From assembly GCA_030690545.1 (NCBI GenBank), contig JAUYGN010000079.1, forward strand, positions 39,386 through 103,385: a stretch of 64,000 nt of DNA. The letters run 5' to 3'. The notes beneath the pieces were generated by a model. It was not told the origin of the DNA. It searched no databases and saw only the letters and a program-made list of their open reading frames with translations. Below, piece after piece: positions 1 to 64,000 of this stretch (positions are counted from its first letter, which is position 1; the number at the start of each line of letters is the position of its first letter). The position numbers and the translations under genes were made by a program. The stretch is from Solirubrobacteraceae bacterium (lineage in GTDB: Bacteria > Actinomycetota > Thermoleophilia > Solirubrobacterales > Solirubrobacteraceae).

Positions 1-765
1 GCGGCCCTGAAGCTGCTGCTCCTCACGGTCGCGATCGTCGATGACGTCATCGCGATCGCGATCATCGCGCTCTTCTACAGCTCCGGGCTCTCCCCGGCGT
101 GGCTGGCCGCCGTCCTCGTCGGCCTCGCCACGATCGTCGGGATGCGCGTGGCCGGGGTGCGGCCGATCGTCGCGTACGTGCCGATCGGGATCGCCGTGTG
201 GGTAGCGATGCTCGAGTCCGGCGTCCACGCGACGATCGCCGGCGTCACCGTCGGCCTCCTCACCCCGGCCCGTCCCGTCGCCGGCCGACCGGTCCTCGAG
301 CTGCTCGTCCACCGCCTGCACCCGTTCACCGTCGGATTCGTCGTGCCGCTGTTCGCGCTGGCCAATGCCGGCATCGCGATCGACTCCGAGATGCTCTCCG
401 ACGCCGCGACCAGCCCCATCGCCTGGGGCATCGCCCTCGGCCTCGTCCTCGGCAAGCTCCTCGGAATCGCCGGCACCATCTTCCTGCTCGTCCACCGCGG
501 CGTCGGGACGATCCCCGACACCGTGCGCACCGTCCACGTGTGGGGCCTCGCCGCGGTCGCCGGGATCGGCTTCACCGTCTCGCTGTTCATCACCCAACTC
601 GCCTACGACGCCCCGGCCGTCGTCGACACCGCCAAGCTCGGCGTCTTCGCCGGCTCGATCATCAGCGCGGCCGTTGGCGCCACCATCCTCATCCGCGCCG
701 GACGGACCACCCCCGGGGACACGACCGTCGCGGCCCCGGATCCCATCGCCGCTCCCAGACCCTGA
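1..765 (+). CDS. nhaA: Na+/H+ antiporter NhaA, C-terminal part (5-prime end lies outside the window)
   Basis: Frame 1 is open from the window edge. The translation AALKLLLLTVAIVDDVIAIAIIALFY plus the following TM segments matches the conserved NhaA core. Stop at 763-765. Confidence 0.85.
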   Translation, partial: AALKLLLLTVAIVDDVIAIAIIALFYSSGLSPAWLAAVLVGLATIVGMRVAGVRPIVAYVPIGIAVWVAMLESGVHATIAGVTVGLLTPARPVAGRPVLELLVHRLHPFTVGFVVPLFALANAGIAIDSEMLSDAATSPIAWGIALGLVLGKLLGIAGTIFLLVHRGVGTIPDTVRTVHVWGLAAVAGIGFTVSLFITQLAYDAPAVVDTAKLGVFAGSIISAAVGATILIRAGRTTPGDTTVAAPDPIAAPRP

Positions 766-857
766 CCCGCGCCAGCGGCACTGTGGCCAACCACCTGGCG
801 CCCGGGCCACGACATCGACACATTGACGTGTGTCAATGATTTTGTGAGGATGGGCGC

Positions 858-1265
858 GTGCCGCAGTCCACGCCCGTCGACCTCGCCGAAGCGCTCGCCG
901 CCGCCTCGCCCGGTGAGCGACGCAGGGCGCTCGCCCAGGCCGACCAGCTCCTGCGCCAGCAGTGCTCCAGCGACGGATCGTTGGCGCTCCCCCTCGACGC
1001 GGCCACCGCCCAGCGACGCGCCGACACCGCCAAGGCCCTCGCCGACCCGGTCCGGCTGCAGCTGGTCGAGCTGCTGCGCCGCCAGCCGGCGGAGGTGTGC
1101 CAATGCGATCTCCAGCCGCTGTTCGACGTCTCGCAGCCGACGCTCAGCCACCACCTCGCCAAGCTCGTCGACGCCGGCCTCATCGTCGTCGACCGGCGCG
1201 GCCGATGGGCCTACTACTCGATCAACCCCGAGGCCCTGGACGACCTCCGCTCATGGCTGTCCTGA
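858..1265 (+). CDS. arsR: ArsR/SmtB-family metalloregulatory repressor
   Basis: LADPVRLQLVELL...CQCDL...SQPTLSHHLAKLVDAGLI...RGRWAYY is the classic ArsR wHTH with a metal-site CxC. It sits directly upstream of the MIP channel and arsC. Confidence 0.85.
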   Translation: MPQSTPVDLAEALAAASPGERRRALAQADQLLRQQCSSDGSLALPLDAATAQRRADTAKALADPVRLQLVELLRRQPAEVCQCDLQPLFDVSQPTLSHHLAKLVDAGLIVVDRRGRWAYYSINPEALDDLRSWLS

Positions 1266-1277
1266 GGCCAAGGCGCG

Positions 1278-2018
1278 GTGCGCGGCCCAGGCGCAACGAC
1301 GCCGAGCGACCCCCAGGCCCGGCGGCCGATGCCTGACCGGCCGCCGCTCACCCGCCGAGCGGCGAGCGAGTTCCTCGCGGCCATCGCGCTCGTCTTCTGC
1401 GTCGGCGGCGCCGTCGCCGCCGACGCGTCGGGCAGCGCGTCGCTCGGGCTGCCGGGCCACGCCGCCGTCTCCGGCCTCGCCATCATGGCCCTCATCTACG
1501 CCACCGGGCACCTCTCCGGCGCCCACATCAACCCGGCGGTCACCGTCGCATTCACGCTGACGCGACACTTCCCCCGCCGCGAAGCCACCACCTACATCGG
1601 CGCCCAGCTCGCCGGAGCCGCCACCGCCGGCGGCATCCTGCGCGCCATCTGGCCCGACGCCCCGGGCAACCTCGGCGCCAACGCCATCAACGTCCAGGTC
1701 AGCTCCGCGCTCGCCACCGAAACCGTCCTCTCCGCACTGCTCATGTTCGTCATCATCGCCGTCGCGACCGACACACGCGCGAGCGGCGCCGCGGCCGCCA
1801 TCGCCATCGGCGGCACCGTCACGCTTAACATCCTCGTCGGCGGCGCAGTGTCCGGCGCCTCGATGAACCCCGCCCGCTCCTTCGGCCCCGCCCTCGCCTC
1901 CGGCGCCTGGGACGACTTCTGGATCTGGATCGCCGGCCCCCTCGCCGGCTGCGCACTCGGCGCCGCCGCCTACCAGTTCATCCGCGCCGAGACGCCCAAG
2001 GAGGCGACCGCCACATGA
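1278..2018 (+). CDS. MIP-family channel (aquaglyceroporin-like, probable arsenite channel)
   Basis: Two NPA boxes (HINPAVT and MNPARS) and six hydrophobic segments. An alternative start at 1329 (MPDRPP) is possible. Its stop overlaps the arsC start (ATGA). Confidence 0.85.
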   Translation: MRGPGATTPSDPQARRPMPDRPPLTRRAASEFLAAIALVFCVGGAVAADASGSASLGLPGHAAVSGLAIMALIYATGHLSGAHINPAVTVAFTLTRHFPRREATTYIGAQLAGAATAGGILRAIWPDAPGNLGANAINVQVSSALATETVLSALLMFVIIAVATDTRASGAAAAIAIGGTVTLNILVGGAVSGASMNPARSFGPALASGAWDDFWIWIAGPLAGCALGAAAYQFIRAETPKEATAT

Positions 2019-2422
2019 GCCACATCCTGTTCGTCTGCCTGCACAACGCAGGACGCTCCCAGATGAGCCAGGCCCTGTTCGAACGCGACGCCCCCGACGA
2101 GCACACCGCCGCGTCAGCCGGCAGCGTCGCCGACCCCGACGGCTGGGTCCACCCCGAGGTCGTCGCGGCCATGCGCGAGCTGGACATCGACCTCAGCACG
2201 CGCCGCCCGCAGCCACTCACCCGCCATCTCGCCGAGCGCGCCGACCTCGTCGTGACGATGGGCTGCGGCGACGCCTGCCCGTACGTCCCGGGCGTCCGCT
2301 ACCTCGACTGGGACCTCCCCGACCCCGAGGGGCAGGGCATCGAGGCCGTACGGCTGATCCGCGACGAGATCGAGCGGCGCGTCGGAGCGCTCCTCGCCGA
2401 GCTCACCCGCACGCCTGACTGA
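2015..2422 (+). CDS. arsC: Arsenate reductase, low-molecular-weight phosphatase family
   Basis: N-terminal P-loop ILFVCLHNAGRSQM (CX5R-S) and a 135-aa size typical of LMW-PTP-type ArsC. Start is coupled to the upstream MIP gene. Confidence 0.9.
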   Translation: MSHILFVCLHNAGRSQMSQALFERDAPDEHTAASAGSVADPDGWVHPEVVAAMRELDIDLSTRRPQPLTRHLAERADLVVTMGCGDACPYVPGVRYLDWDLPDPEGQGIEAVRLIRDEIERRVGALLAELTRTPD

Positions 2423-2459
2423 CAGTCCCGCGTCAAGGTCCTCCGCACACTCGTTAGTT

Positions 2460-2488
2460 GGGTCCCTGAGGCCAGGCGAGCGGGACCC
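2460..2488 (+). terminator. Hairpin downstream of arsC (possible terminator)
   Basis: GGGTCCC-N15-GGGACCC, a perfect 7-bp stem about 38 nt after the arsC stop. The loop is large and there is no U-tract, so this is weak. Confidence 0.2.
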
Positions 2489-2647
2489 CCGATCCACGTG
2501 AGGAGACCGACACCCTCGCCGCAACGCACCGCCTCGAGCAGACCTCCCCGAGCTACACCCTCATACGCTCGACATGAGCCATGCGCCTCGCAAGACCCGC
2601 CATTCGGTCCCGAGACCGGGGATCGCCGACGCGCCGGGAACAGCCGA

Positions 2648-2770
2648 AATCCGCGCGAATCCCCGCGCATCCACGCCAATCCGCCGGAATAAAGGCACTA
2701 GTGCCTGCATTGTGCCCCGATTCGCCGCGATCAGCGCGGATTCAGCCATCGGCGGAATCCGGCGATTGCA
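2648..2770. repeat. Phased 10-bp iteron-like repeats flanking a perfect 14-bp palindrome
   Basis: Four head-to-tail 10-mers lie at 2651-2690: CCGCGCGAAT, CCCCGCGCAT, CCACGCCAAT, CCGCCGGAAT. The palindrome AGGCACTAGTGCCT is at 2693-2706. Opposite-orientation 10-mers follow with A at 2720, 2730 and 2740: ATTCGCCGCG, ATCAGCGCGG, ATTCAGCCAT, with looser copies out to 2770. Confidence 0.65.
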
Positions 2771-2785
2771 GCACGTTCCGTGAGG

Positions 2786-2830
2786 GGTGAGCGACGGGAC
2801 TTGGACCCGCGACCGCCTGGACCACAAACC
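2786..2830 (-). other. Fragment resembling a tRNA/tmRNA 3-prime end (T-arm plus acceptor strand), not a complete tRNA
   Basis: The minus strand reads GCGGG-TCCAAGT-CCCGT-CGCTCAC-C, which is a 5-bp T-stem, a 7-nt T-loop-like loop and a 7-nt acceptor strand. No matching 5-prime acceptor strand (GTGAGCG) occurs within 150 nt. The loop has C where the conserved T55 is expected. Confidence 0.3.
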
Positions 2831-2892
2831 GAACCGCTGGAGTGTCGAAAGCGGCCGACTTGCAGGGCTTTTCGGAACGTGATGGATCTCGG

Positions 2893-2945
2893 ATCGGCGC
2901 CGATATTGCCGCGGATTGCCGGGGATTACCGGCGATCTAGGCACT
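2893..2945. repeat. Second block of phased 10-bp repeats ending in a half-palindrome
   Basis: Exactly 10-bp phased units ATTGCCGCGG (2905), ATTGCCGGGG (2915) and ATTACCGGCG (2925), with a flanking ATCGGCGCCG (2893). They are followed by AGGCACT (2939-2945), which equals the left half of the 2693-2706 palindrome. Confidence 0.6.
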
Positions 2946-3064
2946 TCTGGGGTCGAGTGCCTGAACGAGTGTGGCCCGTCGACCGCCGTCGCGCTGCATC
3001 GACCCCTCGGTGGGACCGCGAACCCGACGAAGAAGGCGGGCAGCCTCGCCGTCGGTTGCGGCGG

Positions 3065-3400
3065 TCAGGACCGGGCCGTGCGGCCGCGGTTCGTGGGCGT
3101 CGGTTGACGGCGTGAGCGCGCTTTGCGGTTCCATCGACGGGTGAGGCAAGTGACGGCGACGTAGGAGCCGTCGATGTGCTGTCGCAGGACGAAGGCGATG
3201 TCGTCACCTACGAGCGGGTAGCCGTCCGGCGCGTCGCGCGGGCCGTCCTGCAGCCATGCCGGCGGAGCCTTGGAGGACGTAAGATGCGCGGCGAGACCCG
3301 TGAGATGGGCGAGCGCCCCGTCTCGGTCACATCCCGGCCAGACGCGCTCGACGGCGCGGTCGAGCGCGTGCCGGCTGAACATCAGCACGAACGTGCTCAT
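3065..3400 (-). CDS. Small hypothetical protein, toxin-like (DUF4258-like pattern), basic tail
   Basis: Internal ATG at 3400 whose ATGA overlaps the stop of the upstream gene. The sequence is MSTFVLMFSRHALDRAVERVWPG...GYPLVGDDIAFVLRQHIDGSYVAVTCLTRR. The F-x-x-HAL-x-R-x-x-ER start and the ...vaVTc... end resemble small RNase-type toxins. Third-position GC is high. Confidence 0.6.
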   Translation of the reverse strand: MSTFVLMFSRHALDRAVERVWPGCDRDGALAHLTGLAAHLTSSKAPPAWLQDGPRDAPDGYPLVGDDIAFVLRQHIDGSYVAVTCLTRRWNRKARSRRQPTPTNRGRTARS

Positions 3401-4512
3401 CGCTGGGCGCCCTTCGGGCGCTGGATGTTCGCGAACGGAAGCCGGCCGCGCGCATGCTCGAACTCGGCGATCAACTCGGCCTCGAGGCTGACGGGCTGGT
3501 CGGTGATGATCCAGGCGACGAGCAGGTCCGCATGGTCGGCGAGCTGCCACATGTACCGACCTCCAACGTGGGCCTCCTTGTGGCCGGCGCCGTAGCGAGC
3601 CAGTTCGCGGACGCGCTTGGACAAGGGGCGGTCAGACTTCCCGATGTAGACCAGCGGGGTCTCGTCGGTCCACCGAGCGGCGAGTTCGTCGATGGACGCC
3701 GGCAGCTCGTCGCGGTAGGGGCCGCCGACGCTACGCTCCAAGAACGCGGGCGCAGCGTCGGTGGCGCGCAGCACCACGTAGACGCCAGGCTGCTTGGGCA
3801 GCAACGATGCGTTCTCGCGAACCCGAGCGAGCGGGATGAACCCCTCAAAGCCGCGGCGCTTGAGGTCCTCGGCAGACAAGGCCGCTACGGTCGGAGTGGC
3901 CGCCGTGGCGGTCAAGATGACCTCGCGCTCAAGTTCGCGGAGCTCCAGCACGCGTCGTGCGAAAGCGACGATACGGTCCTTGTCGTCTTGCTCGGCCAGC
4001 CTCGACCAGAACGAGAGGATCTGGTCGGCGTCGGCGATCAGATCGCGTTCGGCCTTTCGCTCGCGCGGGCCCAATCCCCATAGCGCGAGTTCGTATGCGA
4101 GGTCGACCAACTGCTCATCGGTCGCGTCGGGGTCTTTCAGGAGCGTCTCGGCTTGCTCGTGGGTGTAGCCGATCAGCTCGTCCCACATGACGAACGTCGT
4201 GGTCTGCTCGGAGTCGACGATCTCAGCAAGGACGCGACGCGCGTCGTCACCGGTCGTGTGGCCGGCGACGATCAGGACCGCCTCGGGGTTGTAGTTGAGG
4301 GCGTCGGTGAGGCGGCGAATCGTGCGCTCGTTCGGCACGGTCTCCCCGCGCTGGAGGCGCCCGAGGTGCGAGTGGGCGATACCAGCGAGCTCGGCGATCT
4401 GCCGGGCGCTCATCTCGTTGTTCTCGCGCATGTCCCGCAGCAGCTCGGGCAGGCGCTGTCCGGGTTCCGCCCGGACTCGATCAGGAGTGGTCATAGGAAC
4501 CACCATAGACAT
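3397..4512 (-). CDS. Fusion protein: N-terminal XRE-family HTH, helical linker, C-terminal GIY-YIG-like nuclease domain
   Basis: HTH: MSARQIAELAGIAHSHLGRLQRGETVPNERTIRRLTDAL. C-terminus: PGVYVV...LVYIGKSDRPLSKRVRELARYG...H...EAELIAEF...LPFAN, which resembles the GIY / YIG / R / E / N elements. The spacing is non-canonical, about 43 aa between GVY and YIG. Confidence 0.75.
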   Translation of the reverse strand: MSMVVPMTTPDRVRAEPGQRLPELLRDMRENNEMSARQIAELAGIAHSHLGRLQRGETVPNERTIRRLTDALNYNPEAVLIVAGHTTGDDARRVLAEIVDSEQTTTFVMWDELIGYTHEQAETLLKDPDATDEQLVDLAYELALWGLGPRERKAERDLIADADQILSFWSRLAEQDDKDRIVAFARRVLELRELEREVILTATAATPTVAALSAEDLKRRGFEGFIPLARVRENASLLPKQPGVYVVLRATDAAPAFLERSVGGPYRDELPASIDELAARWTDETPLVYIGKSDRPLSKRVRELARYGAGHKEAHVGGRYMWQLADHADLLVAWIITDQPVSLEAELIAEFEHARGRLPFANIQRPKGAQR

Positions 4513-4853
4513 GTTTAGGTACAGTTATGTAACGTCTGCCGGACCTTTTGGACTATCGTTCGAGGAGACGCGACGCCGCGCGCGGCAGGGACATATCGAC
4601 ATCCCATGGCGCTTCGCGTAGCTCCGGGCAATGCCGACCGACTCGCGCGCTGAGCGACCGCTGGCGGAAAGCAGCGGGTCAGGAGCCGCGTCGTTCCAGC
4701 TCCTGGCAGGGATTCCGCGAGGGTCCACGAGCGCATCGACAAGGCCCACGTGCCGCGCCTGAGTAGCCGCCCGGCCTGCGCCCTGCGCGCGCTGCGCCCA
4801 GCAGCACGCGTCGCCCGCCGAGCCCCCCCCGGCCACCAGCGCCGGGCGGCGCG

Positions 4854-6523
<1,670 letters not shown>

Positions 6524-6527
<4 letters not shown>

Positions 6528-7348
6528 CGGGGCCGTCCCAGCGAGTCTAGGTGCCGCAGGCCCGGCAGCTTCTCGATGACCTTCGAGATTGACCGAAATT
6601 CCCCGAAAAGATTCACCGCCAGCAGGATGCCGAGCGCGATCAGCTGCTCGCTCGGGTCGAGCGTCAGCACGATCCACAGGCCGGCGATCGCGCCGATCGC
6701 GTTGGAGCCGGCATCGCCGAGCATCGCCCGCTCGCGCAGATCGAAGAAGCCCGCGACGAGCACCGGCGCGAGGAACAGCCCGAGGCCGGCCAGCGCCTCC
6801 GTGTTCTGCGTGCTGGCCGTCAGGCCGATGCCGAGCAGGACGAGCGTCTTGGCGCTGCGGCCCGGCCGCAGGTCGAGCAGGTTGAACGTGTTCGTGGCGA
6901 GCACGAGCACAGCGGTCGCCAGCAGGAAGTCGGCGTCCGACCCGGGCAGCGACGAGGCGACGAGCAGCGCCAGCCCGAGCGTGCCGACCGCCTTCAGCGC
7001 GCCGGTCGAGAAGCCGCCCGTCAGCACGTCCTTGCCATGGCCGCGCCAACCGCGCGAGGAGCCCGACAGCAGGTCGTCGAGCAGGCCCAGCAGCGCGACG
7101 CCGGGCACGAAGATGATCGCGAAGCCGAGGTTGTCCGGATAGACGTCGAGGTCGGCCAGCCGCGCGAGCGCCATCAGCGGGATCAGCGCGATCAGCGCGA
7201 CCGGCACGATCACGATGCCCAGCGGGACCGGCAGCAGGCGCCCGCGGTAGTTCTCCCGCGTCAGGCCCGCTTCGGAGAGTCGCTTGAGCACCAGCGGCGT
7301 GAGCGCCACGGCGACCAGCAACGAGAAGACGAACGGCAGGGCTTGCAC
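6524..7348 (-). CDS. Glycosyltransferase family 4 (MraY/WecA-like polyprenyl-phosphate sugar-phosphate transferase) membrane protein
   Basis: Multi-pass membrane protein with [17 protein letters not shown] (a variant of the NxxNxxDGxDG motif) and [10 protein letters not shown] (GDxGS). Its stop overlaps the pyrG start (ATGA). Confidence 0.75.
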
Positions 7349-7386
7349 CGGTACGTGAACCTAGCGAGCCGCGCGGACGATCGGCG

Positions 7387-8250
7387 TCACCGAGGCCGCC
7401 CGCCGAGCGGCGGCAACAGCGCCTGCGCATCGTCGCCGCGTCCGAACGAGCCCTGCGCTCCCGCGAGCACGAAGACGAGCGCGGCGCGGCCGGCCGGCTC
7501 GTCGAGGTTGTCGACCGTCGACAGGTCGCGGTCGCGGAACCAGCCGATGTGCGACGGGTCGCTGTCGCGCCGCTCGGCGCCGACGACCTTCACGCCGGTC
7601 TGCGCGAGACCGCGCGCGATGCCGTCCTGCAGCGCGTCGAGCCGCTCGGCCGCCGCCTCCTCCTCGGGCTCCTCGGAGGGACGCAGCACGATCACGCCGT
7701 CGAGGTTGCCGAAGCCGCCGCTGAAGGACTGCAGCAGCGCGTTGCGCAACTGGCCGACGAGCCGCCCGCCGTCGACCATCTGGACGCCGATCCGACGACC
7801 GAGGTCGTCCAGCAGCGAGGGATCGCGCTGCAGCGCCACGTAGCGCGTCCCGCGGGAGCGCTCCGCGAGCGCCTCGAGATCGATCTCCTCGCGGACGACG
7901 GCGACGAGCGACAGGTTGGCGCCCGTCGGCTCGAGCGCCTCGCGGATGATGTCCGGCGCGTCGTCGTCGTCGCCGAGCAGGACGAGGCCGATCCGCAGGC
8001 CGCGCAGCTCGCCGCCCGTGAGGATCGGATAGGCGGCGTCGGCGAACCGCTCCAGCTCGCGGACGCGCGACCGTGCCTCGTCACGCTCGCGGTCGGCGTT
8101 GCGGACGTCGGCGCGCAGCGAGTCGCGCAGGTCCTCGCGCGCGGAGGACACGAGCTCCCGGTCGCCGATCGCGACCCCGAGCAGCAGCCCGACGACGAGC
8201 GCGATGAAGACGGCTGCCAAGGACAGCGCGTGGTAGCGAAAGTCGAACAT
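7387..8250 (-). CDS. SteB / MctB-family (DUF3186-like) membrane-anchored protein
   Basis: N-terminus [29 protein letters not shown] followed by a coiled coil, as in the mycobacterial MctB and corynebacterial SteB family. Its position between steA and pyrG matches known actinobacterial synteny. Confidence 0.75.
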
Positions 8251-8258
8251 TCAGAAGA

Positions 8259-9401
8259 TCACTGCAGCCCGAGCACGACCTCGACCTTGAGCCACATCAG
8301 GTCGGCGAGGTCGCGCAGGGCGGGCGTCAGCACGACGATAGCCAGCAGGCACAGCAGCCCGGCGAGCGCGACCACGACGAGTGGCCGGCGGCCGGGCAGC
8401 GGACGGTACAGCCGGCTGACGCCCTTGGCATCGACGAGGATCTCGCCGAGCCGCAGGCGCGTGAGGAACGTCGAGGCCATCCCGCGACGGTTCTTGTCGA
8501 GGAACTCGACGAGGTTGAACTGCGAGCCGACCGAGACGATCAGCTCGGCGCCCTTCTCGGCGGCGATGATCATCGCGACGTCCTGGCTCGTCCCGGGCGC
8601 CGGGACGAGCTTGAAGGGCAGGCCGAGCGACTCGAGGTGCTCGCGTCCGGGGGCGCGGCCGTCGGGGTAGGCGTGGACGATCAGCTCGGCGCCGCAGCGC
8701 AGCGCGGCCTCGCTCGCGGAGTCCATGTCGCCGACGATCATGTCGGGCTTGAAGCCCTCCTCCAGCAGCGCGTTGGCGCCGCCGTCGACGGCGATGATCC
8801 GCGGGCGGACGTCGCGGATGTACGGCCGCAGCATGCGCAGGTCCTTCTGATGATCGACGCCGCGCACGACGATCAGCGCCGGGCGATCGCGAAAGTCGGT
8901 GTCGAAGCGCGGCAGCTCGATGCGTCCCGACAGCAGCTCGCGCTCCTCGAGCATGTGCTCGATCGTGTTGCGCGCGAAGGCCTCCAGCGCATCGCCGATC
9001 TCGTGACGGCGCTCGTCGGTGGCGGCGCGGACGGCGGCGGGCTCGCGCACCTCGCCGGTCACCAGCACCTTCTCGCCGCGCGCGACCGATCCGCCGCGGA
9101 CCGTGATCTCGTCGCCGTCCTTGCATTTCTTGAAGAGCGTGTCGTCGGGCAGGTCGACGAGATGGATCCCGGCCTGCACGAGCAGCAGCGGACCCATGTT
9201 CGGATAGGCGCCCGTCGACGACGGGCTGCAGTTCAGCACCGCCTGCACGCCCGCCGCGATGAGATCCTCCGCGGAGACGCGATCGAGGTCGCGGTGATCG
9301 AGGATCGCGATGTCGCCAGAGGCAAGCGTCTTGACGATGAGCTTCGTGCGCCGCCCCAGGCGAGCGCGTCCGGACAGCTCGCGGGCGACGGCGACGGCCA
9401 T
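8259..9401 (-). CDS. steA: Cytokinetic-ring-associated protein SteA (thiamine pyrophosphokinase-like domain plus C-terminal TM)
   Basis: IAILDHRDLDRVSAEDLIAAGVQAVLNCSPSSTGAYPNMGPLLL... with a C-terminal TM helix. Synteny with steB and pyrG. Confidence 0.8.
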   Translation of the reverse strand: MAVAVARELSGRARLGRRTKLIVKTLASGDIAILDHRDLDRVSAEDLIAAGVQAVLNCSPSSTGAYPNMGPLLLVQAGIHLVDLPDDTLFKKCKDGDEITVRGGSVARGEKVLVTGEVREPAAVRAATDERRHEIGDALEAFARNTIEHMLEERELLSGRIELPRFDTDFRDRPALIVVRGVDHQKDLRMLRPYIRDVRPRIIAVDGGANALLEEGFKPDMIVGDMDSASEAALRCGAELIVHAYPDGRAPGREHLESLGLPFKLVPAPGTSQDVAMIIAAEKGAELIVSVGSQFNLVEFLDKNRRGMASTFLTRLRLGEILVDAKGVSRLYRPLPGRRPLVVVALAGLLCLLAIVVLTPALRDLADLMWLKVEVVLGLQ

Positions 9402-9414
9402 CGGCTGAGTCTAG

Positions 9415-10491
9415 ATGGCGTTGTTAACGGGATGCGAAGATCGGCGTGCAGCGATTGCTAGCGTGTCGCGGGCTGTGCTGATACCGCTCTCAGCGGCGAC
9501 TTCGGACCGTCTGCGAGACGTCTGTGGCGAGGAGCCCGGGTTCTTCTGTCGCGAGGTGCTCGACCGCACCGGCGACCGCTCGCTCGCCGAGCTGTCGGAC
9601 AACCTGCTCGGCATGACGCTGACGGTCGTCGTGATCTTCGTCGTCGCCCTGATCATCAACCGGCTCGTCGGCCGGGGGATCAACCGCACCCTGCACACCC
9701 TGCACTCCGGCGCCGTCCGCGAGCGTCTCGGCTCGATCCGCCGCCGCACGCCCGCCGCCCTGCTGGAGACGACCGAGACGAGCCTGCGCGCCGAGCAGCG
9801 CATCACGGCGCTGACGAGCGTGCTGCGCAGCGTCTCGACCGTCGTGATCTTCACGATCGCGGGCTTTCTCATCCTCGGCGAGTTCGGGCTCAACCTCGCG
9901 CCGCTGCTCGCCGGCGCGGGCATCGTCGGCCTGGCGCTCGGCTTCGGCGCCCAGTCGCTCGTCAAGGACTTCCTCTCCGGCCTGTTCATCCTCGTCGAGG
10001 ATCAGTTCGGCGTCGGCGACATCGTCGACCTCGACCAGCAGACGTCGGGCACGGTCGAGGCCGTCTCGCTGCGCACGACGCGCCTGCGCTCCGTCGACGG
10101 CACGGTCTGGCACGTGCCCAACGGCGACATCCGCCGCGTCGGCAACAAGAGTCAGCACTGGTCGCGCGCGCTGCTGGACATCGAGGTCTCCTACGACACG
10201 GACATCGACCAGGCCAAGTCGACGATCAAGCGCGTCGCCGACGGACTGTGGCAGGAGCGCCACGACATCATCGAGGAGCCGCAGGTCTGGGGCGTCGAGC
10301 AGCTCGGGCCCAACGCGATCGTGATCCGGCTCGTCGTGAAGACCCGGCCCTCGGACCAGTACGTCGTGAGCCGCGAGCTGCGCCAGCGACTGAAGGAGGC
10401 CTTCGACCTCGAGGGGATCGAGATCCCGTACGCGCAGCAGGTCGTCTGGCATCGCGACGAGCCCGCGCCGCAGCCGGCCGGCGACGAGTAG
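9415..10491 (+). CDS. Small-conductance mechanosensitive channel (MscS family)
   Basis: TM helices followed by DFLSGLFILVEDQFGVGDIVDL...GTVEAVSLRTTRLRSVDGTVWHVPNG, the MscS beta-domain signature. The start is uncertain. Confidence 0.85.
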   Translation: MALLTGCEDRRAAIASVSRAVLIPLSAATSDRLRDVCGEEPGFFCREVLDRTGDRSLAELSDNLLGMTLTVVVIFVVALIINRLVGRGINRTLHTLHSGAVRERLGSIRRRTPAALLETTETSLRAEQRITALTSVLRSVSTVVIFTIAGFLILGEFGLNLAPLLAGAGIVGLALGFGAQSLVKDFLSGLFILVEDQFGVGDIVDLDQQTSGTVEAVSLRTTRLRSVDGTVWHVPNGDIRRVGNKSQHWSRALLDIEVSYDTDIDQAKSTIKRVADGLWQERHDIIEEPQVWGVEQLGPNAIVIRLVVKTRPSDQYVVSRELRQRLKEAFDLEGIEIPYAQQVVWHRDEPAPQPAGDE

Positions 10492-10508
10492 CCCGCCATA
10501 CTGATGCC

Positions 10509-10766
10509 ATGTCCAGCCGCGTCGTCCTCTTCTCGACCGACTCCTGCACGTACTGCGGGGCCGCGAAGTCGCTGCTCAGCACGCGCGGCGTCGCCTTCGA
10601 GGAGGTCGACCTCAGCGAGCATCCGGAGCTGCAGGCCGAGCTGACGAGCGTCACCGGCCTGGAGCGCTACCCGCAGATCGTCGTGGACGGCGAGCCGCTC
10701 GGCGGCCTCAACGAGCTTCGCGCGGCCGAGAAGTCCGGCCTGCTGGCGTCATGGGGCAGCGACTGA
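10509..10766 (+). CDS. Glutaredoxin
   Basis: [19 protein letters not shown]... contains the CxxC motif (CTYC), followed by [13 protein letters not shown]. 85 aa from the internal ATG at 10509. Confidence 0.85.
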
Positions 10767-10767
10767 G

Positions 10768-11172
10768 GTGGCTCGCGCGCCAAGCCCCGTCCCACAGCCT
10801 CCGAGCTTCTACGAGGCCGTCGGCGGAGAGCCGACGTTCCGGCGCCTCGTCGCTCGCTTCTACGCGGAGGTCGCCACCGACGAGACGCTGCGCGCGCTGT
10901 ATCCGGAGGACGACCTCGGTCCCGCCGAAGAGCGTCTGCGGCTGTTTCTGATCCAGTACTGGGGCGGCCCGACGACCTACTCCGACATGCGCGGCCATCC
11001 GCGCCTGCGCATGCGCCACGCGCCCTTCGGCATCGGCCCGGCCGAGCGCGACGCGTGGCTGCGGGCCATGCGCGTCGCCGTCGACGAGGCGCCGCTGTCG
11101 GGAGCGCGACGCGAGCAGCTGTGGGGCTACCTGGAGTCCACCGCGGACCACATGATCAACCGCCAGCGGTAG
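10768..11172 (+). CDS. glbO: Group II truncated haemoglobin
   Basis: [22 protein letters not shown]...[29 protein letters not shown]...[12 protein letters not shown] is the typical trHbO signature. Confidence 0.85.
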
Positions 11173-11223
11173 CCGGCGACCGAGCACGAGCCGTTCCGAC
11201 GCGCGGGAACCTAAGATTGCGCG

Positions 11224-11484
11224 ATGGCGACCGTGCGACTCCGGGGACAGCTCGAGAAGCTCGCGGGCGGCGTGCCCCAGCTCGAGATCGAGGCCGGCAC
11301 CGTCAGCGAGCTCCTGCAGCAGCTCGAACGCGATCATTCCGGCCTCGAGGGCTGGATCCTCGACGAGCGCGGCGTCCTGCGACGGCACATCAACGTCTTC
11401 GTCAACGGCGAGCCCGCCGAGCCGCAGACGGCGATCGACGCCGACGACCGCATCGAGATCCTGCCCGCGATCTCCGGCGGATGA
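11224..11484 (+). CDS. MoaD/ThiS-family ubiquitin-like small protein (C-terminal GG)
   Basis: 86 aa. INVFVNGE...DDRIEILPAISGG ends in Gly-Gly, as in beta-grasp sulfur carriers. Confidence 0.75.
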   Translation: MATVRLRGQLEKLAGGVPQLEIEAGTVSELLQQLERDHSGLEGWILDERGVLRRHINVFVNGEPAEPQTAIDADDRIEILPAISGG

Positions 11485-11494
11485 CGCGGGCCTG

Positions 11495-12556
11495 ATGATC
11501 GAGCTGCTCGTCGGGACCCGCAAGGGTCTCTTCGTGCTCGACGGCGAGCCGGGGTCGCGATTTGCGATCACGACGCGTGCGTTCGTCGGCGAGCCCGTCG
11601 ACTACGCGACGCGCGACCCGCGCAGCGGACGCCTGTTCGCCGCCGTCACCTCACCGTTCTGGGGTCCGCGCATCTGGTACACCGACGGAGACCCGGCCGG
11701 TGAGTGGGAGCCTGCGCGCGGCGTCGCGCTGCCGAAGGGCGGCAGGGAGGCGCTCAAGCGCATCTGGGTGATCGTGCCCGGCGAGGCCCCCGGGCTGCTC
11801 TATGCGGGCGGGGACCCCGGCGTGCTGTTCGAGAGCCGCGACGACGGCGCGACCTGGGCGCTCAACAAGGCTCTCTGGGAGCACCCGACGCGGCCGCGCT
11901 GGCGGCGTGACTCGGGCGGCCTGTCGGTCCACTCGATCGCGCCCTGGCCCGGCGACCCGCAGCGCCTGGCGCTGGCGATCTCGGCGGCCGGCGTCTGGCT
12001 GACCGAGGACGGCGGTCTGACCTGGTCGCACGGCAACGCCGGGATCGTCGCCGACTACCTGCCCGAGGAGACGCGGGCACACGCGATCGACCTCTGCGTG
12101 CATCATCTCGAGCGCGCGCGGCTGCAGCCCGAGCGACTGTTCCTGCAGTTCCACGGCGGCGTCTACCGCTCCGACGACGCCGGCCGGTCGTGGACCGGCA
12201 TCGCCGCCGGCCTGCCGCACGACTTCGGCTTTCCCGTCGTGCTCGATCCGGCCGATCCCGACAGCGCGTACGTGATCCCCGTCACGACCGAGGACCGCGT
12301 CACCGACGGGCGCGTCGTCGTCTTCGAGACGCGCGACGCGGGCGCCAGCTGGATCCCGCGTGACGAAGGCCTGCCGCAGGACGACGCCTACCTCTCGATC
12401 CTGCGCCAGTCGTTCGCGGCGACCGGCGAGGGATCGTCGCTGGAGCTCTACTTCGGCGCGACCTCGGGCGAGATCTTCGGCTCGAGCGACGCCGGTGCGA
12501 GCTGGTTTCGCGTCGCCTGGCGGTTGCCGGCGATCGCGTCGGTCCGCCCCGGCTGA
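11495..12556 (+). CDS. BNR/Asp-box repeat beta-propeller protein (sialidase-like fold)
   Basis: Five SxDxGxxW Asp-boxes: SRDDGATW, TEDGGLTW, SDDAGRSW, TRDAGASW, SSDAGASW. Confidence 0.75.
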   Translation: MIELLVGTRKGLFVLDGEPGSRFAITTRAFVGEPVDYATRDPRSGRLFAAVTSPFWGPRIWYTDGDPAGEWEPARGVALPKGGREALKRIWVIVPGEAPGLLYAGGDPGVLFESRDDGATWALNKALWEHPTRPRWRRDSGGLSVHSIAPWPGDPQRLALAISAAGVWLTEDGGLTWSHGNAGIVADYLPEETRAHAIDLCVHHLERARLQPERLFLQFHGGVYRSDDAGRSWTGIAAGLPHDFGFPVVLDPADPDSAYVIPVTTEDRVTDGRVVVFETRDAGASWIPRDEGLPQDDAYLSILRQSFAATGEGSSLELYFGATSGEIFGSSDAGASWFRVAWRLPAIASVRPG

Positions 12557-12615
12557 ACGCGACCGCACGACCTCCGCAGGCGCCGACGCGCGCGCGACGA
12601 TTACCCTGGCGGGCG

Positions 12616-13515
12616 ATGACCGTCATCCCCGCTTCCGCCGCGCGCCGCTCATGCCTGTCCGTTCCGGGCTCGTCGGCGTCGATGCTCGCCAAGGCGCCGC
12701 TGCGCGGCGCCGACGAGGTCATCGTCGATCTCGAGGACGCCGTCGCCGTCGCCGCGAAGGACGACGCGCGCGAGACGACCCTCGCGGCGCTCGGCGAGCC
12801 GCAGTGGCACGGCGTGCGCGCGAGCGTGCGGGTCAACGCGCCGCGCACCCCCTGGTGCCATGCCGACATCGTCGCGATCGCCTCGGCCACGACCGGCCCG
12901 GAGTCGATCATCGTGCCCAAGGTCGAGAGCGCGGGCGACCTGGCGTTCGTCGACCGCCTGCTCGACGGCGCCGAGGCCGCGGCTCGGACCGGCCGCCGTC
13001 CGCTGCGCGTGCAGGCGCTGATCGAGACCGCCGCCGGCATCGCTCGCCTCGACGAGATCGCCGGCGCGTCGTCACGCCTGGACTCGCTGATCCTCGGCTA
13101 CGCCGATCTGTCGGCGTCGCTCGGTCGGGCGGCAGGCGCCGGGGCCGAGCTGGACTCGTGGCGCGCGATCCAGGACGCGGTCCTCGTCGCGGCGCGCACG
13201 CACGACGTCGCGGCGATCGACGGGCCATACCTGGGGATCGCCGTCGACGAGGGCTTCATCGCGGCCGCGCAACGCGCCCGCGCGATGGGATTCGACGGCA
13301 AGTGGGCGATCCATCCGGCGCAGGTCGCGGCGCTCAACGCCCTGTTCACCCCCTCCGACGAGGAGGTCGAGCACGCGCGCGCGGTGATCGGTGCGCTCGA
13401 TGATGCGGAGCGGGAGGGCGGCGCCGGCGCCGTGGCGCTCGACGGTCAGATGCTCGACGAGGCCGTCCGCGTCGCCGCGCTGCGCGTGCTCGCGCGTGCC
13501 GGCACCGCTGCCTGA
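12616..13515 (+). CDS. HpcH/HpaI aldolase / citrate lyase beta-subunit (CitE)-like protein
   Basis: RSCLSVPGSS..ML.KA...ADEVIVDLEDAV, then IETA.G....EIA and FDGKWAIHPAQV. These match citryl-/malyl-CoA lyase-like motifs. Confidence 0.8.
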   Translation: MTVIPASAARRSCLSVPGSSASMLAKAPLRGADEVIVDLEDAVAVAAKDDARETTLAALGEPQWHGVRASVRVNAPRTPWCHADIVAIASATTGPESIIVPKVESAGDLAFVDRLLDGAEAAARTGRRPLRVQALIETAAGIARLDEIAGASSRLDSLILGYADLSASLGRAAGAGAELDSWRAIQDAVLVAARTHDVAAIDGPYLGIAVDEGFIAAAQRARAMGFDGKWAIHPAQVAALNALFTPSDEEVEHARAVIGALDDAEREGGAGAVALDGQMLDEAVRVAALRVLARAGTAA

Positions 13516-13537
13516 GCGGCCCGCCGCAGCCCGCGCG

Positions 13538-14137
13538 TCATTCGCAGAACGGGATCCTCGGGATGCCGATCAGCGTGACCCGCTTCGTCGTCGTGTCGAC
13601 GGCGAACTCGATCCTGCCGCCGCCCTGCCTGGGCACGCGCACGAGCGTGATCGCGAACGTCGCGTCGGTGCTGTGATCGAACCGCGCCGCGGGGAACGCC
13701 CTCCTGATCGCAGCGGAGGTCGAGCCGATCCGCACGCCGCGGGCGGCCGCGCCACCACGGATGACGATCGTCGCCACCTTGCGCGGCGCGCGGCGCGTGA
13801 GGTCGACCGATCCGCGCAGCGGCGCCCGCAGCGATGCCGAGCGCGTGCCCGGTCCCGCGAGCTCGCAACCGGGTCGGAGCTTGCCGAGATGCCCGCCCGC
13901 GCGCAGCGCCGTATAGGTCTTGCCGAGCTTGACGGCGCCGACACCGGACGGCGTCGCCGACCGGGGCGCGGCAGCGACCGCGACGGCCACGGCGCCCGAC
14001 GCCGCGAGCGTGACGATCATGGCGAGCGCCGAGCGGCCGCGAGTCCGTCCCGCATGCGCAGTGAATAGACTGGCGAGAACGGGTATTGGACGCACCGGAG
14101 GATGGTATCGCGCCGCATTTGTTGCTCGCGCAATCAT
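13538..14137 (-). CDS. Hypothetical secreted protein
   Basis: Signal-peptide-like RTRGRSALAMIVTLAASGAVAVAVAAAP followed by a high-GC3 ORF. The start is uncertain (14137 or 14020). No recognisable domain. Confidence 0.5.
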   Translation of the reverse strand: MIARATNAARYHPPVRPIPVLASLFTAHAGRTRGRSALAMIVTLAASGAVAVAVAAAPRSATPSGVGAVKLGKTYTALRAGGHLGKLRPGCELAGPGTRSASLRAPLRGSVDLTRRAPRKVATIVIRGGAAARGVRIGSTSAAIRRAFPAARFDHSTDATFAITLVRVPRQGGGRIEFAVDTTTKRVTLIGIPRIPFCE

Positions 14138-14294
14138 CTGATACGATGCCGCGCGGCGTCGTGTGGGCACCCCCCACTCGCGCGACCGCCTCCTCTCCCA
14201 TTGTTCAGAACGGGCCGCCGCTGCGGTGGCAATCGAGCAGACGTGTGGGATGAGTCGCGAACGACGACGCGCCGACACATCTGAAAGGGATCGC

Positions 14295-15239
14295 ATGGCT
14301 AGGACTACGACAACGAGCGCGCGCCGACGTGGCGAACACAGCGCCCCCCCGAAGCGCCCCAAGCGCCGCACGCCGGCCGAGGAGTCCGCGCGGCAGACCG
14401 CCCGCGCCCAGGCCGAGATGACCGCCGACTCGCTGCAGACGTTCCTCAACCAGGCGTCGCGCTACGAGCTGCTCACAGCAGCCGAGGAGATCGCGCTCGC
14501 CAAGCGCATCGAGCGTGGCGACGTCGACGCCAAGGACCGCATGATCAATGCGAACCTGCGCCTCGTCGTCTCGCAGGCGCGCCGGTACCAGGGCCTCGGC
14601 CTGCCGCTCGGCGACCTCGTCCAGGAGGGCACGCTCGGACTGATCCGCGCGGCCGAGAAGTTCGACTGGCGCAAGGGCTTCAAGTTCTCGACGTACGCCA
14701 CGCTGTGGATCCGTCAGAGCATCCAGCGCGGCCTCGCGAACACGTCGCGGACGATTCGCCTCCCGACGCACATCGAGCAGCGCGAGCGCAAGCTCGCCCG
14801 CGTCGAGCGCGACCTGACGGCGAAGCTGTCACACGATCCGTCCGACGAGGAGGTCGCGGCCGCGGCCGACATGACGGTCGCCGACATCCTCGCCCTGCGC
14901 GAGGCGCGGCGTCACGTCACGAGCCTCGACGTGCCGATCGGCGACGACGGCGACAGCAATCTCGGCGACTTCATCGCCAGCGACCGTCCCGACCCCAGCG
15001 AAGAGGCCCAGACGAGCGAGCTCGAGCGCACGGTCGCCGACGCCCTCGGGCGGTTGACCGGCGAGGAGCGCCGCGTCGTCGAGCTGCGCTATGGGCTGCG
15101 TGACGGTCGCGAGCGGTCGATCGAGGCGACGAGCCGCGAGCTGAGCATCACCCGTGATCGCGCCCGCCAGCTCGAAGAGGCCGCGATGCGCAGCCTCGAG
15201 GGCGAGGCTGCGCTCGCCGGGCTGCGCGAAGCCGCCTAG
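14295..15239 (+). CDS. RNA polymerase sigma factor, sigma-70 family (group 1/2, RpoD/SigB-like)
   Basis: Region 1.2/2: YELLTAAEEIALAKRIERGD, NLRLVVSQARRYQG, LVQEGTLGLIRAAEKFDWRKGFKFSTYATLWIRQSI. Region 4: ATSRELSITRDRARQLEEAAMRSL. ATG at 14295 is preceded by GAAAGGGA. Confidence 0.9.
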   Translation: MARTTTTSARRRGEHSAPPKRPKRRTPAEESARQTARAQAEMTADSLQTFLNQASRYELLTAAEEIALAKRIERGDVDAKDRMINANLRLVVSQARRYQGLGLPLGDLVQEGTLGLIRAAEKFDWRKGFKFSTYATLWIRQSIQRGLANTSRTIRLPTHIEQRERKLARVERDLTAKLSHDPSDEEVAAAADMTVADILALREARRHVTSLDVPIGDDGDSNLGDFIASDRPDPSEEAQTSELERTVADALGRLTGEERRVVELRYGLRDGRERSIEATSRELSITRDRARQLEEAAMRSLEGEAALAGLREAA

Positions 15240-15249
15240 CGCAGGAGCG

Positions 15250-15897
15250 TCAGGATCCCGCCGGCGGCTTGCCGGCGGGCCGTCCGCCAAGCTTGATCGT
15301 GCCCTGCTTGAAGGGGATCGAGCCCAGCGATCCCTGGGCGATCCGCCAGGCCGGCTCGACTGGCGGAGGCGGCTCGGCGCCTGCGTCGGACTCAGCGCCC
15401 GCGTCCGGCTCGGCCTCGCCGGCGTCCGGCTCGGCCTCGTCGGCGACCGGCTCGGCCTCGGCAGCCAGAGCCGTTTCAGCAGCCGGCGTCGCTTCGGCGA
15501 CCGGCACGTCCTCGGTGGCTGACTCCGGCGCCGTGGCTGACTCCGGCGCCGTGGCTGCCTCCGGCGCCGCAGCTGGATCCGGCTGGGCGGCCGGCGGCGG
15601 ATCGCCGGCTGCCTCGTCCGGCGCCGGGGCAGGCGCCGCCTCGGCCTCGGTGGCCGCGGGGCTCGCCGCCAGATGGATCGGGCCGTGGCCGACGACCGTG
15701 CCGTCGGGACCGACGAAGCCCGGATCGGCCCCGGGCTGCGGCTCCGCGGCCGGCACGCTCAGAAGCGGCGCCGGCGTCTGCGCGCCGGCTCCACGATCAC
15801 CGCGTGAGCCACGCGCCGCGAGCAGGATGCCGAGCACGATCGCCAGGACGGCGATCGCCGCAGTCGGCGCGTCACCCAGAGCCGCCAGAAGCTGCAT
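15250..15897 (-). CDS. Membrane-anchored Ala/Pro/Glu-rich low-complexity protein
   Basis: An N-terminal TM segment (AAIAVLAIVLGILLAA) is followed by an acidic A/P/E-rich repetitive region and a short conserved-looking C-terminus (WRIAQGSLGSIPFKQGTIKLGG). Confidence 0.55.
   Translation of the reverse strand: MQLLAALGDAPTAAIAVLAIVLGILLAARGSRGDRGAGAQTPAPLLSVPAAEPQPGADPGFVGPDGTVVGHGPIHLAASPAATEAEAAPAPAPDEAAGDPPPAAQPDPAAAPEAATAPESATAPESATEDVPVAEATPAAETALAAEAEPVADEAEPDAGEAEPDAGAESDAGAEPPPPVEPAWRIAQGSLGSIPFKQGTIKLGGRPAGKPPAGS
15401..15463. repeat. 21-bp tandem repeat x3 inside the A/P/E-rich gene
   Basis: GCGTCCGGCTCGGCCTCGCCG / GCGTCCGGCTCGGCCTCGTCG / GCGACCGGCTCGGCCTCGGCA. These encode the repeated AEPDAGE-type peptide. 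Confidence 0.8.
15515..15568. repeat. 18-bp tandem repeat x3 inside the A/P/E-rich gene
   Basis: GTGGCTGACTCCGGCGCC x2, then GTGGCTGCCTCCGGCGCC. These encode the ATAPES repeats. Confidence 0.8.
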
Positions 15898-15906
15898 ACC
15901 GGAAGC

Positions 15907-16416
15907 CTACGCCTCGGCCCTGTCGTATACGTCGGCAGCGTCAGCTCCCATCACCCGCTCGGCCATCTCGGCCTTCAGCTCGTCCAAGCGCGCATCGTCG
16001 GCTGCGCTGCGCCCATCCTTGCGCGCGAGGTCGATGAACTCGGGTGGCACGTAGCCGTCGCGCAGCACGAGCGTCACCGAGCGCCCCCCGTAGCTGACCT
16101 CGAACACGAAGCGCTCGCGCTCGCGACCGAGCTCGGGACGCGCGAGCGAGCGATCGACCGTGTAGCGCTCGCCGCTGACCGCCCGCGTCACGAGCTCGAA
16201 GCCGTCGCGCGCGCCGGGACCCCCGAACGACGTCCGCAGCACGATCTCGCGCCGCGCCGGCACCTCGCCGTCCGCGGTCAGCAGCGCGAAGGCGCGCTCC
16301 ATGACCTTGAAGGCGTGGGCGACGCCACCCGGCGAACCCGGGCCGTGATACTTCATCATGTCCTCGAACGAGTAGGCGATCGTCCGCCCGAGCTCGCGTA
16401 CCTCGATCAGCGTCAT
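15907..16416 (-). CDS. Hypothetical protein (weak FmdE-like N-terminal pattern)
   Basis: Internal ATG at 16416 overlaps the stop of the upstream hydrolase gene (ATGA). SFEDMMKYHGPGSPGGVAHAFKVMERAF resembles the FHGHxCPG region of FwdE/FmdE, but the Cys and His residues are replaced. Confidence 0.6.
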   Translation of the reverse strand: MTLIEVRELGRTIAYSFEDMMKYHGPGSPGGVAHAFKVMERAFALLTADGEVPARREIVLRTSFGGPGARDGFELVTRAVSGERYTVDRSLARPELGRERERFVFEVSYGGRSVTLVLRDGYVPPEFIDLARKDGRSAADDARLDELKAEMAERVMGADAADVYDRAEA

Positions 16417-17240
16417 GGGCTGGACGGTACCCCTGTCGCCAGCGCGAACCGCCGCACGAGCTCGGCGGACCGCTGGGGCTGCTCCCAGAAGAACAGATGG
16501 CCAGCGCCGTCGAGCAGCTCCAGGCGCGCACCCGGGATCAGCGACGCGACGAGCTCTCCGTTGATCGGCGCCAGGATCTCGTCCGCCGTTCCGTGGATGA
16601 CGAGCGTCGGGATCCGCAGGCCGCGCAGGCGGGCGTACGTGTCGTGGGCGTCGGCGGCGCCCTTCTGGGAGAGCAGGACCGGTATCCCGGCGGGTGCCCG
16701 CCGGGCAGCCGCCTCGAACGCGGCATAGTGTCCCGGGCCGGAGGTGTGGGCGCGCGAGAGGACGAGCTCGAAGCCCGTGCGCAGCATCCGCTCGCGATCG
16801 CGCGACAGCACGGCGGCCGTCAGGCGCTGGACGACCTCCGGCGCAATCGCCTTGGACTGCGTTCCGCCGCACGAGGTGCAGCCGAGCGTCAACGTCCTGA
16901 CGCGGTGCGGCGCGGCCAGCGCGAGCTCCTGGGCCACCATCCCGCCCATCGAGACGCCGAGCACGTGAGCGGCGGGGACGTCGAGCGCGTCGAGCATCGC
17001 GATCGCGTCGCTCGCCAGGCCAGCGATCGTGACGTCGTCTTGCTGCGGGGCGCTGCCCCCGACGCCGCGGTGGTCGTAGACGATCAGCTCGAAGTCGCGC
17101 TGCAGGCTCGCGAGGAACGGCTCGCCCCAGTGGGCACCGTGCGCGCCCATGCCCTGGATGAGCAGCATGGGCTCCCCGGCGCCGCGGCGCTCGTACTGCA
17201 GTTCGCCGCCTGCAACGGCCACGGTTGGCACCCGCCGCAC
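16413..17240 (-). CDS. Alpha/beta-fold hydrolase
   Basis: LLIQGMG..., nucleophile elbow GVSMGG, and C-terminal GAGHLFFWEQP. It is a paralogue of 44091-44900. Confidence 0.85.
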   Translation of the reverse strand: MRRVPTVAVAGGELQYERRGAGEPMLLIQGMGAHGAHWGEPFLASLQRDFELIVYDHRGVGGSAPQQDDVTIAGLASDAIAMLDALDVPAAHVLGVSMGGMVAQELALAAPHRVRTLTLGCTSCGGTQSKAIAPEVVQRLTAAVLSRDRERMLRTGFELVLSRAHTSGPGHYAAFEAAARRAPAGIPVLLSQKGAADAHDTYARLRGLRIPTLVIHGTADEILAPINGELVASLIPGARLELLDGAGHLFFWEQPQRSAELVRRFALATGVPSSP

Positions 17241-17296
17241 GCTACCGCTTCGCGCTGGGTCGACCTGCCGCCCCGTTTCCTGGCAGGCTGTGCCGT

Positions 17297-17842
17297 ATGC
17301 GCATTCCCCGAATCCTGCTGCTGCTCGTTGTGCTCAGCCTGACCGGCACGATGCTCGTCGCCTGTGGCAGCGAGCAGGACGAGGAGCCTGCCGAGCCGTC
17401 GGTCGCCACCCTCGAGGGCGAGGGATTCACCGTCGCGATGCCCGGTACTCCGAAGCGGGAGGTCATCACCGCGCAGACCTCCGCGGGCCCCGTGCCGATC
17501 ACGGCGTACATCGCCGAGCGCGGGTCGGACGGGTTCTCGCTGAGCGTGCTGACGGTGCCGAAGGGCGTGAAGAGCGACCTCGACGAAGCGGTCAAGGGCG
17601 CGGCGGCGAGCGTCAAGGGAACGCTGCAGAACACGAGGCAGGCGACCTATCAGGGCTTCCCGGCGCGCGACGCGCGGATCACGAACGCGCGCGACCCCAA
17701 CGGCAACGCCGGCACGGTCTTCGCTCGCGTGATCGCGGCCAAGGGGCGGATCTTCCAGCTGCAGTTCGTCGTGGGCGAGGCCAACGTGCGGACGCCGCCG
17801 ACGGCCTACACGGAGTTCATCTCGTCGTTGAAGATCGCCTGA
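17297..17842 (+). CDS. Lipoprotein of unknown function
   Basis: MRIPRILLLLVVLSLTGTMLVACGSEQ is a signal peptide with a lipobox (LVAC). ATG at 17297. Confidence 0.7.
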   Translation: MRIPRILLLLVVLSLTGTMLVACGSEQDEEPAEPSVATLEGEGFTVAMPGTPKREVITAQTSAGPVPITAYIAERGSDGFSLSVLTVPKGVKSDLDEAVKGAAASVKGTLQNTRQATYQGFPARDARITNARDPNGNAGTVFARVIAAKGRIFQLQFVVGEANVRTPPTAYTEFISSLKIA

Positions 17843-17981
17843 GGCAGGCGGCAGGCGGCGACGCGACGGCGTCCGGTCCGCTGGGGACGACGTCGTCGCC
17901 GAGCTGACCGTAGGATGGGGCCGGGCTGCGGGTTGTGCCCGCAGACCATGACTCGTACCGGGGAAACGAGGGGGCGCCGGC

Positions 17982-18197
17982 ATGCCTACGCAGTCACGAA
18001 CGTTGATGCGATGCGAACGCTGCCGGGCTGCGATCAGCAGCGCCGACGCCTCGGACCGGATCCGGCACGGCGTCGCCTGCGGGGTCTGCGGCGGGACGCT
18101 CACGCTCCCGGACGGGCAGTGGCGCACGGACGGCACCGACGACCCGCCGGAGCCGCGGCGTCAGGCGAGCGACTCCCAGCCCAGCAGCTCGCCGTAG
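17982..18197 (+). CDS. Small zinc-ribbon protein (hypothetical)
   Basis: CERC...CGVCGG forms two CxxC pairs. Third-position GC is high. An alternative start lies at 18006. The 3-prime end overlaps a convergent ORF. Confidence 0.4.
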   Translation: MPTQSRTLMRCERCRAAISSADASDRIRHGVACGVCGGTLTLPDGQWRTDGTDDPPEPRRQASDSQPSSSP

Positions 18198-18418
18198 CAA
18201 CGCACCAGCTCGTCCCACGCCGTCCTCAGCTCGCCGCGAGCGGCGTCGAGGATCTCGGCGGGCGCGGGCTCGGGCGTCCAGCGGTTCTTGATCGGCTCGG
18301 TGGCGACGAGCGACTCGAGCTCCTTGGAGGCGGTTCGCAGACGCTCACCGGCACGGCGCAGTCGGCGACGCTCCTCTTCGGTCAGCTCCTCGGGCGTGGA
18401 CGCCATCGTCGCCATCAT
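18161..18418 (-). CDS. Small helical hypothetical protein
   Basis: 85 aa, charged and helical (EELTEEERRRLRRAGERLRTASKELESL). Third-position GC is strongly biased in this frame. Confidence 0.55.
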   Translation of the reverse strand: MMATMASTPEELTEEERRRLRRAGERLRTASKELESLVATEPIKNRWTPEPAPAEILDAARGELRTAWDELVRCYGELLGWESLA

Positions 18419-18489
18419 GCCTCAAGTCCGGACCGCACGTGCGCTTGTGCAAGCGCAGCGGACGACGCCACGACCTATCGTGATGCCCG

Positions 18490-19725
18490 ATGACGGGCTC
18501 GCGAATCGGTCCTCGGCGGGGTGCGCGCTCGTGGCGCGCGGGGCTGGCGTGCGCTGCGGCGGGCCTCTGCATCGCTCCCGCCGTCGCCGCGGCCGACGTC
18601 TTCAACGGGCGGATCGCCTTCAGCAGCGTGCGCTCCGACCCGCAGGCGCGCAGCTTCGACATCTTCAGCATGAACGCCGACGGCAGCGGGGTGCGGCAGC
18701 TGACGACCAACCCGCGGCGCGACCGCCAGCCGGCCTGGTCGCCCGGCGGCCGGCACATCGTCTACTCGATCGACAAGCCCGACTCGGAGATCAACTTCGA
18801 GGTCGCGCGGATGACGGCCGACGGAACCGGGCATCGCCGGCTGACGACGACCGCGGAGCGCCAGGCATCCAGCCAGCCGGCGTGGCTGCCGAACGGGCGC
18901 GGGATCCTCTTTCGCCGCAGCGGGCCGACGAGCCGCACGACGTCGATCTGGCAGATGGGTCCGCTCGGCCAGCGGCCGGCGCTCCGCTTCAGCCCCGCGC
19001 AGCCGGCGCTCTATCCGAGCTGGTCGCCGGACATGCGCCGCGTCCTCTACACGGGCATCATGTCCCCGACGGGCGACACCGACCGGGGGATCTTCACGCT
19101 CGACGCCGACGGAGGCCGGCCGCGGACGCTGTTCGACGTCCCCGGCGCCTTCGACTCGGCCCCGGCGTGGTCGCCCGACGGCAGGCGGATCGCGTTCGAG
19201 AGCACCGCCAACGTCGACGGCGCCAACCCCGAGGGCGACATGGAGATCTGGGTGATGAACGCGGACGGAAGCGCGCCGCGGCAGCTGACGAGCAACGCCG
19301 CCCACGACGAGGGTCCGGCGTGGTCGCCCGACGGCCGGCTGATCGCCTATACGAGTGGTCCGGACGACAGCAACGGCGAGATCCACGTGATGACCGCGGC
19401 GGGCCGTCACGTGCGCCGGCTGACGCATTCCCCCGGCGCCGACGAATCGCCCGACTGGCAGGCGATCCCGGCGCCGCGCAGCGACCGTCGCTGCGGCGAC
19501 GTCACGCTGACCGCGCGCCGCGTGCGCGACGCCCGCAGCGCCGGCAAGGGACTCACCTGCCTGCAGACGCGCGGGCTCGCGCGGGCATGGGCGACCGGTG
19601 GGCGCCCGCGCAGCGTCCGCGGCTACACCGCGACCGTGGCGAACTTCGGCGGGCTCGAGCGGGTGCAGCTGCGCCGCCGCGACGGCGACGGGCGCCGACT
19701 CGTCGTCTTTCTGCATCGGCGCTAG
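18490..19725 (+). CDS. Secreted TolB-like beta-propeller protein (PD40/WD40-like repeats)
   Basis: A signal peptide is followed by repeated PD40 units: P.WSPDG..I.F/Y occurs four or more times, with D.DIF.MNADGSG.RQLT-type strands. Confidence 0.8.
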   Translation: MTGSRIGPRRGARSWRAGLACAAAGLCIAPAVAAADVFNGRIAFSSVRSDPQARSFDIFSMNADGSGVRQLTTNPRRDRQPAWSPGGRHIVYSIDKPDSEINFEVARMTADGTGHRRLTTTAERQASSQPAWLPNGRGILFRRSGPTSRTTSIWQMGPLGQRPALRFSPAQPALYPSWSPDMRRVLYTGIMSPTGDTDRGIFTLDADGGRPRTLFDVPGAFDSAPAWSPDGRRIAFESTANVDGANPEGDMEIWVMNADGSAPRQLTSNAAHDEGPAWSPDGRLIAYTSGPDDSNGEIHVMTAAGRHVRRLTHSPGADESPDWQAIPAPRSDRRCGDVTLTARRVRDARSAGKGLTCLQTRGLARAWATGGRPRSVRGYTATVANFGGLERVQLRRRDGDGRRLVVFLHRR

Positions 19726-19782
19726 CGTCGCGAGGCTCGAGCTCGCATGCATCCGAGCTTCTGACTCGCGACACCGCAACCA

Positions 19783-20564
19783 CTACGCGTCGCGCGTCTG
19801 CAGCGCGGCCAAGGCTCCGCCGAGGAAGACGGTCAGCCAGCCCGCCAGGACGACGAGCGCGAGCGCGGGCGCCATCGTCGCCGTCGCGCCCTCCAGGTGA
19901 CCGGACGTGATCGCCTCGGCCGCCGCGCCCGGCAGGTAGTCCAGGACGTTGTCCTGCCACCACGCCGGCAACAGCGTGCCGAAGATCCCCGGCAGGAAGA
20001 TCAGCCCGAGGACGGACGTCACCGCGCCGGCGGTGCTGCGCAGCGCGAATCCGAGCGCGAGCGCGATCAGCGCCAGCACCGGCGCCAGCAGGCCGTCGGC
20101 GACCACGATCCGCAGCGCGTCGCCATCGGTCAGGCTCGCGGTCTGGAGACCGTAGGAGCCGAAGATCGCCTGCGCCACGAGGAACATCGTCGCGTTCGCG
20201 AGGAGCCCGGCGGCGAGCGTGATCGCTGCGACGACCGCCGCCTTGGCCGCCAGCACCCGGCCGCGCCGCGGCGTCGCCGTCAACGTCAGCCGGATCATGC
20301 CCGAGGTGTACTCCGACGTCGCAGCCGTCGCGCCGAGGACGACGAAGACGATCGCGCTGAAGATGCCTCCGAAGAGCGCGTCCCGGGCCGGATCGAACGC
20401 CGCTCGGTCGGCGGCGCTCGCGTCATTCCAGGTGGCGCCGATGACGATCGCGATCAGGGCGCTCATGCCAACCGCCAGCACGAGCGCGAGAGCGACCTTG
20501 ATCCAGGTGCCGCGCAGCGAGGCGAGCTTCGTCCACTCCGAGCGCAGCGTGACGGGGAACGCGG

Positions 20565-20568
<4 letters not shown>
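19783..20568 (-). CDS. ABC-2 type exporter permease
   Basis: Begins LRSEWTKLASLRGTWI, followed by six TM segments. Its start overlaps the stop of the ATPase gene. Confidence 0.8.
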
Positions 20569-21472
<904 letters not shown>

Positions 21473-21476
<4 letters not shown>

Positions 21477-21751
21477 GACGCGCTCCCGTCGTCGTCCCTG
21501 CTGCGCCGGCCGAGCTCGCCGAGCGCGACGAGCGCGACGATGACGAGCAGCAGGCCGGGGCCGGGCAGGTCGCCGATGAAGCGCAGCCAGCCCGGCATGT
21601 CGGGCAGCGACATCCAGCTGAAGTCGATGCTGCCGGCGATCGCGCCGAGCGGATCGAGGACGATCACGACGGCGATCGCGGCGACGACGAGGATCGGCGC
21701 GAGGAGCTTCGCGAGGTGGTTGGGCATGTCGTTGACGGCGTTGTCGCTCAT
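21473..21751 (-). CDS. Small two-TM membrane protein, first gene of the ABC operon
   Basis: 92 aa with two hydrophobic helices. Its stop overlaps the ATPase start. Confidence 0.6.
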
Positions 21752-21816
21752 GGTGAGATCATCGACGTGCCGGCCGCCGAGCGCATCGGGCGCGAGGATG
21801 GTCTTGCGCTCCGTCT

Positions 21817-22479
21817 TCAGGCGGAGCGCGGCTTCGTCAGGCCGACGTCGTAGGCGAGCACGACGGCCTGGACGCGATCGCGCAGGCCGAGCTTGCGCAG
21901 CACCGAGGAGACGTGCGTCTTGACCGTCGCCTCGGTGAGCACGAGCCGCTGCGCGATCTCCGCGTTCGTCAGCGCGAGCGCGACGAGTCGCAGCACCTCG
22001 ACCTCGCGCTCGGTCAGCTCGTCGAGGTCGGGCGGCGGCGGCGCGTCGGCGCCCGGCAGCGCGTCGGCGAAGCGGTCGATCAGCCGCCGCGTGACCGACG
22101 GCGCGAGCAGCGCGTCGCCGCGGGCGACGACGTGGATCGCGTCGACGAGCTCGGCTGGGCGGACGTCCTTGAGCATGAACCCGCTCGCCCCGGCGCGCAG
22201 CGCCGCGTAGACGTAGTCGTCGATGTCGTACGTCGTCAGCACGATGACGCGCGCCGCGCTGCCGGCGGCGACGATCCGGCGCGTCGCCTCGAGGCCGTCG
22301 ACCTCGGGCATGCGCACGTCCATCAGGACGACGTCGGGGTCCAGCTGCGCGACGAGCGCCACCGCCTCGCCGCCGTCTCCTGCCTCGCCGACGACCTCGA
22401 CGTCGGGCTTCGCGTCGAGGATCATCCGAAAGCCGCCGCGCACGAGCTCCTGGTCATCGGCGATCACGACGCGGATCAT
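21817..22479 (-). CDS. Response regulator, NarL/LuxR family
   Basis: Receiver domain MIRVVIADDQELVR...DVVLMDVRMPEVDG and a C-terminal LuxR HTH LTEREVEVLRLVALALTNAEIAQRL.LTEATVKTHVSSVLRKLG. The start at 22479 overlaps the kinase stop. Confidence 0.9.
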   Translation of the reverse strand: MIRVVIADDQELVRGGFRMILDAKPDVEVVGEAGDGGEAVALVAQLDPDVVLMDVRMPEVDGLEATRRIVAAGSAARVIVLTTYDIDDYVYAALRAGASGFMLKDVRPAELVDAIHVVARGDALLAPSVTRRLIDRFADALPGADAPPPPDLDELTEREVEVLRLVALALTNAEIAQRLVLTEATVKTHVSSVLRKLGLRDRVQAVVLAYDVGLTKPRSA

Positions 22480-23630
22480 CGCCGCGCTCCGGATTCGTCG
22501 AGCGGGAGGCGGGCACGGACGCGAAAGCCGCCGCCGGGCGTCGAGCGGGCCTCGAACGTGCCGCCCAGCATCGTCGCGCGCTCGCGCATCCCCGTGATCC
22601 CGCGGCCGCTGTCGTTCGCCTGCCCGGCGGGCGCGCCACGGCCGTCGTCGCGGATCTCGAGCTCGAGCACGCCGTCCGCGGCGCGCACCGACACGTCGAC
22701 GCGCCGCGCGGAGGCGTGGCGCAGCGTGTTCGTCAGCGCCTCCTGGAGGATCCGGTAGGCGCACAGGTCGACGCCCACCGGGAGCGTCGGCGCGGCGGTG
22801 CGATCGTCGCGTACGACGACGTCGAGCCCGGCGGCGCGCAGCGAGCCGGCAAGCTCGTCGAGCCGGTCGAGGCCGGGGTGCGGGCGCAGGGGATCGCCAT
22901 CGTCGCCGTCGGAGCCCACGGCGACGAGCAGCCGGCGCAGCTCGACGAGCGCCTCGCGCCCGGCGCCCTCGATCGAGCGCAGCGCGCGGCGAGCTTGGTC
23001 GGGGTGCTCGTCGAAGACGTCGTCGGCGGCAGCCGCCTGGACGACGATGACCGAGACGCTGTGGGCGATGACGTCGTGCAGCTCGCGCGCGATCCGCGCC
23101 TGCTCCTCGCCGACCGCGCGGCGCGACGCCTCGCCGATCGCCGCGCGGCGGCTGCGCGCGGCCTCCCCGAGCGCCCAGGCGACGACCGGGAAGATCATCA
23201 CGAACGTCGCATCGTCCTGCGCGGCGGTGAGGTAGTTCAGCGCCGTCAGCGCGGCGAGCGCGGCGAGCGCGAGCAGCGAGACGCGCGGCGGCCGGGCGGC
23301 GGCGAGCGCGAAGATCGCGACGAGCCCGGCGAACGGGAACATGCCGTCGGGCGCGAGCGCCCAGATGACGAGGCCGCCGGCGAGCGCGATCGCCATGACG
23401 ACCTGCGGATGCGAGCGACGCCACCAGAGCGCTGCGCCCTGGATCGCGCCGGCGAGCATCCCGAGCAGCGTCTCGATGGCGGACAGGCCGGTCGCGTCCT
23501 CGACGAGTGCCATGAGGAACAGGGCGACGACGAGCGGGACCGCGATGTCGGCCGCCTGCCTGAGCCGCCTGCGCTCGATGTTGCGCACGCGCGCAGTGTC
23601 GCCGATCGCCGCCCGGCGTACGATCCGCAC
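22476..23630 (-). CDS. Sensor histidine kinase (HisKA_3 / NarX-DesK type)
   Basis: N-terminal TM helices, H-box ARELHDVIAHSVSVIVVQA, and ATPase motifs N (EALTNTLRHA) and G (RDDGRG, GRGITGMRER). The start is uncertain. Confidence 0.85.
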   Translation of the reverse strand: MRIVRRAAIGDTARVRNIERRRLRQAADIAVPLVVALFLMALVEDATGLSAIETLLGMLAGAIQGAALWWRRSHPQVVMAIALAGGLVIWALAPDGMFPFAGLVAIFALAAARPPRVSLLALAALAALTALNYLTAAQDDATFVMIFPVVAWALGEAARSRRAAIGEASRRAVGEEQARIARELHDVIAHSVSVIVVQAAAADDVFDEHPDQARRALRSIEGAGREALVELRRLLVAVGSDGDDGDPLRPHPGLDRLDELAGSLRAAGLDVVVRDDRTAAPTLPVGVDLCAYRILQEALTNTLRHASARRVDVSVRAADGVLELEIRDDGRGAPAGQANDSGRGITGMRERATMLGGTFEARSTPGGGFRVRARLPLDESGARR

Positions 23631-23632
23631 CG

Positions 23633-24751
23633 GTGAGCGCCGACGTCCTCAGCCCACGCGCGCTGAACCGGGCGACGCTCGCTCGCCAGCTGCTGCTCGA
23701 GCGGTCCGATGGGAGCGTGCTCGCGACGGTCGAGCAGCTCGTCGGCATGCAGGCGCAGATCCCGCACGACCCGTACCTCGGGCTCTGGTCGCGCCTGGAC
23801 GGGTTCGCGCCCGAGGAGCTCTCGCGCCTGTTGCTCGACCGCGCGGTCGTGCGGATCGTCGTCATGCGCGCGACGATCCACCTCGTCAGCGTCGACGACT
23901 GCCTGACGCTGCGCCCGCTCATGCAGCCCGTGCTCGACGCCGAGCTGCGCCGCCACCCGCAGTACGGGCCGCCGCTGCGCGGCGTCGACATGGAGCCCGT
24001 GCTCGCGTCCGCGCGCACCTTGCTCGCGCAGGCGCCGCGGACGGGCACGCAGCTGCGCGCCGCGCTCGCCGAGCGCTTCCCGCAGCACGACGCGGCCGCG
24101 CTCGCCTACGCCTGTCGCAACCTGCTGGCCTTCGTCCAGGTCCCGCCGCGCGGCGTCTGGGGCAAGACGCTGCAGGTCACGTCGACGACGGCGGAGGCCT
24201 GGCTCGGCCGGCCGCTGGATCCCGCGCCGTCGATCGACGACGTCGTGCTGCGCTACCTCGGCGCGTTCGGCCCGGCGACGGTGGCGGACATCGCGAGCTG
24301 GTCGCGACTGACCGGAATGCGCGCGGTCGTCGACCGCCTGCGCCCGCGGCTGCGGACGTTCGCCGACGAGCGCGGCCGCGAGCTGCTCGACCTGCCCGAC
24401 GCGCCGCGACCGGACGCCGACGTGCCGGCGCCGCCGCGCTTCCTGCCCGAGTACGACAACGTCCTGCTCTCGCACGCCGACCGTGCGCGCTTCTTCTCGC
24501 CCGAGCAGCGCGGCCGGCTCGGATCGGGCGGGCACGCGATCCGCGGCACGCTGCTCGTCGACGGCGTCGGCCGTGCGACGTGGCGGATCGAGCGTTCCGG
24601 GCGTGACGCCGCGACGCTGCTCGTCGACCACGTCGATGCGTTTGCTGCTGACGAAGCCGAAGCGATCGTCGGCGAGGGCGCGCGCATGCTGCGGCTCCTC
24701 GAACCGCGCCGGTCGTCGTTTGACGTGCGTCTCGCGCCGGTCGACCGCTGA
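23633..24751 (+). CDS. Winged-helix DNA-binding protein of the YcaQ/AlkZ (DUF1006) family, putative crosslink-repair DNA glycosylase
   Basis: LNRATLARQLLLER....TVEQLVGMQAQ.P...YLGLWSRL.GF and the overall size fit the YcaQ/AlkZ family. GTG start. Confidence 0.7.
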   Translation: MSADVLSPRALNRATLARQLLLERSDGSVLATVEQLVGMQAQIPHDPYLGLWSRLDGFAPEELSRLLLDRAVVRIVVMRATIHLVSVDDCLTLRPLMQPVLDAELRRHPQYGPPLRGVDMEPVLASARTLLAQAPRTGTQLRAALAERFPQHDAAALAYACRNLLAFVQVPPRGVWGKTLQVTSTTAEAWLGRPLDPAPSIDDVVLRYLGAFGPATVADIASWSRLTGMRAVVDRLRPRLRTFADERGRELLDLPDAPRPDADVPAPPRFLPEYDNVLLSHADRARFFSPEQRGRLGSGGHAIRGTLLVDGVGRATWRIERSGRDAATLLVDHVDAFAADEAEAIVGEGARMLRLLEPRRSSFDVRLAPVDR

Positions 24752-24858
24752 GCTGCCGCCTGGCTGCGACCCGGGCGCGGCCGCCGGCTTGAGCGCATCG
24801 TCACGGAGGATCGATCGGTGACGACCTCACGGGCTGCTGCCGGCGGACCGGCGCCGGG

Positions 24859-25647
24859 TCAGCGGCGCGCCGCCAGCTCGATCGCCTCCGCGACGCCCTC
24901 GGCGATGCGCCGCGGCCGCGGACCGATCCCGACCACCTTCGAGAGATCGCCGCGCGGATCGACCTCGAGCACCTTGGCCCCGGCGTCGACGGGCACCCCG
25001 TCATGGACGAGCCCGCGCAGGATGCCGTCCAGTGGCGCCAGCAGCGGCTCGTCGCCGATCGTCGCGACCGTCTCCCCCGCCGCGACGCGCTGCGCGATCA
25101 CGGCGCGCGTCCGCATGACGCCCGCCGCCGGCGCGTAGACGAAGCGATCGCGCGCGTGTCCCTCGAAGCTGCGCGGCTCGCCGCCGAGCGGCTTCGTCGG
25201 ACCGTCCGTCACGACCGTGCCGAGCTCGTCGCCCCATTGCGTCTCGATCGCGAGGTCGGTGGTCGCGCCGGCGACGAAGTTCGGCCCCAGGCCGATCGTC
25301 AGCGGCGCGAGGCCACGCTGCTCGCCGGGCTGCGCGCGCTTGCGCATGCGCGCGTCGACGAGGACGTCGGGCCGCAGCGCGGCGACCACGTCGCCGAGCT
25401 CCTCGGTCGTGACGAGCACCTCGTCACGATGCGGCCGGCGCAGCTCGGCGAGCGCGCCGACGCGCCGCGCGCGGACGCCGGCCAGCTCGCAGGCACCGTC
25501 GAAGACCGCGTCGGCGAAGGCCATCCCGCGGCGCGGCGCGGCGGGCAGCGCGACATCGTTGATGACGACCTCGTGTCCGTCGCCCAGCAGCAGGTGGGCA
25601 ACGGCCGAGCCGATGTCGCCGCAGCCCCGGACGAGGACGCGAGCCAC
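24859..25647 (-). CDS. YqeB-family / XdhC-like molybdenum hydroxylase accessory protein (tentative)
   Basis: VLVRGCGDIGSAVAHLL...V.....P...RRGMAFADAVFDG.....GV.A matches my recollection of the about 260-aa YqeB family. It is adjacent to moeA. Confidence 0.5.
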   Translation of the reverse strand: MARVLVRGCGDIGSAVAHLLLGDGHEVVINDVALPAAPRRGMAFADAVFDGACELAGVRARRVGALAELRRPHRDEVLVTTEELGDVVAALRPDVLVDARMRKRAQPGEQRGLAPLTIGLGPNFVAGATTDLAIETQWGDELGTVVTDGPTKPLGGEPRSFEGHARDRFVYAPAAGVMRTRAVIAQRVAAGETVATIGDEPLLAPLDGILRGLVHDGVPVDAGAKVLEVDPRGDLSKVVGIGPRPRRIAEGVAEAIELAARR

Positions 25648-25686
25648 GGCGCTGCCGTCAGAGGGGCGACATTCGTGGACGGCTCA

Positions 25687-26949
25687 CTACCCGACGAACT
25701 CGATGTCGACCGGCTCTCCCGCGCGCAGGACCTCGCAGTCCTCGGGAACGAGCGCGATCACCGGCACGCCGAGCATCGAGGTGAGGATGTGCGAGCGCTG
25801 ATCGCCGTTGGGGGTCACGTGCCAGCCGTCGTCGTGCATCTCCGCGTGGCAGCGGATGACCGAGGTGCGGCCGATCGTGCCGGGCAGATCGGTCTCCGCG
25901 AAGCCGCGCGCCGTGTGCAGCGTCAGGCTGCGGCCGAGCATCCCGTAGATCGCCGGCACGACGAGCACGCGAAAGGCCGTCAGCGCTGACGCCGGGTTGC
26001 CGGGCAGCGCGAAGGCGAGCGTGCCGTCGGGCGCGACGTAGAAGCAGACCTGCCCGCCGGGCTTGAGGCTGACGCGGCAGAAGACCTGCTCGGCGCCGAG
26101 CTGCTCGAGTGCGGGCCGGACGTGATCGTGCGGGCCGACCGACACGCCGCCGACCGTCGCGACGATGTCCGCGCCGTCGATCGCGCCCTCGAGCGTCGCG
26201 ACCGTCGCGCCGCGGTCGTCGCCGACGCGTACGTTCGTGACGGTCTGCGCCCCGGCCGCGCGGACGGCGGCCGTCAGCGCGGGCGCGTTGGCGTCGCGGA
26301 TCTGGCCCGGCTGCAGCACGGGTCCCGGGGAGACGAGCTCGTCGCCCGTGCTGACGAGCGCGATCCGCGGCTGGCGCACGACGACGGGCCGCGCGATGTT
26401 CACCGCGGCGAGCGCGCCGATCTCGGCCGAGCCGAGCAGCGTGCCAGCGTGCAGGATGATCTCGCCCGCGCGGATGTCCTCGCCCGCGTAGCGCACGTCG
26501 TTGCCGGCCGTGACCTCCTCGTTGACGATCACCGCGCCGTCCTCGATCTCAGTCAGCTCCTGGCGCACGACTGCGTCGGCGCCGCGGGGCACGACGGCGC
26601 CGGTCGACACCCGGATCGCCGTCCCGTGCTCGACGGGCACCTGCGCGAGCATGCCCGCGCGCGACTCGCCGACGATCTTCAGGGCGACGGGAGCGTCGTC
26701 GGTGTCGGTCGCGATGACCGCGAAGCCGTCCATGCCCGACGAGTCGAACGGCGGCAGGTCGCTCGGCACGATCGCGTCCTGCGCGAGCACGCGGCCGAGC
26801 GCGTCGTCGAGCGCGATCTCCTCGCCGGGCAGGCGCACGAGCCGCTCGCCCACGAGCCGCCTGGCCTCCTCGATCGAGATTCGCTTCGGTTCGACGGCGC
26901 TCACCGCGCGCACGCTATCGAAGCGCGATGCCTGCGATCGCGCCAGCAA
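25687..26949 (-). CDS. moeA: Molybdopterin molybdenumtransferase
   Basis: ISIEEAR...ALGRVLAQD...DLPPFD.SGMDGFAV, TGDEL, GGVSVG and other MoeA motifs. The start may be one of the GTG codons at 26904-26913. Confidence 0.85.
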   Translation of the reverse strand: MLARSQASRFDSVRAVSAVEPKRISIEEARRLVGERLVRLPGEEIALDDALGRVLAQDAIVPSDLPPFDSSGMDGFAVIATDTDDAPVALKIVGESRAGMLAQVPVEHGTAIRVSTGAVVPRGADAVVRQELTEIEDGAVIVNEEVTAGNDVRYAGEDIRAGEIILHAGTLLGSAEIGALAAVNIARPVVVRQPRIALVSTGDELVSPGPVLQPGQIRDANAPALTAAVRAAGAQTVTNVRVGDDRGATVATLEGAIDGADIVATVGGVSVGPHDHVRPALEQLGAEQVFCRVSLKPGGQVCFYVAPDGTLAFALPGNPASALTAFRVLVVPAIYGMLGRSLTLHTARGFAETDLPGTIGRTSVIRCHAEMHDDGWHVTPNGDQRSHILTSMLGVPVIALVPEDCEVLRAGEPVDIEFVG

Positions 26950-26990
26950 CGCGGAGCATCGCTCGGCGATACGTACACTCGGATCCGACC

Positions 26991-27305
26991 ATGATCGTCT
27001 ACCACGGGACCACCGTCGACTGTCGCGAAGGGATCATCGCCGAGGGCCTGCGACCGGGCTCGTACGTCGCCCCGAACATCGCGCTGTCGCGCGACTACGC
27101 CTACGACCGAGCGATCACGCTCGGCGCCGATGCCTGCGTCGTGTTCGAGCTCGACGTGCCGGACGCGATGATCGCCAAGGTCGAGGCCTGGTGGTGGACC
27201 GGCGAGCAGCTGCTGCTGCCGCTCGGCTGCCCGCCGTCGTGCATCGTCTCGATCGACGACTCCGACCCGCGGCCCTACCAGGCCGTCGAGAGCGACCCGT
27301 CGTGA
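26991..27305 (+). CDS. Small hypothetical protein with an H-Y-E ADP-ribosyltransferase/Tpt1-like motif pattern
   Basis: MIVYHGTT....GIIAEGLRPGSYVAPN.ALSRDYA.......ACVVFELDVP. The HGT, SYVA and FELD elements are arranged like ART-fold NAD-binding strands. At 104 aa it is short. Confidence 0.5.
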   Translation: MIVYHGTTVDCREGIIAEGLRPGSYVAPNIALSRDYAYDRAITLGADACVVFELDVPDAMIAKVEAWWWTGEQLLLPLGCPPSCIVSIDDSDPRPYQAVESDPS

Positions 27306-27309
27306 GCCG

Positions 27310-27705
27310 CTAGGCGGCGCGCAGCGCGAAGCGCCGGTCGGCATGCTCGCGCGCGACGAGCACGACCTGGAGGTCGTCGTCGGCGATGCGGATGAAGTGC
27401 GACGCGTTGAGCGCGCGCTGGAGCTCGCGTCGCAGGAGCTCGCTCGTCTGCTGGTCGGTCAGCTCGGGCATCGACTCGTCGAGCTCGAGCAGCACCGTGT
27501 AGCGCGCGATGCGCTCCTGTAGCCGCTCGCGCGCCTGCACGTCGACGACGATGTCGCCGTCGCTGAGGGCGCTGAGGTACGACGCGTTGAGGGCGAGCGC
27601 GAACTCGCTGCGCAGCAGCGCGTTCGCACGGGCCTCCCCGAGCGCGGCGTCGCGCTCCGGGATGTCGAGGTACAGCGTGTAGCGCGTGGTGGTCTGGGGG
27701 TGCAT
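27310..27705 (-). CDS. Hypothetical protein built from two tandem repeats of about 58 aa
   Basis: RYTLYLDIPE...ALLRSEFALALNASYLSALSDGDIVVDVQARE is repeated as RYTVLLELDE...ELLRRELQRALNASHFIRIADDDLQVVLVAREH. Confidence 0.6.
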   Translation of the reverse strand: MHPQTTTRYTLYLDIPERDAALGEARANALLRSEFALALNASYLSALSDGDIVVDVQARERLQERIARYTVLLELDESMPELTDQQTSELLRRELQRALNASHFIRIADDDLQVVLVAREHADRRFALRAA

Positions 27706-27932
27706 CGTGGCCTTCGGTTCGGGGAAGCTTGCGTCACTCGGCGCGTGCGGACGGTCTCACGGGCCTATGACAACGCCCGCGACGACCGTGAGTTGCGCGG
27801 GCGATCCTTCGGCTCGCGGATGGACAATGCACATCCGCCCAGCGCCCGCCCGCGCGGACGCTCCGCCGCTCACTATAGAAGCCCGCGCGGCGGCTGCTTG
27901 ACAGGACGGCGCCCGAGGGGCACGATCATCCG

Positions 27933-28172
27933 GTGCCGATCTACGACTACTCCTGCAGCACCTGCGACGTGCGCTTCGAAGAGCTCGTTCGCTCCGATGC
28001 TCCGTCACCACCGTGCCCGACCTGCGGCGCGGAGCAGACCGAGCGTCTCCTGTCGACCTTCCTGACGCCGAACATGGCCTCGGGCCAGCGACACTTCCAG
28101 CGCGATGTCGGTGCCGCGATGGCCTCGATGGGCTGCTGCGGCGGGGGCGGCTGCGGTACCCACGCCGGGTAG
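27933..28172 (+). CDS. FmdB-family zinc-ribbon protein with a Cys/Gly-rich tail
   Basis: MPIYDYSCSTCDVRFEELV....PCPTCG is the CxxC-CxxC FmdB signature. The tail reads MGCCGGGGCGTHAG. Confidence 0.8.
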   Translation: MPIYDYSCSTCDVRFEELVRSDAPSPPCPTCGAEQTERLLSTFLTPNMASGQRHFQRDVGAAMASMGCCGGGGCGTHAG

Positions 28173-28202
28173 CGCCCCGACCGCTCCGACAGGAGCATCC
28201 CG

Positions 28203-29180
28203 ATGACCGTCGATCTCGCGGAGCTGCGTCCCGAGGCGATCGAGGCGGCTGAGGCTCGGGCACTGGAGCTGCTCGCCGACGGGCAGGGCGACGAGGCGGT
28301 CTCGCTGCTGCGCGCGATCGTCCACCGCGCGGTCACCAAGCACGGCGACGAAAGCGTGCTGACCGGGATGGCGCAGTCGGGGCTCGCCGACATGCTGCGC
28401 CGCACGGGCGCACCGGAGGCTGACCAGCTCGGCTGCCTGACGGACGCGATCAAGGCGTTCTCGGCCTCCGTCGGGCCGACGGACGCACGGACGACGTCGG
28501 CCTTCACCCGGCTCGCCCACGTCGCGCTCGCCGCCCAGGCCGTCGAGATCGCCGTCACCGCCGGGATGCAGGCACTCGCAGGCCTGCAGGCCCGCGGCGA
28601 GGACGAGACGCCAGTCGCCGGGGGCATCTACGCGGCCCTCGCGATGGCCGCCGCGGCGCGCCGCTCGCCGGCCGCTCCGGGGGCGGCGGAGCGCGCCTAC
28701 CGCTTCACGCAGGACGCCGGCGGCGACGATGCCGATCGCCGGCGGGCCCTCGCGGCCTGGCGGTCGCTCGGCCACCCACGGCGACTGACCGTCAACGACG
28801 CGCTGTCGCTCGTCGCCTTCGGCACGCCGCCCGCGGTCGTCGTCGAGCTCGACCACGTCGCGGACGACGGCGCGCTCGATCAGCACAACCATGCGCTGGC
28901 GCTCGACGCCGCGCGCGACCTGCGGGCGCGGATCGGTGCGCCCCCCTTCGCCTGGCGCGCGTCCTCGAGCGGCTTCGAGGTCGTCAGCAGGTCGGGCGGC
29001 AGCGCGGTCGTGCGCTTCGGACCGCAGGTCGAGCTCGCGCTCGACGCCGGCGAGCTGGACGGCCTGCGCACCGCGCTCGGTGACGCGCTGTCGGGCACGA
29101 GCGCCGCGGACGAGCCGGGCCGCAACGCCCCCTGCCCGTGTGGGTCGGGGCAGAAGCACAAGCGCTGCTGCGGCAGTTGA
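28203..29180 (+). CDS. Hypothetical protein with a C-terminal SEC-C metal-binding motif
   Basis: Ends GRNAPCPCGSGQKHKRCCGS (SEC-C motif). The N-terminal half is helical and TPR-like. Confidence 0.7.
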   Translation: MTVDLAELRPEAIEAAEARALELLADGQGDEAVSLLRAIVHRAVTKHGDESVLTGMAQSGLADMLRRTGAPEADQLGCLTDAIKAFSASVGPTDARTTSAFTRLAHVALAAQAVEIAVTAGMQALAGLQARGEDETPVAGGIYAALAMAAAARRSPAAPGAAERAYRFTQDAGGDDADRRRALAAWRSLGHPRRLTVNDALSLVAFGTPPAVVVELDHVADDGALDQHNHALALDAARDLRARIGAPPFAWRASSSGFEVVSRSGGSAVVRFGPQVELALDAGELDGLRTALGDALSGTSAADEPGRNAPCPCGSGQKHKRCCGS

Positions 29181-29231
29181 ACGGCTGAAGGCAGGCGATC
29201 AACGGGCGGCGGGCACCGTGCTCGTTGCACA

Positions 29232-29245
29232 TTAGGGTACCCTAA
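29232..29245. promoter_or_regulatory. Perfect 14-bp palindrome, candidate DtxR/IdeR-family operator upstream of the siderophore ABC operon
   Basis: TTAGGGTACCCTAA lies 33 bp upstream of the 29278 start. The half-site TTAGG resembles the known IdeR/DtxR iron box (TTAGGTTAGGCTAACCTAA). Confidence 0.5.
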
Positions 29246-29277
29246 CTCGCCGTGTACGCCTGCGCCGACCGTGGAGA

Positions 29278-30333
29278 ATGATGCTCGCCACCCAGCCCCG
29301 CCGCCCTCACCGTCGCAGGCAGCTGGCCGCCGCCGTCGCGGCCGCCGTCCTCGCAGTCGGGCTCGCCGCCTGCGGGAGCGCCGGCGACGACGCGTCCCCG
29401 AGCGCCGTCGCCGCCGATCAAGCCGCCTTCCCGGCCACGATCGCCCACAAGTACGGCACGACGACGATTCCCGCCGAGCCCAAGCGCGTCGTCACGATCG
29501 GCTACACCGACCACGACTACGTGCTCGCCCTCGGCGTCACGCCGGTCGGCGTGCGCGACTGGTTCGGCGATCGTCCGAACGCGACCTGGGCCTGGGCGCA
29601 GGACGCGCTCGGCGACGCGAAGCCCGAGGTCCTGCCGTCCGGGGAGCTGAACTTCGAGCAGATCGCATCGCTGCGCCCCGACCTCATCCTCGGCGTCTAC
29701 TCGGGGATCAAGAGGTCCGACTACACGCGCCTCTCGAAGCTCGCGCCGACCGTCACGCAGACCGACGCGCAGATCGACTACGGCATGCCGTGGCAGGACC
29801 AGCTGCGGATCACGGGCCGCGCGCTGGGTCGCTCCGAGCGCGCCGAGGAGCTCGTCACCGAGCTCGAGGCGAGCTTCGCCAAGGCCCGCGAGGACCATCC
29901 GGAGTTCGACGGCGCAAGCGCCGTGTTCGCCGCCTTCTACCAGGGCTTCGCCGCCTATGCCGGCGACGACCCGCGCCCGCGATTCCTGCGCGCGCTCGGC
30001 CTGAAGACCGCCCCGGAGATCGACAAGCGCGCCGGCGACAGCTTCTTCGTCGACATCAGCAACGAGCGGCTGCGCGAGATCGACAAGGACGTCGTCGTCA
30101 TGTACGGACCGACGAGGGCCGACCGCGAGCAGGTCCTCGACAACCCGCTGTACAAGCGCCTGAACGCCGTCAAGGAGGGCCGCGACGTCTACCTCGACGG
30201 CGAAGACGACCTCACGGGAGCACTGTCGTTCAGCAGCCCGCTGAGCATCCCCTATGCGCTCGCCGAGCTCGTCCCCAGGCTGGCGGCGGCGATCGACGGC
30301 GACCCGGAGACGCGCGTGCCCGAGGCGCGCTGA
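29278..30333 (+). CDS. Iron-siderophore ABC transporter substrate-binding lipoprotein
   Basis: Lipobox LAACGS. Motifs RVVT.GYTD.D..LALGV.PVGV and PDLI..... match the FhuD/FepB-type periplasmic binding protein pattern. Confidence 0.85.
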   Translation: MMLATQPRRPHRRRQLAAAVAAAVLAVGLAACGSAGDDASPSAVAADQAAFPATIAHKYGTTTIPAEPKRVVTIGYTDHDYVLALGVTPVGVRDWFGDRPNATWAWAQDALGDAKPEVLPSGELNFEQIASLRPDLILGVYSGIKRSDYTRLSKLAPTVTQTDAQIDYGMPWQDQLRITGRALGRSERAEELVTELEASFAKAREDHPEFDGASAVFAAFYQGFAAYAGDDPRPRFLRALGLKTAPEIDKRAGDSFFVDISNERLREIDKDVVVMYGPTRADREQVLDNPLYKRLNAVKEGRDVYLDGEDDLTGALSFSSPLSIPYALAELVPRLAAAIDGDPETRVPEAR

Positions 30334-31404
30334 ATGACGCAGGGGGCGGTCGAGCCCCGCGCCAGCACACCCCCGGCGACGGCGCGATCGCGGACGGCGC
30401 TGCTGCCGTCCGCCCGCGGCCGCGTCCTCGGGCTCTGCGCAGCCCTCGTCGCGCTGCTGGCCTGTGCCGTCGGGTCGCTGGCGATCGGATCGCTGGGCAT
30501 CCCGATCGGCGAGGTGCTCGCGGCGTTCACGGCCTTCGACGACTCCGACGCGCACGTCATCGTCACCGAGCTGCGCCTGCCGCGCACGCTGATCGGACTC
30601 GTCGTCGGCGGTGCGCTCGGCGCGGCCGGCGCGCTCATGCAGGGCGTCACGCGCAACCCGCTCGCCGAGCCGGGAATCCTCGGCATCAACGCCGGCGCGT
30701 CGTTCGCGGTCGTGCTCGCGATCTTCGTGCTCGGCGTCTCGTCGGTCGCGCTGTACGCATGGTTCGCCCTGCTCGGCGCGGGCCTCGCCGCGCTGATGCT
30801 CTATGCCCTCGCCGGAGCGGGGCGCGGCGGCGCCACGCCGATCAAGCTCGCGCTGTCGGGAGCCGTGCTGAACGCGCTGCTCGTGGCCCTGACGAGCGCG
30901 GTGCTGACCTTCGACACCGAGACCCTGGAGCAGTTTCGCTTCTGGATCGTCGGCTCGATCGCCGGACGCGACACGGGCGTCCTGCTGTCGGTCGCTCCGT
31001 TCCTCGGCGCCGGGCTGATCATCGCCCTGCTCGCCGGCCGGCGGCTGAACGCGCTGGCGCTCGGCGAGGACGTCGCCCGGTCGCTGGGGCAGAGCGTCGG
31101 CCGCACCCGGGCGGCGTCCGGCGCCGGCTTCGTGCTGCTTGCCGGCGGGGCCGTCGCGGCCGCGGGACCGATCAGCTTCGTCGGCCTGACCGTCCCCCAC
31201 GTCGCCCGCGCGCTCGTCGGTCCCGACTACCGCTGGATCGTGCCGTACAGCATCGTGCTGGGCGCGATCCTGCTGCTGATCAGCGACGTCCTGGGGCGTG
31301 TCGCCGCACCGCCCGGCGAGCTGCAGGTGGGGATCGTCACCGCGATCCTCGGCGCGCCGTTCTTCATCTGGCTCGTGCGACGGCGCAGGCTGGCGTCGCT
31401 GTGA
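30334..31404 (+). CDS. FecCD-family iron-siderophore ABC permease
   Basis: [38 protein letters not shown] and [12 protein letters not shown] are FecCD signatures. Confidence 0.9.
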
Positions 31405-32450
31405 TGACGCGCCGGGTCACCGTACGCACGCAGTCGATCTCGCTGCGCCTGGACATGCGCGTGCTCGGCCTGCTCGGCGCGCTCGGCGTCGCGACGCTGC
31501 TGGCGCTGACGCTCAGCGTCGGCCGCGGCGACTTTCCGATCGCCCCACTCGAGGTGCTCTCGACGCTGACGGGCGCCGGCGACGAGGCGACGCGCTTCGT
31601 CGTGCTCGAGCTGCGCCTGCCGCGCGCCCTGACGGCGGTGCTCACCGGCATCGCGCTCGGCATCGCCGGCGCGATCTTCCAGGACCTCGCACGCAACCCG
31701 CTCGTCTCGCCCGACATCATCGGCATCAGCGCCGGCGCCTCCTTCGCGGCGGTGTCGCTGATCGTGCTCGGCGACACGAGCGGCGTGATCTCGGTCCCGC
31801 TGGCCGCCCTCGGCGGCGCGATCGCCGCCGGTGTCGCGCTGTACCTGCTGGCCTGGCGCGGAGGCGTGCAGGGATACCGGCTCGTGCTCGTCGGCATCGG
31901 CGTCGCGGCGCTGCTGCACGCGGGGATCGACTACGTCTTCACGCGCGGCCAGATCTTCCAGGTGGCCGAGGCCTACGTCTGGCTCGTCGGCTCGCTGAAC
32001 GCCCGCGGCTGGGAGCACGTCTGGCCGCTCGCCGGCGCGCTCGCCGTGCTGCTGCCGCTCGCGCTCGCGCTCGGCCGCCAGCTCGAGGTGCTCCAGCTCG
32101 GCGACGACGTCGCCCGCGCGCTCGGGATCGGCGTCGAACGCGCGCGCCTGGCGCTGCTGGCGGTCGCCGTCGTGCTGACGGGGATCGCCGTCTCCGCCGC
32201 CGGCCCGATCGCGTTCGTCGCGTTCATCGCGCCGCACATCGCGCGGCGCATCTGCGGCACCGTCTCGCCGTCCGGCGTGCTGCCCGTCGCCGCCGCGACC
32301 GGCGCGCTGCTCGTCCTGTCAGCCGACCTGATCGGGCGACTCGCGTTCGCGCCCAACGGCGTCCCGGTCGGCATCGTGACGGCGATCATCGCCGCGCCGT
32401 ACTTCCTGCTCCTGCTGCGCCGCGCCAACCTCCTGGGGGCCACCGGATGA
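31404..32450 (+). CDS. FecCD-family iron-siderophore ABC permease (second subunit)
   Basis: [22 protein letters not shown]...[15 protein letters not shown]. The ATG overlaps the upstream stop. An alternative GTG lies at 31401. Confidence 0.85.
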
Positions 32451-33316
32451 CCGAGCCGTTGCTGCAGACCGCCGCCGTCACGCTCGCCTACGACGAGCGC
32501 GTCGTCGTCCACGAGCTCGACCTCGTCATCCCGCAGGGCATGGTGACCGCCGTCGTCGGAGCCAACGGCTGCGGCAAGTCGACCCTGCTGCGAGCGCTCG
32601 CGCGCCTGATGCGCCCGCGCGGCGGCAGCGTGCTGCTCGACGGCGCGTCGATCGCCACGCTCCCGAGCCGCGAGATCGCCAAGCGCCTCGGGATCCTCCC
32701 CCAGTCCCCGCTCGCGCCCGACGGGCTGGCCGTCGAGGATCTCGTCGGGCGCGGCCGCTACCCGCACCAGACGCTGTTTCGCCACTGGTCGGCCGAAGAC
32801 GAGGCCGCCGTCGAGTCGGCGCTCGCCGCGACGGGCACGAGCGAGCTGCGCGCCCGGCCGCTCGACGAGCTCTCCGGCGGCCAGCGCCAGCGCGCCTGGA
32901 TCGCGATGACGCTCGCCCAGGAGACCGAGATCCTGCTGCTCGACGAGCCGACGACCTTCCTCGACCTGACGCACCAGATCGAGGTGCTCGACCTGCTCGA
33001 CGATCTCGTCGACGCGCACGGGCGCACGGTCGTCATGGTGCTGCACGACCTCAACCAGGCGTGTCGCTACGCCGACCACATCGTCGCGATGCGCGACGGG
33101 CGCATCCACGCGGCCGGGGCCCCCGGCGACGTCGTCGACGCGGCGCTCGTGCAGGACGTCTTCGGCCTCCAGGCCCGCGTGATCGACGATCCCGTGACGG
33201 GAACGCCGCTGTGCCTGCCGACGGGCCGGCGAGCGGACGCCACGAACCGCCGGCGCGCGCGCAGCACCGGCCCGGATCCGAGGCCGTCAGGCGCCGAAGC
33301 GGACCGTCAGGCCTGA
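32447..33316 (+). CDS. Iron-siderophore ABC transporter ATP-binding protein
   Basis: Walker [12 protein letters not shown], signature LSGGQRQR, Walker [12 protein letters not shown], and H-loop VLHDLN. Confidence 0.9.
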
Positions 33317-34570
33317 CGGATAGGGACCGGCGAACCGCAGCTTGCCGGGATCCCCCTGGGCCCGCTGCAGGCGCGGGCCCTCCAGCAGCGCCGTCGCCAG
33401 CGCCGGCAGCTGGGCACGGACGATGTGCTCGCCATAGCACGTGTGCAGGCCGTGGCCGAAGAGCATGTAGTCGCTCCAGGGGCGGTCGACGCGAAACTCG
33501 CCGGGCGCCTCGATCGCGCGCTCGTCGTGCATCGCCGACAGCGTCGCCGCGAAGACCGTCGAGCCGGCCTTGACCGTCGTCTCCCGGTCGCTGCCGGCGG
33601 CGATCGTCGTGTCCTGCGGGACGTAGCGCAGCAGCGCGAAGTTCTGCGGCCGGAAGCGCGAGGCCTCGAAGGCGTAGCGGCCGACGAGCTCGCGATCTCC
33701 GGCGCGCGCGGCCTGCTGGGCACGCTCGAGCTCGTCGTCGCGCCCGAGCAGCTCCTCGACGACGCGCGCGAAGGCGTTGGAGATCGTCGGGATCCAGCCG
33801 GTGATGTTGCCGAGGATGTTGTGGCGGATCGCGATGTCGTGGAAGTTCGGCTCGTCCTCGGACTGCAGGCGCAGCAGCCGCGTCAGGACGTCGTCGGGGA
33901 CGTCCTCGCCGGCCTTCAGCTGCGCCTTGCGCACGGCGATCTGACGGTCGAGGTGCGGGCGCCATCGCGCCGCGTCGGCGAGCGCACGCTCGCGGACCGG
34001 CGCGAGGTTGCCGACGTTGATGAACAGCTCCTGGAAGACGTTGCGCGCCCAGCGCAGGTGCGTCGCCCTGTCGGGGCCCGGGGTGCCGAAGTACTCGCCG
34101 ATCGTGCGGTCGACCGCCGGATCGGCGAGCTGCGAGACGACGTCGATCTCTCCGTCGTCGTCGCGGCGCTCGGCGACGAGCGCGCGGGCGAGCTCGTACA
34201 TGCGATCGCCGATCATCGGCAGGTCCTCGCGCAGCACCGCGCGGTCCATCGCGGCGTGGTCGTGGCGATACAGCGGCGTGTCGTCGACGCCGAGGATGAA
34301 GGGCCCCGTGATCGCGACCATCTTCGGCCCGTACAGGTCGACGGTGAAGCGCGCCGGATCGCCCAGCACCTCCTTGACGTCCTCGTTGCGCGTCACGATC
34401 GTCGTCGACCCGGCGCTGACGATCGGCCGGTGGCGGCGCATGAGGGCGAACGTCTTGAGCGCCGACGAGTCGGCGACGCGACCGAAGACGTCGGCGAGCC
34501 CGACCTGCAGGCGGTCCTTGTCGCCGCTGAGACGGTCGAGCGCGGTGCGGATCGCGTCGTCGAGGCCCAT
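33287..34570 (-). CDS. Cytochrome P450
   Basis: Heme-thiolate loop [10 protein letters not shown] (FxxGxxxCxG) and the K-helix ExxR (EASR). Confidence 0.85.
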
Positions 34571-34579
34571 GCCGACCGG

Positions 34580-35992
34580 CTATCCGGTCGTGCCGTCGGC
34601 GAGCGCGGCGAGGGCCGTCATGCCGGGCACGAACAGATACTCGCCGCCGCGCGTCGTGACGAACGTCTCCTGCGGCGACAGCAGGAACGGCGGCTTGCCC
34701 TGGATCGTCATCTTGCCCTTGCCGAACGGGTCGCCGAGCAGGTAGTCCTTGTCGTTGCCGAGGCCGAAGATGTTGCCGGCGTTCAGCCACTGCACCTGGA
34801 CGCCCTCGAACTGGCGCGAGATGCTCGCCTGGAAGCTCACGAAGACGAGGCCGCGGTCGACCCCGTCGTCCTCCATGACGCCCTCCGGCAGGACCGCTCC
34901 ATACGGCATGCCGCGGCGGATCATGCGGTGGCGGAAGCTCAGGCTGCCGCCCCAGCCGAGCGCGTCGCGCGGGTTGGAGCGGCGGATGTGCGATCCGAGC
35001 GGGCAGCGCATCCCGTCGAGATCGTCGTCGTAGCGAAAGTCGTTGGCCTGCGACGAGGAGGGGTGGAACTCGTCGTCGGGCGCGTCGGGGTGCGTGACGA
35101 GCGGCGTGCCGTTGGCCCAGCGGCCGACGACCTTCGCCGACAGCAGGTCCTCGTCGCCGGCCGTGTAGAGCTTCGCGGCCGCGCGCATCGTGCGCCGCCA
35201 CAGCGCGACGTCCTGGTAGAGCTTGCGCCAGACCATGTACGTGCCGCTGCGACCGAGCGGGTCGGCGGGCATGTTCGGCAGCCGCCGCTGGGGATCGACG
35301 CGCGTGTCCTCGTCCGGGTAGCCGAGGATGAACTCACCGGGCGCGAACGCGCGCCAGCCGCCGTCCTGCAGCGGGATCCCGCCGCCGCGCACCTTGCGCT
35401 CGGTCGCGCCCTCGACCGCCGGCTGCGCGAAGCCGTCGGCGTAGCCGAAGTGCTCGCGCGCCCCGGGCAGCATCTCGGTGTCCTCCTGGTAGATGACGCG
35501 CACCCCGCCGGCGGCCTTCATCGCCGCCTTCATCTTGCCCAGCGCGCGCTTGTGGTCGACGGGCTGCTGCGCGTTGATCGTCAGCAGCACGTGGGTCTCG
35601 CCCGTTCCGAGGCCCCGCTCCCACTGCGACGGCGCGCTCGGGCCGACGTCGCCGAGCAGCACCGCTCGCGCGGCATCCGACATGCCCTCGCGAAACTCAC
35701 GCGAGAAGCTGCCGACCTTGTCGTCGGAGACGCCGAGCGCGCGCAGTCCAGGCGCCGTCAGCGCGACGTTCAGCGTCGTCAGCGGCTTCTCGCCGCGCGG
35801 CCACGGGTTGGCCGTCGTGACGTGGTCGACGACGCCGGAGAACCACGCCCGCGCCTGCTCAGGCGCGCAGTCGATGTGCACGAACGCGTACGACGTGCAG
35901 TCGTACGTGTTGCCGTAGGCGCGCAGGATGTCGCCCTGGATGTCGCCGAAGTCGATGTGCACCGGCGGGTGCTGCTTGGCCCCGGGCGCCAT
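34580..35992 (-). CDS. DyP-type (dye-decolorizing) haem peroxidase
   Basis: N-terminal DIQGDILR, the GxxDG motif (FGYADGFAQP), proximal-His region HIRRSNPRD, and LVFVSFQ. Start at 35992 (MAPGAKQ) overlaps the upstream stop by 1 nt. Confidence 0.85.
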   Translation of the reverse strand: MAPGAKQHPPVHIDFGDIQGDILRAYGNTYDCTSYAFVHIDCAPEQARAWFSGVVDHVTTANPWPRGEKPLTTLNVALTAPGLRALGVSDDKVGSFSREFREGMSDAARAVLLGDVGPSAPSQWERGLGTGETHVLLTINAQQPVDHKRALGKMKAAMKAAGGVRVIYQEDTEMLPGAREHFGYADGFAQPAVEGATERKVRGGGIPLQDGGWRAFAPGEFILGYPDEDTRVDPQRRLPNMPADPLGRSGTYMVWRKLYQDVALWRRTMRAAAKLYTAGDEDLLSAKVVGRWANGTPLVTHPDAPDDEFHPSSSQANDFRYDDDLDGMRCPLGSHIRRSNPRDALGWGGSLSFRHRMIRRGMPYGAVLPEGVMEDDGVDRGLVFVSFQASISRQFEGVQVQWLNAGNIFGLGNDKDYLLGDPFGKGKMTIQGKPPFLLSPQETFVTTRGGEYLFVPGMTALAALADGTTG

Positions 35993-36564
35993 CAGCCGCC
36001 GAACTCCCGCACGAACGCGGCCTGCAGCGCCGCCGGGTCGAGCCCCTGCGAGTCGGTGGCGAAGGCGATCATCTGCTCGCGCTGCGCCAAGGCGTCCTTG
36101 ACGACCGGCACCGTGGCGTCCCCGTAGGGCGTGAAGAACAGCCCGCAGTCGACCTGGTTGTGCTTGAGATAGGCCTTCAGCGCGGCCCCCTCGGCCTGCA
36201 CCGGACAGCCGACGCAGCGCCCCCAGACCTCCGCCGCCTCGGTCGCGAGCTTGCTGCACAGCTCGTCGAGGTAGCTGTCGAGATCACCGTCGAAGTTGCT
36301 CGTGAAGACGAGGTAGGGCAGCTCGAGGTGCTCGGCCCTGCGCTGGCCCCAGGCCCTGTCGTTGACGAAGTCGGTGATGATCACCCAGCGCGCGATGTGC
36401 GTGCGCTCGAGCTTGGCCAGCGGACTCGGGCGATCGTCGTCGTAGAGGCCCTCGAGGTAGGCGCGCAGCGCATCCTCCTCGCCGGGCCGGATCGGCGTCA
36501 TCGCCTGGAAGCCGTAGGCCTGCCCGACGACGTTGGGATCGCGGCGGCGGAGCATCACAGGCAC
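35992..36564 (-). CDS. Uncharacterised protein, HxARW / SNF(D/N)G family, paralogue B
   Basis: ...THIARWVII...YLVFTSNFDGDLDSYLDEL...VWG...KAYLKHN... About 25-30% identical, by eye, to the gene immediately upstream. Confidence 0.7.
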   Translation of the reverse strand: MPVMLRRRDPNVVGQAYGFQAMTPIRPGEEDALRAYLEGLYDDDRPSPLAKLERTHIARWVIITDFVNDRAWGQRRAEHLELPYLVFTSNFDGDLDSYLDELCSKLATEAAEVWGRCVGCPVQAEGAALKAYLKHNQVDCGLFFTPYGDATVPVVKDALAQREQMIAFATDSQGLDPAALQAAFVREFGG

Positions 36565-37253
36565 CCCTGGACGTCGGTCAGCAGGCGCTCGTAGGCGGCG
36601 GCGAACGCCTCGGGATCCATCTGCGCCGCGCGGCCGCGCAGCGGCGCGAGCCTGCCGTCGAGCTCCAGCGCGCGCAGGACCATCGTCGTCGTCGCCTCCG
36701 GGTAGGCGCAGTAGTAGTGGCTGGCCTCCGTCTCGTTGCGCTGGATGTAGGTCTTGAAGGGCGCGGTCGGCAGCGGCTTGGGGAAGCCGAACGAGCTGCC
36801 CCAGAACGCCGTCATCCCGTCGGTCAGGATGTGGGAGAAGGCGTCGATGTACTCCTCCCAGCCGCCGTTGAAGTTGCTCTCGAAGTACATGTGCGCGTAG
36901 CGGAAGCGGCGCTTGCGCTGGGGCGGCCCGTTGTAGGGCAGCCTGCGGATCAGCGACCAGCGCGCGAAGTGGATGAACGACAGCTCGCGCAACGTCTCGG
37001 TCAGCTTCGGCCGCGCCGCCGTGACGGCGAACAGGATCGGCAGGAAGAGCCTGCCCGGGATCGGCAGCACGACGTCGCCGACGACCGGCAGCTTGAGCTG
37101 CATCCGCAGCGGCCGGATCGTGCTGAAGACCGTGATCGCGATCACCTGACCGGCGTAGTTGCGGTCCGAGCTCGAACCGGTGGCCGTCGGCGGGATGGCT
37201 GGGGCTTGCGCGCTCACCGCGGGCAACGTACGCGGCGTTCCGGAGCGCGTCAA
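36555..37253 (-). CDS. Uncharacterised protein, HxARW / SNF(D/N)G family, paralogue A
   Basis: ...FIHFARWSLI...HMYFESNFNGGWEEYIDAF...FWG...KTYIQRN... Overlaps paralogue B by 10 nt. Confidence 0.7.
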   Translation of the reverse strand: MTRSGTPRTLPAVSAQAPAIPPTATGSSSDRNYAGQVIAITVFSTIRPLRMQLKLPVVGDVVLPIPGRLFLPILFAVTAARPKLTETLRELSFIHFARWSLIRRLPYNGPPQRKRRFRYAHMYFESNFNGGWEEYIDAFSHILTDGMTAFWGSSFGFPKPLPTAPFKTYIQRNETEASHYYCAYPEATTTMVLRALELDGRLAPLRGRAAQMDPEAFAAAYERLLTDVQGCL

Positions 37254-37289
37254 GGGCGCCGGCGGCGCGCCAGGCGCGGTCGCCCGCGT

Positions 37290-37973
37290 TCAGGCGTCCG
37301 GCTCGACGCGCATCGCGCGCGCCAGCGCGCCGCCGAGAACGTGCTCGCCGTCGCCGAACCGCACGGTCAGCGGACCCTCGAATGGCTGCCGGGCGCTGAT
37401 CTCGCAGCGATCGCCGATCGCGATCCCGCGCTCGGCCAGGTAGCGCAGCATCTCGGGATCCGAGTCCGAGACGCGCACGAAGCGCCCGCTCGCGCCGACC
37501 GGCAGGCTGTCGAGCGCCTCGGTGCTGCCCTCGTCGATGACGAGGTCCGAGTCGGGGATCGGATCGCCGTGCGGGTCGTGGGTCGGGTGGCCGAGCTTGG
37601 CCGCGATCCGCGCCTCGAGATCCTCGGAGAGCACGTGCTCGAGCGCCTCGGCCTCCTCGTGCACGCGGTCCCAGGGCACGTCGAGGTGCTCGGCGAGGTA
37701 GAGCTCCAGCAGCCGGTGGTGGCGCAGCATCTCCAGCGCCAGCCGCTCGCCGGCCGGCGTCAGGCGGACGCCGTGGTAGGGCTCGTGGATCGCCAGCCCC
37801 TGCTCGGCGAGCTTCTTGACCATCGCCGATGCCGACGCGGCCGTCACGCCGCAGCGCTCGGCGAGCGCGTTCGTGCTGACGGCCTCGCCGGCGGCGCGCT
37901 GCTGCAGCGAGTAGATCGACTTCGCGTAGTCCTCGATCGCGCTGCTGCGCGCGGCGGCTGACTCGACGGCCAT
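37290..37973 (-). CDS. DtxR/IdeR/MntR-family metal-dependent transcriptional regulator with a C-terminal FeoA/SH3-like domain
   Basis: IEDYAKSIYSL...STNALAERCGVTAASASAMVKKLAEQGL....YHGV.LT..GE..AL...RHHRLLE.YL...L...WD.VHEEAE.LEH. Start from counting 227 aa back from the stop. Confidence 0.9.
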   Translation of the reverse strand: MAVESAAARSSAIEDYAKSIYSLQQRAAGEAVSTNALAERCGVTAASASAMVKKLAEQGLAIHEPYHGVRLTPAGERLALEMLRHHRLLELYLAEHLDVPWDRVHEEAEALEHVLSEDLEARIAAKLGHPTHDPHGDPIPDSDLVIDEGSTEALDSLPVGASGRFVRVSDSDPEMLRYLAERGIAIGDRCEISARQPFEGPLTVRFGDGEHVLGGALARAMRVEPDA

Positions 37974-38884
37974 CAGCGCGCCACCGTACCGAGCGCCGCC
38001 TGGATCTCGCGCTGGCGGCGGCGCCGCTGGACGGCGCGCGCGAGCAGCCCGTGGCTCGGCGACGCGACGAGCGCGAGCGCGAAGCAGATCGCTGCGACGA
38101 GACCCATCGCGCCGGCGATCGACGCGTCCAGCGCCGTCGCGGCGGCGTGACCGCCGAGCGCGCTGACCCAGCCCACCGCGACCGTCACGACGACCATCGC
38201 CCAGAGGCGGTTCGTCAACAGGTAGGCGGCGGCGGCGGGCACGATGAGCATGGTGACGACGAGGATCGCCCCGACGGACTCGAACGCCGTCACCGCGGTG
38301 ATCGCGACGGCGATCAGCAGCAACCGCGACAGCAGCGCCGGCGGGATGCCGATCGTACGCGAGAACTCGGGGTCGAACGTCGTCGCCTTGTACTCCTTCC
38401 ACAGCAGCGTGACGAGCGCGAGGTTGCACAGCGCGACGGCGCCGAGCAGGACGATCGAGCGCGCGATCTCGAGCTCGCCGATCGCGAGCGTCCGAAACGG
38501 CGCGAACGCGATCTCGCCGTAGATCGTCGAGTCGAGGTCGAGGTGGACCCCGCTGGCGTAGCGCGTCACGCCGAGCACGCCGAGCGCGAACAGCGCCGGG
38601 AAGACGAGCGCGATCGCCGCGTCGCTCTTGACGAGCCCGGTCGAGCGCAGCGCCTCGATCGCCAGCACGCAGATGATCGCGAACAGCGCCGCGCCGGCGA
38701 TCACCGGCAGCGGCGCGCGCGTGCCGAGCAGCAGGTAGACGAGCACGATCCCCGGCAGCACGGCGTGCGAGACGGCGTCGCTCATCAGCGCGACGCGGCG
38801 CAGGACGAGAAACGGTCCGAGCAGGCCGGCGGCCGTCGCGACGAGCCCGGCGGTGAGGATGATCGTGAGGTCGTCGTCGAGCAT
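37973..38884 (-). CDS. Metal (Mn/Zn/Fe) ABC transporter permease, ABC-3 family
   Basis: LGPFLVLRRVALMSDAVSHAVLPGIV fits the TroD/MntD-type pattern, with multiple TM segments. Internal ATG at 38884. Confidence 0.85.
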   Translation of the reverse strand: MLDDDLTIILTAGLVATAAGLLGPFLVLRRVALMSDAVSHAVLPGIVLVYLLLGTRAPLPVIAGAALFAIICVLAIEALRSTGLVKSDAAIALVFPALFALGVLGVTRYASGVHLDLDSTIYGEIAFAPFRTLAIGELEIARSIVLLGAVALCNLALVTLLWKEYKATTFDPEFSRTIGIPPALLSRLLLIAVAITAVTAFESVGAILVVTMLIVPAAAAYLLTNRLWAMVVVTVAVGWVSALGGHAAATALDASIAGAMGLVAAICFALALVASPSHGLLARAVQRRRRQREIQAALGTVAR

Positions 38885-38889
38885 GCCGT

Positions 38890-40134
38890 TCAGCGCTCCG
38901 CCGCCCGTGCGAGCGCGTGCAGCCGGTCGGCGTACTCGTCGCCGAGGCTGGCGCGCAGGTCGGTCGGATCGGGCTCGCGCGCGTCGGGCACGCCGAGCCG
39001 GGAGCCGTGCTCGAGCCAGGCGGCCCACAGGTCGCGCCGCTCGAGCACCGCGTGGGCGGCGGCGGCGCCGGGCTGCGACAAGTACAGGCGCTCGCCGTCG
39101 CGCCGCAGCATCCCGGCGCGGTCGAGGTCGCGCAGCGCGCGGCGCAGCGCACGGGCGGGTCGGGCACTGGCGAGCGCAAGCTCGGCGGCGGTCAGCGGCG
39201 GTCCGGCGTGGATCGCCGTCTCGAGGTCGACGAGCACGCCCTCGGCGAGGATCCGGCGGCGATCGCGCGCCAGCCGGCGGGCGCGCCAGAGCACGCCACG
39301 GCGCGGCGCGATGAGCACGCAGACGATGACGACGCTCACCGCGACGAGCACGATCACCGGTCCCGTCGGGATCTCCGCGCGCGATGCCAGCAGCGCCCCG
39401 CTGACGCCGACGGCGGCGCCGATCACGGCGGCCAGCGGGATCACGAGCGCCAGGCGCCCGGCGAGCTGGCGCGCGGCGACGGCCGGCGCGACGAGCATCG
39501 CGACCATGAGGATCGCCCCGACCATCCGCAGCCCGATCACGATCGCGACGACGAGCAGCGCCGTCATCGCGATCTCGAGGAGCCGCACCGGCAGCCCGAC
39601 GGCCCCCGCGAAGGCCGGGTCGAAGAGCGTCGTCTTCAGCGCGCGGAAGCCGATCGCGACGAGCGTCAGGGCGACGATCGCCAGGCCCGCCATGACCGCG
39701 AGGTCGCGCTCGAGCAGCCCCGCCGCCTGCCCGAAGAGGTACTTCTCCAGCCCGGCCTGGTTGGAGTTGTCGGTGCTCGCGATGTACGTCAGCAGGACGA
39801 TCCCGAGCGAGAAGAAGCTCGACAGCACGACCCCGATCGCGGCGTCCGGCCGGATCCGCCCGGTGCGCTCGATGCCGACCATCAGCAGCGCGCCGACGAG
39901 GCCGGCGATCGCCGCACCGGCCAGCAGCGACGTCGCATCCTTCGCGCCGGTCGCGATGAAGGCGATGCAGACGCCCGGCAGCGCCGCGTGCGCGAGCGCG
40001 TCGCCGACGAGGCTGCGCTGGCGCAGCACGGCGAGCACGCCGACCGCCCCCGCGGTGATCCCGAGCAGCATCGCTCCGAGGACGACGACCGCGTCGCTGT
40101 AGTCCAGCGGGACGAGGTCGATCAGCCAGCCCAC
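38890..40134 (-). CDS. Metal ABC transporter permease (ABC-3 family) fused to a C-terminal DtxR-like winged-helix extension
   Basis: Residues 1-280 form a permease (LRQRSLVGDALAHAALPGV...). Residues about 281-414 are soluble: LTAAELA....P..LRRALRDLDRAGMLRRDGERLYLS..G...A..VLERRDLWAAWLEH. Confidence 0.85.
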   Translation of the reverse strand: MGWLIDLVPLDYSDAVVVLGAMLLGITAGAVGVLAVLRQRSLVGDALAHAALPGVCIAFIATGAKDATSLLAGAAIAGLVGALLMVGIERTGRIRPDAAIGVVLSSFFSLGIVLLTYIASTDNSNQAGLEKYLFGQAAGLLERDLAVMAGLAIVALTLVAIGFRALKTTLFDPAFAGAVGLPVRLLEIAMTALLVVAIVIGLRMVGAILMVAMLVAPAVAARQLAGRLALVIPLAAVIGAAVGVSGALLASRAEIPTGPVIVLVAVSVVIVCVLIAPRRGVLWRARRLARDRRRILAEGVLVDLETAIHAGPPLTAAELALASARPARALRRALRDLDRAGMLRRDGERLYLSQPGAAAAHAVLERRDLWAAWLEHGSRLGVPDAREPDPTDLRASLGDEYADRLHALARAAER

Positions 40135-40883
40135 GACGCCTGCGCCTGGTCGACGGGCTCGGCGGCGGCGCCGTACGCGCGCCGGACGTTGGCCGGCGTC
40201 AGCGTCTCGCCGACCGGGCCGGCGGCGACGACCCGCACGTTGAGCAGCAGCGCCCAGTCGAACGCCGAGCGGACCGTCGTGAGGTCGTGGTGCACGACGA
40301 CCATCGAGCTGCCCTCGTCGCGCAGCTCGTGCAGCAGCTTCAGGATGCTCGCCTCGGTGCGCGCGTCGACGCCCGCGAAGGGCTCGTCGAGCAGCATGAC
40401 CGGCGCCTGCTGCGCCAGCGCCCGGGCGATGAAGACCCGCTGGCGCTGGCCGCCCGACAGCTCGCCGATCTGGCGCGCCGCGTAGCCCGTCATCCCGACG
40501 CGCTCCAGGCAGGCGTCGACGAGCGCCGCCTGCGAGCGACCGACGCGACGCAGCCAGCCCGTCGCCGCGTAGCGCCCCATCTCGACGACCTCGCGCACCG
40601 TGATCGGGAAGTCCCAGTCGATCGCGTCGCGCTGGGGAACGTAGGCGACGCGATCACGCGCGCTGCGCACCGGGCGGCCCTCGATCAGCGTCTGCCCGCC
40701 GTCGGATGCGACGAGGCCCAGCGCGGCCTTCAGCAGCGTCGACTTGCCGGCGCCGTTGGGTCCGACGATCGCCGACAGGGCGCTGGCCGGAAAGCGCGCG
40801 TCGACGTCCCACAGCACCGGGTGGGCGCCGTAGGAGACCGTCAGGCGACGGACCTCGAGCGCGGGCGTCGGCGTGGCGGTCAT
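40122..40883 (-). CDS. Metal ABC transporter ATP-binding protein
   Basis: Walker A GPNGAGKSTLL, signature LSGGQRQR, Walker B MLLDEPFAGVD, and HDL. Confidence 0.9.
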   Translation of the reverse strand: MTATPTPALEVRRLTVSYGAHPVLWDVDARFPASALSAIVGPNGAGKSTLLKAALGLVASDGGQTLIEGRPVRSARDRVAYVPQRDAIDWDFPITVREVVEMGRYAATGWLRRVGRSQAALVDACLERVGMTGYAARQIGELSGGQRQRVFIARALAQQAPVMLLDEPFAGVDARTEASILKLLHELRDEGSSMVVVHHDLTTVRSAFDWALLLNVRVVAAGPVGETLTPANVRRAYGAAAEPVDQAQASWAG

Positions 40884-41812
40884 CGCAGGCCCTTCGCGAT
40901 CGTCTCGGCGTTGGCGCGCAGCATCCCGACGTACGTCCCTTCGGGCGTCCCGGCATCGCCGGCCGCGTCGCTGAACAGCGATCCGCCGATGCGCACGTCG
41001 GCGCCGCGGCGGCGGGCGGCGGCGAGCACCGCGTCGATCGTCTGGCGCGGCACGCTGGACTCGATGAACGCCGCCTTCACGCGACGCGAGGCGATCACCT
41101 CGGCGACGCGGCGGACCGATGCCGTCGTCGCCTCGGTGACCGTCGAGATGCCCTGGATCGCCACGACGTCGACGTCGTAGCGCCGGCCGAAGTAGCCGAA
41201 CGCGTCATGCGACGTGACGAGCACACGGCGAGCGCGCGGGATCGTCGAGATCTGCGCGCGAACGTCGGTGTCGAGCGCGGAGAGCCGCTCGAGGTAGCGC
41301 GCGAGGTTGGCGTCGTAGACCGCGGCGTGAGTGGGGTCCTTCTCCTTCAGGGCGGCCGTCGCCGTGCGCGCGGCGATCCGCCACAGCCCGACGTCGAACC
41401 AGACGTGCGGGTCATGGTCGAAGGCGGTCCCCTGCGGCGGCGCCAGCAGCCGCTCGCGCGGGATGTCCCTGGTGATCGCAACGGTCGTCTGACGCTCGGC
41501 GAGCTCGTCGAGCAGGTCGGCCATCTTGCCCTCGAGGTTCAGGCCCCCGTAGACGATCAGGTCGGCGTCGCGCAGCTCGCCGACGTCACCGGCGCTGGCC
41601 TTGTAGAGGTGCGGGTCGACGCCCGCGCCCATCAGGCCCGTGACCTCGACGCGATCGCCGCCGAGCTCGCGCATCGTGTCGGTGATGAAGTTCGTCGTCG
41701 TCGTCACGCGCAGCTTGCGCTCGGCGAGATCGCCGGCGTCGTCCTGCGAGGAGCAGCCGGCCAGGCCGACGATCGCTGCAGCGAGCACAAGACGATAAAT
41801 CGTGCGAGGCAT
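40880..41812 (-). CDS. Metal ABC transporter substrate-binding lipoprotein (cluster A-I, TroA/MntA/ZnuA-like)
   Basis: Lipobox LAGCSS. Metal-ligand regions GAGVDPHLY and DPHVWFD, plus SHDAFGYF. Confidence 0.85.
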   Translation of the reverse strand: MPRTIYRLVLAAAIVGLAGCSSQDDAGDLAERKLRVTTTTNFITDTMRELGGDRVEVTGLMGAGVDPHLYKASAGDVGELRDADLIVYGGLNLEGKMADLLDELAERQTTVAITRDIPRERLLAPPQGTAFDHDPHVWFDVGLWRIAARTATAALKEKDPTHAAVYDANLARYLERLSALDTDVRAQISTIPRARRVLVTSHDAFGYFGRRYDVDVVAIQGISTVTEATTASVRRVAEVIASRRVKAAFIESSVPRQTIDAVLAAARRRGADVRIGGSLFSDAAGDAGTPEGTYVGMLRANAETIAKGLR

Positions 41813-41821
41813 ATCCGTAGT

Positions 41822-41835
41822 TTAGCCACAACTAA
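41822..41835. promoter_or_regulatory. Candidate DtxR-family operator upstream of the metal ABC operon
   Basis: TTAGCCACAACTAA (TTAG-N6-CTAA) lies 10 bp upstream of the 41812 start codon. Only the outer 4 bp of each half are symmetric. Confidence 0.3.
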
Positions 41836-42013
41836 CTCTTGCCTGCGAACGGCCTCCACACGCACGCCGAAGTTGGCGCGTCCGGGCACGGCGAGCGCCG
41901 GCTTTCGATCGCCCGCGACAGCTCGCCGTGACGCCCGCGGCACGGAAAAGACCCCGCGCCGCCGGGGCAGCCGCTAGCGTAAGCGTCATCTGTACTCGAG
42001 ACGGGAGCACTCA

Positions 42014-42289
42014 ATGACCAAGCAGGAGCTCGCACAGAAGGTGGCCTCGGACACCGGTCTCAGCGGTTCTGACGCAAAGGGCGCGGTCGACGCCACCTTC
42101 GACGCGATCGCCGCAGAGCTCGCCGGAGGCGGCGAGGTTGCGGTCGCAGGCTTCGGCAAGTTCAGCGTGAGCGAGCGTTCCGCCCGCGAGGGCCGTAACC
42201 CGGCCACCGGGGAGCCGATCCAGATCGCAGCCAGCAAGGCCGCGAAGTTCTCGGCCGCGGCGGCGCTCAAGAAGTCGCTGAACGGCTGA
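42014..42289 (+). CDS. hup: HU-family nucleoid-associated DNA-binding protein
   Basis: MTKQELAQKVA...AVDA.FDAIA..L..G..V...GFGKF.V.ER.AREGRNP.TGE.I.I. Confidence 0.9.
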   Translation: MTKQELAQKVASDTGLSGSDAKGAVDATFDAIAAELAGGGEVAVAGFGKFSVSERSAREGRNPATGEPIQIAASKAAKFSAAAALKKSLNG

Positions 42290-42294
42290 CCGCA

Positions 42295-42324
42295 CCCGCG
42301 CGGCGCGGCGGCGCACGCCGCGCG
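42295..42324 (+). terminator. GC-rich hairpin after hup (possible terminator)
   Basis: CCGCGCGGCG-N10-CGCCGCGCGG, a perfect 10-bp stem starting 6 nt after the stop. There is no clear U-tract. Confidence 0.4.
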
Positions 42325-42406
42325 GCCGACGTGTCGTCGACTTCCTCGACCTCGGTACGCCTTCGTGCGGCCCGGGGTCGTGCGTCGTCGTGCGCCGGCC
42401 GCGGGC

Positions 42407-43231
42407 TCACCATCCGGCGCTGGCGACCTCCGCGACGATCTTCGAGACCCGCCCGCCCTGCCAGGCCAGTGGCGAGGCGCCCGGCTCCTCGACGACGAGC
42501 CGCGCGCGCGGCAGCAGCTGCGCGTAGCGTTCGGCGACCGCCAGCGGGTGACCGGGATCGGCCTCGTCGCGCGATCCGACGACGACGGCCGGGCATTCGA
42601 TCCGCTCGAGCGCCCGCAGACCGCCGAAGGGAGCCGAGCGCGGCACACAGCGCAGCGCGTCGGCGACCGCCTCGAGATCCTCGTGCAGCGCCATCCGCTG
42701 GCGCAGCGCGCGCCCCACCGTCTCGCGCCATTGCGACGGGATCCGCTGCACCCCGAACTCCGCCGCGAACGCTTCGACCCCACCGTTGCGCAACGCGTCG
42801 CTGAGCGCGTCCCAGCGCGCCAGCCGCGCGGGCGCGTCGTGCTCGGCGGGATCGAACCCGGGCGTGATCGCGACGAGGCCCGCCACGCGCTCGGGCGCCT
42901 CCAGCGCCAGCCGCAGGCACGTGTGCGCGCCCATCGAGACCCCGGCGAACGTCGCGCGCTCGATCTCGAGCTCGTCGAGCAGCGCCACGAGATCGCCGAC
43001 GAGATCGCCGTAGCCGTAGCCGTCGGCCGCCGCCGGCGCCGAGGACGAGCCGTGCCCGCGCGCGTCGTAGGCGACGACACGATGGCCTGCGCGGGCCAGG
43101 CCGCTCGAGCCCATCACGACGTGGCGCCGCGCCGCCGTCAGCCCGTGCAGCAGGACGACCGGGGTCCCCTCGCCGTCGTCGGCCACGGCGAGCGTCACGC
43201 CTCCGGGCACCTCGATCGTGTACTGCGCCAT
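42407..43231 (-). CDS. Alpha/beta-fold hydrolase
   Basis: VVLLHGL, nucleophile elbow GVSMGA, and the typical size and C-terminal region. Confidence 0.8.
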   Translation of the reverse strand: MAQYTIEVPGGVTLAVADDGEGTPVVLLHGLTAARRHVVMGSSGLARAGHRVVAYDARGHGSSSAPAAADGYGYGDLVGDLVALLDELEIERATFAGVSMGAHTCLRLALEAPERVAGLVAITPGFDPAEHDAPARLARWDALSDALRNGGVEAFAAEFGVQRIPSQWRETVGRALRQRMALHEDLEAVADALRCVPRSAPFGGLRALERIECPAVVVGSRDEADPGHPLAVAERYAQLLPRARLVVEEPGASPLAWQGGRVSKIVAEVASAGW

Positions 43232-43307
43232 GCGACGAAGCCTCGCAGCCCGGCGCGCGGACCGGTTCGCCGAACGGTCCCGACGGCTTCTCTACCCTGT
43301 TGCGCGG

Positions 43308-44066
43308 ATGACCGTGATCGACGTCAGCGAAGCGCAGTTCGAGACCGAGGTGCTCGCGCGCTCGGCCGAGCTCCCGGTCGTCGTCGACTTCTGGGCGCCT
43401 TGGTGCGCGCCCTGCCGCCAGCTCGGCCCGCTGCTCGAACAGGCGGCCGGCGCCCGCGAGGGCAAGGTCGTGCTCGCGAAGATCGACACCGATCAGAACC
43501 CCGGCATCTCCCAGCGGTTCGGCATCCAGGGCATCCCGGCGGTCAAGGCCTTCGTCGACGGTGACGTCACCGCCGAGTTCGTCGGCGTCCTTGCGCCGGC
43601 GCAGGTCGAGGCCTTCTTCGACGAGCTGGCGCCGTCGGAGACCACGCTCCTGCTCGCGGCCGGCGACGCGGACTCGCTGCGCAGGGCGCTCGAGCTCGAG
43701 CCCACGAACGTCGAGGCGAACGTCCGGCTCGCCGAGCTGGAGTACCGCGACGGGGACAGCGACGGTGCGCTGGCGCGGCTGCGCGACGTCGCCGGCAGCT
43801 TCCGCGCCGACGGACTCGTGTCGCGGATCGAGCTCGAAGCAGCCAACGGCGCTCGCCCGCAGCTCGCCGAGGCCTTTGCCAAGCTCGACGCCGCAGACCA
43901 CCAGGCGGGCCTCGACGTGCTGCTCGGCGAGCTGGCGGCCGCGCAAGCCGACAGCGCGAACCGCGAGCGCCTGCGCAAGGTGATCGTCGCCGTCCTCGAC
44001 GAGCTCGGCGTCGATCACCCGATCGCGCGCGAGTCGCGCCGGCGGCTGGCGGCGGCGCTGTACTGA
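43308..44066 (+). CDS. Thioredoxin-domain protein with a C-terminal TPR-like domain (YbbN/CnoX-like)
   Basis: PVVVDFWAPWCAPCRQL (WCxPC) and GIQGIPAVKAF, followed by a helical repeat region. Internal ATG at 43308. Confidence 0.85.
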   Translation: MTVIDVSEAQFETEVLARSAELPVVVDFWAPWCAPCRQLGPLLEQAAGAREGKVVLAKIDTDQNPGISQRFGIQGIPAVKAFVDGDVTAEFVGVLAPAQVEAFFDELAPSETTLLLAAGDADSLRRALELEPTNVEANVRLAELEYRDGDSDGALARLRDVAGSFRADGLVSRIELEAANGARPQLAEAFAKLDAADHQAGLDVLLGELAAAQADSANRERLRKVIVAVLDELGVDHPIARESRRRLAAALY

Positions 44067-44090
44067 CCGCGTCGCCGCGCTGACCGGACG

Positions 44091-44900
44091 CTACGCCTGC
44101 GCGGCCGCCGCCGCATGCTCGCGCACGAGCTCGGCGCTGCGCTCGGGCTGCTCCCAGAAGAACATGTGGCCAGACCCCTCCAGCAGCTCCAGGCGAGCGC
44201 CGGGGATCAGCCGTGCGATCAGCTCGCCGTTGACGGATTCCATCAGCCGGTCCTCGGTGCCGTGGATCACGAGCGTCGGCGCGGTCACCTCCGCGAGCCG
44301 CCCGCTCGCGTCATGGCCCATGATCGCGCTGAGCTGCGCCATCAGCAGCGGGATCGGCGCCGGATACTGGGCGGCGACCTCGGAGTACAGCTCGTAGGCG
44401 CCTTCGCGCGCACCGTACTGCGGCGCGATCATCACCTCGTATCCGACCTTCATCGCCTGCTCGCGATCGCCCGACAGGACGGCCTCGGCGAGCATCCCGA
44501 CGACGCTCAGCTCGGTCATCTTCGCCTCCGGCCCGCCGGGGAAGGTGCAGCCGAGCGTCAGCGTGCGCACGCGGTCGGGTACGGACAGGACGAGCTCCTG
44601 GGCGACCATGCCGCCCATCGAGATCCCGACGACATGCGCGGCCGCGATCTCGAGCGCGTCGAGCAGCCCGATCGCGTCGCCGGCGAGATCGGCGATCGTG
44701 TGCTCGCCGTCGACCGGACCGCTGCGCCCCGCGCCGCGGTTGTCGAACAGGACCAGCTCGAAGTGGTCCTCGAGGCCGCCGAGAAAGCCGTCGCCCCAGT
44801 GCAGGCTGTTGCCGCCCAGGCCCTGGATCAGCAGCAGCGGATCGCCGGCGCCGCGGCGCTCGTAGTACAGGTCGGTTCCGTCGATCTCGATGTTCGGCAT
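44091..44900 (-). CDS. Alpha/beta-fold hydrolase (close paralogue of 16413-17240)
   Basis: LYYERRGAGDPLLLIQGLGG, GISMGGMVAQEL, RVRTLTLGCT, GSGHMFFWEQPERSAELV. Long blocks are identical to the 16413-17240 product. Confidence 0.85.
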   Translation of the reverse strand: MPNIEIDGTDLYYERRGAGDPLLLIQGLGGNSLHWGDGFLGGLEDHFELVLFDNRGAGRSGPVDGEHTIADLAGDAIGLLDALEIAAAHVVGISMGGMVAQELVLSVPDRVRTLTLGCTFPGGPEAKMTELSVVGMLAEAVLSGDREQAMKVGYEVMIAPQYGAREGAYELYSEVAAQYPAPIPLLMAQLSAIMGHDASGRLAEVTAPTLVIHGTEDRLMESVNGELIARLIPGARLELLEGSGHMFFWEQPERSAELVREHAAAAAQA

Positions 44901-44910
44901 GTGCACAACG

Positions 44911-45966
44911 CTACAAGGGCAGCGCGAGCTGATCGTCGTCCGGCTGGGCAGCGCCGGCCTCGAACGCCGCGACGCGCACGCCCAGCAGCCGCACCGGCCG
45001 CGCCGGCGCATACTCGCGCAGCAGCCCGAGCGCGACCTCGCCGACGACCGCGGGGTCGTTCGTCGCGGCGGCGATCGTCCGCGCCCGCGTGACCGTCGTG
45101 AAGTCGTCCAGGCGCACCTTGATCGCGACGTTGCGCCCGCGCCGGTCCTGACGCGCGAGGCGCTCGCAGAGCTGGCCCGCCAGGTCTGACAGGATCGCCT
45201 CCAGGCGCGCGGCGTCGGCGATGTCGGCGTCGAAGGTCGTCTCGCGCGACTCCGAGACGGCCGTGCGGACCAGCGTCAGCTCCGCTGAGCCGCGAAAGCT
45301 CGCGCGGCGCTGCAGCTCGGGGCCGTGCCTTGCGCCGAACGCGGCGACGAGCGTGTCGACGGGCGTCGCCGCCAGCGCACGCAGCGTCGTGATGCCCAGC
45401 CGCTGCAGGCGGGCGACCGTCTTCGGACCGATGCCCGGCACCAGGCCCGGAGCGTGCTCGGCGAAGCGCGCGCAGGCCTGCTCGCGCGTGAGGACGACGA
45501 AGCCACGCGGCTTCTCGGCGTCGGAGGCGACCTTCGCGACGAGCCGGTTGGGACCGATCCCGATCGAGCAGTCCAGGCCCGTCGCGGCACGAACGTCGCC
45601 GACCAGCCGGCGCATCGCCGCGCGCGGCGCGACGAGGCCCTCGAGGTCGAGATAGGCCTCGTCGAGACCGACGACCTCGACGCGCTGGACCGCGCGGCGC
45701 ACGAGCGCCATGACGGCCTGCGACGCCTCGCGATAGGCGGCGAAGTCCGGCGCCACGAGCACCGCCTCGGGGCACAGGCGCCGCGCCCGCGCCGTCGGCA
45801 TCGCCGAGCCGATCCCGAAGCGGCGCGCCTCGTAGGAGGCCGTCGTGACGACCGCGCGCGGTCCGCTGCCCGACACGATCACCGGCAGGCCGCGCAGCTG
45901 CGGGCGGCGCTGCAGCTCGACGCTCGCGTAGAACGCGTCGACGTCGAGATGAGCGATCGCGGCCAT
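44911..45966 (-). CDS. dinB: DNA polymerase IV (Y-family)
   Basis: IAHLDVDAFYASVE....P.LRG.PV.V........VVTTASYEAR.FG..SAMP and SIGI.PN.L.AK.ASD..KP.G. Confidence 0.9.
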   Translation of the reverse strand: MAAIAHLDVDAFYASVELQRRPQLRGLPVIVSGSGPRAVVTTASYEARRFGIGSAMPTARARRLCPEAVLVAPDFAAYREASQAVMALVRRAVQRVEVVGLDEAYLDLEGLVAPRAAMRRLVGDVRAATGLDCSIGIGPNRLVAKVASDAEKPRGFVVLTREQACARFAEHAPGLVPGIGPKTVARLQRLGITTLRALAATPVDTLVAAFGARHGPELQRRASFRGSAELTLVRTAVSESRETTFDADIADAARLEAILSDLAGQLCERLARQDRRGRNVAIKVRLDDFTTVTRARTIAAATNDPAVVGEVALGLLREYAPARPVRLLGVRVAAFEAGAAQPDDDQLALPL

Positions 45967-46112
45967 CGCCGAAACAATGCCGGTCGCGCCGGACCGGAGC
46001 CGGCGCGCGAGCGTGGAACAATCCGCTGATCGCCCACGGCCACCGCATCTCGGCGCTCGACGCGTCGTTCCTGAATCTCGAGAAGGCGGGCGCGCGGCTG
46101 CACGTCGCCTCG

Positions 46113-47486
46113 GTGACGGTCTTCGAGGGTCCCGCCCCGCGCTACGACGAGCTGCGCGTCCACATCGAGCAGCGCCTGCATCTCGTGCCGCGCTTTCGTC
46201 AGCGGCTGGCCGAGGTCCCGCTGCAGCAGGGTCGTCCCGTGTGGGTCGACGACCCGCATTTCAACCTGCGCTACCACCTGCGCCACGCCGGGCTGCCGGC
46301 GCCCGGCAGCGAAGAGCAGCTGAAGAGGCTCGCCGGCCGGCTGTTCGCACAGCGCCTGGACCGCACGAAGCCACTGTGGGAGCTGTGCCTCGTCGACGGG
46401 CTGCGCGACGGCGGCTTCGCGCTGATCGCCAAGAGCCATCACGCGCTCGTCGACGGGATCGAGGCCGTCGACATCACGACCGTGCTGTTCGACGGCGAGC
46501 CGGCGCCACCGACGCCGGCGCCGCCGCTGCAGCGCTGGACGCCGCGCCCGCTGCCGAGCTCCGCCCAGCTGCTGTCCGACGCGCTGGTGGAGCGCGTGAC
46601 ACGTCCGGTGGAGCTCGTCCGCGCCGTCGCCCGCGCCCCCCACCAGGCGCTCGAGACGACCCGCGACGCGCTCCGGGCCGTCGGCGCGCTCACGTTCGCC
46701 GGCCTCGGCCCGGCACCGCCGGCGCCGCTGAGCATCAAGGTCGGGCCGCATCGCCGCTACACCTGGGTCGATGCCGAGCTCGTCGAGCTGCAGCGCGTCA
46801 AGGACGCGCTCGGCGGCACCGTCAACGACGCCGTGCTCGCCGTCGTCGCGGGCGCGCTCGGGCGCTTCCTGCGCCATCGCGGGATCGACACCGGCGAGCT
46901 CGCGCTCAAGGCGCTCGTCCCGGTCTCCGTGGCCCGTCGCGCGGAGCCCGGCGAGGCGCTCGGCAACGAGATCGCGGCGACGTGGGTCTCGCTGCCCGTC
47001 GGCATCGAGGACCCCGTACGCCAGCACGCCGTGATCCGCGACGCGACGACCGACCTGCACGACGCCGGGCAGGCGGTCGGCGCACGCGCCCAGACCGAGC
47101 TCGCCGGCTTCGCCCCGCCGACGATCATGAGCCAGGCCGCCCGGCTGCAGCAGCGCCAGCGCACGTCGCAGCTCGTCGTGACGAACGTCCCCGGGCCGCA
47201 GCAGCCGCTGTACCTGCTCGGGCGCCGCCTGCGCGCGCTGTACCCCGTCGTGCCGCTCGCCGGGCGCCAGGCGCTCGGCATCGCCGTCACGAGCTATGAC
47301 GGCCGGCTCGGCTTCGGCCTGCTCGGCGACTACGACGCCATCGCCGACCTCGACGTCCTCGCCGGGCAGCTGCGCGCGTCGATCGACGCGCTCGGCGAGG
47401 GCGCGTCGGTCCCCCGCCGCGCCGCCCGCGGCCGGCGCTCGACGCGCAGCGCGCCACGACCGCCGACGACCGGTAGCGTGCGCTGA
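46113..47486 (+). CDS. Wax ester synthase / diacylglycerol acyltransferase (WS/DGAT) family
   Basis: Catalytic HHALVDG motif. The conserved N-terminal ISALDASFLNLE segment lies in the same frame upstream of the first ATG/GTG, so the real start is probably near 46026. Confidence 0.85.
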   Translation: MTVFEGPAPRYDELRVHIEQRLHLVPRFRQRLAEVPLQQGRPVWVDDPHFNLRYHLRHAGLPAPGSEEQLKRLAGRLFAQRLDRTKPLWELCLVDGLRDGGFALIAKSHHALVDGIEAVDITTVLFDGEPAPPTPAPPLQRWTPRPLPSSAQLLSDALVERVTRPVELVRAVARAPHQALETTRDALRAVGALTFAGLGPAPPAPLSIKVGPHRRYTWVDAELVELQRVKDALGGTVNDAVLAVVAGALGRFLRHRGIDTGELALKALVPVSVARRAEPGEALGNEIAATWVSLPVGIEDPVRQHAVIRDATTDLHDAGQAVGARAQTELAGFAPPTIMSQAARLQQRQRTSQLVVTNVPGPQQPLYLLGRRLRALYPVVPLAGRQALGIAVTSYDGRLGFGLLGDYDAIADLDVLAGQLRASIDALGEGASVPRRAARGRRSTRSAPRPPTTGSVR

Positions 47487-47899
47487 TGGGCGCCAAGGCG
47501 TTGCTCGCGCTGGGCACGGTGGTCATCGCGGTGATCGCGGTGGCCGCGATCGCCGCGTTCTTCGTCGCGCGCGACGAGCCGACCGTCCCGCCGACCGACG
47601 CCGCCCAGCCCGGCACCGCCCGGCCGGCCGGCGCGCTGCCGGCGGTCGCGCCCGGAAACGTCCTGCTGCTGCACGGCGACGAGCGCCTGACGCGTGACCT
47701 GCGCCAGCTCGCCGAGCGGATCGCGGGCGCCCCTGACCCGGCGCTGACGGCTGCCGGCCAGGCAGTGCTCGTGCAGCGGCGCGCCGACCAGTCGGCACCG
47801 GTCGTCGCGGTCACGACGACGCGTACGCTCACGGCGACGGGCGCCGACGATCCCGCGCTCGAAGCGTTCGTCGAGCACTGGCTCGGGCGCCAGCCGTGA
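47486..47899 (+). CDS. Membrane-anchored hypothetical protein
   Basis: N-terminal TM segment (ALLALGTVVIAVIAVAAIAAFFV). Its start overlaps the WS/DGAT stop (TGATG), and its stop overlaps the nadE start. Confidence 0.55.
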   Translation: MGAKALLALGTVVIAVIAVAAIAAFFVARDEPTVPPTDAAQPGTARPAGALPAVAPGNVLLLHGDERLTRDLRQLAERIAGAPDPALTAAGQAVLVQRRADQSAPVVAVTTTRTLTATGADDPALEAFVEHWLGRQP

Positions 47900-49632
47900 C
47901 GGCGGCCCTGCGGATCGCCCTCGTGCAGATGAACGCCGTCGTCGGTGACATCGCCGGCAACGAGCGCGCGATCTCCGCCGCGATCGAGCGCGCGCACGAC
48001 GCCGGCGCGCAGCTGGTCTGCTTCCCCGAGCTCGCGCTGACCGGCTACCCGCCCGAGGACCTGCTGCTCAAGGAGCACTTCCTTGCCGACGCTCGCGCCG
48101 CGCTCGAGCGGATCGCGTCGAGCACGACGCAGATCGTCGCCGTCGTCGGCTACCCGGAGCGCGCCGAGGACGTCCACAACGCTGCCGCGGTCCTCGCCGA
48201 CGGCGCCGTCCGCGCGACGTACCGCAAGCTGCATCTGCCCAACTACGGCGTCTTCGACGAGCTGCGCTACTTCCAGCCGGGCGAGCGCGGCGCGACGATC
48301 GAGGTCGACGGGGTCACCGTCGGACTGACGATCTGCGAGGACATCTGGCAGCCCGGGCCGCCGCTCTCCGACGAGGCGCTGTCCGGCGCGCGCGTGATCG
48401 TCAACCTCTCCGCGTCGCCCTACCACGCCGGAAAGGGCATCGCTCGCGAGCGGATGCTCCAGCAGCGCGCCCGCGACGAGCTGGCGGTCGTCGCCTACTG
48501 CGGCCTCGTCGGCGGCCAGGACGAGCTCGTCTTCGACGGCCACTCGCTCGTCGTCGACCACGACGGCACAGTGCTCGCGCGCGCCGCGCAGTTCGAGCAG
48601 GCGCTGCTCGTCGTCGACGTCGATCCGGTCACGGTCGGCTCGGCGCGGCTACGCGACACGCGCCGGCGCGCGCCCGCGGCCGCCGCCGACGACCGCGTCG
48701 ACCGGCTCGGCTCGTTCGCGGTCGGACGGCCCGACGGCAACGGCACGCCGCCGCCCACCGACCCACCGGTCGCGGAGCTGCTCGATCCCGTCGCGGAGGT
48801 CTACCGTGCGCTCGTCCTGGGGACGCACGACTACGCGCACAAGAACGGATTCGCGCACGTCGTGCTCGGCCTCAGCGGCGGGATCGACTCGACGCTCGTC
48901 GCGCTGATCGCCGTCGACGCGCTCGGCGCCGATGCCGTCACCTGCGTGACGATGCCCTCGCCGTACTCCTCGCAGGGCACGCGCGGCGACGCGCAGCGGC
49001 TCGCGACGAACCTCGGAGTACAGCTGCTGGAGCTGCCGATCGCGCCGCTGATGCGCGACTACGACGAGGCGCTCGGCGAGGTCTTCGCCGGCCACGAGCC
49101 CGATCTCACCGAGGAGAACCTGCAGGCCCGGATCCGCGGCAACCTGCTGATGGCGCTGTCGAACAAGTTCGGCTGGCTCGTCCTGACGACCGGCAACAAG
49201 TCCGAGATGTCGGTCGGCTACTCGACGCTCTACGGCGACAGCGCCGGCGGCTTCGCGGTCATCAAGGACGTCCCCAAGCAGCTCGTCTACCGCCTGGCCC
49301 GCCATCGCGACGAGCGCGCCGGCGACGACCTCGTGCCGGCCGAGCTGTTCACGCGCCCGCCGTCGGCCGAGCTACGGCCCGACCAGCGCGACGACGACTC
49401 GCTGCCGCCCTACGACGTGCTCGACGCGATCCTCGAGGGCTACGTCGAGCATGACCTCGGCCGCGAGCAGCTGATCGCCCGCGGCCTGCCGGCCGGCGAC
49501 GTCGAGCGCGTCATCGGCCTCGTCGACGTCGCCGAGTACAAGCGCCGCCAGCAGCCGCCCGGGATCAAGGTCACGACGCGGGCCTTCGGCCGCGACCGGC
49601 GCGTGCCGATCACCAACCGCTACCGCGGTTGA
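47896..49632 (+). CDS. nadE: Glutamine-dependent NAD+ synthetase
   Basis: N-terminal CN-hydrolase domain (FPELALTGYPPEDL, ICED.W) plus the NAD-synthase ATP-PPase domain (GLSGGIDS). Confidence 0.9.
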   Translation: MTAALRIALVQMNAVVGDIAGNERAISAAIERAHDAGAQLVCFPELALTGYPPEDLLLKEHFLADARAALERIASSTTQIVAVVGYPERAEDVHNAAAVLADGAVRATYRKLHLPNYGVFDELRYFQPGERGATIEVDGVTVGLTICEDIWQPGPPLSDEALSGARVIVNLSASPYHAGKGIARERMLQQRARDELAVVAYCGLVGGQDELVFDGHSLVVDHDGTVLARAAQFEQALLVVDVDPVTVGSARLRDTRRRAPAAAADDRVDRLGSFAVGRPDGNGTPPPTDPPVAELLDPVAEVYRALVLGTHDYAHKNGFAHVVLGLSGGIDSTLVALIAVDALGADAVTCVTMPSPYSSQGTRGDAQRLATNLGVQLLELPIAPLMRDYDEALGEVFAGHEPDLTEENLQARIRGNLLMALSNKFGWLVLTTGNKSEMSVGYSTLYGDSAGGFAVIKDVPKQLVYRLARHRDERAGDDLVPAELFTRPPSAELRPDQRDDDSLPPYDVLDAILEGYVEHDLGREQLIARGLPAGDVERVIGLVDVAEYKRRQQPPGIKVTTRAFGRDRRVPITNRYRG

Positions 49633-49642
49633 GCGCGCGCGC

Positions 49643-50065
49643 TCAGGCCGTCGGCTCGCCGTCGGGCATCGGCCGCACGGCGATCGTCATCCGCGTCAGC
49701 GCGCAGATGCGACCGTCGTCGTCGGTGATCTCGACGTCCCAGACCCACGTCGTGCGACCGCGATGGCGGCGCAGCGCGCGCGCATGGATCGTGCCGCCGA
49801 TGATCGGCCGCAGGAACGACGTGCTGTTGGCCGAGCCCATCGCGGCGCAGCCCTCGGGCACGACGACGACCGCGGTGCCCAGCGAAGCGAGCGTCTCGGA
49901 GATCGACGTCAGGACGCCGCCGTGGACGAGGCCGAACGGCTGACGCAGCTCGTCGCGGACGATGACCTGCGCGCGCACGAGCTCGTCGGTCACCTCGAGC
50001 ACCTCGAGGCCGTAGAGGGCATCGAAGCCCTGGGGACGCTGGAACGCCGGATCGATGCTCGTCAC
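49643..50065 (-). CDS. PaaI/hotdog-fold thioesterase
   Basis: GLVHGGVLTSISETLASLG and the 140-aa size fit PaaI-type thioesterases. Confidence 0.8.
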   Translation of the reverse strand: MTSIDPAFQRPQGFDALYGLEVLEVTDELVRAQVIVRDELRQPFGLVHGGVLTSISETLASLGTAVVVVPEGCAAMGSANSTSFLRPIIGGTIHARALRRHRGRTTWVWDVEITDDDGRICALTRMTIAVRPMPDGEPTA

Positions 50066-50181
50066 ACGCGAGACCCTAGTGGCCCTTCTCGGAAGGTTCG
50101 GCCGGAAACGCCGGGCGCCGGTGGCCGGCAGCGACCGACGAGCGGCGGTCTGCTCGCGGGGACGCTAGGGTTGCGCCCTGC

Positions 50182-51183
50182 ATGGCCTCCCTCGACAGCC
50201 TCAACGACGGGCAGCGCGCGATCCTCCAGCTGCTCCTGCGCCAGGGCAAGTCCTACGACGACCTCGCGGTCCTGCTGAAGTCCGATCTGTCCGTCCTGCG
50301 CGCCCGCGCCCGGACCGCGGTCGCCGCGGTCGGACCCGATGCGGGCAGCATCGGCGACGAGCGTCGCGACGAGATCGCCGACTACCTGCTCGGCCAGCAG
50401 ACCGCCTCGCGGCGGGCCGCGACGCGCGAGTACCTCGAGGCATCCCCTGCCGGGCGAGCATGGGCACGCGCGACCGCGACCGCGCTCGATCCGCTCGCCG
50501 ACGGCCAGCTGCCGGAGATTCCCGCCGAGCGCGAGGAGGTCGCCGAGGCATTCGACGCGCTCGACCGGCGCGCCGCGCGCGAGGTCGAGGTCAAGCGCAG
50601 CTCGCAGCTCGGCAACCGGCTGCTCGCGGCCGCGATCGGCGTCGTGCTGGCGATCGGCATCATCCTCGTCTTCGGACTCACCAGCGGCGACGACGACCCG
50701 CAGACCACGACGACGACGCCCGCCGGCCAGGCGACGACCCCGAGCGGCGACGCGTTCGAGGTCATCGCGCAGGGCAACCTCACCCCGCCGGAGGGCGACT
50801 CGGAGGCCAGAGGCGAGGTCGCGATCGTCCGCTTCCCCGAGAACGACCAGTTCCGCCTCGCGCTGCAGGCGATCAGCTTGCCGCCGAGCAGCACGCGCGG
50901 CTCCTCGTACGGCGTCTGGCTCTACACGTCGCAGACCGAGAACCGCTTCCTCGGCTTCCCGGACACGCTCGTCGGCTCCGACGGCAGGCTGGAGACGGTC
51001 AGCGACCTGACGCCCGACACGCCGACCTACGAGGAGGTCCTGCTGACCCGCGAGACGACCGAGAATCCCGAGCGTCCGGGCACGATCATCCTGCGCGGCA
51101 GGATGATCACGGCCGCGTCGCCGGGCACGGGTGGAGCGCAGGCGCCGACGCAGACCACCCCGCAGACGCAGACCACGCCGTAG
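50182..51183 (+). CDS. Single-pass membrane protein: N-terminal sigma-70 region-4-like HTH, C-terminal RskA-like (anti-sigma-K type) extracytoplasmic domain
   Basis: LNDGQRAILQLLLRQGKSYDDLAVLL (HTH), TM segment LLAAAIGVVLAIGIILVFGL, and a C-terminal domain with SYGVWLYT, as seen in RskA-type domains. The tail is Thr/Pro/Gln-rich. Confidence 0.6.
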   Translation: MASLDSLNDGQRAILQLLLRQGKSYDDLAVLLKSDLSVLRARARTAVAAVGPDAGSIGDERRDEIADYLLGQQTASRRAATREYLEASPAGRAWARATATALDPLADGQLPEIPAEREEVAEAFDALDRRAAREVEVKRSSQLGNRLLAAAIGVVLAIGIILVFGLTSGDDDPQTTTTTPAGQATTPSGDAFEVIAQGNLTPPEGDSEARGEVAIVRFPENDQFRLALQAISLPPSSTRGSSYGVWLYTSQTENRFLGFPDTLVGSDGRLETVSDLTPDTPTYEEVLLTRETTENPERPGTIILRGRMITAASPGTGGAQAPTQTTPQTQTTP

Positions 51184-51202
51184 ACGCCGGGCGCGCCGGC
51201 GG

Positions 51203-51814
51203 CTACTCCTCGGCGTAGGAGATCAGCGTGTGCACGTCGCGCCCGGCAAGCGCCGCCCGGCCGGGCAGGAACGCCAGCTCGATGAGAAACGCGCACCCGA
51301 CGACGACCCCGCCGAGCTGCTCGACGAGCTCGCACAGCGCAGCCGCCGTGCCGCCGGTCGCGAGCAGGTCGTCGTGCACGAGCACGCGCGCGCCCGCTTC
51401 GATCGCGTCCTCGTGCAGCTCGAGCACGCTCGTCCCGTACTCGAGCGCGTACTCGGCGCGGATCGTGCGGTGCGGCAGCGAGCCGGGCTTGCGTGCGAGC
51501 ACGAAGCCCGCACCCAGTCGGCAGGCCAGCGCCGGCCCGAACAGGAAGCCACGCGCCTCGGCACCGATCACGACGTCCGGCCGTAGCTGCTGCGTGAGCC
51601 CGGTCAGCGCCGTCAGCGACGCGTCCAATCCGACCGGACTGGCGAGCAGTGGCGTGATGTCGCGAAAGACGATCCCCGGCTTCGGGAAGTCGGGAATCGA
51701 GCGGATGTAGTGCGAGAGGTTTCGCCCTTCGGTCCTCGCAAGCTCGGACGAGGAGGTGTTTCGCCCTTCGGTCCTCGCAGGCTCGGACCTTCGGTCGACG
51801 TCACGCGCGGTCAC
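51203..51814 (-). CDS. apt: Adenine phosphoribosyltransferase with a repeat-containing N-terminal extension
   Basis: IRSIPDFPKPGIVFRDITPLL and the PRPP loop VLVHDDLLATGGTA. The only in-frame ATG/GTG upstream of the conserved core is GTG at 51814, which overlaps the MerR stop. Confidence 0.85.
   Translation of the reverse strand: MTARDVDRRSEPARTEGRNTSSSELARTEGRNLSHYIRSIPDFPKPGIVFRDITPLLASPVGLDASLTALTGLTQQLRPDVVIGAEARGFLFGPALACRLGAGFVLARKPGSLPHRTIRAEYALEYGTSVLELHEDAIEAGARVLVHDDLLATGGTAAALCELVEQLGGVVVGCAFLIELAFLPGRAALAGRDVHTLISYAEE
51717..51788. repeat. 39-nt in-frame direct duplication in the 5-prime end of apt
   Basis: GTTTCGCCCTTCGGTCCTCGCA(A/G)GCTCGGAC occurs twice, starting at 51719 and 51758 (period 39). 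It encodes the duplicated ARTEGRN peptide. Confidence 0.75.
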
Positions 51815-52587
51815 TTGGCGATCTTTCGCAGGTCGCGGATCAGCAGCAGGTGCTTGAGATGGGTCGCGATCGCCGCGAGGTTCTCGAGCGCCTCGAGCGC
51901 CTCCTTGCGGCGCTCGGGATTGCGCGACCGCAGCGCCGGGGCGAGGATCTGCTGCAGCAGCGCCGCCTCGCGGTCGGCCGACGAGCGGAAGACGCGCAGG
52001 TTGCGCCCGCCGACGCCGTAGCGCGCGAGCTCGGTGACGGCGCCGATGATCTCGCGCTCGGTCTCGTCGTAGTAGTGCTTGCCGGCCCGCAGCTCGCTCT
52101 TGATGACGCCGTAGTCCTCCAGCTCGCGCACGAGCTCGGGGTCGGCGCGCGTCTCCTCGAGCACATCCTCCAGCGCGTACATCGCGCCGCCGTCGGTCAC
52201 CGAGACGCTCGCGCGGCGCTTGCGCTTGCTGGCGGCCGAGCTCGGGCGGCCGGCATCGGCTGCGACGGCGCTCTCGCCGTCGGCCGCGCGACCGGACGCA
52301 AGCTCCTGGCGGATCACGCGCAGCGGCAGGAACTCGTCGCGCTGCAGGCGCAGGATCGTGCGCAGGCGGACCATGTCCGAGGCGGAGTAGAGGCGGTAGC
52401 CGCCCGCGGTACGCCGCGGGTTGAGCAGCTTCTGATCCTCGATGTAGCGGATCTTCGAGATCGAGATGTCCGGGAACTCCTGCGCCAGCCCCTTGCAGAC
52501 GACGCCGATCGTCATCGCCTTCTGCTGCGGACGGCCGTCCTCGGCGGGCGGCGCCGCTTGTGCGTTCGTGTCGTTCGCGGTCGCCAT
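51811..52587 (-). CDS. MerR-family transcriptional regulator (FtsR / Rv1828-like position next to the FHA protein)
   Basis: MTIGVVCKGLAQEFPDISISKIRYIEDQKLLNPRRTAGGYRLYS..D...LR.IL.LQRD.FLPL..I is a MerR HTH. A second C-terminal domain is present. Confidence 0.85.
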   Translation of the reverse strand: MATANDTNAQAAPPAEDGRPQQKAMTIGVVCKGLAQEFPDISISKIRYIEDQKLLNPRRTAGGYRLYSASDMVRLRTILRLQRDEFLPLRVIRQELASGRAADGESAVAADAGRPSSAASKRKRRASVSVTDGGAMYALEDVLEETRADPELVRELEDYGVIKSELRAGKHYYDETEREIIGAVTELARYGVGGRNLRVFRSSADREAALLQQILAPALRSRNPERRKEALEALENLAAIATHLKHLLLIRDLRKIAK

Positions 52588-53054
52588 CAGCGTGACAGGA
52601 ACGTGAGCTTGTACTTGCCGACCTGCAGCTCGTCGCCGTCCTCCAGGCGGTGCGTCTCGATGCGATGGCGGTTGACGTACGTGCCGTTCAGCGAGCCGAG
52701 GTCGTCGAGGTGCCAGTCTCCGCCGCGACGCACGATCAGCGCGTGGTCGCGCGACACCGTCACGTCGTCGAGGAAGACGGCGCTGTCGGGACGGCGCCCG
52801 ATCGGCATCCGCTCGCCCTCGAGCGGGAAGCTCTCGCCGACGCGGCCGCCGCCGGCGCGGATGACGAGCGCGGCGCCGTGCGCGACGACGTCCTCGAGCT
52901 CGACGGGGATGAGGTCACCGGTCTCGTCGATCCGATACGTCGCCGTGACGGGCTCCTGCGGGGGCTCCGGCGTCCCGACGAAGGCACCGCACTTCTGACA
53001 GTAGTTGGCACCCTCGGCGTTGACGAAGCCGCATTCGGGGCAGTGGTGCGCCAT
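52587..53054 (-). CDS. FHA-domain protein with an N-terminal zinc ribbon (GarA/OdhI-like)
   Basis: Zinc ribbon CPECG...CQKCG. FHA core IGR....VFLDD.TVSR.HA.I.......L.DLGSLNGTYVN. Start at 53054 overlaps the upstream stop (TAATG). Confidence 0.85.
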   Translation of the reverse strand: MAHHCPECGFVNAEGANYCQKCGAFVGTPEPPQEPVTATYRIDETGDLIPVELEDVVAHGAALVIRAGGGRVGESFPLEGERMPIGRRPDSAVFLDDVTVSRDHALIVRRGGDWHLDDLGSLNGTYVNRHRIETHRLEDGDELQVGKYKLTFLSR

Positions 53055-53302
53055 TACTCCTGCGTCGCGCGACCCGCGAGGATGTCCGTCAACCGCTGCA
53101 CGTCCGCGCCGGAGATCACGTCCTCGCCGGTCTCGTGCTTCTTGCGCAGCCGGTTGACGAGCTCCGCACGCAGGATGTCGATCTTCCCGTGCAGGATCCG
53201 CCGCCGGTAGGACACCTCGACCTCCTCGTCGGTCAACTGCTGGATCAGGTCCTTCAGCTCCTGGTCGGCAAGCGAGCCGAGATCCGGAAACGTGTCCATC
53301 AA
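53054..53302 (-). CDS. Small coiled-coil protein with an RsiG-like E(X)3S(X)2R(X)3H(X)3D motif
   Basis: 82 aa and helical. EVEVSYRRRILHGKID covers residues 27-42. It is the first gene of the FHA-MerR-apt string. Confidence 0.6.
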   Translation of the reverse strand: MMDTFPDLGSLADQELKDLIQQLTDEEVEVSYRRRILHGKIDILRAELVNRLRKKHETGEDVISGADVQRLTDILAGRATQE

Positions 53303-53468
53303 GAGAGGTCTCCTCCGTGAAAAGGGGGTGCCAGCCGGCGCGGTCGGGCGAGCATACCAGCGCCGGTCTTGCCTTCAAGCTGAGCTTGAGACTGATGCCC
53401 GGATCCGCGCGCGCTGCACCGCTTCTTGCACGTCGCACCAAGAACCCGATAGTCTGGCGCCAAGTCGC

Positions 53469-53484
53469 GTTAGGCGACCCTAAC
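53469..53484. promoter_or_regulatory. 16-bp palindrome immediately upstream of the 53498 gene
   Basis: GTTAGG-CGAC-CCTAAC lies 14 bp upstream of the ATG. It has the same TTAGG/CCTAA half-sites as the 29232 palindrome. Confidence 0.3.
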
Positions 53485-53497
53485 ACTTGTCATCGCG

Positions 53498-54394
53498 ATG
53501 CCACCGTCGATCTCGACCCCCAACCCGCCGCTTCCCACCCTGCTCGATCCGGCAGCGTGCGACGAGTGCTGCCTGGCGCCGGGATCGCTGCAGCGCGTGC
53601 GCCAGATGCAGGCGCTGCGCGAGCACGGCTGGAGCCTCGACGAGATCGCGCTGCGCTTCGGCGTCTCGCGCGAACGGGTGCGCCAGATCATCCGCGCACA
53701 TGGCGGGCCCGGCCCGCAGGACATCGCCGATGCGCGCCGTCGCCGCGCCGAGGCACAGGCCGAGGCACGCATCGACGAGCTGCTCGCGCGCTGGCGCGCC
53801 GGCGAGCCGCCGCGCGTCGCAGCCAGCGAGCTCGGCCTGCAGGCCGCGGCCTGCCGCAGCACGATCGAGCGCTTCGCGACCGACGCCGACCGGATGGCGC
53901 GCAAGGCGAGCATGGCCGGCGCGCGCCGCGTGCAGACCTACTCCGACCGCGACATCATCCTCGCCCTCGTGTCCGTCGCGACGCGTGTCGGACGCGTGCC
54001 CAGCGCGAAGGAGTACGCGGCGCATGCCCGCGAGCTGAACTACCCGAGCCTGCCGACGGTGCTGAACCGGATGGGCGGCTGGACGCACGCGCTGCGCGCG
54101 ACGGGCATGGAGCCGCTCACCGCACCGTCGCGCACGCGCACGCGGCGCTGGACCGAGGAGGCGTGCTGGACCGCGCTGCGCGAGGTCGTCGACGAGCTCG
54201 ACGAGATTCCGACCGTGCTCGCCTACGAGCGCCACGCCGCGGGACGAGCCGAGCTGCCGTCGTCGGCGACGCTGCGCAACCGGCTCGGTCGCTGGAGCAC
54301 GATCTCGACGCAGCTCGCCGCGCAGCGTGACCTCACGACGGCCCGGGCAGCCGGTGCGCACGACGCCTCAGCCGACGTCGCGCAGAGCGCGTAG
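53498..54394 (+). CDS. HTH protein (sigma-70 region-4-like) with two homing-endonuclease-associated (HNH_repeat-like) repeats
   Basis: WSLDEIALRFGVSRERVRQII (HTH). Two repeats follow: YSDRDIILALVSVATRVGRVPSAKEY......YPSLPTVLNRMGGWTHALRATG and WTEEACWTALREVVDELDEIPTVLAYE......LPSSATLRNRLGRWSTI. Confidence 0.65.
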   Translation: MPPSISTPNPPLPTLLDPAACDECCLAPGSLQRVRQMQALREHGWSLDEIALRFGVSRERVRQIIRAHGGPGPQDIADARRRRAEAQAEARIDELLARWRAGEPPRVAASELGLQAAACRSTIERFATDADRMARKASMAGARRVQTYSDRDIILALVSVATRVGRVPSAKEYAAHARELNYPSLPTVLNRMGGWTHALRATGMEPLTAPSRTRTRRWTEEACWTALREVVDELDEIPTVLAYERHAAGRAELPSSATLRNRLGRWSTISTQLAAQRDLTTARAAGAHDASADVAQSA

Positions 54395-55021
54395 CTGCGC
54401 CAGCGCGTCGCGCACGTAGAGCACGACGGCGTAGTACGCGAGCACGAGACCGGCGTAGAGCAGCAGCTCGGCGAGCGTCGCCAGCGCGACGAGCGCGAAG
54501 AAGATCGCCGACATCGTCGGCCATACCGCCAGCCGGCCCGGCCAGTTGATCGTCAGCTGCAGGCCGCGGCGCAGCGCCAGCTGACCGAAGACGAGCAGCA
54601 GCAGCTCGCGCGCGACGACGACGGCGATCGCCCAGCGCGGCAGCAGTGCGAAGTTCCAGCAGACGACGAGCCCCGAGACGACGAGCAGGCGGTCGACGAA
54701 CGGATCGAGCAGCGCGCCGAAGCGGCTGTACTGGCCCGTGATCCGCGCCGCGATCCCGTCGAGGTAGTCGCTCCAGGCGACGACGGCGAAGATCACGGCC
54801 GGCAGCGCGTCGGTGCCGCTCTCGGAGCGCAGCGCGAGCACGAGGAAGACCGGAATCAGCGCCAGGCGAACGAAGCCGATCGCGTTGGGGATCGTCGCGA
54901 CGTTCCACGGCTGGTCGCTCAGCGTCTGGGGCGGCGGCGGGCCGGAGCGGTCGAGGCCGACGAGCCGGCGGAACGTCAGCCGTGCCCGACCGGCATCCTC
55001 GGCTACGGGAGCGTCCGCCAT
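54368..55021 (-). CDS. pgsA: CDP-alcohol phosphatidyltransferase (PgsA-like)
   Basis: DYLDGIAARITGQYSRFGALLDPFVDRL matches the D-G-x2-A-R-x8-G-x3-D-x3-D motif. Multi-TM protein. Confidence 0.85.
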   Translation of the reverse strand: MADAPVAEDAGRARLTFRRLVGLDRSGPPPPQTLSDQPWNVATIPNAIGFVRLALIPVFLVLALRSESGTDALPAVIFAVVAWSDYLDGIAARITGQYSRFGALLDPFVDRLLVVSGLVVCWNFALLPRWAIAVVVARELLLLVFGQLALRRGLQLTINWPGRLAVWPTMSAIFFALVALATLAELLLYAGLVLAYYAVVLYVRDALAQLRALRDVG

Positions 55022-56706
55022 AGCTCAGCGACCGCGTCGGCGGCTCCTTCGAGCGGGATGCCGCCCTCGACGGACCGCAGGCCACGACGGATCTGCGCCT
55101 CCGCGCGCCCGTCCTGCAGCGAGCGCCGTCCGACGGTCAGCCGCAACGGGCAACCGAGCAGCTCGGCGTCGGCGAACTTCGCGCCGGGACCCGCGTCGCG
55201 GTCGTCGAGCAGCACGTCGAGGCCGATCGTGCGCAGCTCGCGACAGAGCCCCTCGGCGGCGGCGAGCTCGTCGCTGCCCGGCTTGCCGAGCGCCACGACC
55301 TCGACGTCCCAGGGCGCGAGCGCGCGCGGCCAGGCGATCCCCTTCTCGTCGGCGAACTGCTCGACCGCGGCGGCGACGATGCGCGCCGGTCCGATCCCGT
55401 AGGAGCCCATCACGATCGGCTGCTCCCTGCCGTCGACGTCGAGGTACGTCGCGCCGAGCGGGACGGAGTAGCGCGTCCCGAGCTTGAAGATGTTGCCGAC
55501 CTCGATCGCCGGCTCAAGCGTGATCGGCGTGCCGCCGACCGTGTCGCCCGCCTCGACCTTGCGCACGTCGACGCGCTCGAACGCGAAGTCGCGGCCCGGC
55601 TGCACGCCGCGCAGGTGGTGATCGCGCTCGTTGGCGCCGGCGACGTAGCCGCCGTCGCCGACGGCCTCGTCGAGCAGGATCGGGACGGTCGCGCCGACCG
55701 GGCCGATGAAGCCCGGCGGCCCGATCTTGTCGGCGATCTCGTCCTCGCGCGCGGGCCGCCACGGCGCGCCGAGCGCGTTCGCGAGCTTGATCTCGTTGAC
55801 GCGGTGATCGCCGCGCACGACGACGAGCACGAGGCCGCCGGCTCGTCCCGCGCCGTCGTCGACGACGATCGGGAAGGCCTTCAGCAGCGCGCCGGCCGGC
55901 ACGTCGAGCAGCCGCGCGACGGCCTCGACCGTCGTCGCGTCCGGCGTGTGCACCCGCTCGGGCGCGTCGAGCGGTGCCGACACGTCGACGGGCTGCGGCT
56001 CGGCGCTCGCGATCTCGACGTTGGCGGCATAGCCGGGCGCCAGCGCGACCTCGTTCTCGCCCGCGGCGCACGGCGCCATGTACTCGTGCGCGCCCGAGCC
56101 GCCCATCATCCCGACGTCGGACTCGACGCTGTACCACTCCAGGCCGGTGCGCTCGAAGATCCGGTCGTACGCGCGCGCGTACGCCTCGTAGGCGACGTCG
56201 AGGCCGGCCTCGTCGCGGTCGAACGTGTAGGCGTCCTTCATGATGAACTCGCGCGTGCGCAGGACGCCGGCGCGCGGGCGCGGCTCGTCGCGCTCCTTGG
56301 TCTGGAAGTGGTACACGGAGAACGGCAGGTCGCGGTAGGAGCGCACGACCTGCGCGACGTGCGTCGTGACGCACTCCTCGTGCGTCATCGCGAGCACCAT
56401 CTCGGCGCCCTTGCGGTCCTGGAGCTTGAGCAGCTCGTCGATCTCGTAGCGCCCCGTCTTGCGCCAGGCGTCGGCCGGCTGCAGGACGGGCATCAGCATC
56501 TCCTGGCCGCCGATCGCGTCGATCTCCTCGCGGATGATCTGCACGACCTTCTGGTGCACGCGCCAGCCCGCCGGCAGCCACGACCACAGCCCCGTGCCGA
56601 GCTGGCGGACGAGTCCCGCGCGCACCATCAGCTTGTGCGAGATCGCCTCGGCGTCGGCCGGCGGCTCGCGCTCGGTCGGCAGCAGCAGCTGCGAGAGTCG
56701 GGTCAT
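55003..56706 (-). CDS. proS: Proline--tRNA ligase
   Basis: SHKLMVRAGL.RQL..G...WLP.G.RV..K...IIREE, class II motifs (FRDE.RPR.G..R.REF.MKD.YTF) and an editing-domain insertion. Start taken at MTRLSQ. Confidence 0.9.
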   Translation of the reverse strand: MTRLSQLLLPTEREPPADAEAISHKLMVRAGLVRQLGTGLWSWLPAGWRVHQKVVQIIREEIDAIGGQEMLMPVLQPADAWRKTGRYEIDELLKLQDRKGAEMVLAMTHEECVTTHVAQVVRSYRDLPFSVYHFQTKERDEPRPRAGVLRTREFIMKDAYTFDRDEAGLDVAYEAYARAYDRIFERTGLEWYSVESDVGMMGGSGAHEYMAPCAAGENEVALAPGYAANVEIASAEPQPVDVSAPLDAPERVHTPDATTVEAVARLLDVPAGALLKAFPIVVDDGAGRAGGLVLVVVRGDHRVNEIKLANALGAPWRPAREDEIADKIGPPGFIGPVGATVPILLDEAVGDGGYVAGANERDHHLRGVQPGRDFAFERVDVRKVEAGDTVGGTPITLEPAIEVGNIFKLGTRYSVPLGATYLDVDGREQPIVMGSYGIGPARIVAAAVEQFADEKGIAWPRALAPWDVEVVALGKPGSDELAAAEGLCRELRTIGLDVLLDDRDAGPGAKFADAELLGCPLRLTVGRRSLQDGRAEAQIRRGLRSVEGGIPLEGAADAVAELWRTLP

Positions 56707-56783
56707 GCGTGCGTCATCTCCTAACGCCAAGCCTACGCGGGTAGAGTCCGCGACGAGTCCGACGAACAGAGGAGAAACGCCCT

Positions 56784-57392
56784 ATGGCCTTTGAGGTTCC
56801 GCCCCTGCCGTACGCCCCCGATGCGCTCGAGCCCCACATCGACGCGCAGACGATGTCGATCCACCACGACAAGCACCATCAGGCGTACGTCGACAAGCTC
56901 AACGCGGCGCTGGAGGGAACCGAGCACGCGGACACGCCGATCGAGGACATCATCGCCAACCTCGACGCGATCCCCGAGGACAAGCGCGGCCCCGTCCGCA
57001 ACAACGGCGGCGGGCACTACAACCACTCGCTCTTCTGGCCCTCGATGAGCCCGAGCGGCGGCGGTGCGCCCGACGGGGACCTCGGCGCTGCGATCGACGC
57101 CGCGTTCGGCTCGTTCGACGCGTTCAAGGAGAAGTTCGAGGCGGCCGGCGTCGGCCAGTTCGGCTCCGGCTGGGCCTGGCTCGTCCTCGACGGCGGCGTG
57201 CTCGCCGTCACGAGCACGCCCAACCAGGACAACCCGCTCAGCTCCGGCAAGACCCCGCTGCTGGGCAACGACGTCTGGGAGCACGCGTACTACCTGAAGT
57301 ACCAGAACAAGCGCCCGGACTATCTGAAGGCCTGGTGGAACACGGTGAGCTGGACGGAGATCGCCGCGCGCTACAGCGCAGCCACCGGCTGA
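56784..57392 (+). CDS. sodA: Fe/Mn superoxide dismutase
   Basis: [30 protein letters not shown] and [25 protein letters not shown] upstream. Confidence 0.95.
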
Positions 57393-57451
57393 CCGACCGA
57401 CCAACCGGCCATCGGTCGCGCTACTTTCGCGACAATGTTTGTGTTGTAGGG

Positions 57452-57476
57452 GCGGGACGGTATGAGGCCGTCCCGC
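57452..57476 (+). terminator. Hairpin terminator candidate after sodA
   Basis: GCGGGACGG-TATGAGG-CCGTCCCGC, a perfect 9-bp stem followed by the T-containing tract TCGTGTTCGT. It lies 60 nt after the sodA stop. Confidence 0.45.
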
Positions 57477-57509
57477 TCGTGTTCGTCACCTACGTCCAGC
57501 AGGAGCTCC

Positions 57510-59168
57510 ATGTCGCCAAGGATTCGTTGCATCGTCATCGCGCTCGTCTTCGTGGCGCTCCTTCCTGCCGCCGCCGCGCAGGCCAGCGCCAACCAGGCAT
57601 CGATCATGATGGACGATGACCTGCTGGTCTATCGCGACGACAACACCGCGAGCCGCGTCCTGACGCAGATGAAGACGATGGGCGTCGACATCATCCGCGT
57701 CACCGTGCTGTGGTCGGTCGTCGCCGAGAACGCGCGCACGACCCAGGCCGACCTGAACAAGCTCAGGGGCCGGCAGAACAACCGCCTGCGCGAAGCGGCC
57801 CTGCGCCAGAACCGGCGCTTCCGGCCGACCGACCCGAGCACGTATCCGGTCCGCAACTGGGATCGCTACGACAACCTCGTCCGGTCCGCCCAGAACCTCG
57901 GGATCCGCGTCTACTTCAACATCACCGGCCCCGGTCCGGCGTGGGCGCACGAGACCCCGCCGAGGGCCCAGCGCTCGCTGCGCGCCTCCTGGAAGCCCCG
58001 GCCGGCCGCCTTCAGGCAGTTCGTGACCGCCGTCGGCAGGCGCTACTCGGGCACGTACCGCGACGAGAACGCCGGCCGCACCACGCTCCCGCGCGTCAGC
58101 TTCTGGTCGCTGTGGAACGAGCCCAACCAGGGCGGCTGGCTGTCGCCGCAGTGGCAGCGCAACAGCAACGGCAGGTACGTGCCGGCCTCGCCGGCGATCT
58201 ACCGCAAGCTGCACCAGGCCGGCTACCAGGGCCTCGCCACCAGCGGTCACACCGTCGACAGCGACGTCATCCTGATGGGCGAGACGGCGCCGCTGGGCTC
58301 CAACACGCCGAGCGAGAAGAACCCGATGCGCCCGGGGCTGTTCCTGCGCGAGCTGGCCTGCGTCTCGTCCAACGGCAGCAGCTACACGGGCGCGTCCGCG
58401 CGGGCACGCAGCTGTGGCGATCTCTCGACGCGCGGCGGATTGGCGGCGAATGGCTACGCGCACCACCCGTACACCAAGAACGTGTCGCCGCTCGTGCGCG
58501 ATTCGCACCGCGACTCGCTGACGATGGCGAACATCTCCGAGCTCGGGACGCTGCTGGACACCCTGTCGGCGAGGACGAACGGGGCGATCCGCTCGGGCAT
58601 GCCGCTGTTCATGACCGAGTTCGGCTTCGAGACCAACCCGCCGGACCGGTTCTCCGGCGTGTCGCTGCAGCTGCAGGCCAAGTACAACCAGCTCGGCGAG
58701 TACCAGGCGTGGCAGAACCCGCGCATCGCCGCGCAGGCACAGTTCCTGCTGCGCGACGTCGCGCCGGTGCGCAACCGCAGGCCGGGCACGAAGGCCTACT
58801 GGTTCACGTACCAGTCCGGGCTGTTCTTCCTCAACGGAACGGCCAAGCCCGCCGCGTTCGCCTACACGATGCCGTTCATCGCGACGCCGCACGGCGCCGA
58901 TCCCGCGACCGGAGGCCCGCTGTACAGCTTCTGGGGTCAGCTGCGCTTCCTGCCGGACGGTGCGCCGGACGTCGCGCACATCCAGTGGAAGCCGAAGGAC
59001 AACTCGACGGGCTGGGTGACGGTCGGCGATCCGGTGCCGGTCGACTTCCGCGGCTACTTCCAGGCCGCGCGCGTCGCGCCGTCGGCGGCGCCCGGCGAGT
59101 GGCGTTCGTTGTGGGTGCGGCCCGACGGTGGCGAGCCCTCGACGAGCCTCAGCACGGACGGAAGCTAG
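57510..59168 (+). CDS. Secreted clan GH-A-like glycoside hydrolase (tentative)
   Basis: Signal peptide IVIALVFVALLPAAAAQASA. WSLWNEPNQ (acid/base NEP) and FMTEFGFE (nucleophile TEFG) are arranged as in (beta/alpha)8 GH-A enzymes. ATG at 57510 is preceded by AGGAG. Confidence 0.6.
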   Translation: MSPRIRCIVIALVFVALLPAAAAQASANQASIMMDDDLLVYRDDNTASRVLTQMKTMGVDIIRVTVLWSVVAENARTTQADLNKLRGRQNNRLREAALRQNRRFRPTDPSTYPVRNWDRYDNLVRSAQNLGIRVYFNITGPGPAWAHETPPRAQRSLRASWKPRPAAFRQFVTAVGRRYSGTYRDENAGRTTLPRVSFWSLWNEPNQGGWLSPQWQRNSNGRYVPASPAIYRKLHQAGYQGLATSGHTVDSDVILMGETAPLGSNTPSEKNPMRPGLFLRELACVSSNGSSYTGASARARSCGDLSTRGGLAANGYAHHPYTKNVSPLVRDSHRDSLTMANISELGTLLDTLSARTNGAIRSGMPLFMTEFGFETNPPDRFSGVSLQLQAKYNQLGEYQAWQNPRIAAQAQFLLRDVAPVRNRRPGTKAYWFTYQSGLFFLNGTAKPAAFAYTMPFIATPHGADPATGGPLYSFWGQLRFLPDGAPDVAHIQWKPKDNSTGWVTVGDPVPVDFRGYFQAARVAPSAAPGEWRSLWVRPDGGEPSTSLSTDGS

Positions 59169-59188
59169 ACGCGGAGCGCCGTCGCGCG

Positions 59189-59213
59189 GGTGCCGGCCGT
59201 TCGCGCCGGCACC
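59189..59213. terminator. Hairpin between convergent genes (possible bidirectional terminator)
   Basis: GGTGCCGGC-CGTTCGC-GCCGGCACC, a perfect 9-bp stem 21 nt after the hydrolase stop. No U-tract. Confidence 0.4.
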
Positions 59214-59368
59214 GCGCCGCGCCGCGCCGCGCTTCGACCGGGTCGCGGCGCGCCGGCGTCCCTGCAAGGTCGCAGCCGTGCGGAAGCTGGTCGACTTGAG
59301 CATGCAGGACGTGCACGACTCGCCCAGCTCGGGCTCGGAGCGACCCGCCGGCGGCGCGACGGGCGCGA

Positions 59369-60634
59369 TCAGGCGCGGGTGAAGCGGCGACCGGCGACCG
59401 GCGAGACGGTCTCGTCGAGCGGCGCGAGCGCCGCCAGCACGTCGTCGCCGCCGTCGTGAGCGGCGGCCTCGGCCGCCTCGAGCGCTGCCAGGCGCTCGGG
59501 CGTCATCGCCGTCGCGTCCTCGTTGGCCGCGAGCCAGGCGGCGCCCTCGGCGGCCGCGCGCTCGTCGACGTCGATCCGCCGTGAGGACGCGTACTTGTCG
59601 ATCTCCTCGAACAGGACGTCGACGAGTTGCGCCGTCGGCACCTTGCGCAGCGGCTTGCCGCGGCTGAAGATCAGGCCCTCGTCCTTGGCGCCGGTGATGC
59701 CGAAGTCGGCGTGCGACGCCTCGCCGATCCCGTTGACCGCGCAGCCCAGCACGGCGACCTCGATCGGGTCGGCGTAGGCCTCCAGGCGCCGCTCGATCTC
59801 CGTCACGACGGTGTCCATGTCGAACTGCAGGCGCCCGCAGGTCGGGCAGGCGATCAGCACCGGTCCGCGCTCGCGCAGCTGCAGCGCCTTGAGGATCTCC
59901 CAGGCGACCTTGACCTCCTCCTCGGCGTGGAAGGTCGACAGGCTGATGCGGATCGTGTCGCCGATCCCGTCGGCCAGCAGCGTGCCGAGGCCGACCGCCG
60001 ACTTCAGGCTGCCCGACCACTTCGTGCCGGCCTCGGTGATGCCGAGATGCAGCGGATGGTCGATCTTCTCGCTCAGCAGCCGGTTGGAGGCGATCGTGTT
60101 GGGCACGTTCGTCGACTTGATCGAGACCTTGAAGTCGTGGAAGTCCAGGCGGTGCATGAGCTCGACGAACTCCGTCGCGGCGGTCGTCAGCGCCTCGACC
60201 GGGCTCGAGCGCTCGAGCGCGTGCAGGTGCTTGGGCAGCGAGCCGGAGTTGACGCCGATGCGCATCGGCGTGCCGGCCTCGCGAGCGCGCTGCACGACCT
60301 CGGCGACCTTGTCCGGGCCGCCGATGTTGCCCGGGTTCAGGCGGATGCAGTGCGCGCCGGCGTCGATCGCCTTCAGCGCGAGCGTGTGGTTGAAGTGGAT
60401 GTCGGCGATGATCGGGATCGGCGACTGCTCGACGATCGTCCTGAGCGCCTCGACGTCCTGGTCGCGCGGCACCGCGACGCGCACGATGTCGGCCCCCGCC
60501 TCGGCGACCTTGTGGATCTGATCCATCGTCGCCCGCAGGTTGGCGGTCTCGGTCTTCGTCATCGTCTGCACCGCGACCGGCGCTCCGCCGCCGACGGGGA
60601 CGCTGCCGACCATGATCTGTCGCGCTGAGGCCAT
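59369..60634 (-). CDS. ispG: 4-hydroxy-3-methylbut-2-en-1-yl diphosphate synthase
   Basis: VQTMT.T.T.....T..QI...A.AGADIVRVAVP, the HLGITEAG motif, CPTCGR, and GC.VNG.GE. An extra C-terminal tail of about 60 aa is present. Confidence 0.95.
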   Translation of the reverse strand: MASARQIMVGSVPVGGGAPVAVQTMTKTETANLRATMDQIHKVAEAGADIVRVAVPRDQDVEALRTIVEQSPIPIIADIHFNHTLALKAIDAGAHCIRLNPGNIGGPDKVAEVVQRAREAGTPMRIGVNSGSLPKHLHALERSSPVEALTTAATEFVELMHRLDFHDFKVSIKSTNVPNTIASNRLLSEKIDHPLHLGITEAGTKWSGSLKSAVGLGTLLADGIGDTIRISLSTFHAEEEVKVAWEILKALQLRERGPVLIACPTCGRLQFDMDTVVTEIERRLEAYADPIEVAVLGCAVNGIGEASHADFGITGAKDEGLIFSRGKPLRKVPTAQLVDVLFEEIDKYASSRRIDVDERAAAEGAAWLAANEDATAMTPERLAALEAAEAAAHDGGDDVLAALAPLDETVSPVAGRRFTRA

Positions 60635-60697
60635 CGCCTGATTCTACGGAGCGCGGGCCTCTCCCCGATCATCGCGAGCCACGGCTAAGGTCGGGCG

Positions 60698-61231
60698 ATG
60701 ACGGACGGCAGGCAGTTCGTGTTCGGCTACGGCTCGCTCGTCGCCGTCCAGTCGGGCAGGAGGGCGGTCAGGCTGCACGGCCACCGGCGCATCTGGGGCG
60801 TGGCGATGGACAACACGATCGACGTCCCGGGATACAAGACGTACCGCCTGCGCGAGGACGGCAGCCGGCCGGCGGTGTTCGTCGCGTTCCTCGATCTCAT
60901 CGCCGAGCCGGGCGCCGTCACGCAGGGCACCCTGCTGGCCGTCGACGACGCCGCGCTACGGGTACTCGACGAGCGCGAGCGCAACTACGACCGCATCGAC
61001 GTGACCACCCAGATCGAGGCGGCGCCATCCGGCACGATCTGGACGTACCGCGGCAGCGACGACGGTCGCGAGCGGCTGCGGATCGGCCGGCGGGAGCGCA
61101 CGGCGGTCATCGACAGCGCGTACCTCGAGGCCGTCGAGACGACGTTCACCGCGCTCGGGCTCGGCGACGAGCTGCCCGGCGACGACCTGCCGCTGATGTC
61201 GCTCCGGCGCGTCGACCTGCCCGCTCCTTGA
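60698..61231 (+). CDS. Gamma-glutamylcyclotransferase (AIG2/GGCT)-like protein
   Basis: N-terminal FVFGYGSLV (YGSL motif) and ERERNYDR. Its size is typical of the family. Confidence 0.5.
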   Translation: MTDGRQFVFGYGSLVAVQSGRRAVRLHGHRRIWGVAMDNTIDVPGYKTYRLREDGSRPAVFVAFLDLIAEPGAVTQGTLLAVDDAALRVLDERERNYDRIDVTTQIEAAPSGTIWTYRGSDDGRERLRIGRRERTAVIDSAYLEAVETTFTALGLGDELPGDDLPLMSLRRVDLPAP

Positions 61232-61310
61232 CCCGCGATCGAACCGGTGTGGCGGATCAGCCTCGCCCGCCGAGGGTCATACGCCACACCCCGGTCGCGT
61301 GTCCGGCGCC

Positions 61311-62432
61311 CTAGCGGACGCCGAAGCCCTCCCCGCTCGACAATCGCCCGATGTCGTTGGACAGGCCGACGTAGAACAGGAACAGCACGAGCATGAAGCC
61401 GACGATCGACGCGCGCTCCATGACGCGCAATGAGATCGCGCGGCCGCGCACCTTCTCGGCGACCGCCCAGAAGATGTGCCCGCCGTCAAGCGGCAGGAAG
61501 GGAAACAGGTTGATGATGCCCAGCGACAGCGAGATCAGCGCGAGGATGCTGACCGCGCGCACGGTGTCGAACTCGAAGCTCTGGCGCGTCGCCTCGTAGG
61601 AGCCGACGACGCCGGAGACGTCCTCGCGCGCGTCGGCGCTGAAGAACAGGCTGACGATCCGGTCGACCGTCAGCGTCGTGACCGTCCACATCCCCGTCAC
61701 GCTGCGCTGGGCGGCCTCTCCCACGCCGATGTCGACGCCGCGCGTGCCGAACGTGAAGCCGATCAGCAGCCGATCCGCCTCCTCGCTGTAGCGCGGCACG
61801 ACCTCCAGCGCGCGCCGCTCGCCGTCGCGCAGCACGACGAGCTCGACCGGCTTCGTCGCCTCGCAACCCTCGCGCGGCGTTCCGACGCAGCCGTGCGTGG
61901 CGATCGCCTCGCGCAGCGCCTCGACGCGATCGGCGCCCTCGTCGGCGGAGATCCCCTCCTCGAAGCCCGCGACGCCGTCGGCGGAGAGCAGCCGGTCGCC
62001 GGGCTGCAGCACGCCCTGCGCCGGGCTGTCGTCCTCGACGCGCTCCACGACGGCCTGCGAGAACTGCAGCGGCCGCGACGCGAACAGCACCCAGAGGATG
62101 AGGAACGCGAGCACGATGTTGACGATCGGCCCGGCCGAGATCACGACGACCCGCTTCCAGACCGGCTGGCGGCAGTACGCGCGGTGGGCGACCTCCGGAG
62201 CGAGCTCCTCCTCCGGGTTCATGCCGGTGATCTTCACGTAGCCGCCGAGCGGGATCGCCCCGACGGCGTACTCCGTCTCGCTGCCCTTGGGTCGCCACTT
62301 CGCCACGAGCGGCGGGAAGAAGAGCGCGAAGCGCTCGACCCGCATCCCGACGGCCTTGGCGGCCGCGAAATGCCCGAACTCGTGCAGGATGATCAGCGCG
62401 GCGAAGCCCGCGAAGGCCAGGAAATAGCTCAC
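61311..62432 (-). CDS. Site-2 (M50) intramembrane zinc metalloprotease with a PDZ domain (RseP/Rip1-like)
   Basis: HEFGHFAAAK (HExxH), a central PDZ domain (GD.LLSADG), and C-terminal NL.P...LDGGHI. Confidence 0.9.
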   Translation of the reverse strand: MSYFLAFAGFAALIILHEFGHFAAAKAVGMRVERFALFFPPLVAKWRPKGSETEYAVGAIPLGGYVKITGMNPEEELAPEVAHRAYCRQPVWKRVVVISAGPIVNIVLAFLILWVLFASRPLQFSQAVVERVEDDSPAQGVLQPGDRLLSADGVAGFEEGISADEGADRVEALREAIATHGCVGTPREGCEATKPVELVVLRDGERRALEVVPRYSEEADRLLIGFTFGTRGVDIGVGEAAQRSVTGMWTVTTLTVDRIVSLFFSADAREDVSGVVGSYEATRQSFEFDTVRAVSILALISLSLGIINLFPFLPLDGGHIFWAVAEKVRGRAISLRVMERASIVGFMLVLFLFYVGLSNDIGRLSSGEGFGVR

Positions 62433-62436
62433 CGGA

Positions 62437-63603
62437 TCAGTGTAGGAGCCGGTCTGACCAGGTCTCGACGAGCTCCGCGCCGACTGCGCGGGCCTGGCGA
62501 TCGGCCTCGTAGAGCGATTCGAACGCGCGCACGGGCGCGGCCGGCAGGCGCTCGAGCGCGCCCTCGATGATGGCTGGGATGCCGAGGAAGCTCAGCCGTC
62601 CGGCGAGGAACGCATGCACGGCGACCTCGTTGGCGGCGTTCAGCACGCAGGGTGCCGTGCCGCCGGCGATCGCCGCGGCGCGCGCGAGCGCGAGCGCCGG
62701 GAAGGCGTCGGTGTCGACGGGCTCGAACGTCAGCGCGCCGACCTCCGCGAGGTCGAGCGCGCGCAGCGGCACGTCGACGCGCTCGGGGTGGTGCAGCGCG
62801 TAGGAGATCGGCACGCGCATGTCGGGGTAGCCGAGGTGTGCGAGCGCCGCGCCGTCGCACAGGGTGATCATGCTGTGGACGATCGACTGCGGGTGCACGA
62901 CGACCTCGATGCGCTCGTAGGGCACGCCGAACAGGTGGTAGGCCTCGATCACCTCGAGGCCCTTGTTCATCAGCGTCGCCGAGTCGATCGTGATCTTGCC
63001 GCCCATCTCCCACGTCGGGTGGGCGAGCGCCTCGGCGACGCTGACCTCGGCGAGATCGGCGCGCGCGCGACCGCGAAACGGCCCTCCCGACGCCGTCAGG
63101 ACGAGCTTCTCGACCGTGCCCGGCCGCTCTCCGGCGAGCAGCTGGTGCAGCGCCGAATGCTCGGAGTCGACGGGCAGGATCTGCGCGCCGGTCGCCTCCG
63201 CGAGCGCCATCACGAGCTCGCCGCCGACGACGAGCGACTCCTTGTTGGCGAGCGCGAGGTCGATGCCCTCGCCGAGCGTCGCGACCGTCGGGCCGAGGCC
63301 GGCCGAGCCGACGAGCGCGTTGAGCACGAGGTCGGCGCCGGACTCGAGCACGAGCCGCACGAGCCCCTCGGCCCCGACGAGCACCTCGCCATCGGTCCAC
63401 GCCTCCGCCGCGCGGGCGCCCGCGTCGGCGTCGGCGAGCGCGACCCGGTCGACGCCGAACTGCCGCGCCTGCGCGATCAGCGCCTCCGACGAGCGCTCCG
63501 CGCTGAGCCCGACGAGCTCCAGCTCGGGGTCGCGCGCGACGATGTCGAGCGCCTGCGTGCCGATCGACCCGGTCGATCCGAGGATGAGAAGGCGCCGAGC
63601 CAC
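62437..63603 (-). CDS. dxr: 1-deoxy-D-xylulose 5-phosphate reductoisomerase
   Basis: LLILGSTGSIGTQALDI (NADPH site), LANKESLV, DSEHSA, and HP.W.MG.KITIDSATLMNKGLE.IEA..LF. Confidence 0.95.
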   Translation of the reverse strand: MARRLLILGSTGSIGTQALDIVARDPELELVGLSAERSSEALIAQARQFGVDRVALADADAGARAAEAWTDGEVLVGAEGLVRLVLESGADLVLNALVGSAGLGPTVATLGEGIDLALANKESLVVGGELVMALAEATGAQILPVDSEHSALHQLLAGERPGTVEKLVLTASGGPFRGRARADLAEVSVAEALAHPTWEMGGKITIDSATLMNKGLEVIEAYHLFGVPYERIEVVVHPQSIVHSMITLCDGAALAHLGYPDMRVPISYALHHPERVDVPLRALDLAEVGALTFEPVDTDAFPALALARAAAIAGGTAPCVLNAANEVAVHAFLAGRLSFLGIPAIIEGALERLPAAPVRAFESLYEADRQARAVGAELVETWSDRLLH

Positions 63604-63645
63604 GAGCGGAGCATTCTGGCAGGCGGCCGCCGGCCGCCCGCCGCC

Positions 63646-64000
63646 CTACAGCAGCGCGAGCCAGATGTAGTAGCCGGCGACGGTCGTGAAGAGCACCGCG
63701 TCGAGGCGATCGAGCGCGCCGCCGTGCGGACCGAACAGGCGGCCGGTGTCCTTCGTGCCGGCGTCGCGCTTGATGAACGACTCGAAGAGATCCCCGAGCG
63801 GTGCCGCGATCGCGACGCCGAGACCGAGCAGCAGCGCGTCGGTCCCCGACAGCCAGTCCTGGTAGGTCCCGGCCAGCCACGTCGCGAGCACCGCCGCGAC
63901 CATCCCGATCAGCAGCCCCTCGACGGTCTTGTTGGGCGATACGCTGGGCGCGAGCTTGCGCTGGCCGAACCAGCGCCCGCCGAGGTATGCGGCGGAGTCG
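63646..64000 (-). CDS. cdsA: Phosphatidate cytidylyltransferase, C-terminal part (5-prime end lies outside the window)
   Basis: The frame stays open to the window edge. GGRWFGQRKLAPSVSPNKTVEG...GDLFES.IKRD.G.KD.G...PGHGG.LDR.D is the CdsA signature. Confidence 0.8.
   Translation of the reverse strand, partial: DSAAYLGGRWFGQRKLAPSVSPNKTVEGLLIGMVAAVLATWLAGTYQDWLSGTDALLLGLGVAIAAPLGDLFESFIKRDAGTKDTGRLFGPHGGALDRLDAVLFTTVAGYYIWLALL

Follow-up and report, generated by a model that had tools for sequence, protein, structure and literature searches.

The window, as the whole stretch of 64,000 nucleotides (64 kb) analysed here is called, shows a G+C content of 0.72 and contains, near its left end, a gap of 640 bp between the end of a gene encoding ArsC (2422, plus strand) and the end of a small open reading frame (3065, minus strand). 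Genes of the window were accepted with at least 90 codons, a third-position G+C of at least 0.80 and a second-position G+C below 0.62. None of the ORFs over 2423-3064 passes this codon-composition filter, and Pfam gives zero matches on them, in agreement with the original prediction that no convincing gene covers this stretch. On the left of the gap, the region 858..2422 (plus strand) contains genes encoding ArsR, a MIP channel and an ArsC of the low-molecular-weight phosphatase type (Pfam). These genes are presumed to be the cargo of an island (B), only from their adjacency to the P' arm described below and from the lost synteny with relatives. A gene encoding NhaA is located further left and is cut by the window start.

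On the right of the gap there are two genes on the minus strand, which would be the cargo of another island (A). A small conserved ORF of 112 amino acids (3065..3403) is translationally coupled to a gene encoding an XRE-HTH/GIY-YIG-like protein of 371 amino acids (3397..4512), whose N-terminal part matches Pfam HTH_31/HTH_3. Only four homologues of the XRE-HTH protein were found among 5.8 billion proteins, and a scan of GTDB genomes found nothing; three loci, L001, L002 and L003, encode XRE-HTH homologues. The 112-aa ORF is 67% identical to the partner ORF in L001, shows a weak similarity to the L003 partner and has no match in Pfam, PADLOC or NCBIfam. The C-terminal part of the XRE-HTH protein shows the conserved columns GxY...YxG...R...H...E...N, and the best Foldseek matches of a low-confidence model are the GIY-YIG enzymes R.Eco29kI and T4 EndoII, so that this domain appears to be GIY-YIG-like. 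Beyond the XRE-HTH gene is pyrG, and the synteny with the relatives L004 and L005 breaks exactly at its stop codon; neither relative shows an empty site. The DNA belongs to a Thermoleophilia / Solirubrobacterales-like organism; the PyrG of the window is 90-91% identical to those of two uncultured actinomycete MAGs, and the next-best matches belong to Conexibacteraceae and Solirubrobacteraceae.

Inside the gap, the stretch 2648-2962 contains repeat arrays and palindromes. Four 10-mers in tandem, CCGCGCGAAT CCCCGCGCAT CCACGCCAAT CCGCCGGAAT, occupy 2651-2690, and the perfect palindrome AGGCACTAGTGCCT is at 2693-2706. Units of the ATT type, looser than the others, begin at 2720, 2730 and 2740, and clean units begin at 2905, 2915 and 2925. 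These elements, as well as an AGGCACT at 2939-2945, are located where the original prediction had placed them. It had taken this AGGCACT for one half of the palindrome, but had overlooked the inverted AGTGCCT at 2956-2962 with which it pairs, and a tRNA-His fragment between the arrays. Tandem Repeats Finder (TRF) detects period-10 arrays at 2648-2684 and 2905-2936, the sole period-10 arrays in the 64-kb window, and the period-10 clusters accompanied by a palindrome (2648-2690, 2899-2938 and the looser 2716-2768) are the only such clusters in it. The pattern GGATT-N5-GGATT, allowing at most one mismatch, has four matches in the window, all four in the array region; shuffled sequences show 0.74 ± 0.88 matches, and none of 100 shuffles reaches four. 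Seven of the 24 AATCC/GGATT words present in 64 kb are inside 280 bp of the array region, which also contains all five CGSGGATT words of the window, within 320 bp, and four of its five AGGCACT words. The 10-mers are thus uncommon in the window and are not a mere effect of its composition, and the shuffles and the TRF result bear out a non-random, helically phased arrangement. The G+C content of the array region is 0.64-0.67 throughout, and its profile shows no A+T-rich stretch. A 9-bp inverted repeat (2772-2780 and 2873-2881) is not kept in relatives and was set aside as possibly due to chance.

Between the arrays, at 2784..2827 on the minus strand, there is a 44-nt 3' fragment of tRNA-His(GTG) which reaches from the anticodon loop, TTGTGG, to CACCC (2827-2784, TTGTGGTCCAGGCGGTCGCGGGTcCAAGTCCCGTCGCTCACCC). 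Its sequence is that of the corresponding part of the Solirubrobacterales tRNA-His(GTG), except for a single T-to-C change in the T-loop (alignment A2), and the local alignment of tRNA-His with the window has a score of 97 and shows no match 5' of the anticodon loop. A 29-mer pattern derived from the fragment matched more than 120 loci, many of them from Solirubrobacterales, and ARAGORN finds a tRNA-His(GTG) at the match in 35 of the 38 Solirubrobacterales-type loci scanned. An orphan tRNA-His fragment beside an intact gene is also present in L102 and in L098/L150. A whole tRNA or a known RNA in the region was rejected, since ARAGORN finds no intact tRNA in the 64-kb window and Rfam gives no match in the region. 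The tRNA-Asn gene located 8-10 kb downstream of pyrG in relatives was rejected as the source, because its sequence and that of the fragment do not match. At 2987-2898, a degenerate second copy of tRNA-His scores 55 (shuffles, 27 ± 5, maximum 54), but this score is credited mostly to the shared units and the GGCAC motif, and a second fragment is not claimed. A displaced tRNA 3' fragment with its start in the anticodon loop usually marks the end of an island that a site-specific integrase has inserted (Islander, PMC4383910). Since the tRNA-His 3' fragment is located between the arrays, 2648-2962 is better read as an attachment (att) site for site-specific recombination than as an origin or partition site. 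With the fragment as the putative att core, the repeats on its two sides would form a P and a P' arm.

The P' arm starts directly past the tRNA 3' end with a conserved box, TCACGGAAC (2775..2783, minus strand), which is also located after the tRNA-Ala fragments of the loci L335 and L329. Its proximal half (2716..2768, minus strand) contains looser AATC(G/C) units in a 10-bp register, at about -14 to -64 from the centre of the AGGCACT/AGTGCCT palindrome (2693..2706), and this register is common to L335. The palindrome consists of two inverted GGCAC-type sites and its centre is 84-85 nt past the tRNA 3' end. The distal half (2648..2690, minus strand; TRF period 10) contains four 10-bp units with GGATT on the minus strand, which is the tRNA strand, at +18, +28, +38 and +48 from the palindrome centre, in a register equal in L335 and L329. 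The inverted repeat I2 (2648-2671 and 2719-2742) is 79% complementary, and 2716-2768 together with 2648-2690 forms an imperfect palindrome of about 100 bp. In several genomes, the sequence flanking intact tRNA-His genes is similar to the approximately 35 nt past the fragment, and because of this similarity a part of the P' side is perhaps native tRNA-His flank. The box TCACGGAAC, common to the tRNA-Ala-type sites, argues that at least the start of the flank would belong to the island.

On the other side of the fragment, a spacer hairpin (2846..2874, minus strand), read from the sequence, shows the stem CGAAA(A)GC/GCTTTCG and the loop CCTGCAAGTCGGCC; located between the core and the P units, it is a possible, though weak, candidate for a site of DNA bending or of an accessory factor. 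The spacer of L326 shows another stem, CAGAAGCC/GGCTTCTG, with the loop CCTGCAAATCGCC. The P-arm array (2899..2938, minus strand) contains four 10-bp units, AGATCGCCGG TAATCCCCGG CAATCCGCGG CAATATCGGC (TRF, alignment A3); the array ends 71 nt, and its unit TAATCCCCGG 91 nt, ahead of the tRNA-His fragment. Abutting the array is the P-arm hairpin (2939..2962), AGGCACT-N10-AGTGCCT, with two inverted GGCAC-type sites. The window thus contains repeated units at defined distances on both sides of the core, as a matter of anatomy only.

This composite is found again in Solirubrobacterales, in at least 25 loci from genomes and metagenomes, in which the GGCAC hairpin and four phased ATCC units are located about 60-104 nt upstream of a tRNA fragment; some loci also show, about 86 nt downstream of it, a GGCAC palindrome between inverted units. 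The cargo of these loci is unrelated, so that the arrays are not specific to the XRE-HTH islet, a point that the original prediction had proposed to settle by comparison of related genomes. The fragments derive from tRNA-Ala(CGC), Ala(TGC), Val, Met and His. The pattern GGATTGCCGNGGATTACCGG was found in 10 genomes, four of them from Solirubrobacterales (L226, L326, L329 and L333), and its degenerate version in 51 metagenome contigs, about 25 of which contain the full module. Three patterns searched in IMG/VR gave no match, and in phage and plasmid collections, including PLSDB, the similarity is limited to the tRNA piece, with none to the arm units.

The P module shows, in the direction of the tRNA, a GGCAC...GTGCC hairpin, four 10-bp units, a variable spacer and the tRNA fragment. 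The hairpin is present in all the family loci, with a loop of 0-12 nt, and the consensus of the units is AAATCGAACG TAATCCCCGG TAATCCACGG CTATCCGCGC. Alignment A3, which includes the window and 18 other loci, shows conservation position by position, with TAATCCCCGG near-invariant, and the units of the window match those of the family unit for unit. Whichever tRNA the fragment beside the P arm belongs to, His (window), Ala(CGC), Val(TAC) or Met(CAT), it begins at the anticodon loop in every case. From the unit TAATCCCCGG to the fragment start there are 60, 79-80, 91 (window) or 102-104 nt, and 94 nt in one locus; the steps therefore amount mostly to one or two helical turns, with the value of 94 out of step. 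In the window, L335 and L329, the P' module comes after the tRNA 3' end and consists of the box TCACGGAAC, AATC units in phase, a palindrome and inverted GGATT units. Its palindrome, AGGCAC(T/C)AGTGCCT, is the same in L335 as in the window and is AGGCACCAGTGCCT in L329, and its centre is 85-87 nt from the tRNA 3' end in the three loci, despite the differing intervening sequence and the different tRNAs (His in the window, Ala in L335 and L329). The units and also their phasing are kept in homologous loci.

Some related loci show the far ends of these islands. L342 and L360 contain an intact tRNA-Ala(CGC) gene 1.3-1.5 kb upstream of the hairpin and units, and L342 also retains the displaced fragment; between the tRNA and the P arm, their cargo is SnoaL-like genes or a GNAT. 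L385, a longer piece of the L329 contig, shows first a P' module and an 11-kb defence island with a Type ISP restriction enzyme, AbiEi/AbiEii and others. A P module and a tRNA-Ala fragment come next, and beyond them another P' module is followed by a second island, in which MazE/PIN, SRA-McrA-like and NACHT genes are located. According to this order, P' and P are the left and right ends of one element type, and a P-fragment-P' stretch is the junction of two islands inserted in succession; L385 is a clear example of neighbouring islands whose att sites belong to one family. L326 combines its P arm with GGTACC-type repeats on the P' side, similar to repeats found after the tRNA-His of L112, as would be expected if unrelated elements had accreted. 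In the window, the opposite end of island A should be in the region 4513-4860 between the XRE-HTH gene and pyrG, and this region contains no intact tRNA, tRNA remnant or P' arm. Since this far end lacks an intact tRNA-His and a P' arm, island A is truncated or rearranged. A looser single copy of the repeat, which the original prediction placed at 4712-4721, is at chance level: the module compared with 4513-4860 scores 18-19, and shuffles score 20.5 ± 2.6.

Integrase genes were found in two relatives. L390 is a complete element of about 6.8 kb, with tRNA-Ala(TGC) and a PF00589 integrase at one end and a P arm at the other. Its integrase end contains two GCTGGTGCCA (GGTGCC) repeats about 90 nt from the tRNA end, and its P arm shows the palindrome GGCACTGGTGCC, four phased (A/T)ATCG units, GGATCGCCAG ATATCGGCCA GAATCGGGCG GCATACCGGG, a spacer of 87 nt and a tRNA-Ala(TGC) fragment from the anticodon loop. 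L150 and L098 belong to one Solirubrobacteraceae contig. Its intact tRNA-His is followed by a terminator, and about 90 nt from the tRNA end GGTGCCC occurs twice as a direct repeat, within the 3'-terminal part of a gene encoding a PF00589 integrase. At its opposite end, this island shows the palindrome GGGCACCAGTGCC about 130 nt ahead of the displaced tRNA-His fragment, and a second integrase follows. The putative link between the ATCC arms and an integrase comes from L390 and L150, whose units are related, but not identical, to those of the window. At E<=1e-30 this integrase family comprises 1035 members, most of which come from Solirubrobacteraceae or soil metagenomes. None of the about 25 ATCC-arm loci shows an integrase, by precomputed Pfam for L385 and by a motif scan for the rest, and the matches of the motif scan are only outside the ATCC-arm loci. 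Neither an integrase nor a remnant of one was found in the islet by Pfam, or in the 64-kb window by tblastn with 120 family integrases (best E 0.012).

The stretch 2648-2962 is therefore interpreted as what is probably a relic att junction (P arm, core and P' arm) of tyrosine-integrase-type islands which target the tRNA anticodon loop. The window would contain the junction of two integrase-less islands, the XRE/GIY-YIG-like islet (A) and the arsenic-resistance island (B). In the direction of the tRNA, on the minus strand, island A would end in the P arm, with the hairpin (2939-2962) and then the units (2899-2938); the tRNA-His fragment (2827-2784), from the anticodon loop, would come next, followed by the P' arm of island B (2783-2648), and island B would run left into the ArsC, MIP channel, ArsR and NhaA genes. 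The original prediction had treated the arrays as one structure around the palindrome, and they belong instead to two modules, the ends of two adjacent islands. By analogy with known systems, a heterobivalent tyrosine integrase would place its catalytic domains on core sites at the anticodon stem-loop and its N-terminal domain on arm sites, and the two classes of repeats would be putative sites for this arm domain and for a second protein, which would be either architectural or an Xis-like directionality factor. Integrase arm sites are more likely to be the GGCAC heptamers, because those relatives that possess an integrase show this motif in P as well as in P'. The ATCC 10-mers form a row of four between the core and the GGCAC sites, all on the same face of the helix, and look in this respect like a bending array or a filament of the Xis type. 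With the exact 10-bp spacing and arm-to-core steps of about one turn, the arms could fold back onto the core. Since the window shows no integrase in either island and no intact tRNA-His, the junction would be a relic or a substrate mobilisable only in trans. The arrays look like a conserved platform for the binding of several proteins; the replication origin or partition site originally suggested is not retained. The original prediction had itself named excision among its checks.

Among other explanations, the ATCC units may bind no protein and act only through phased A/T steps which bend the G+C-rich att DNA, with only the GGCAC sites bound by protein. The A/T dinucleotides every 10 bp would fit such an intrinsic bend, and the equivalent stretch of L098 shows only loosely phased A-rich steps; however, whole 10-mers are conserved by position, with TAATCCCCGG in nearly all the loci, beyond what curvature needs, which makes this explanation unlikely. 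The anatomy of a hairpin plus short direct repeats is also that of clt and oriT loci (pIJ101, pSVH1), and the island ends could thus contain a cis-acting transfer locus, like the actinomycete clt recognised by a TraB-type translocase or an oriT hairpin. The conservation of the units although most carriers lack an integrase would agree with it, but a transfer site explains less well an arm-to-core distance conserved in steps of about one helical turn; moreover, the presence of the GGCAC motif on both sides of the core fits a recombination complex, and no gene encoding TraB or a relaxase was found among the family loci inspected. A transfer locus is accordingly rather less likely still than an intrinsic bend.

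The original prediction had also suggested a cooperative repressor array, and the XRE-HTH protein encoded 450 bp away could repress the islet from it, since palindromes are typical HTH operators. The arrays, however, are located past the 3' end of the XRE operon, between convergent genes and not at a promoter, the homologue loci L001-L003 have no arrays, and the array-bearing loci of the family adjoin unrelated neighbours (AbiE, SnoaL-like, GNAT and LuxR genes), so that this role is very improbable. An iteron origin or a parS-like partition site of an integrated plasmid, suggested by a palindrome between oppositely oriented arrays of short direct repeats with an exact helical spacing, is hardly credible, because there is no Rep, ParA or ParB gene nearby (the islet codes, by Pfam, only for the HTH protein and the small ORF, and no parA/parB-type gene is present among the ORFs of 1-8000 scanned or read by eye), the array region has no A+T-rich unwinding element, the similarity to PLSDB is confined to the tRNA piece, and, unlike in iteron origins, the arrays mark island ends and are locked to a tRNA fragment, at a fixed distance in at least 20 loci.

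The att-junction interpretation agrees with the tRNA-targeting att sites of heterobivalent tyrosine integrases, such as the lambda-type arm sites and those of mycobacteriophage L5 and of pSAM2 of Streptomyces. As in these systems, the core sequence is that of a tRNA from its anticodon loop onwards to the 3' end, both arms contain short repeated sites at tens of bp from it, and the integrase gene is beside the P' arm in the intact relatives L390 and L150. As with the Xis sites of L5 and lambda, phased repeats in tandem separate the arm sites from the core. In contrast to these systems, neither the ATCC 10-mers nor the GGCAC heptamers are matched in the phage and plasmid collections, the P' arm of the window spans about 100 bp of inverted units centred on a palindrome, and the window copy has neither an integrase nor a regenerated tRNA.

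Islander catalogues genomic islands in tDNA (PMC4383910). The islands described here share with them the displaced tRNA fragment at the island end, with a regenerated tRNA at the other end in L342, L360 and L390, and differ from them in that the window keeps only the displaced fragment and most carriers are very small integrase-less islets of 1.3-11 kb. A review (PMC5704250) treats cis-mobilisable elements (CIMEs) and the tandem accretion of integrative elements, and like CIMEs these islands would be att-flanked and lack integrase and transfer genes. Junctions of the P-core-P' type between tandem islands, as in CIME accretion, are found in L385, L098, L326 and the window; in the latter the junction is present with no integrase on either side, and the outer ends of both islands are not visible or missing. 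They differ from the streptococcal CIMEs in the host clade, Thermoleophilia, and in the cargo, which is defence, toxin-like, arsenic and SnoaL-like genes. Att arm repeats, displaced tRNA fragments and tandem accretion are already textbook knowledge (PMC4383910, PMC5704250), and no published description of this att-site family was found in the literature, which was consulted for general concepts only. The family, as it appears from these loci, is characterised by its occurrence in Thermoleophilia, several tRNA targets, a strongly conserved P arm, a palindrome-centred P' arm, and carriers which are mostly tiny integrase-less islets, often with defence genes.

An intergenic region with the look of iterons is thus re-annotated as the boundary of two horizontally acquired segments. 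The re-annotation accounts for the end of synteny at the pyrG stop codon, and for the presence there of the orphan HTH/GIY-YIG-like pair and of the arsenic-resistance cluster. For Thermoleophilia, a poorly studied soil clade, island ends can be searched by a signature in which a GGCAC hairpin and four ATCC 10-mers are followed, after 60-104 nt, by a tRNA fragment. The natural variants, with differing tRNA targets and with spacings that differ by about one helical turn, can be used for studying arm-to-core constraints on recombination complexes. The sites are well conserved though the islets have no integrase, and trans-mobilisation and the tandem build-up of defence islands are therefore testable. 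It is conceivable, though rather doubtful at present, that in Solirubrobacterales a large integrase family drives a cassette-like accretion, in which tiny integrase-less islets with fully conserved P and P' arms are moved in trans and stack head-to-tail at tRNA-His, Ala, Val and Met genes into defence islands, with the arm-to-core distance kept in helical phase for each tRNA; the junction of the window would then be a still-competent substrate and not a dead scar. In such an accretion each islet would bring in one to a few genes, for instance SnoaL-like genes, arsenic resistance, a toxin-like pair or a defence module.

The similarity between the window and the pyrG loci of its closest relatives, L004 and L005 (84-85% DNA identity), ends exactly at the pyrG stop codon (window 4853/4854; ~11657 in L004 and L005), and the region downstream of pyrG is considered a variable spot because it contains different DNA in each relative. 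The window shows a two-gene module whose first gene encodes the XRE-HTH protein (window 3397-4512, minus strand) and whose second gene, coupled to it, is a 112-aa ORF (window 3065-3403, minus strand). The C-terminal domain of the XRE-HTH protein shows the conserved columns GxY...YxG...R...H...E...N, and the top structural matches of its low-confidence AF2 model are the GIY-YIG nucleases R.Eco29kI and T4 EndoII. This module is rare: a search of 5.8 billion proteins gave only four homologues of the XRE-HTH protein. Among the loci of these homologues, L001 keeps the 112-aa ORF (67% identity), and in L002 the neighbours of the XRE-HTH homologue are AbiE, RmuC and Mrr genes. A toxin-like or defence role is possible for the pair. 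The arsenic-resistance cluster (window 858-2422, plus strand) contains genes encoding ArsR, a MIP-family channel and an ArsC of the low-molecular-weight-phosphatase type, and adjoins the Na+/H+ antiporter gene nhaA (window 142-765), which is cut by the window start. Since this cluster is on the P' side of the island junction and shows no synteny in the closest relatives, it may be island cargo.

A spacer hairpin (window 2846-2874) separates the P units from the core, which in the window is a tRNA-His(GTG) 3' fragment, and has equivalents in three relatives' loci (L326, L329 and L335). In all four, the loop CCTGCAA(A/G)TCG(C/G)CC is conserved and the stem is variable. The sequence GAAGTGCCTGCAAATCGCCGG, which resembles that of the spacer hairpin, is found after intact tRNA-His genes in several genomes. 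A 9-bp inverted repeat, CACGTTCCG / CGGAACGTG, is located on either side of the tRNA fragment and spacer (window 2772-2780 and 2873-2881); no copy was seen at the corresponding position of L335, the only relative read for it, and the repeat may be due to chance. The tRNA-Met subfamily (L334, L382 and L355) shows two direct GTTACCC repeats in place of the GGCAC hairpin and has the units ~40 nt nearer the core, changes in sequence and spacing which suggest a co-evolving second DNA-binding specificity.

Paralogous SnoaL/NTF2-like genes (~130 aa) are found in runs at tRNA-Ala(CGC) in two relatives' loci, L333 (3000-5100) and L342 (880-2240), with tRNA-Ala fragments and hairpin-plus-unit modules between the genes, an arrangement that looks like a cassette array. 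In these loci and in L360, a SnoaL/NTF2-like gene starts ~45 nt from the hairpin and is oriented away from it; the gene beside the hairpin in L360 is a stub. Another relative's locus, L385, shows two defence islands side by side (600-19531) with P'/P modules as boundaries, containing genes for a Type ISP restriction enzyme, AbiEi/AbiEii, MazE/PIN, a DUF4231 protein and a NACHT protein, and an SRA-McrA-like gene. Elsewhere in the window, the stretch 15396-15583 contains tandem repeats with unit lengths of 21 bp (3.1 copies, 93% matches) and 18 bp (3.1 copies, 97% matches), both near-perfect and probably within coding DNA.

Follow-up and report, generated by a model that had tools for sequence, protein, structure and literature searches.

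A translationally coupled XRE-HTH/GIY-YIG-like gene and small BECR-fold gene that look like an undescribed toxin-antitoxin-type or phage-defence module

Described systems and the gene pair

Tripartite toxin-antitoxin operons of the paaR-paaA-parE type encode a separate XRE regulator, a short intrinsically disordered antitoxin and a toxin. In type II toxin-antitoxin systems (HigBA, MqsRA and those resembling DUF4258-MqsA) a small basic BECR-fold protein is coupled to a helix-turn-helix (HTH) partner, and in Rosmer (RmrT/RmrA) and similar defence pairs an XRE HTH-enzyme fusion lies beside a toxin-like gene. DUF4258 is a BECR toxin family with the gene order antitoxin-then-toxin, and DUF4258 fusions to the HTH protein MqsA have been reported (Gerdes 2025, PMC11980606). 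The predicted defence operons of the ptuXYZ type comprise a DUF262 nuclease, a P-loop ATPase and PIN'-YoeB (Gerdes 2025, PMC11980606).

In the 64,000-nucleotide stretch of Solirubrobacteraceae DNA analysed here (hereafter the window), two minus-strand ORFs at 3397-4512 (371 aa) and 3065-3400 (111 aa) form a cassette that, judged by its sequence and by structural models, looks like an undescribed toxin-antitoxin-type or phage-defence module. As the initial annotation had described, the two genes are joined by an ATGA stop/start overlap at 3397..3400 (minus strand), where the TGA of the large gene overlies the ATG of the small one, an arrangement of translational coupling. The large gene combines an XRE-type HTH, an acidic middle region and a GIY-YIG-like nuclease domain. 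The length of 371 aa first assigned to its product corresponds to an existing frame, the longest ORF, which opens at 4512, but the likelier product has 365 aa: ATG 4494 (M7) is probably the true start, because translation from it gives the NCBI protein of 365 aa and because it lines up with the start in the related locus L001, which places the gene at 3397..4494 (minus strand). The large protein is identical to NCBI P0001, labelled 'helix-turn-helix transcriptional regulator', from a Solirubrobacteraceae MAG; its residues are numbered below in the 371-aa frame. The small gene (3065..3400, minus strand) encodes 111 aa, a BECR-fold core followed by an Arg-rich tail.

Both ORFs display GC periodicity of the coding type, with a GC3 of 0.86 in the large and 0.82 in the small ORF and a GC2 of 0.45 and 0.57, respectively, and the GC3 of the pair is below that of the flanking pyrG, arsC and aquaporin genes (0.93-0.98). 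The possibility that the ORFs are spurious was ruled out by their homologues, GC3 and conservation. In the window the cassette is flanked by arsR, an aquaporin gene and arsC on one side and by pyrG on the other. The lower-GC islet with iterons in which the pair was said to lie proved partly accurate: the GC dip is there but modest (0.64-0.71 across the region versus 0.72-0.76 in the flanks), and the iterons exist but at 2648-2936, outside the gene pair (3065-4512), with 7 of the window's 24 AATCC pentamers falling within 280 bp. A fragment at about 2785-2830 looks tRNA-like by eye; as tRNA/tmRNA and Rfam scans of the islet gave no match, and relaxed ARAGORN only low-score matches elsewhere, it stays a visual resemblance. 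The scan for sigma-70 promoters and terminators found none, which is expected in a high-GC actinobacterium.

The cassette shares with type II toxin-antitoxin systems the coupling of a small basic BECR-fold protein to an HTH partner, an acidic/basic charge pair and candidate operators at the promoter, and with those containing DUF4258 also the antitoxin-then-toxin order. It differs from them in that its HTH partner is 365 aa long and carries a complete GIY-YIG nuclease domain, in that the small protein has no sequence match to a Pfam toxin family, and in that two loci consist of three genes. These two loci, L015 and L024, are organized like paaR-paaA-parE, with an HTH regulator, a middle gene and a RelE/ParE-fold protein, all coupled, but the middle gene encodes a 159-aa nuclease domain instead of a short disordered antitoxin. 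Rosmer is similar in having an XRE HTH-enzyme fusion next to a toxin-like gene, and the PADLOC RmrA models match the cassette HTH, over about 55 residues only; however, the enzyme domain of the cassette is GIY-YIG and not a metallopeptidase, and the partner is a BECR-fold protein. Like ptuXYZ, the cassette brings a DNA nuclease and a BECR-fold protein together in one predicted defence operon, but the proteins are unrelated, and ptuXYZ has neither an HTH fusion nor a GIY-YIG domain. Matches in PADLOC-DB v2 were restricted to the HTH (RmrA, HTH_VI, capH and Control_protein), neither the nuclease domain nor the small protein being matched, and the literature searched on GIY-YIG with toxin-antitoxin, RelE or XRE gave no account of the cassette or of such an antitoxin architecture. 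The earlier impression that the pair corresponds to no named system agrees with these searches; the absence of a PADLOC model fits novelty but gives no functional support.

Modules of the large protein

The XRE/Cro-C1-type HTH domain, originally placed at residues about 35-75, scored above the Pfam gathering cut-offs at residues 23-77 (4282..4446, minus strand), both with HTH_31 (E 1.2e-9, 38.8 bits versus a cut-off of 27) and with HTH_3 (E 1.3e-7, 32 bits versus 23). Its sequence matches in the PDB were the HTH domains of DdrO, XRE-family proteins and C-proteins, and it weakly resembles the control proteins of restriction-modification systems (PADLOC Control_protein, E 0.002; C.AhdI in the PDB). 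The middle region (residues 86-214; 3871..4257, minus strand) is acidic, as claimed, with a pI of 4.3 and 28 D+E versus 14 K+R, and is a candidate toxin-neutralising or dimerisation part. It had no family match in the family searches of the large protein and aligns collinearly with the last two thirds of the free-standing HTH protein (217 aa) of L015 and L024.

Residues 215-365 (3418..3870, minus strand) are predicted, from profile, AF2/Foldseek and core residues, to form a divergent UvrC-like GIY-YIG nuclease domain with a complete catalytic set. The motifs listed for it in the initial annotation (GVY, YIGKS, KRVRE, EAELI and PFAN) are all present: the GIY-motif tyrosine Y245 (3778-3780) lies in G243-V-Y245, the YIG-motif tyrosine Y289 (3646-3648) in Y289-I-G291-K-S, the putative catalytic arginine R300 (3613-3615), which aligns to UvrC R39, in K299-R300-V-R-E, the putative metal-binding glutamate E344 (3481-3483) in E344-A-E-L-I and the putative structural asparagine N362 (3427-3429) in P359-F-A-N362, all on the minus strand. 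The gap between GVY and YIG, estimated before at about 43 residues, was counted as 43 from Y245 to Y289 and departs from the canonical spacing of about 10-11. The insert responsible is kept across the family and modelled confidently; it is compatible with the superfamily and marks a distinct subfamily. The Tyr, Tyr, Arg, Glu and Asn residues were invariant in all eight full-length cassette copies compared, both motif tyrosines were invariant in a 45-sequence alignment, and E344 and N362 were at least 90% conserved across the family. The invariant catalytic residues rule out a degenerate nuclease domain.

When the 45-sequence profile was compared with the PDB, only GIY-YIG proteins were retrieved (the UvrC N-terminal domain at E 0.014 and T4 endonuclease II at E 0.27), and both motifs of the domain were aligned in these matches (UvrC PGVY and IYIGKA). 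The AF2 model of the domain had a pLDDT of 94.6, and its top two Foldseek matches in the PDB were UvrC GIY-YIG domains (prob 0.98-0.99, TM 0.61-0.68 by target length), with an E of only 0.02 and every other match being noise. None of the Pfam and NCBIfam GIY-YIG models scored above cut-off with the window protein (MUG113, E 0.06-0.15; GIY_YIG_2, E 0.12); among relatives of the domain, GIY_YIG_domain reached E 4e-4 in 2 of 32, and the UvrC and DEDD-GIY-YIG matches were weak. Profile, Foldseek and invariant core nevertheless agree on the fold and the catalytic residues. The UvrC GIY-YIG domain (PDB 1ycz, 1yd5 and 1yd6) is the best and only meaningful profile and structural match, and the two domains have in common ..P..PGVY.., ..YIGKA..L..R.. 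and the Tyr/Tyr/Arg/Glu/Asn set. In UvrC about 10 residues separate the motifs; in the cassette domain the conserved insert of some 43 residues (FL..S.GG.FKG.DP and a helix) does so. The cassette domain further has an additional beta-alpha element at its N-terminus and a GHWGGR..WQL motif that is conserved, and it lacks the remainder of UvrC.

The GIY-YIG-like domain family comprises 2169 representative clusters at 50% identity, mostly stand-alone proteins of about 160 aa, and its members in RefSeq plasmids are labelled 'hypothetical protein'. It is often preceded by WYL or XRE regulators; the neighbourhood statistics come from clustering of six-frame ORFs and are polluted by alternative frames of the conserved domain. 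In other proteins the domain is fused to HNH, ERCC4, REase-ARP and HARE-HTH domains. The small protein was absent at 61 of the 68 genome loci with the GIY-YIG-like domain, which implies that this nuclease family does not generally need it.

The small protein and its relatives

The small protein (pI 10.7), for which a confident model was obtained, is predicted to have a BECR (RelE/ParE/colicin-like) fold core in residues 1-87 (3140-3400, minus strand), followed by a tail in residues 88-111 (3068-3139, minus strand) with a pI of 12. The YVAVTCLTRR end and the Arg-rich tail pointed out previously are present, the tail having 10 K+R in 24 residues. The protein reads F8-S-R-H11-A-L-D-R15-A-V-E-R19 near its start and Y80-V-A-V-T84-C85-L-T-R88-R near its end, and H11 (3368-3370), R15 (3356-3358), T84-C85 (3146-3151) and R88 (3137-3139; all minus strand) are conserved, as are R19, P47 and W49. 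H11, R15 and R19 are situated on the first helix (10-19) and T84, C85 and R88 at the last strand (80-87). In colicin-like BECR RNases, including DUF4258, a conserved His and an Arg/Lys are borne by the pre-alpha helix, which together with the terminal strand makes up the active-site pocket (bioRxiv 10.64898/2026.08.28.747851). By analogy, the conserved His/Arg residues on the first helix and last strand of the small protein appear to match this published layout.

Searches of the small protein against Pfam, NCBIfam, PADLOC and PDB sequences gave no match, and a 39-member profile of its family (52 proteins, 35 of them with E<1e-3) retrieved only noise from the PDB. The structural comparison was more informative: the top 33 or so Foldseek matches in the PDB were ParE, YafQ, HP0892/0894, HigB, YoeB, RelE and Cami1, consistent but moderate in strength (prob up to 0.96, E 0.013-0.4, TM 0.4-0.5). 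In BFVD the small protein matched phage proteins, with a DUF4258 phage protein as hit 7 (prob 0.98); when GenBank phages were searched by tblastn with the small protein and with a relative from a phage context, no match was obtained. The assignment to the BECR/RelE-ParE superfamily fold, with helices at the N-terminus ahead of an antiparallel sheet of 3-4 strands, is thus supported at the level of the structural model. The likeness to DUF4258-type toxins that had been suggested holds at this level, given the PDB toxins and the BFVD match, but not as membership of Pfam DUF4258 (PF14076), which had no match to the window protein and scored with only one of 39 relatives (E 0.15).

Upstream of the genes for more distant relatives of the small protein lie unrelated, overlapping ORFs of 64-81 aa, and no homology of these short partners to any part of the large protein was found. 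This variety of upstream ORFs speaks for partner swapping of the kind seen in toxins. Other distant relatives adjoin RusA in two unrelated phage-like contigs and in both gene orders (small gene then RusA with a 4-nt overlap in L072; RusA then small gene in L085/L086), and in L073 a relative adjoins an SNase-domain gene with a 1-nt overlap. The presence of RusA and SNase beside these relatives hints at a nuclease-accessory role and not at an autonomous toxin. The small protein could accordingly serve DNA nucleases as an accessory or regulatory subunit, either by binding nucleic acid, by setting specificity or by inhibition, and the operon would then specify one HTH-targeted GIY-YIG complex, possibly a restriction-like enzyme that is solitary or depends on modification and is controlled by an HTH of the C-protein type. 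We regard this reading as unlikely. With GIY-YIG itself (9 loci), RusA and SNase, the nucleases found beside relatives of the small protein represent four unrelated folds, the Arg-rich tail would be suited to binding nucleic acids, and the fusions of the GIY-YIG-like family to HNH, ERCC4, REase-ARP and HARE-HTH as well as the weak similarity of the HTH to restriction-modification control proteins (Control_protein, C.AhdI) agree with it. In C-protein/REase operons an HTH gene is followed by a nuclease gene with which it overlaps, and the overlapping HTH-then-nuclease genes seen here resemble this arrangement. However, the invariant His/Arg set appears to occupy the BECR RNase active-site position, the top structural matches are all bona fide toxins, and other relatives pair with short non-nuclease ORFs in a toxin-antitoxin-like manner. 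Moreover, the 61 of 68 GIY-YIG-like loci lacking the small protein count against such a subunit, and no methyltransferase gene adjoins the cassette in the window, where arsR, the aquaporin gene, arsC and pyrG are its neighbours. The SNase protein of L073 has a hydrophobic N-terminus and may be exported, and its adjacency to the small-protein relative may therefore be fortuitous.

Conservation, context and a model of the operon

The cassette is rare: it was found at nine loci (the window and eight more) in Thermoleophilia-type MAGs or metagenome contigs, and neither its gene order nor the 4-nt overlap varies among them; scanning metagenomes with a narrower alignment contributed no more than two short loci. 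The overlap is ATGA in L001, L002, L003 and L068 and GTGA in L015 and L024, and a 4-nt overlap is also present in L081. The genes are thus conserved neighbours, coupled in nine of nine loci with the close subfamily of the small protein, and several of these loci are near defence or mobile genes: L002 and L015 have AbiEi/AbiEii immediately upstream and L024 has AbiEi, an integrase is found in L015 and L024, an Mrr-type gene in L002, and an Eco57I-type methylase gene fragment, on the opposite strand, near the L015 cassette only, and in L081 the pair is flanked by an OLD-family ATPase-nuclease and a PLD-helicase. The genomic neighbourhood differs at every locus. In L015 and L024 the HTH protein (217 aa), the GIY-YIG protein (about 159 aa) and the small protein are encoded by three coupled genes collinear with the fusion. 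The system consists of three modules, which at two loci are split into three genes.

At two of the loci the small gene carries damage, namely an in-frame TAA near codon 22 in L002 and, in L003, a deletion that removes the conserved last strand. In both, the nuclease gene retains all catalytic residues. This could mean that the small gene is dispensable or counter-selected, but assembly errors could explain it as well; tolerated loss of the small gene would also suit an accessory subunit. The same two loci bear on a reversed arrangement, in which the GIY-YIG nuclease would be the toxic effector and the small protein its immunity protein or antitoxin. Nuclease-immunity pairs are common, the catalytic residues of the nuclease are strictly conserved and tight translational coupling would ensure co-production. 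If the small protein were the antidote, however, damage to its gene next to an intact nuclease should kill the cell; the nuclease family consists mostly of stand-alone members, and the small protein has a toxin fold and is very basic, unlike typical acidic immunity proteins. We therefore give the reversed arrangement little credence.

The changing neighbourhood raises a further explanation, a selfish homing-type element whose HTH-tethered GIY-YIG domain cuts a target while the small toxin-fold gene serves for addiction or stabilisation. In homing enzymes of the I-TevI type a long linker connects a GIY-YIG domain with a DNA-binding HTH domain, and the catalytic GIY-YIG, long linker and HTH of the large protein follow this logic. 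The different neighbourhood at every locus agrees with mobility of this sort, and the window copy is an isolated low-GC3 islet by repeat arrays and the tRNA-like fragment. Nevertheless, a homing element seems very improbable. Compared with I-TevI the domains stand in the opposite order, the HTH belongs to the XRE regulator/antitoxin type and has conserved boxes at its own promoter, and intron, intein and phage context are all absent. The occurrence of HTH and nuclease on separate polypeptides in L015 and L024 also fits a tethered homing enzyme poorly.

Upstream of the large gene, an 18-nt box, GTCCAAAAGGTCCGGCAG (4536..4553, minus strand; 42-59 nt upstream of ATG 4494), is the only long block conserved between the window and L001 in otherwise diverged upstream regions, and represents a candidate operator/promoter box. 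In L001 the inverted repeat GGTCCGGC-N12-GCCGGACC has this box as its left arm, and in L002, L068 and L081 the box GGCAGCACCA occurs at the -35 region and again at the start codon. The HTH domain may bind the box at 4536..4553.

The explanation that we consider best, with chances about even, sees the cassette as a compact toxin-antitoxin/defence-type operon that was acquired horizontally and comprises three modules, its toxin being an RNase and its antitoxin carrying a nuclease. Adjacent, co-oriented and coupled genes with the HTH partner upstream of a small toxin-fold gene are the type II toxin-antitoxin layout, and the acidic middle region (pI 4.3) and the basic small protein (pI 10.7) form a charge pair. 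The lower GC3 relative to the neighbours and the GC dip speak for acquisition from outside. At the same time, the window cassette lies between arsenic-resistance genes and pyrG and not in a defence island, and only nine, mostly metagenomic, loci are available. According to this model, the first module (XRE HTH and acidic middle) would bind the operator at its own promoter and repress the operon, and its acidic part would keep the basic small protein inactive. The GIY-YIG nuclease would be a second, DNA-directed effector, and the small BECR-fold protein a toxic RNase with tRNA, mRNA or the ribosome as its target. Depletion, titration or alteration of the large protein, e.g., by phage infection or loss of the element, would release the small toxin, which would arrest translation, and the nuclease may then attack DNA. 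The part acting as antitoxin would be the HTH/acidic partner, as we infer; in the split loci, however, it is the nuclease gene and not the HTH gene that lies directly upstream of the small gene, and the neutralising partner could be the GIY-YIG domain instead. A more far-reaching version, which we consider rather doubtful, is that the antitoxin is an active GIY-YIG nuclease on an XRE HTH, coupled to a colicin-like BECR RNase, so that repressor, infection sensor and dual DNA/RNA effector would be united in one complex, and that the GIY-YIG-like family represents new, widespread regulator-gated defence nucleases.

If the three-module toxin-antitoxin model is true, the cassette would be a new toxin-antitoxin/defence architecture, in which an HTH 'antitoxin' carrying a catalytically intact DNA nuclease is paired with an RNase-fold toxin, and it would raise the question of how two nucleic-acid-degrading activities are restrained and released together. 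The fused and split forms provide a clean natural experiment on which module binds which. Whatever the mechanism, two unannotated families are defined, a large insert-bearing GIY-YIG subfamily and a small BECR-fold family that also has phage members, and both could enter domain and defence-system databases.

Coupling of the two genes and conservation of the cassette

The two open reading frames lie on the minus strand at 3397-4512 (the large gene, 371 aa) and 3065-3400 (the small gene, 111 aa) and, as the initial annotation described, are joined by an ATGA overlap in which the TGA of the former and the ATG of the latter share positions 3397-3400. Identical NCBI proteins, P0001 (365 aa) and P0005 (111 aa), come from a Solirubrobacteraceae MAG. 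This identity, together with the homologues and the coding periodicity (GC3 0.86 and 0.82 against GC2 0.45 and 0.57 in the large and the small ORF, respectively), indicates that both are real genes. Comparison with the closest locus, L001, places the probable translation start of the large gene at the ATG at 4494 (M7), since the DNA 5' of it aligns with L001 as non-coding. GC3 is higher in the flanking pyrG, arsC and aquaporin genes (0.93-0.98) than in both ORFs, which would fit with horizontal acquisition.

Only three relatives of the full-length large protein were retrieved from 5.8 billion proteins, and the protein search together with genome, metagenome and contig look-ups revealed the gene pair (the cassette) in nine loci. 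The large gene is fused in two Solirubrobacteraceae MAGs (the window locus and L068) and in four metagenome contigs (L001, L002, L003 and L081), and the metagenome contig L082 ends upstream, so that the GIY-YIG-like domain alone is visible 5' of the small gene. In L015 (a Thermoleophilales MAG) and L024 (a Solirubrobacterales MAG) the cassette is split into three genes, which encode a 217-aa protein with the XRE-HTH and the acidic region, a stand-alone GIY-YIG-like protein of about 159 aa, whose gene start overlaps the HTH gene by 8 nt, and the small protein. Aligned with the fused protein, the split products follow the same order and part exactly at the linker. This natural fusion and fission represents strong evidence that the three modules work together. 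Moreover, the stop of the nuclease gene and the start of the small gene overlap by 4 nt (ATGA or GTGA) in all loci checked, and the two genes proved to be conserved neighbours, the nuclease domain lying directly 5' of the small gene in every locus with the close small-protein subfamily.

In two fused loci the small gene looks inactivated, by an in-frame TAA at about codon 22 in L002 (6158-6160) and by the loss of the conserved C-terminal last strand in L003 (about 2790-2886), and the adjoining nuclease gene retains all catalytic residues. These lesions may reflect real decay of the toxin or errors in the assembly of the metagenomes. The presence of damaged small genes beside intact nuclease genes speaks against the nuclease being the toxin and the small protein its immunity partner, as does the absence of the small gene from 61 of the 68 loci of the GIY-YIG-like family, and we consider this division of roles very unlikely. 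L003 (2751-3355) and L068 (3332-4239) also have in common a gene pair 3' of the cassette, encoding one product of about 231 aa, whose C-terminus is winged-helix-like, and one of 71-72 aa (MKGRSRFT..). Pfam has no match for either product; this pair may be a further linked module or merely reflect the shared ancestry of both contigs.

The GIY-YIG-like domain of the large protein

An XRE/Cro-C1 HTH at residues 23-77 (371-aa frame) exceeds the Pfam cut-offs, and the middle region (residues 86-214), for which no family match was found, is strongly acidic (pI 4.3); both features had been recognized in the initial annotation. Residues 215-365 matched two GIY-YIG-clan Pfam models, both below threshold. 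When compared with the PDB, a 45-sequence profile of the domain retrieved GIY-YIG proteins only (UvrC N-terminal domain, E 0.014; T4 endonuclease II, E 0.27), with PGVY aligned on the PGVY of UvrC, YIGKa..L..R on UvrC IYIGKAKRLSNR and R300 on the catalytic Arg39. The AlphaFold model built from the 45-sequence alignment was confident (pLDDT 94.6), and its sole non-noise Foldseek match was the UvrC GIY-YIG domain (prob 0.98-0.99, TM 0.61-0.68 on target). Residues Y245, Y289, R300, E344 and N362 are invariant in 8 of 8 full-length cassette copies compared, and in the family as a whole they are invariant or reach at least 90% conservation. [quoted passage not shown] The GIY-YIG core suspected earlier is thereby supported; every motif quoted for it was found in its place, and the spacing between the GIY and YIG tyrosines, estimated at about 43 residues, is 43. 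In contrast to canonical members, the cassette domain has an extra N-terminal beta-alpha element, a GHWGGR..WQL motif and, between GIY and YIG, a conserved stretch of about 43 inserted residues that is well modelled.

An exhaustive profile search assigned 2169 representative clusters to the domain family at E<=1e-3, of which 413 reach E<=1e-30. Of the 150 best matches, about half are stand-alone proteins of about 160 aa, other members are fused to HNH, ERCC4, REase-ARP, HARE-HTH or XRE-HTH domains, and copies on RefSeq plasmids are labelled 'hypothetical protein'. In Bacteroidota (Muribaculaceae and relatives; L004-L020, L028, L030 and L062) stand-alone members have an HTH_11-WYL-WCX regulator upstream (e.g., L004, 598-1506 and 1537-1995) and often a hydrophobic ORF of about 157 aa downstream. 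This is a second, independent regulator-plus-nuclease layout.

The small protein and its relatives

Searches of Pfam, NCBIfam, PADLOC and PDB sequences gave no match for the small protein. With a profile built from the cassette copies, 52 relatives were detected (35 with E<1e-3), none of which carries a Pfam domain, and H11, R15, R19, P47, W49, A82, T84, C85 and R88 are near-invariant in the family. The top 33 or so PDB matches of the structural model were all RelE/ParE-superfamily toxins (prob <=0.96, TM only 0.4-0.5), including ParE1, HP0892/HP0894, YafQ, HigB, YoeB, RelE1 and the RelE-like domain of Cami1. In the viral structure library the model matched phage proteins of 100-130 aa that are uncharacterised (prob 0.98-1.0; one carries the annotation DUF4258), and 15 of the 39 family members matched the phage family phrog_8252. 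The first helix carries the conserved His and two Arg and the last strand Thr/Cys/Arg; this placement resembles the active-site layout, with a His/Arg helix and a terminal strand, described for the 'colicin-like' RNases of the BECR (Barnase-EndoU-ColicinE5/D-RelE) superfamily, a branch to which DUF4258 has been assigned and whose characterised members mostly cut tRNAs (bioRxiv 10.64898/2026.08.28.747851). DUF4258 has also been listed among the BECR toxin families whose target is unknown, with the antitoxin gene preceding the toxin gene and with fusions to an HTH protein, MqsA (Gerdes 2025, PMC11980606). The initial impression of a DUF4258-type toxin was thus supported in fold and motif layout but not in Pfam membership, as only one of the 39 relatives scores (E 0.15). 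In addition, the protein is very basic (pI 10.7; pI 12 for the 24-residue tail). A 28-nt near-perfect palindrome inside the small gene (3342-3369) codes for the conserved HALDRAVERV helix; in L001 the hairpin persists with a single G·U pair. At a fold z-score of only -2.46, the palindrome may be a by-product of the amino-acid sequence.

More distant relatives occur without a GIY-YIG partner. In L074, L076 and L080 the upstream gene is an unrelated ORF of 64-81 aa whose stop overlaps their start, in a TA-like manner, and such swapping of the upstream partner is typical toxin behaviour. A relative follows an SNase-domain gene in L073 (4348-5474), and on two phage-like contigs unrelated to each other RusA resolvase genes adjoin relatives, with each gene order represented (L072, 72-910; L085/L086, 3386-4324). 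This recurrent adjacency to DNA nucleases of different folds is unaccounted for by the toxin model and leads to the main rival explanation, namely that the small protein is a nuclease accessory subunit, which we regard as rather improbable.

Genomic setting and proposed function

The neighbours of the cassette are different at each locus, and defence or mobile genes are recurrent. AbiEi/AbiEii genes lie directly 5' of the cassette in L002 and L015, and AbiEi in L024; L015 and L024 carry a tyrosine integrase, L015 also an Eco57I-type methylase gene, L002 an Mrr-type nuclease gene and RmuC, and L068 a group II intron reverse transcriptase gene, and the L081 cassette is flanked by an OLD-family ATPase-TOPRIM protein on one side and a PLD-helicase protein on the other. 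That the cassette itself is a homing-type selfish element appears highly doubtful to us. In the window it stands alone as an islet of about 2.4 kb, with an arsR/aquaporin/arsC cluster on one side and pyrG on the other, and its GC content is slightly below that of the flanks, as had been proposed. The directly adjoining arsenic-resistance-type cluster (858-2422) reads from its translations as an ArsR-like regulator, an aquaporin/GlpF-type channel and an LMW-PTP-type ArsC-like protein.

An 18-nt box at 4536-4553, 5' of the large gene, is the sole long block that this upstream region shares with L001, where its copy is one arm of an inverted repeat. In the L002/L068/L081 group another box, GGCAGCACCA, occurs both at the -35 region and at the start codon. 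Both boxes are candidate operators for the HTH domain. The non-coding stretch 3' of the small gene (2423-3064) contains 7 of the 24 AATCC pentamers of the window within 280 bp (2648-2936), as two 10-bp-phased arrays in inverted orientation (2648-2684 and 2905-2936). Between them, a minus-strand fragment at about 2830-2785 (GGTCGCGGGTCCAAGTCCCGTCGCTCACC) resembles the T-arm and acceptor 3' end of a tRNA, and no tRNA or Rfam family was detected in scans of the islet. The arrays and the tRNA-like core may be what is left of an att-type site, with arm sites on either side of a core derived from a tRNA, which would mark the islet as a remnant of an integrative element.

Gene structure, domain identities, coupling and context have been demonstrated here, and the binding relationships, substrates and trigger are inferred. 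The best-supported reading makes the cassette a TA-like or defence operon that would regulate itself. Its small BECR-fold protein would act as an RNase-type toxin, and the HTH/acidic part of the large protein would repress the operon and, given the charge complementarity and the gene order, probably sequester the toxin. The GIY-YIG domain would contribute a DNA-directed activity.

PADLOC models match the HTH only, and in full-text literature searches no paper turned up that describes the coupling of an HTH-GIY-YIG protein with a BECR-fold protein. Among known systems, type II TA modules that combine a BECR toxin with an XRE antitoxin come closest; tripartite paaR-paaA-parE-type operons and Rosmer-type HTH-enzyme fusions are looser analogues. 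Another is the ptuXYZ nuclease-plus-BECR operon (Gerdes 2025, PMC11980606). The rarity of the cassette, seen in nine loci of one actinobacterial class and known here from sequence and models, limits its interest. At the same time, it is composed of two families without annotation in current domain databases, and its nuclease-bearing 'antitoxin' would be unusual to specialists and is readily testable.

Follow-up and report, generated by a model that had tools for sequence, protein, structure and literature searches.

The minus strand of the window, the 64,000-nucleotide stretch of DNA analysed here, carries four tightly packed open reading frames (ORFs). In the direction of transcription they encode an A-type half-barrel protein (gene A, 36555..37217, 220 aa), a paralogous B-type half-barrel protein (gene B, 35992..36555, 187 aa), a DyP-type haem peroxidase of class V (C-type; 34580..35992, 470 aa) and a cytochrome P450 of a module-specific subfamily (33287..34570, 427 aa). 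All four had been located correctly in the initial annotation. The A/B and B/DyP junctions both read TGATG, a 1-nt overlap in each case when B is read from the ATG at 36555, and a 9-nt gap separates the DyP stop codon from the P450 start. These junctions indicate translational coupling, and the four genes probably make up a self-contained, leaderless operon. On one side of it lie a tro-type Mn/Fe ABC transporter and a DtxR-family regulator, and on the other an Fe-siderophore ABC transporter.

The start of gene A given in the ORF list was revised. Upstream of the gene, on the minus strand, a −35 hexamer, TTGACG, was read directly (37248..37253) and is conserved across orthologous loci. It is followed after 17 nt by a −10 hexamer of the TANNNT type, TACGTT (37225..37230), and 7 nt further on by a GTG at 37217. 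This arrangement of promoter and GTG is kept in nine orthologous loci: TTGACG or TTGACT lies at an equal distance from the GTG in L001, L002, L006, L009, L011, L013, L015, L018 and L031, and TACGTT or TAGCTT is found 6–8 nt upstream of GTGAGCG in nine loci. A generic sigma-70 scan of the sequence did not pick up the gene A promoter because its −10 rule is stricter. The TTG at 37253 was rejected as a start for gene A, as it begins at the first base of the −35 hexamer. The conserved promoter-plus-GTG arrangement, together with the NCBI call of the 220-aa form (P0121), therefore places gene A at 36555–37217, and the −10 element 7 nt before the GTG implies that its transcript is probably leaderless. 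For gene B the start is most likely the ATG at 36555, judging from the NCBI call (P0001) and the agreeing N-termini of homologues. The A/B overlap is therefore 1 nt and not the 10 nt first reported; the 1-nt B/DyP overlap, the 9-nt gap and the DyP length of 470 aa reported with it stand, while the lengths of 232 aa for A and 190 aa for B become 220 aa and probably 187 aa.

Every one of the 77 related loci with sufficient sequence downstream shows A, B and DyP in colinear order. A P450 gene comes next in 40 of 74 loci; roughly half lack it, and it is therefore accessory. At L001 the same gene order occurs at 66% identity. Conservation in other genomes had been proposed as a check in the initial annotation, and it extends to other phyla: A-B-DyP recurs in Alphaproteobacteria and in Acidobacteriota, where Granulicella carries an unfused operon in the same order. 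At least 562 species genomes contain the module, and its surroundings vary among them. With its 72% GC content the DNA is rich in spurious long ORFs on either strand, which would favour chance adjacency or misannotation, with the four ORFs not forming a functional unit. The conservation and fusion data refute this explanation, to which we give a negligible probability: homologues number in the thousands, the AF2 models of B and of an A-B fusion are confident, colinearity is complete, and three phyla have multi-domain fusions.

Of the top 150 representative clusters, 35 are A-B fusions, three A-B-DyP, two B-DyP, six A-B-minicatalase and two B-minicatalase. The extra fused domain was identified as a minicatalase by its profile match to MAP_2744c (3e4w, E 3.5e-9). 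An 885-aa DyP-P450 fusion adjoins an A-B fusion. In proteobacterial versions transmembrane helices separate the two half-barrels, and single proteins with the order P450-half-barrel-TM-half-barrel-DyP are found in the Alphaproteobacteria Novosphingobium and Pararhizobium (1,443 aa and 1,423 aa). This evidence points to A/B and DyP as an undescribed oxidative enzyme system present in at least three bacterial phyla; no description of a system combining A/B with haem enzymes was found in the literature searched. An undescribed oxidative pathway had been suggested from the window alone, and the uncharacterised A/B family, the conserved arrangement and fusions joining every component support this.

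A and B, already recognised as paralogues in the initial annotation, align over 138 aa at 26% identity (BLASTP E = 1e-16) and have the blocks HxARW, SNF(N/D)G, Y(I/L)D, WG and K-x-Y in the same order. In an alignment of 50 homologues, 15 columns are invariant over both families. Judged by sequence, A and B are ancient paralogues. Gene A encodes an N-terminal hydrophobic helix, VVLPIPGRLFLPILFAVTA, followed by IHFARW at 82, SNFNG at 114, EYIDAF at 122 and FWG at 138; the corresponding motifs of B are THIARW at 52, SNFDG at 86, SYLDEL at 94 and WGRCVGCP at 111. In 32 diverse fused homologues the His and Arg of the B motif THxAR are invariant and a Cys past the WG motif is near-invariant, whereas conservation of the A-half His is not universal. 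The 2,357 homologues of A are all unnamed or ‘hypothetical’ and none has a Pfam domain; B matches 1,212 clusters at 50% identity. Searches of A and B alone and of the 32 fused homologues against Pfam, NCBIfam, PADLOC and PDB sequences gave no match, and neither PF03992, PF07876, PF04486 nor any other Pfam model matched A/B at the sequence level, in keeping with the earlier view that the two proteins fit no characterised family.

The AF2 model of B (pLDDT 85) has a ferredoxin-like beta-alpha-beta core and C-terminal helices. A natural A-B fusion (P0137; pLDDT 86.5, pTM 0.85) is modelled with two beta-alpha-beta-beta-alpha halves, as a predicted pseudo-dimeric ferredoxin-like alpha+beta barrel. 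The top Foldseek matches of this model are tandem ferredoxin-like proteins, namely WhiE-ORFI (9lmn, E 2e-6), sulfur oxygenase reductase (SOR, 2cb2, about 1e-5), the Abx(+)O decarboxylase (9ltx) and an anthrone-oxidase-like protein (5f9p), with E values from 2e-6 to 5e-4; those of B alone are single-domain ABM/Dabb proteins. The ABM/SchA-like fold class includes cofactor-independent oxygenases, cyclases and decarboxylases, as well as SOR. A/B resemble these proteins in predicted fold, two ferredoxin-like halves making one barrel, but the TM-scores are 0.3–0.4 with rmsd 7–10 Å, a likeness at the level of fold only, and therefore no catalytic mechanism is transferable. The A/B motifs (HxARW, SNF[DN]G, Y[IL]D, WG) differ, A/B carry long extra C-terminal helices, and the Fe site of SOR (H-x3-H...E) is absent from them.

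The 470-aa ORF was correctly named as a DyP: it scores 105.4 bits against TIGR01413 (cut-off 100.5), and the Pfam domains DyP_N and Dyp_perox_C both exceed their gathering scores. GYADG (GxxDG) is found at 183, SHIRRSNPRD, with the presumed proximal His, at 335, and RHRMIRRG at 354. Among solved structures DrDyP (8re2/8re3, E about 1e-73), a class C/V enzyme (8RE2; PMC10820274), is nearest, with class V DyPs next. The DyP of the window belongs to this class (DrDyP 8RE2, DyP2 4g2c, AnaPX 5c2i) as a cytoplasmic member with GxxDG intact. It differs in that the module DyP is always encoded with an A/B pair, whereas class V DyPs in the papers searched are stand-alone enzymes of unclear physiological role (PMC10820274). 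EfeB was rejected as its identity, as it scored 31.5 bits against the equivalog model (cut-off 428) and has no Tat signal. EfeB of the EfeUOB iron-uptake system and the encapsulin-packaged DyPs are likewise encoded alongside dedicated partner proteins, but no EfeU, EfeO or encapsulin gene lies near the module, and its partners belong to a new family.

On its own, DrDyP is six-coordinate and low-spin and shows no activity at neutral pH (PMC10820274). This would fit a role in peroxide-stress defence, with the module detoxifying H2O2 or organic peroxides and A/B acting as a reductant-delivering, peroxide-sensing or redox-active partner (through the conserved Cys) that enables an otherwise slow class C DyP to work at physiological pH. 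Two unrelated folds are represented among the peroxidases that serve as haem partners, B has its near-invariant Cys past WG, and katG and Fur genes lie near the Granulicella operon; Mn, whose homeostasis genes adjoin the window operon, is linked to oxidative-stress management. We nevertheless consider such a role unlikely, since detoxification alone hardly accounts for a dedicated P450 subfamily and P450 fusions, the module has no linked thioredoxin or peroxiredoxin-type partner, and regulators of the STAND and SARP types are not typical of stress regulons.

As proposed, the 427-aa ORF encodes a P450, passing the PF00067 cut-off (29 bits against 22.8) with the Cys loop (371–380) and ExxR (302) intact. 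Its I-helix has TGWIPT (GWIPT at 258) in place of the usual AGx(D/E)T and thus lacks the acid residue, which is needed for normal O2 activation. G(W/F/M)IPT is found in 29 of 29 P450 orthologues examined, and GFVPT and GFGPT in the alphaproteobacterial fusion proteins. The window P450 is 41% identical to the Skermanella module P450 (E 6.5e-71), and its best PDB match has an E value of only 1e-20 (4mm0). Module-associated P450s form a subfamily of their own without the I-helix acid residue. The closest solved relatives, SgvP (4mm0), CftA (8jnp) and CalO2 (3buj), tailor natural products and are not hydroperoxide converters, an observation that runs against a hydroperoxide role.

These relatives favour a function in specialised metabolism, where an aromatic polyketide, quinone or peptide would be the substrate of A/B, working as an ABM/SchA-like oxygenase, cyclase or decarboxylase, and DyP and P450 would carry out radical-coupling or oxidising tailoring steps. 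So do the closest folds of A/B, among them WhiE-ORFI, the Abx(+)O decarboxylase, the anthrone-oxidase-like protein and the TcmI cyclase, and the SARP/BTAD-AAA_16 and STAND-kinase regulators next to the module in a number of lineages. Clustering of the ORFs within about 7 kb of the module over the fetched loci, however, brought out no PKS, NRPS or RiPP-precursor gene as a recurrent neighbour; the compact window operon leaves no room for a precursor gene, and occurrence in so many species with such varied surroundings is unlike a specific biosynthetic cluster. A tailoring function is accordingly improbable.

The genes flanking the window operon bear on a further possibility, that the module handles haem or iron. 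A/B would then be an IsdG-like haem-binding, haem-degrading or haem-chaperone barrel that loads haem into DyP, P450 or minicatalase or takes it from them, or A/B and DyP would serve as a deferrochelatase of the EfeB/YfeX type under metal limitation. The ABM-type fold is that of the IsdG-family haem oxygenases, the His and Arg of B are invariant, all fused or adjacent partners are haem proteins, and the window operon lies between Mn/Fe and Fe-siderophore transporters. A DtxR homologue is encoded no more than 2.6 kb upstream in 22 of 71 loci, and Fur and a TonB-dependent receptor near the Granulicella operon. On the other hand, a DtxR-type box (TTAG-N6-CTAA) is present in both flanking metal operons and absent from the gene A promoter, and linkage to metal genes is confined to the closest clade, with transporter types differing among loci. 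Permanent fusion to the client in many lineages would be unexpected for a stoichiometric chaperone, the A-half His is not universal, the DyP falls far below the EfeB cut-off and is without a Tat signal, and IsdG is not among the Foldseek matches listed. Haem or iron processing, one branch of the initial proposal, is therefore the less supported one, and we regard it as doubtful.

The explanation that we favour, tentatively and as possible rather than probable, is that an A/B heterodimer handles a small molecule, which may be a lipid-type hydroperoxide, for peroxide-using haem enzymes. Paralogy, fold, conserved linkage and fusions are demonstrated computationally; the heterodimer, its physical coupling to haem enzymes, a peroxide or lipid substrate and the leaderless promoter are what we infer. 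A, B and DyP would constitute the invariant core. A and B would each supply one ferredoxin-like alpha+beta half-barrel and together form a pseudo-symmetric heterodimer built like the single-chain A-B fusions. A heterodimeric partner of the haem enzymes had been suggested before, and it is supported by the 35 A-B fusion clusters in the top 150 and the AlphaFold model of the fused protein (pTM 0.85). The barrel may be a dedicated small-molecule-handling subunit that binds or oxygenates the substrate, its peroxide-using partner being the cytoplasmic class V DyP here and the minicatalase in other lineages. The P450, of a subfamily inherited with the module, would most likely transform the same peroxide-type intermediate and not act as a reductase-dependent monooxygenase. 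The most likely chemistry would be formation and then conversion of an organic hydroperoxide, probably derived from a lipid or fatty acid, in an oxylipin-like or lipid-hydroperoxide pathway. The minicatalase homologue MAP_2744c reportedly prefers organic hydroperoxides (work of Pakhomova et al. in 2009). Haem or metal binding fits the invariant His and Arg and the near-invariant Cys of B equally well.

Two known systems offer parallels. Fungal psi-factor-producing oxygenases and linoleate diol synthases (PpoA, 7,8-LDS) join a haem-peroxidase-type dioxygenase to a hydroperoxide isomerase of the P450 family as domains of one protein. The module resembles them in combining a His-ligated peroxidase-type haem domain with a Cys-ligated P450 without the canonical I-helix acid residue, in encoding no reductase alongside, and in joining both haem domains in one polypeptide elsewhere (885 aa for DyP-P450, ~1,430 aa for P450-...-DyP). 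It differs in that its peroxidase is a DyP (alpha+beta barrel) and not of the animal-haem-peroxidase/COX fold, and in its obligatory extra A/B barrel; a sequence relationship to Ppo enzymes was neither found nor expected. As no lipoxygenase or animal-haem-peroxidase domain is present in the module, the oxylipin analogy is functional only. In corals and cyanobacteria, a catalase-related allene oxide synthase that acts on organic hydroperoxides is fused to a lipoxygenase. The A-B units fused to or beside a 3e4w-type minicatalase in some lineages parallel this arrangement, in which an enzyme that forms a hydroperoxide is joined to a catalase-like domain that converts it, but A/B is not a lipoxygenase, hydroperoxide making by A/B is only a proposal, and the window has DyP in place of a minicatalase.

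The transmembrane helices between the half-barrels in Proteobacteria hint at lipid or peroxide chemistry, as do some of the module's neighbours; against it, no patatin or lipase gene was present within 7 kb in the 80 Solirubrobacterales-type loci. Neighbours of this kind include a CMAS-type methyltransferase, acyl-CoA dehydrogenase/MaoC genes and alpha/beta hydrolases, the last too common to count for much. Patatin genes lie near or adjoin the module on three contigs, which may not be phylogenetically independent. At L090 a patatin, a minicatalase, two A-B units, two DyPs and a P450 are encoded within 11 kb.

Four open reading frames lie on the minus strand between 33287 and 37253, as the initial annotation had described, and are referred to here as A, B, DyP and P450. 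The start assigned to A, the TTG at 37253, had to be moved. This TTG forms the first bases of a TTGACG hexamer, which is followed after 17 nt by TACGTT and, 7 nt further on, by a GTG at 37217. As this -35/-10/GTG layout is kept in nine orthologous loci, and the form of A called by NCBI has 220 aa, we place A at 36555-37217. The order of these elements suggests a promoter belonging to the operon itself and a leaderless mRNA. B (35992-36555) most likely starts at an ATG, giving 187 aa. With this start the A/B junction is TGATG rather than the 10-nt overlap reported earlier, and so is identical to the B/DyP junction. DyP (470 aa) and P450 (427 aa) occupy 34580-35992 and 33287-34570. The database proteins P0001 and P0121, 100% identical to B and A, carry the NCBI locus tags Q8O56_09835 and Q8O56_09840 respectively; both are named 'hypothetical protein'.

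The third reading frame encodes a DyP, as proposed: it scores 105.4 bits with TIGR01413 (cut-off 100.5), and both DyP_N and Dyp_perox_C pass in Pfam (PF21105, 34.1 against 27.5; PF20628, 26.9 against 20). The best PDB matches were 8re2/8re3 (DrDyP), 7anv, 5c2i, 2d3q and 4g2c, and the closest solved structure was DrDyP (8re2, E ~1e-73). The motifs are intact, with the distal GYADG (GxxDG, bearing the catalytic Asp) at residue 183, the His of SHIRRSNPRD at 335 and the Arg-rich RHRMIRRG at 354; distal and proximal residues were assigned by motif together with full-length alignment to DrDyP. A Tat signal in a DyP would indicate class A. No twin-arginine motif was found in the N-terminus (MAPGAKQHPPVHIDFGDIQGD), so the protein is predicted to be cytoplasmic, and by its sequence it is a class V/C enzyme. 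Pfam DyP models miss clear members of this type. At three related loci (L087 8318-9835, L090 5416-6840 and L097 6345-7847) the DyP has no Pfam match or is called 'hypothetical', yet gives E values of 1e-82 to 1e-141 with an HMM of the module DyPs. Surveys based on annotation therefore probably underestimate the number of class V/C DyPs of the module type.

The fourth product matches the P450 family, again as first annotated (PF00067, 29 bits against 22.8), with the Cys-ligand loop (FxxGxHxCxG) at 371 and ExxR, as EASR, at 302. The canonical acid-alcohol pair of the I-helix, (A/G)Gx(D/E)T(T/S), was not found; the protein reads TGWIPT. HMMER aligns this segment to AGYEPA of SgvP, the best PDB match (only E 1e-20), which places Ile where the acid residue is expected and Pro where Thr is. 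On this alignment the acid residue is absent, and the Thr position is probably Pro. The motif G(W/F/M)IPT occurs in all 29 orthologues compared, and P450 domains of alphaproteobacterial fusions have GFVPT or GFGPT. No ferredoxin or reductase gene is linked to the P450. The atypical I-helix and the lack of a linked redox partner thus fit a P450 that would not activate O2 in the standard way.

A and B are paralogous, as had been noted, with a BLASTP E value of 1e-16 and 26% identity over 138 aa. Across an alignment of 50 homologues, 15 columns are invariant in both families, including (in the numbering of a 190-aa B) H56, R59, N90, G93, D100, W114-G115, K130 and Y132. Among 32 diverse fused homologues, the His and Arg of THxAR(W/F) are invariant in the B half and a Cys after the WG motif is nearly so; the equivalent His is sometimes lost from the A half. 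The initial annotation could assign A and B to no characterised family, and our searches agreed. Membership of a known family was rejected on empty searches of Pfam, NCBIfam, PADLOC and the PDB. No Pfam match was obtained at E <= 1 for A, B or the 32 fused homologues, and neither A, B nor the fused homologues matched the PDB by sequence or profile. PADLOC anti-phage defence models matched none of A, B, DyP, P450 or three fused homologues. Full-text literature searches turned up no account of the family, of a comparable partner for a DyP or of any named accession. We rate the A/B pair as a new protein family inside a coupled haem peroxidase/P450 oxidative system. It is a sizeable one, unnamed and absent from Pfam and NCBIfam. 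A has 2,357 relatives and B 482 in a 90%-clustered collection, 1,212 clusters at 50% identity match B, and a genome scan with the core alignment of the family confirmed the locus in at least 562 species genomes among the 600 pattern matches listed.

The arrangement proved to be conserved elsewhere. We compared 80 loci fetched with the core alignment, together with the locus L001; they come mostly from Solirubrobacterales or Thermoleophilia, and include Svornostia abyssi, two Frankia species and one Nocardioidaceae MAG. A, B and DyP were colinear and on one strand in all 77 loci with enough sequence, five of which were flagged by a strict script only for gene overlaps or frameshifted HSPs. The P450 gene follows DyP in 40 of 74 loci, and a DtxR homologue is found within 2.6 kb upstream in 22 of 71. 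Gene fusions also occur. The top 150 representative clusters included B alone (100 clusters), A-B (35), A-B-X (six), A-B-DyP (three), B-X (two) and B-DyP (two). The X domain is a minicatalase, as its profile matches PDB 3e4w (MAP_2744c) with E 3.5e-9 and true catalases at ~5e-4. DyP and P450 are themselves joined in one lineage, where the gene for this 885-aa fusion overlaps by 4 nt the A-B fusion gene that precedes it.

Two further phyla came to light when PLSDB was searched for the module with tblastn. Granulicella tundricola pACIX901 (Acidobacteriota) carries an A-B-DyP operon, ACIX9_RS19085-95, whose products are 36%, 34% and 40% identical to those of the window. Rhizobium rosettiformans p1 (D4A92_RS23635-45) has the order DyP, half-barrel (one A- or B-type unit), minicatalase and alpha/beta hydrolase, and Rhizobium leguminosarum Vaf10 encodes a 976-aa half-barrel-TM-half-barrel-DyP protein. 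On Skermanella mucosa pSM-3, two half-barrels joined by four TM helices precede DyP and P450; this P450 is 41% identical to that of the window (E 6.5e-71). The order P450-half-barrel-TM-half-barrel-DyP is found in one polypeptide in Novosphingobium aromaticivorans DSM 12444 pNL2 (SARO_RS19865, L094 3601-7932, 1,443 aa) and Pararhizobium qamdonense p2 (PYR65_RS25005, L095 3853-8124, 1,423 aa), whose P450 domains are 30-31% identical to the window P450. The TM helices in both are predictions, and their annotations read just 'Dyp-type peroxidase domain-containing protein' and 'cytochrome P450'. Each pair among the four window proteins is thus fused in some genome, and the comparison argues strongly that A, B, DyP and P450 act together. 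These comparisons give good support to a role of the A/B unit as the partner dedicated to a haem enzyme that uses peroxide (DyP or minicatalase), with a P450 of a specific subfamily often supplying a third activity of the module.

An AlphaFold model of B (pLDDT 85) has a ferredoxin-like core with extra C-terminal helices. As a stand-in for the window A and B together, we modelled P0137, a natural single-chain A-B fusion 65-70% identical to the window proteins, from an alignment of fused homologues (pLDDT 86.5, pTM 0.85); the model has two ferredoxin-like halves. Foldseek matched it to WhiE-ORFI (9lmn, E 2e-6), sulfur oxygenase reductase (~1e-5), the Abx(+)O decarboxylase and an anthrone-oxidase-like protein, all tandem ferredoxin-like barrels, and to chlorite dismutase and DyP only at E ~0.1. 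Significance came with the fused model; B alone gave only non-significant ABM/Dabb matches (E >= 0.025). As TM-scores were low (0.3-0.4), the placement holds at the level of fold only. At that level, the models identify A and B as ferredoxin-like half-barrels pairing into an alpha+beta barrel, and support a heterodimer of the two. ABM, Dabb and SchA-CurD profiles gave no sequence match with A, B or the 32 fused homologues. The possibility that A and B are degenerate DyP halves was rejected at the sequence level, where hhalign gave a probability of 0.2% between the A-B and DyP profiles. The likeness to sulfur oxygenase reductase is in fold only: that enzyme has an H-x3-H...E Fe site and essential Cys residues, whereas A and B lack H-x3-H and have a single conserved His per half (HxARW).

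Handling of haem or iron by A and B is suggested by the surroundings of the operon. A tro/mnt-type metal ABC transporter operon (37290-41812, minus strand) lies upstream of A on the same strand, comprising the substrate-binding gene troA (40880-41812), an ATPase (40122-40883), two permeases (~37973-40134) and, at its end, a DtxR/MntR-type regulator with a FeoA-like C-terminus (37290-37973). Downstream, an Fe-siderophore ABC transporter (29278 to ~33300) is convergent with the operon. The stop codon of the regulator gene is just 72 nt upstream of A; with no predicted terminator in this interval, transcription may run on into the DyP operon. Three perfect TTAG-N6-CTAA palindromes occur in the window (GC ~72%), against 0.45 expected by chance. 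One (TTAGGGTACCCTAA, 29232-29245) is directly upstream of the siderophore substrate-binding gene (start 29278), a second (41822-41835, within AGTTAGTTGTGGCTAAACT) is directly upstream of troA (start 41812), and the third (53470-53483) lies between an FHA-domain gene and a plus-strand gene. The first two are probably DtxR/IdeR/MntR operators. With boxes upstream of the siderophore ABC operon and troA and none upstream of A, direct DtxR/MntR regulation of the four genes is not supported. In close relatives a DtxR-type regulator recurs and the transporter varies (ZIP, NRAMP or tro); in distant lineages other neighbours take the place of the metal genes. The window DyP scored 31.5 bits with the EfeB/deferrochelatase model TIGR01412 (cut-off 428), and its neighbourhood contained no EfeU or EfeO gene. 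Neither did A or B match an IsdG-type haem oxygenase in Pfam or in PDB sequence and profile searches. The catalytic order in IsdG is N...W...H, and the conserved H (beta2), N (end of beta3), D and W of A and B come in a different order. These observations weaken the haem or iron reading, which we consider unlikely.

In the distant lineages, the module is accompanied by alpha/beta hydrolases, a CMAS-type methyltransferase and acyl-CoA dehydrogenase/MaoC genes, with SARP/BTAD-AAA_16 or Pkinase-NACHT regulators nearby and, in three contigs, a patatin. No patatin, minicatalase or CMAS gene was found near the Solirubrobacterales loci. An 11-kb locus (L090, 1-10805) encodes a patatin, a 397-aa minicatalase, a fused A-B (433 aa), an alpha/beta hydrolase and a second DyP (474 aa), and continues with an unfused A, B, DyP, P450 operon; three of these genes have no Pfam annotation and were recognised only by the HMMs built here. 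Large STAND-type regulators recur beside fused A-B/DyP modules, at L082/L083 (10567-14289), L086 (484-4560 and 8679-12221), L088 (3-3560) and on the contig of the homologue P0400. They are of Pkinase-NACHT/AAA_16(-TPR) or SARP-like Trans_reg_C-BTAD-AAA_16-TPR form, and at L082 and L086 the regulator gene overlaps the DyP stop codon. Their recurrence suggests ligand-sensing control of the module. Tailoring of a specialised metabolite, a role in keeping with SARP-like regulators and a P450, is weakened by the varied neighbourhoods of the module and by the lack of a recurrent PKS, NRPS or RiPP-precursor gene among ORFs clustered within ~7 kb of it across the fetched loci, and we think it improbable.

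The A/B barrel may instead bind or oxygenate a small, probably hydrophobic molecule, and the intermediate shared with the haem enzymes could be an organic hydroperoxide, possibly lipid-derived. This reading draws on the usual chemistry of the fold class, the atypical P450, the membrane-anchored forms of Proteobacteria, and the patatin and lipid-gene neighbours. It draws also on the minicatalase homologue MAP_2744c, which Pakhomova and colleagues, in 2009, are said to have found to prefer organic hydroperoxides. Peroxide-stress defence would employ a DyP or a minicatalase; it is weakened by the dedicated P450 subfamily with its fusions and by the STAND and SARP regulators, which are not typical of stress regulons, and we give it little credence. 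A more far-reaching possibility, put forward tentatively, is that A and B form an unrecognised family and the obligate substrate-handling core of a haem machine found across phyla, one that makes or converts lipid-type hydroperoxides. The machine would consist of A/B and a class V DyP or minicatalase, optionally with the dedicated P450, and would in some cases be a single membrane-anchored chain of ~1,430 aa. Its logic would resemble that of fungal Ppo/linoleate diol synthase and the coral cAOS-LOX fusion. The Pfam domains of the window proteins and giant fusions are limited to DyP and P450, and include no lipoxygenase or animal-haem-peroxidase domain; with no domain in common, the likeness is one of analogy, not membership. 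If correct, the module would be a bacterial counterpart of the eukaryotic oxylipin synthases made of entirely different folds, and would extend bacterial oxylipin or lipid-hydroperoxide chemistry by a new route.

DyPs are intensively studied biocatalysts, and their physiological roles and natural substrates have repeatedly been described as unclear (PMC10820274). The branch of cytoplasmic class V DyPs described here is always encoded with a two-part partner, and is repeatedly fused to that partner and to a dedicated P450 subfamily; the partner is alternatively fused to minicatalases. Class C/V DyPs thereby gain a concrete physiological context, which would be the long-sought one for class C if the hydroperoxide reading is true. 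Their role becomes testable through co-expression of the partners, mutants and substrate screens, and cultured hosts exist in Novosphingobium aromaticivorans DSM 12444, Granulicella tundricola, Rhizobium species, Svornostia abyssi and Frankia. In the Novosphingobium strain, which is genetically tractable, SARO_RS19865 comes after a SARP-family regulator gene.

An A-B-minicatalase fusion (P0412, 661 aa, L085 8001-9986) was found in a phage-like region with tail-fibre Collar/Gp10_C and Amidase_2 genes and many small unannotated ORFs. A phage link was considered and set aside: IMG/VR viral contigs scanned with the family core patterns contained no relatives, so P0412 may be an isolated prophage cargo gene. 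The window A differs from most homologues (203 aa) by ~9-17 extra residues (about PLRMQLKLPVVGDVVLP; window 36960-37110, A residues ~35-75). This insertion directly precedes the hydrophobic helix LFLPILFAVTA, whose score resembles that of a membrane segment, and at the equivalent position the Proteobacterial proteins have two to four true transmembrane helices.
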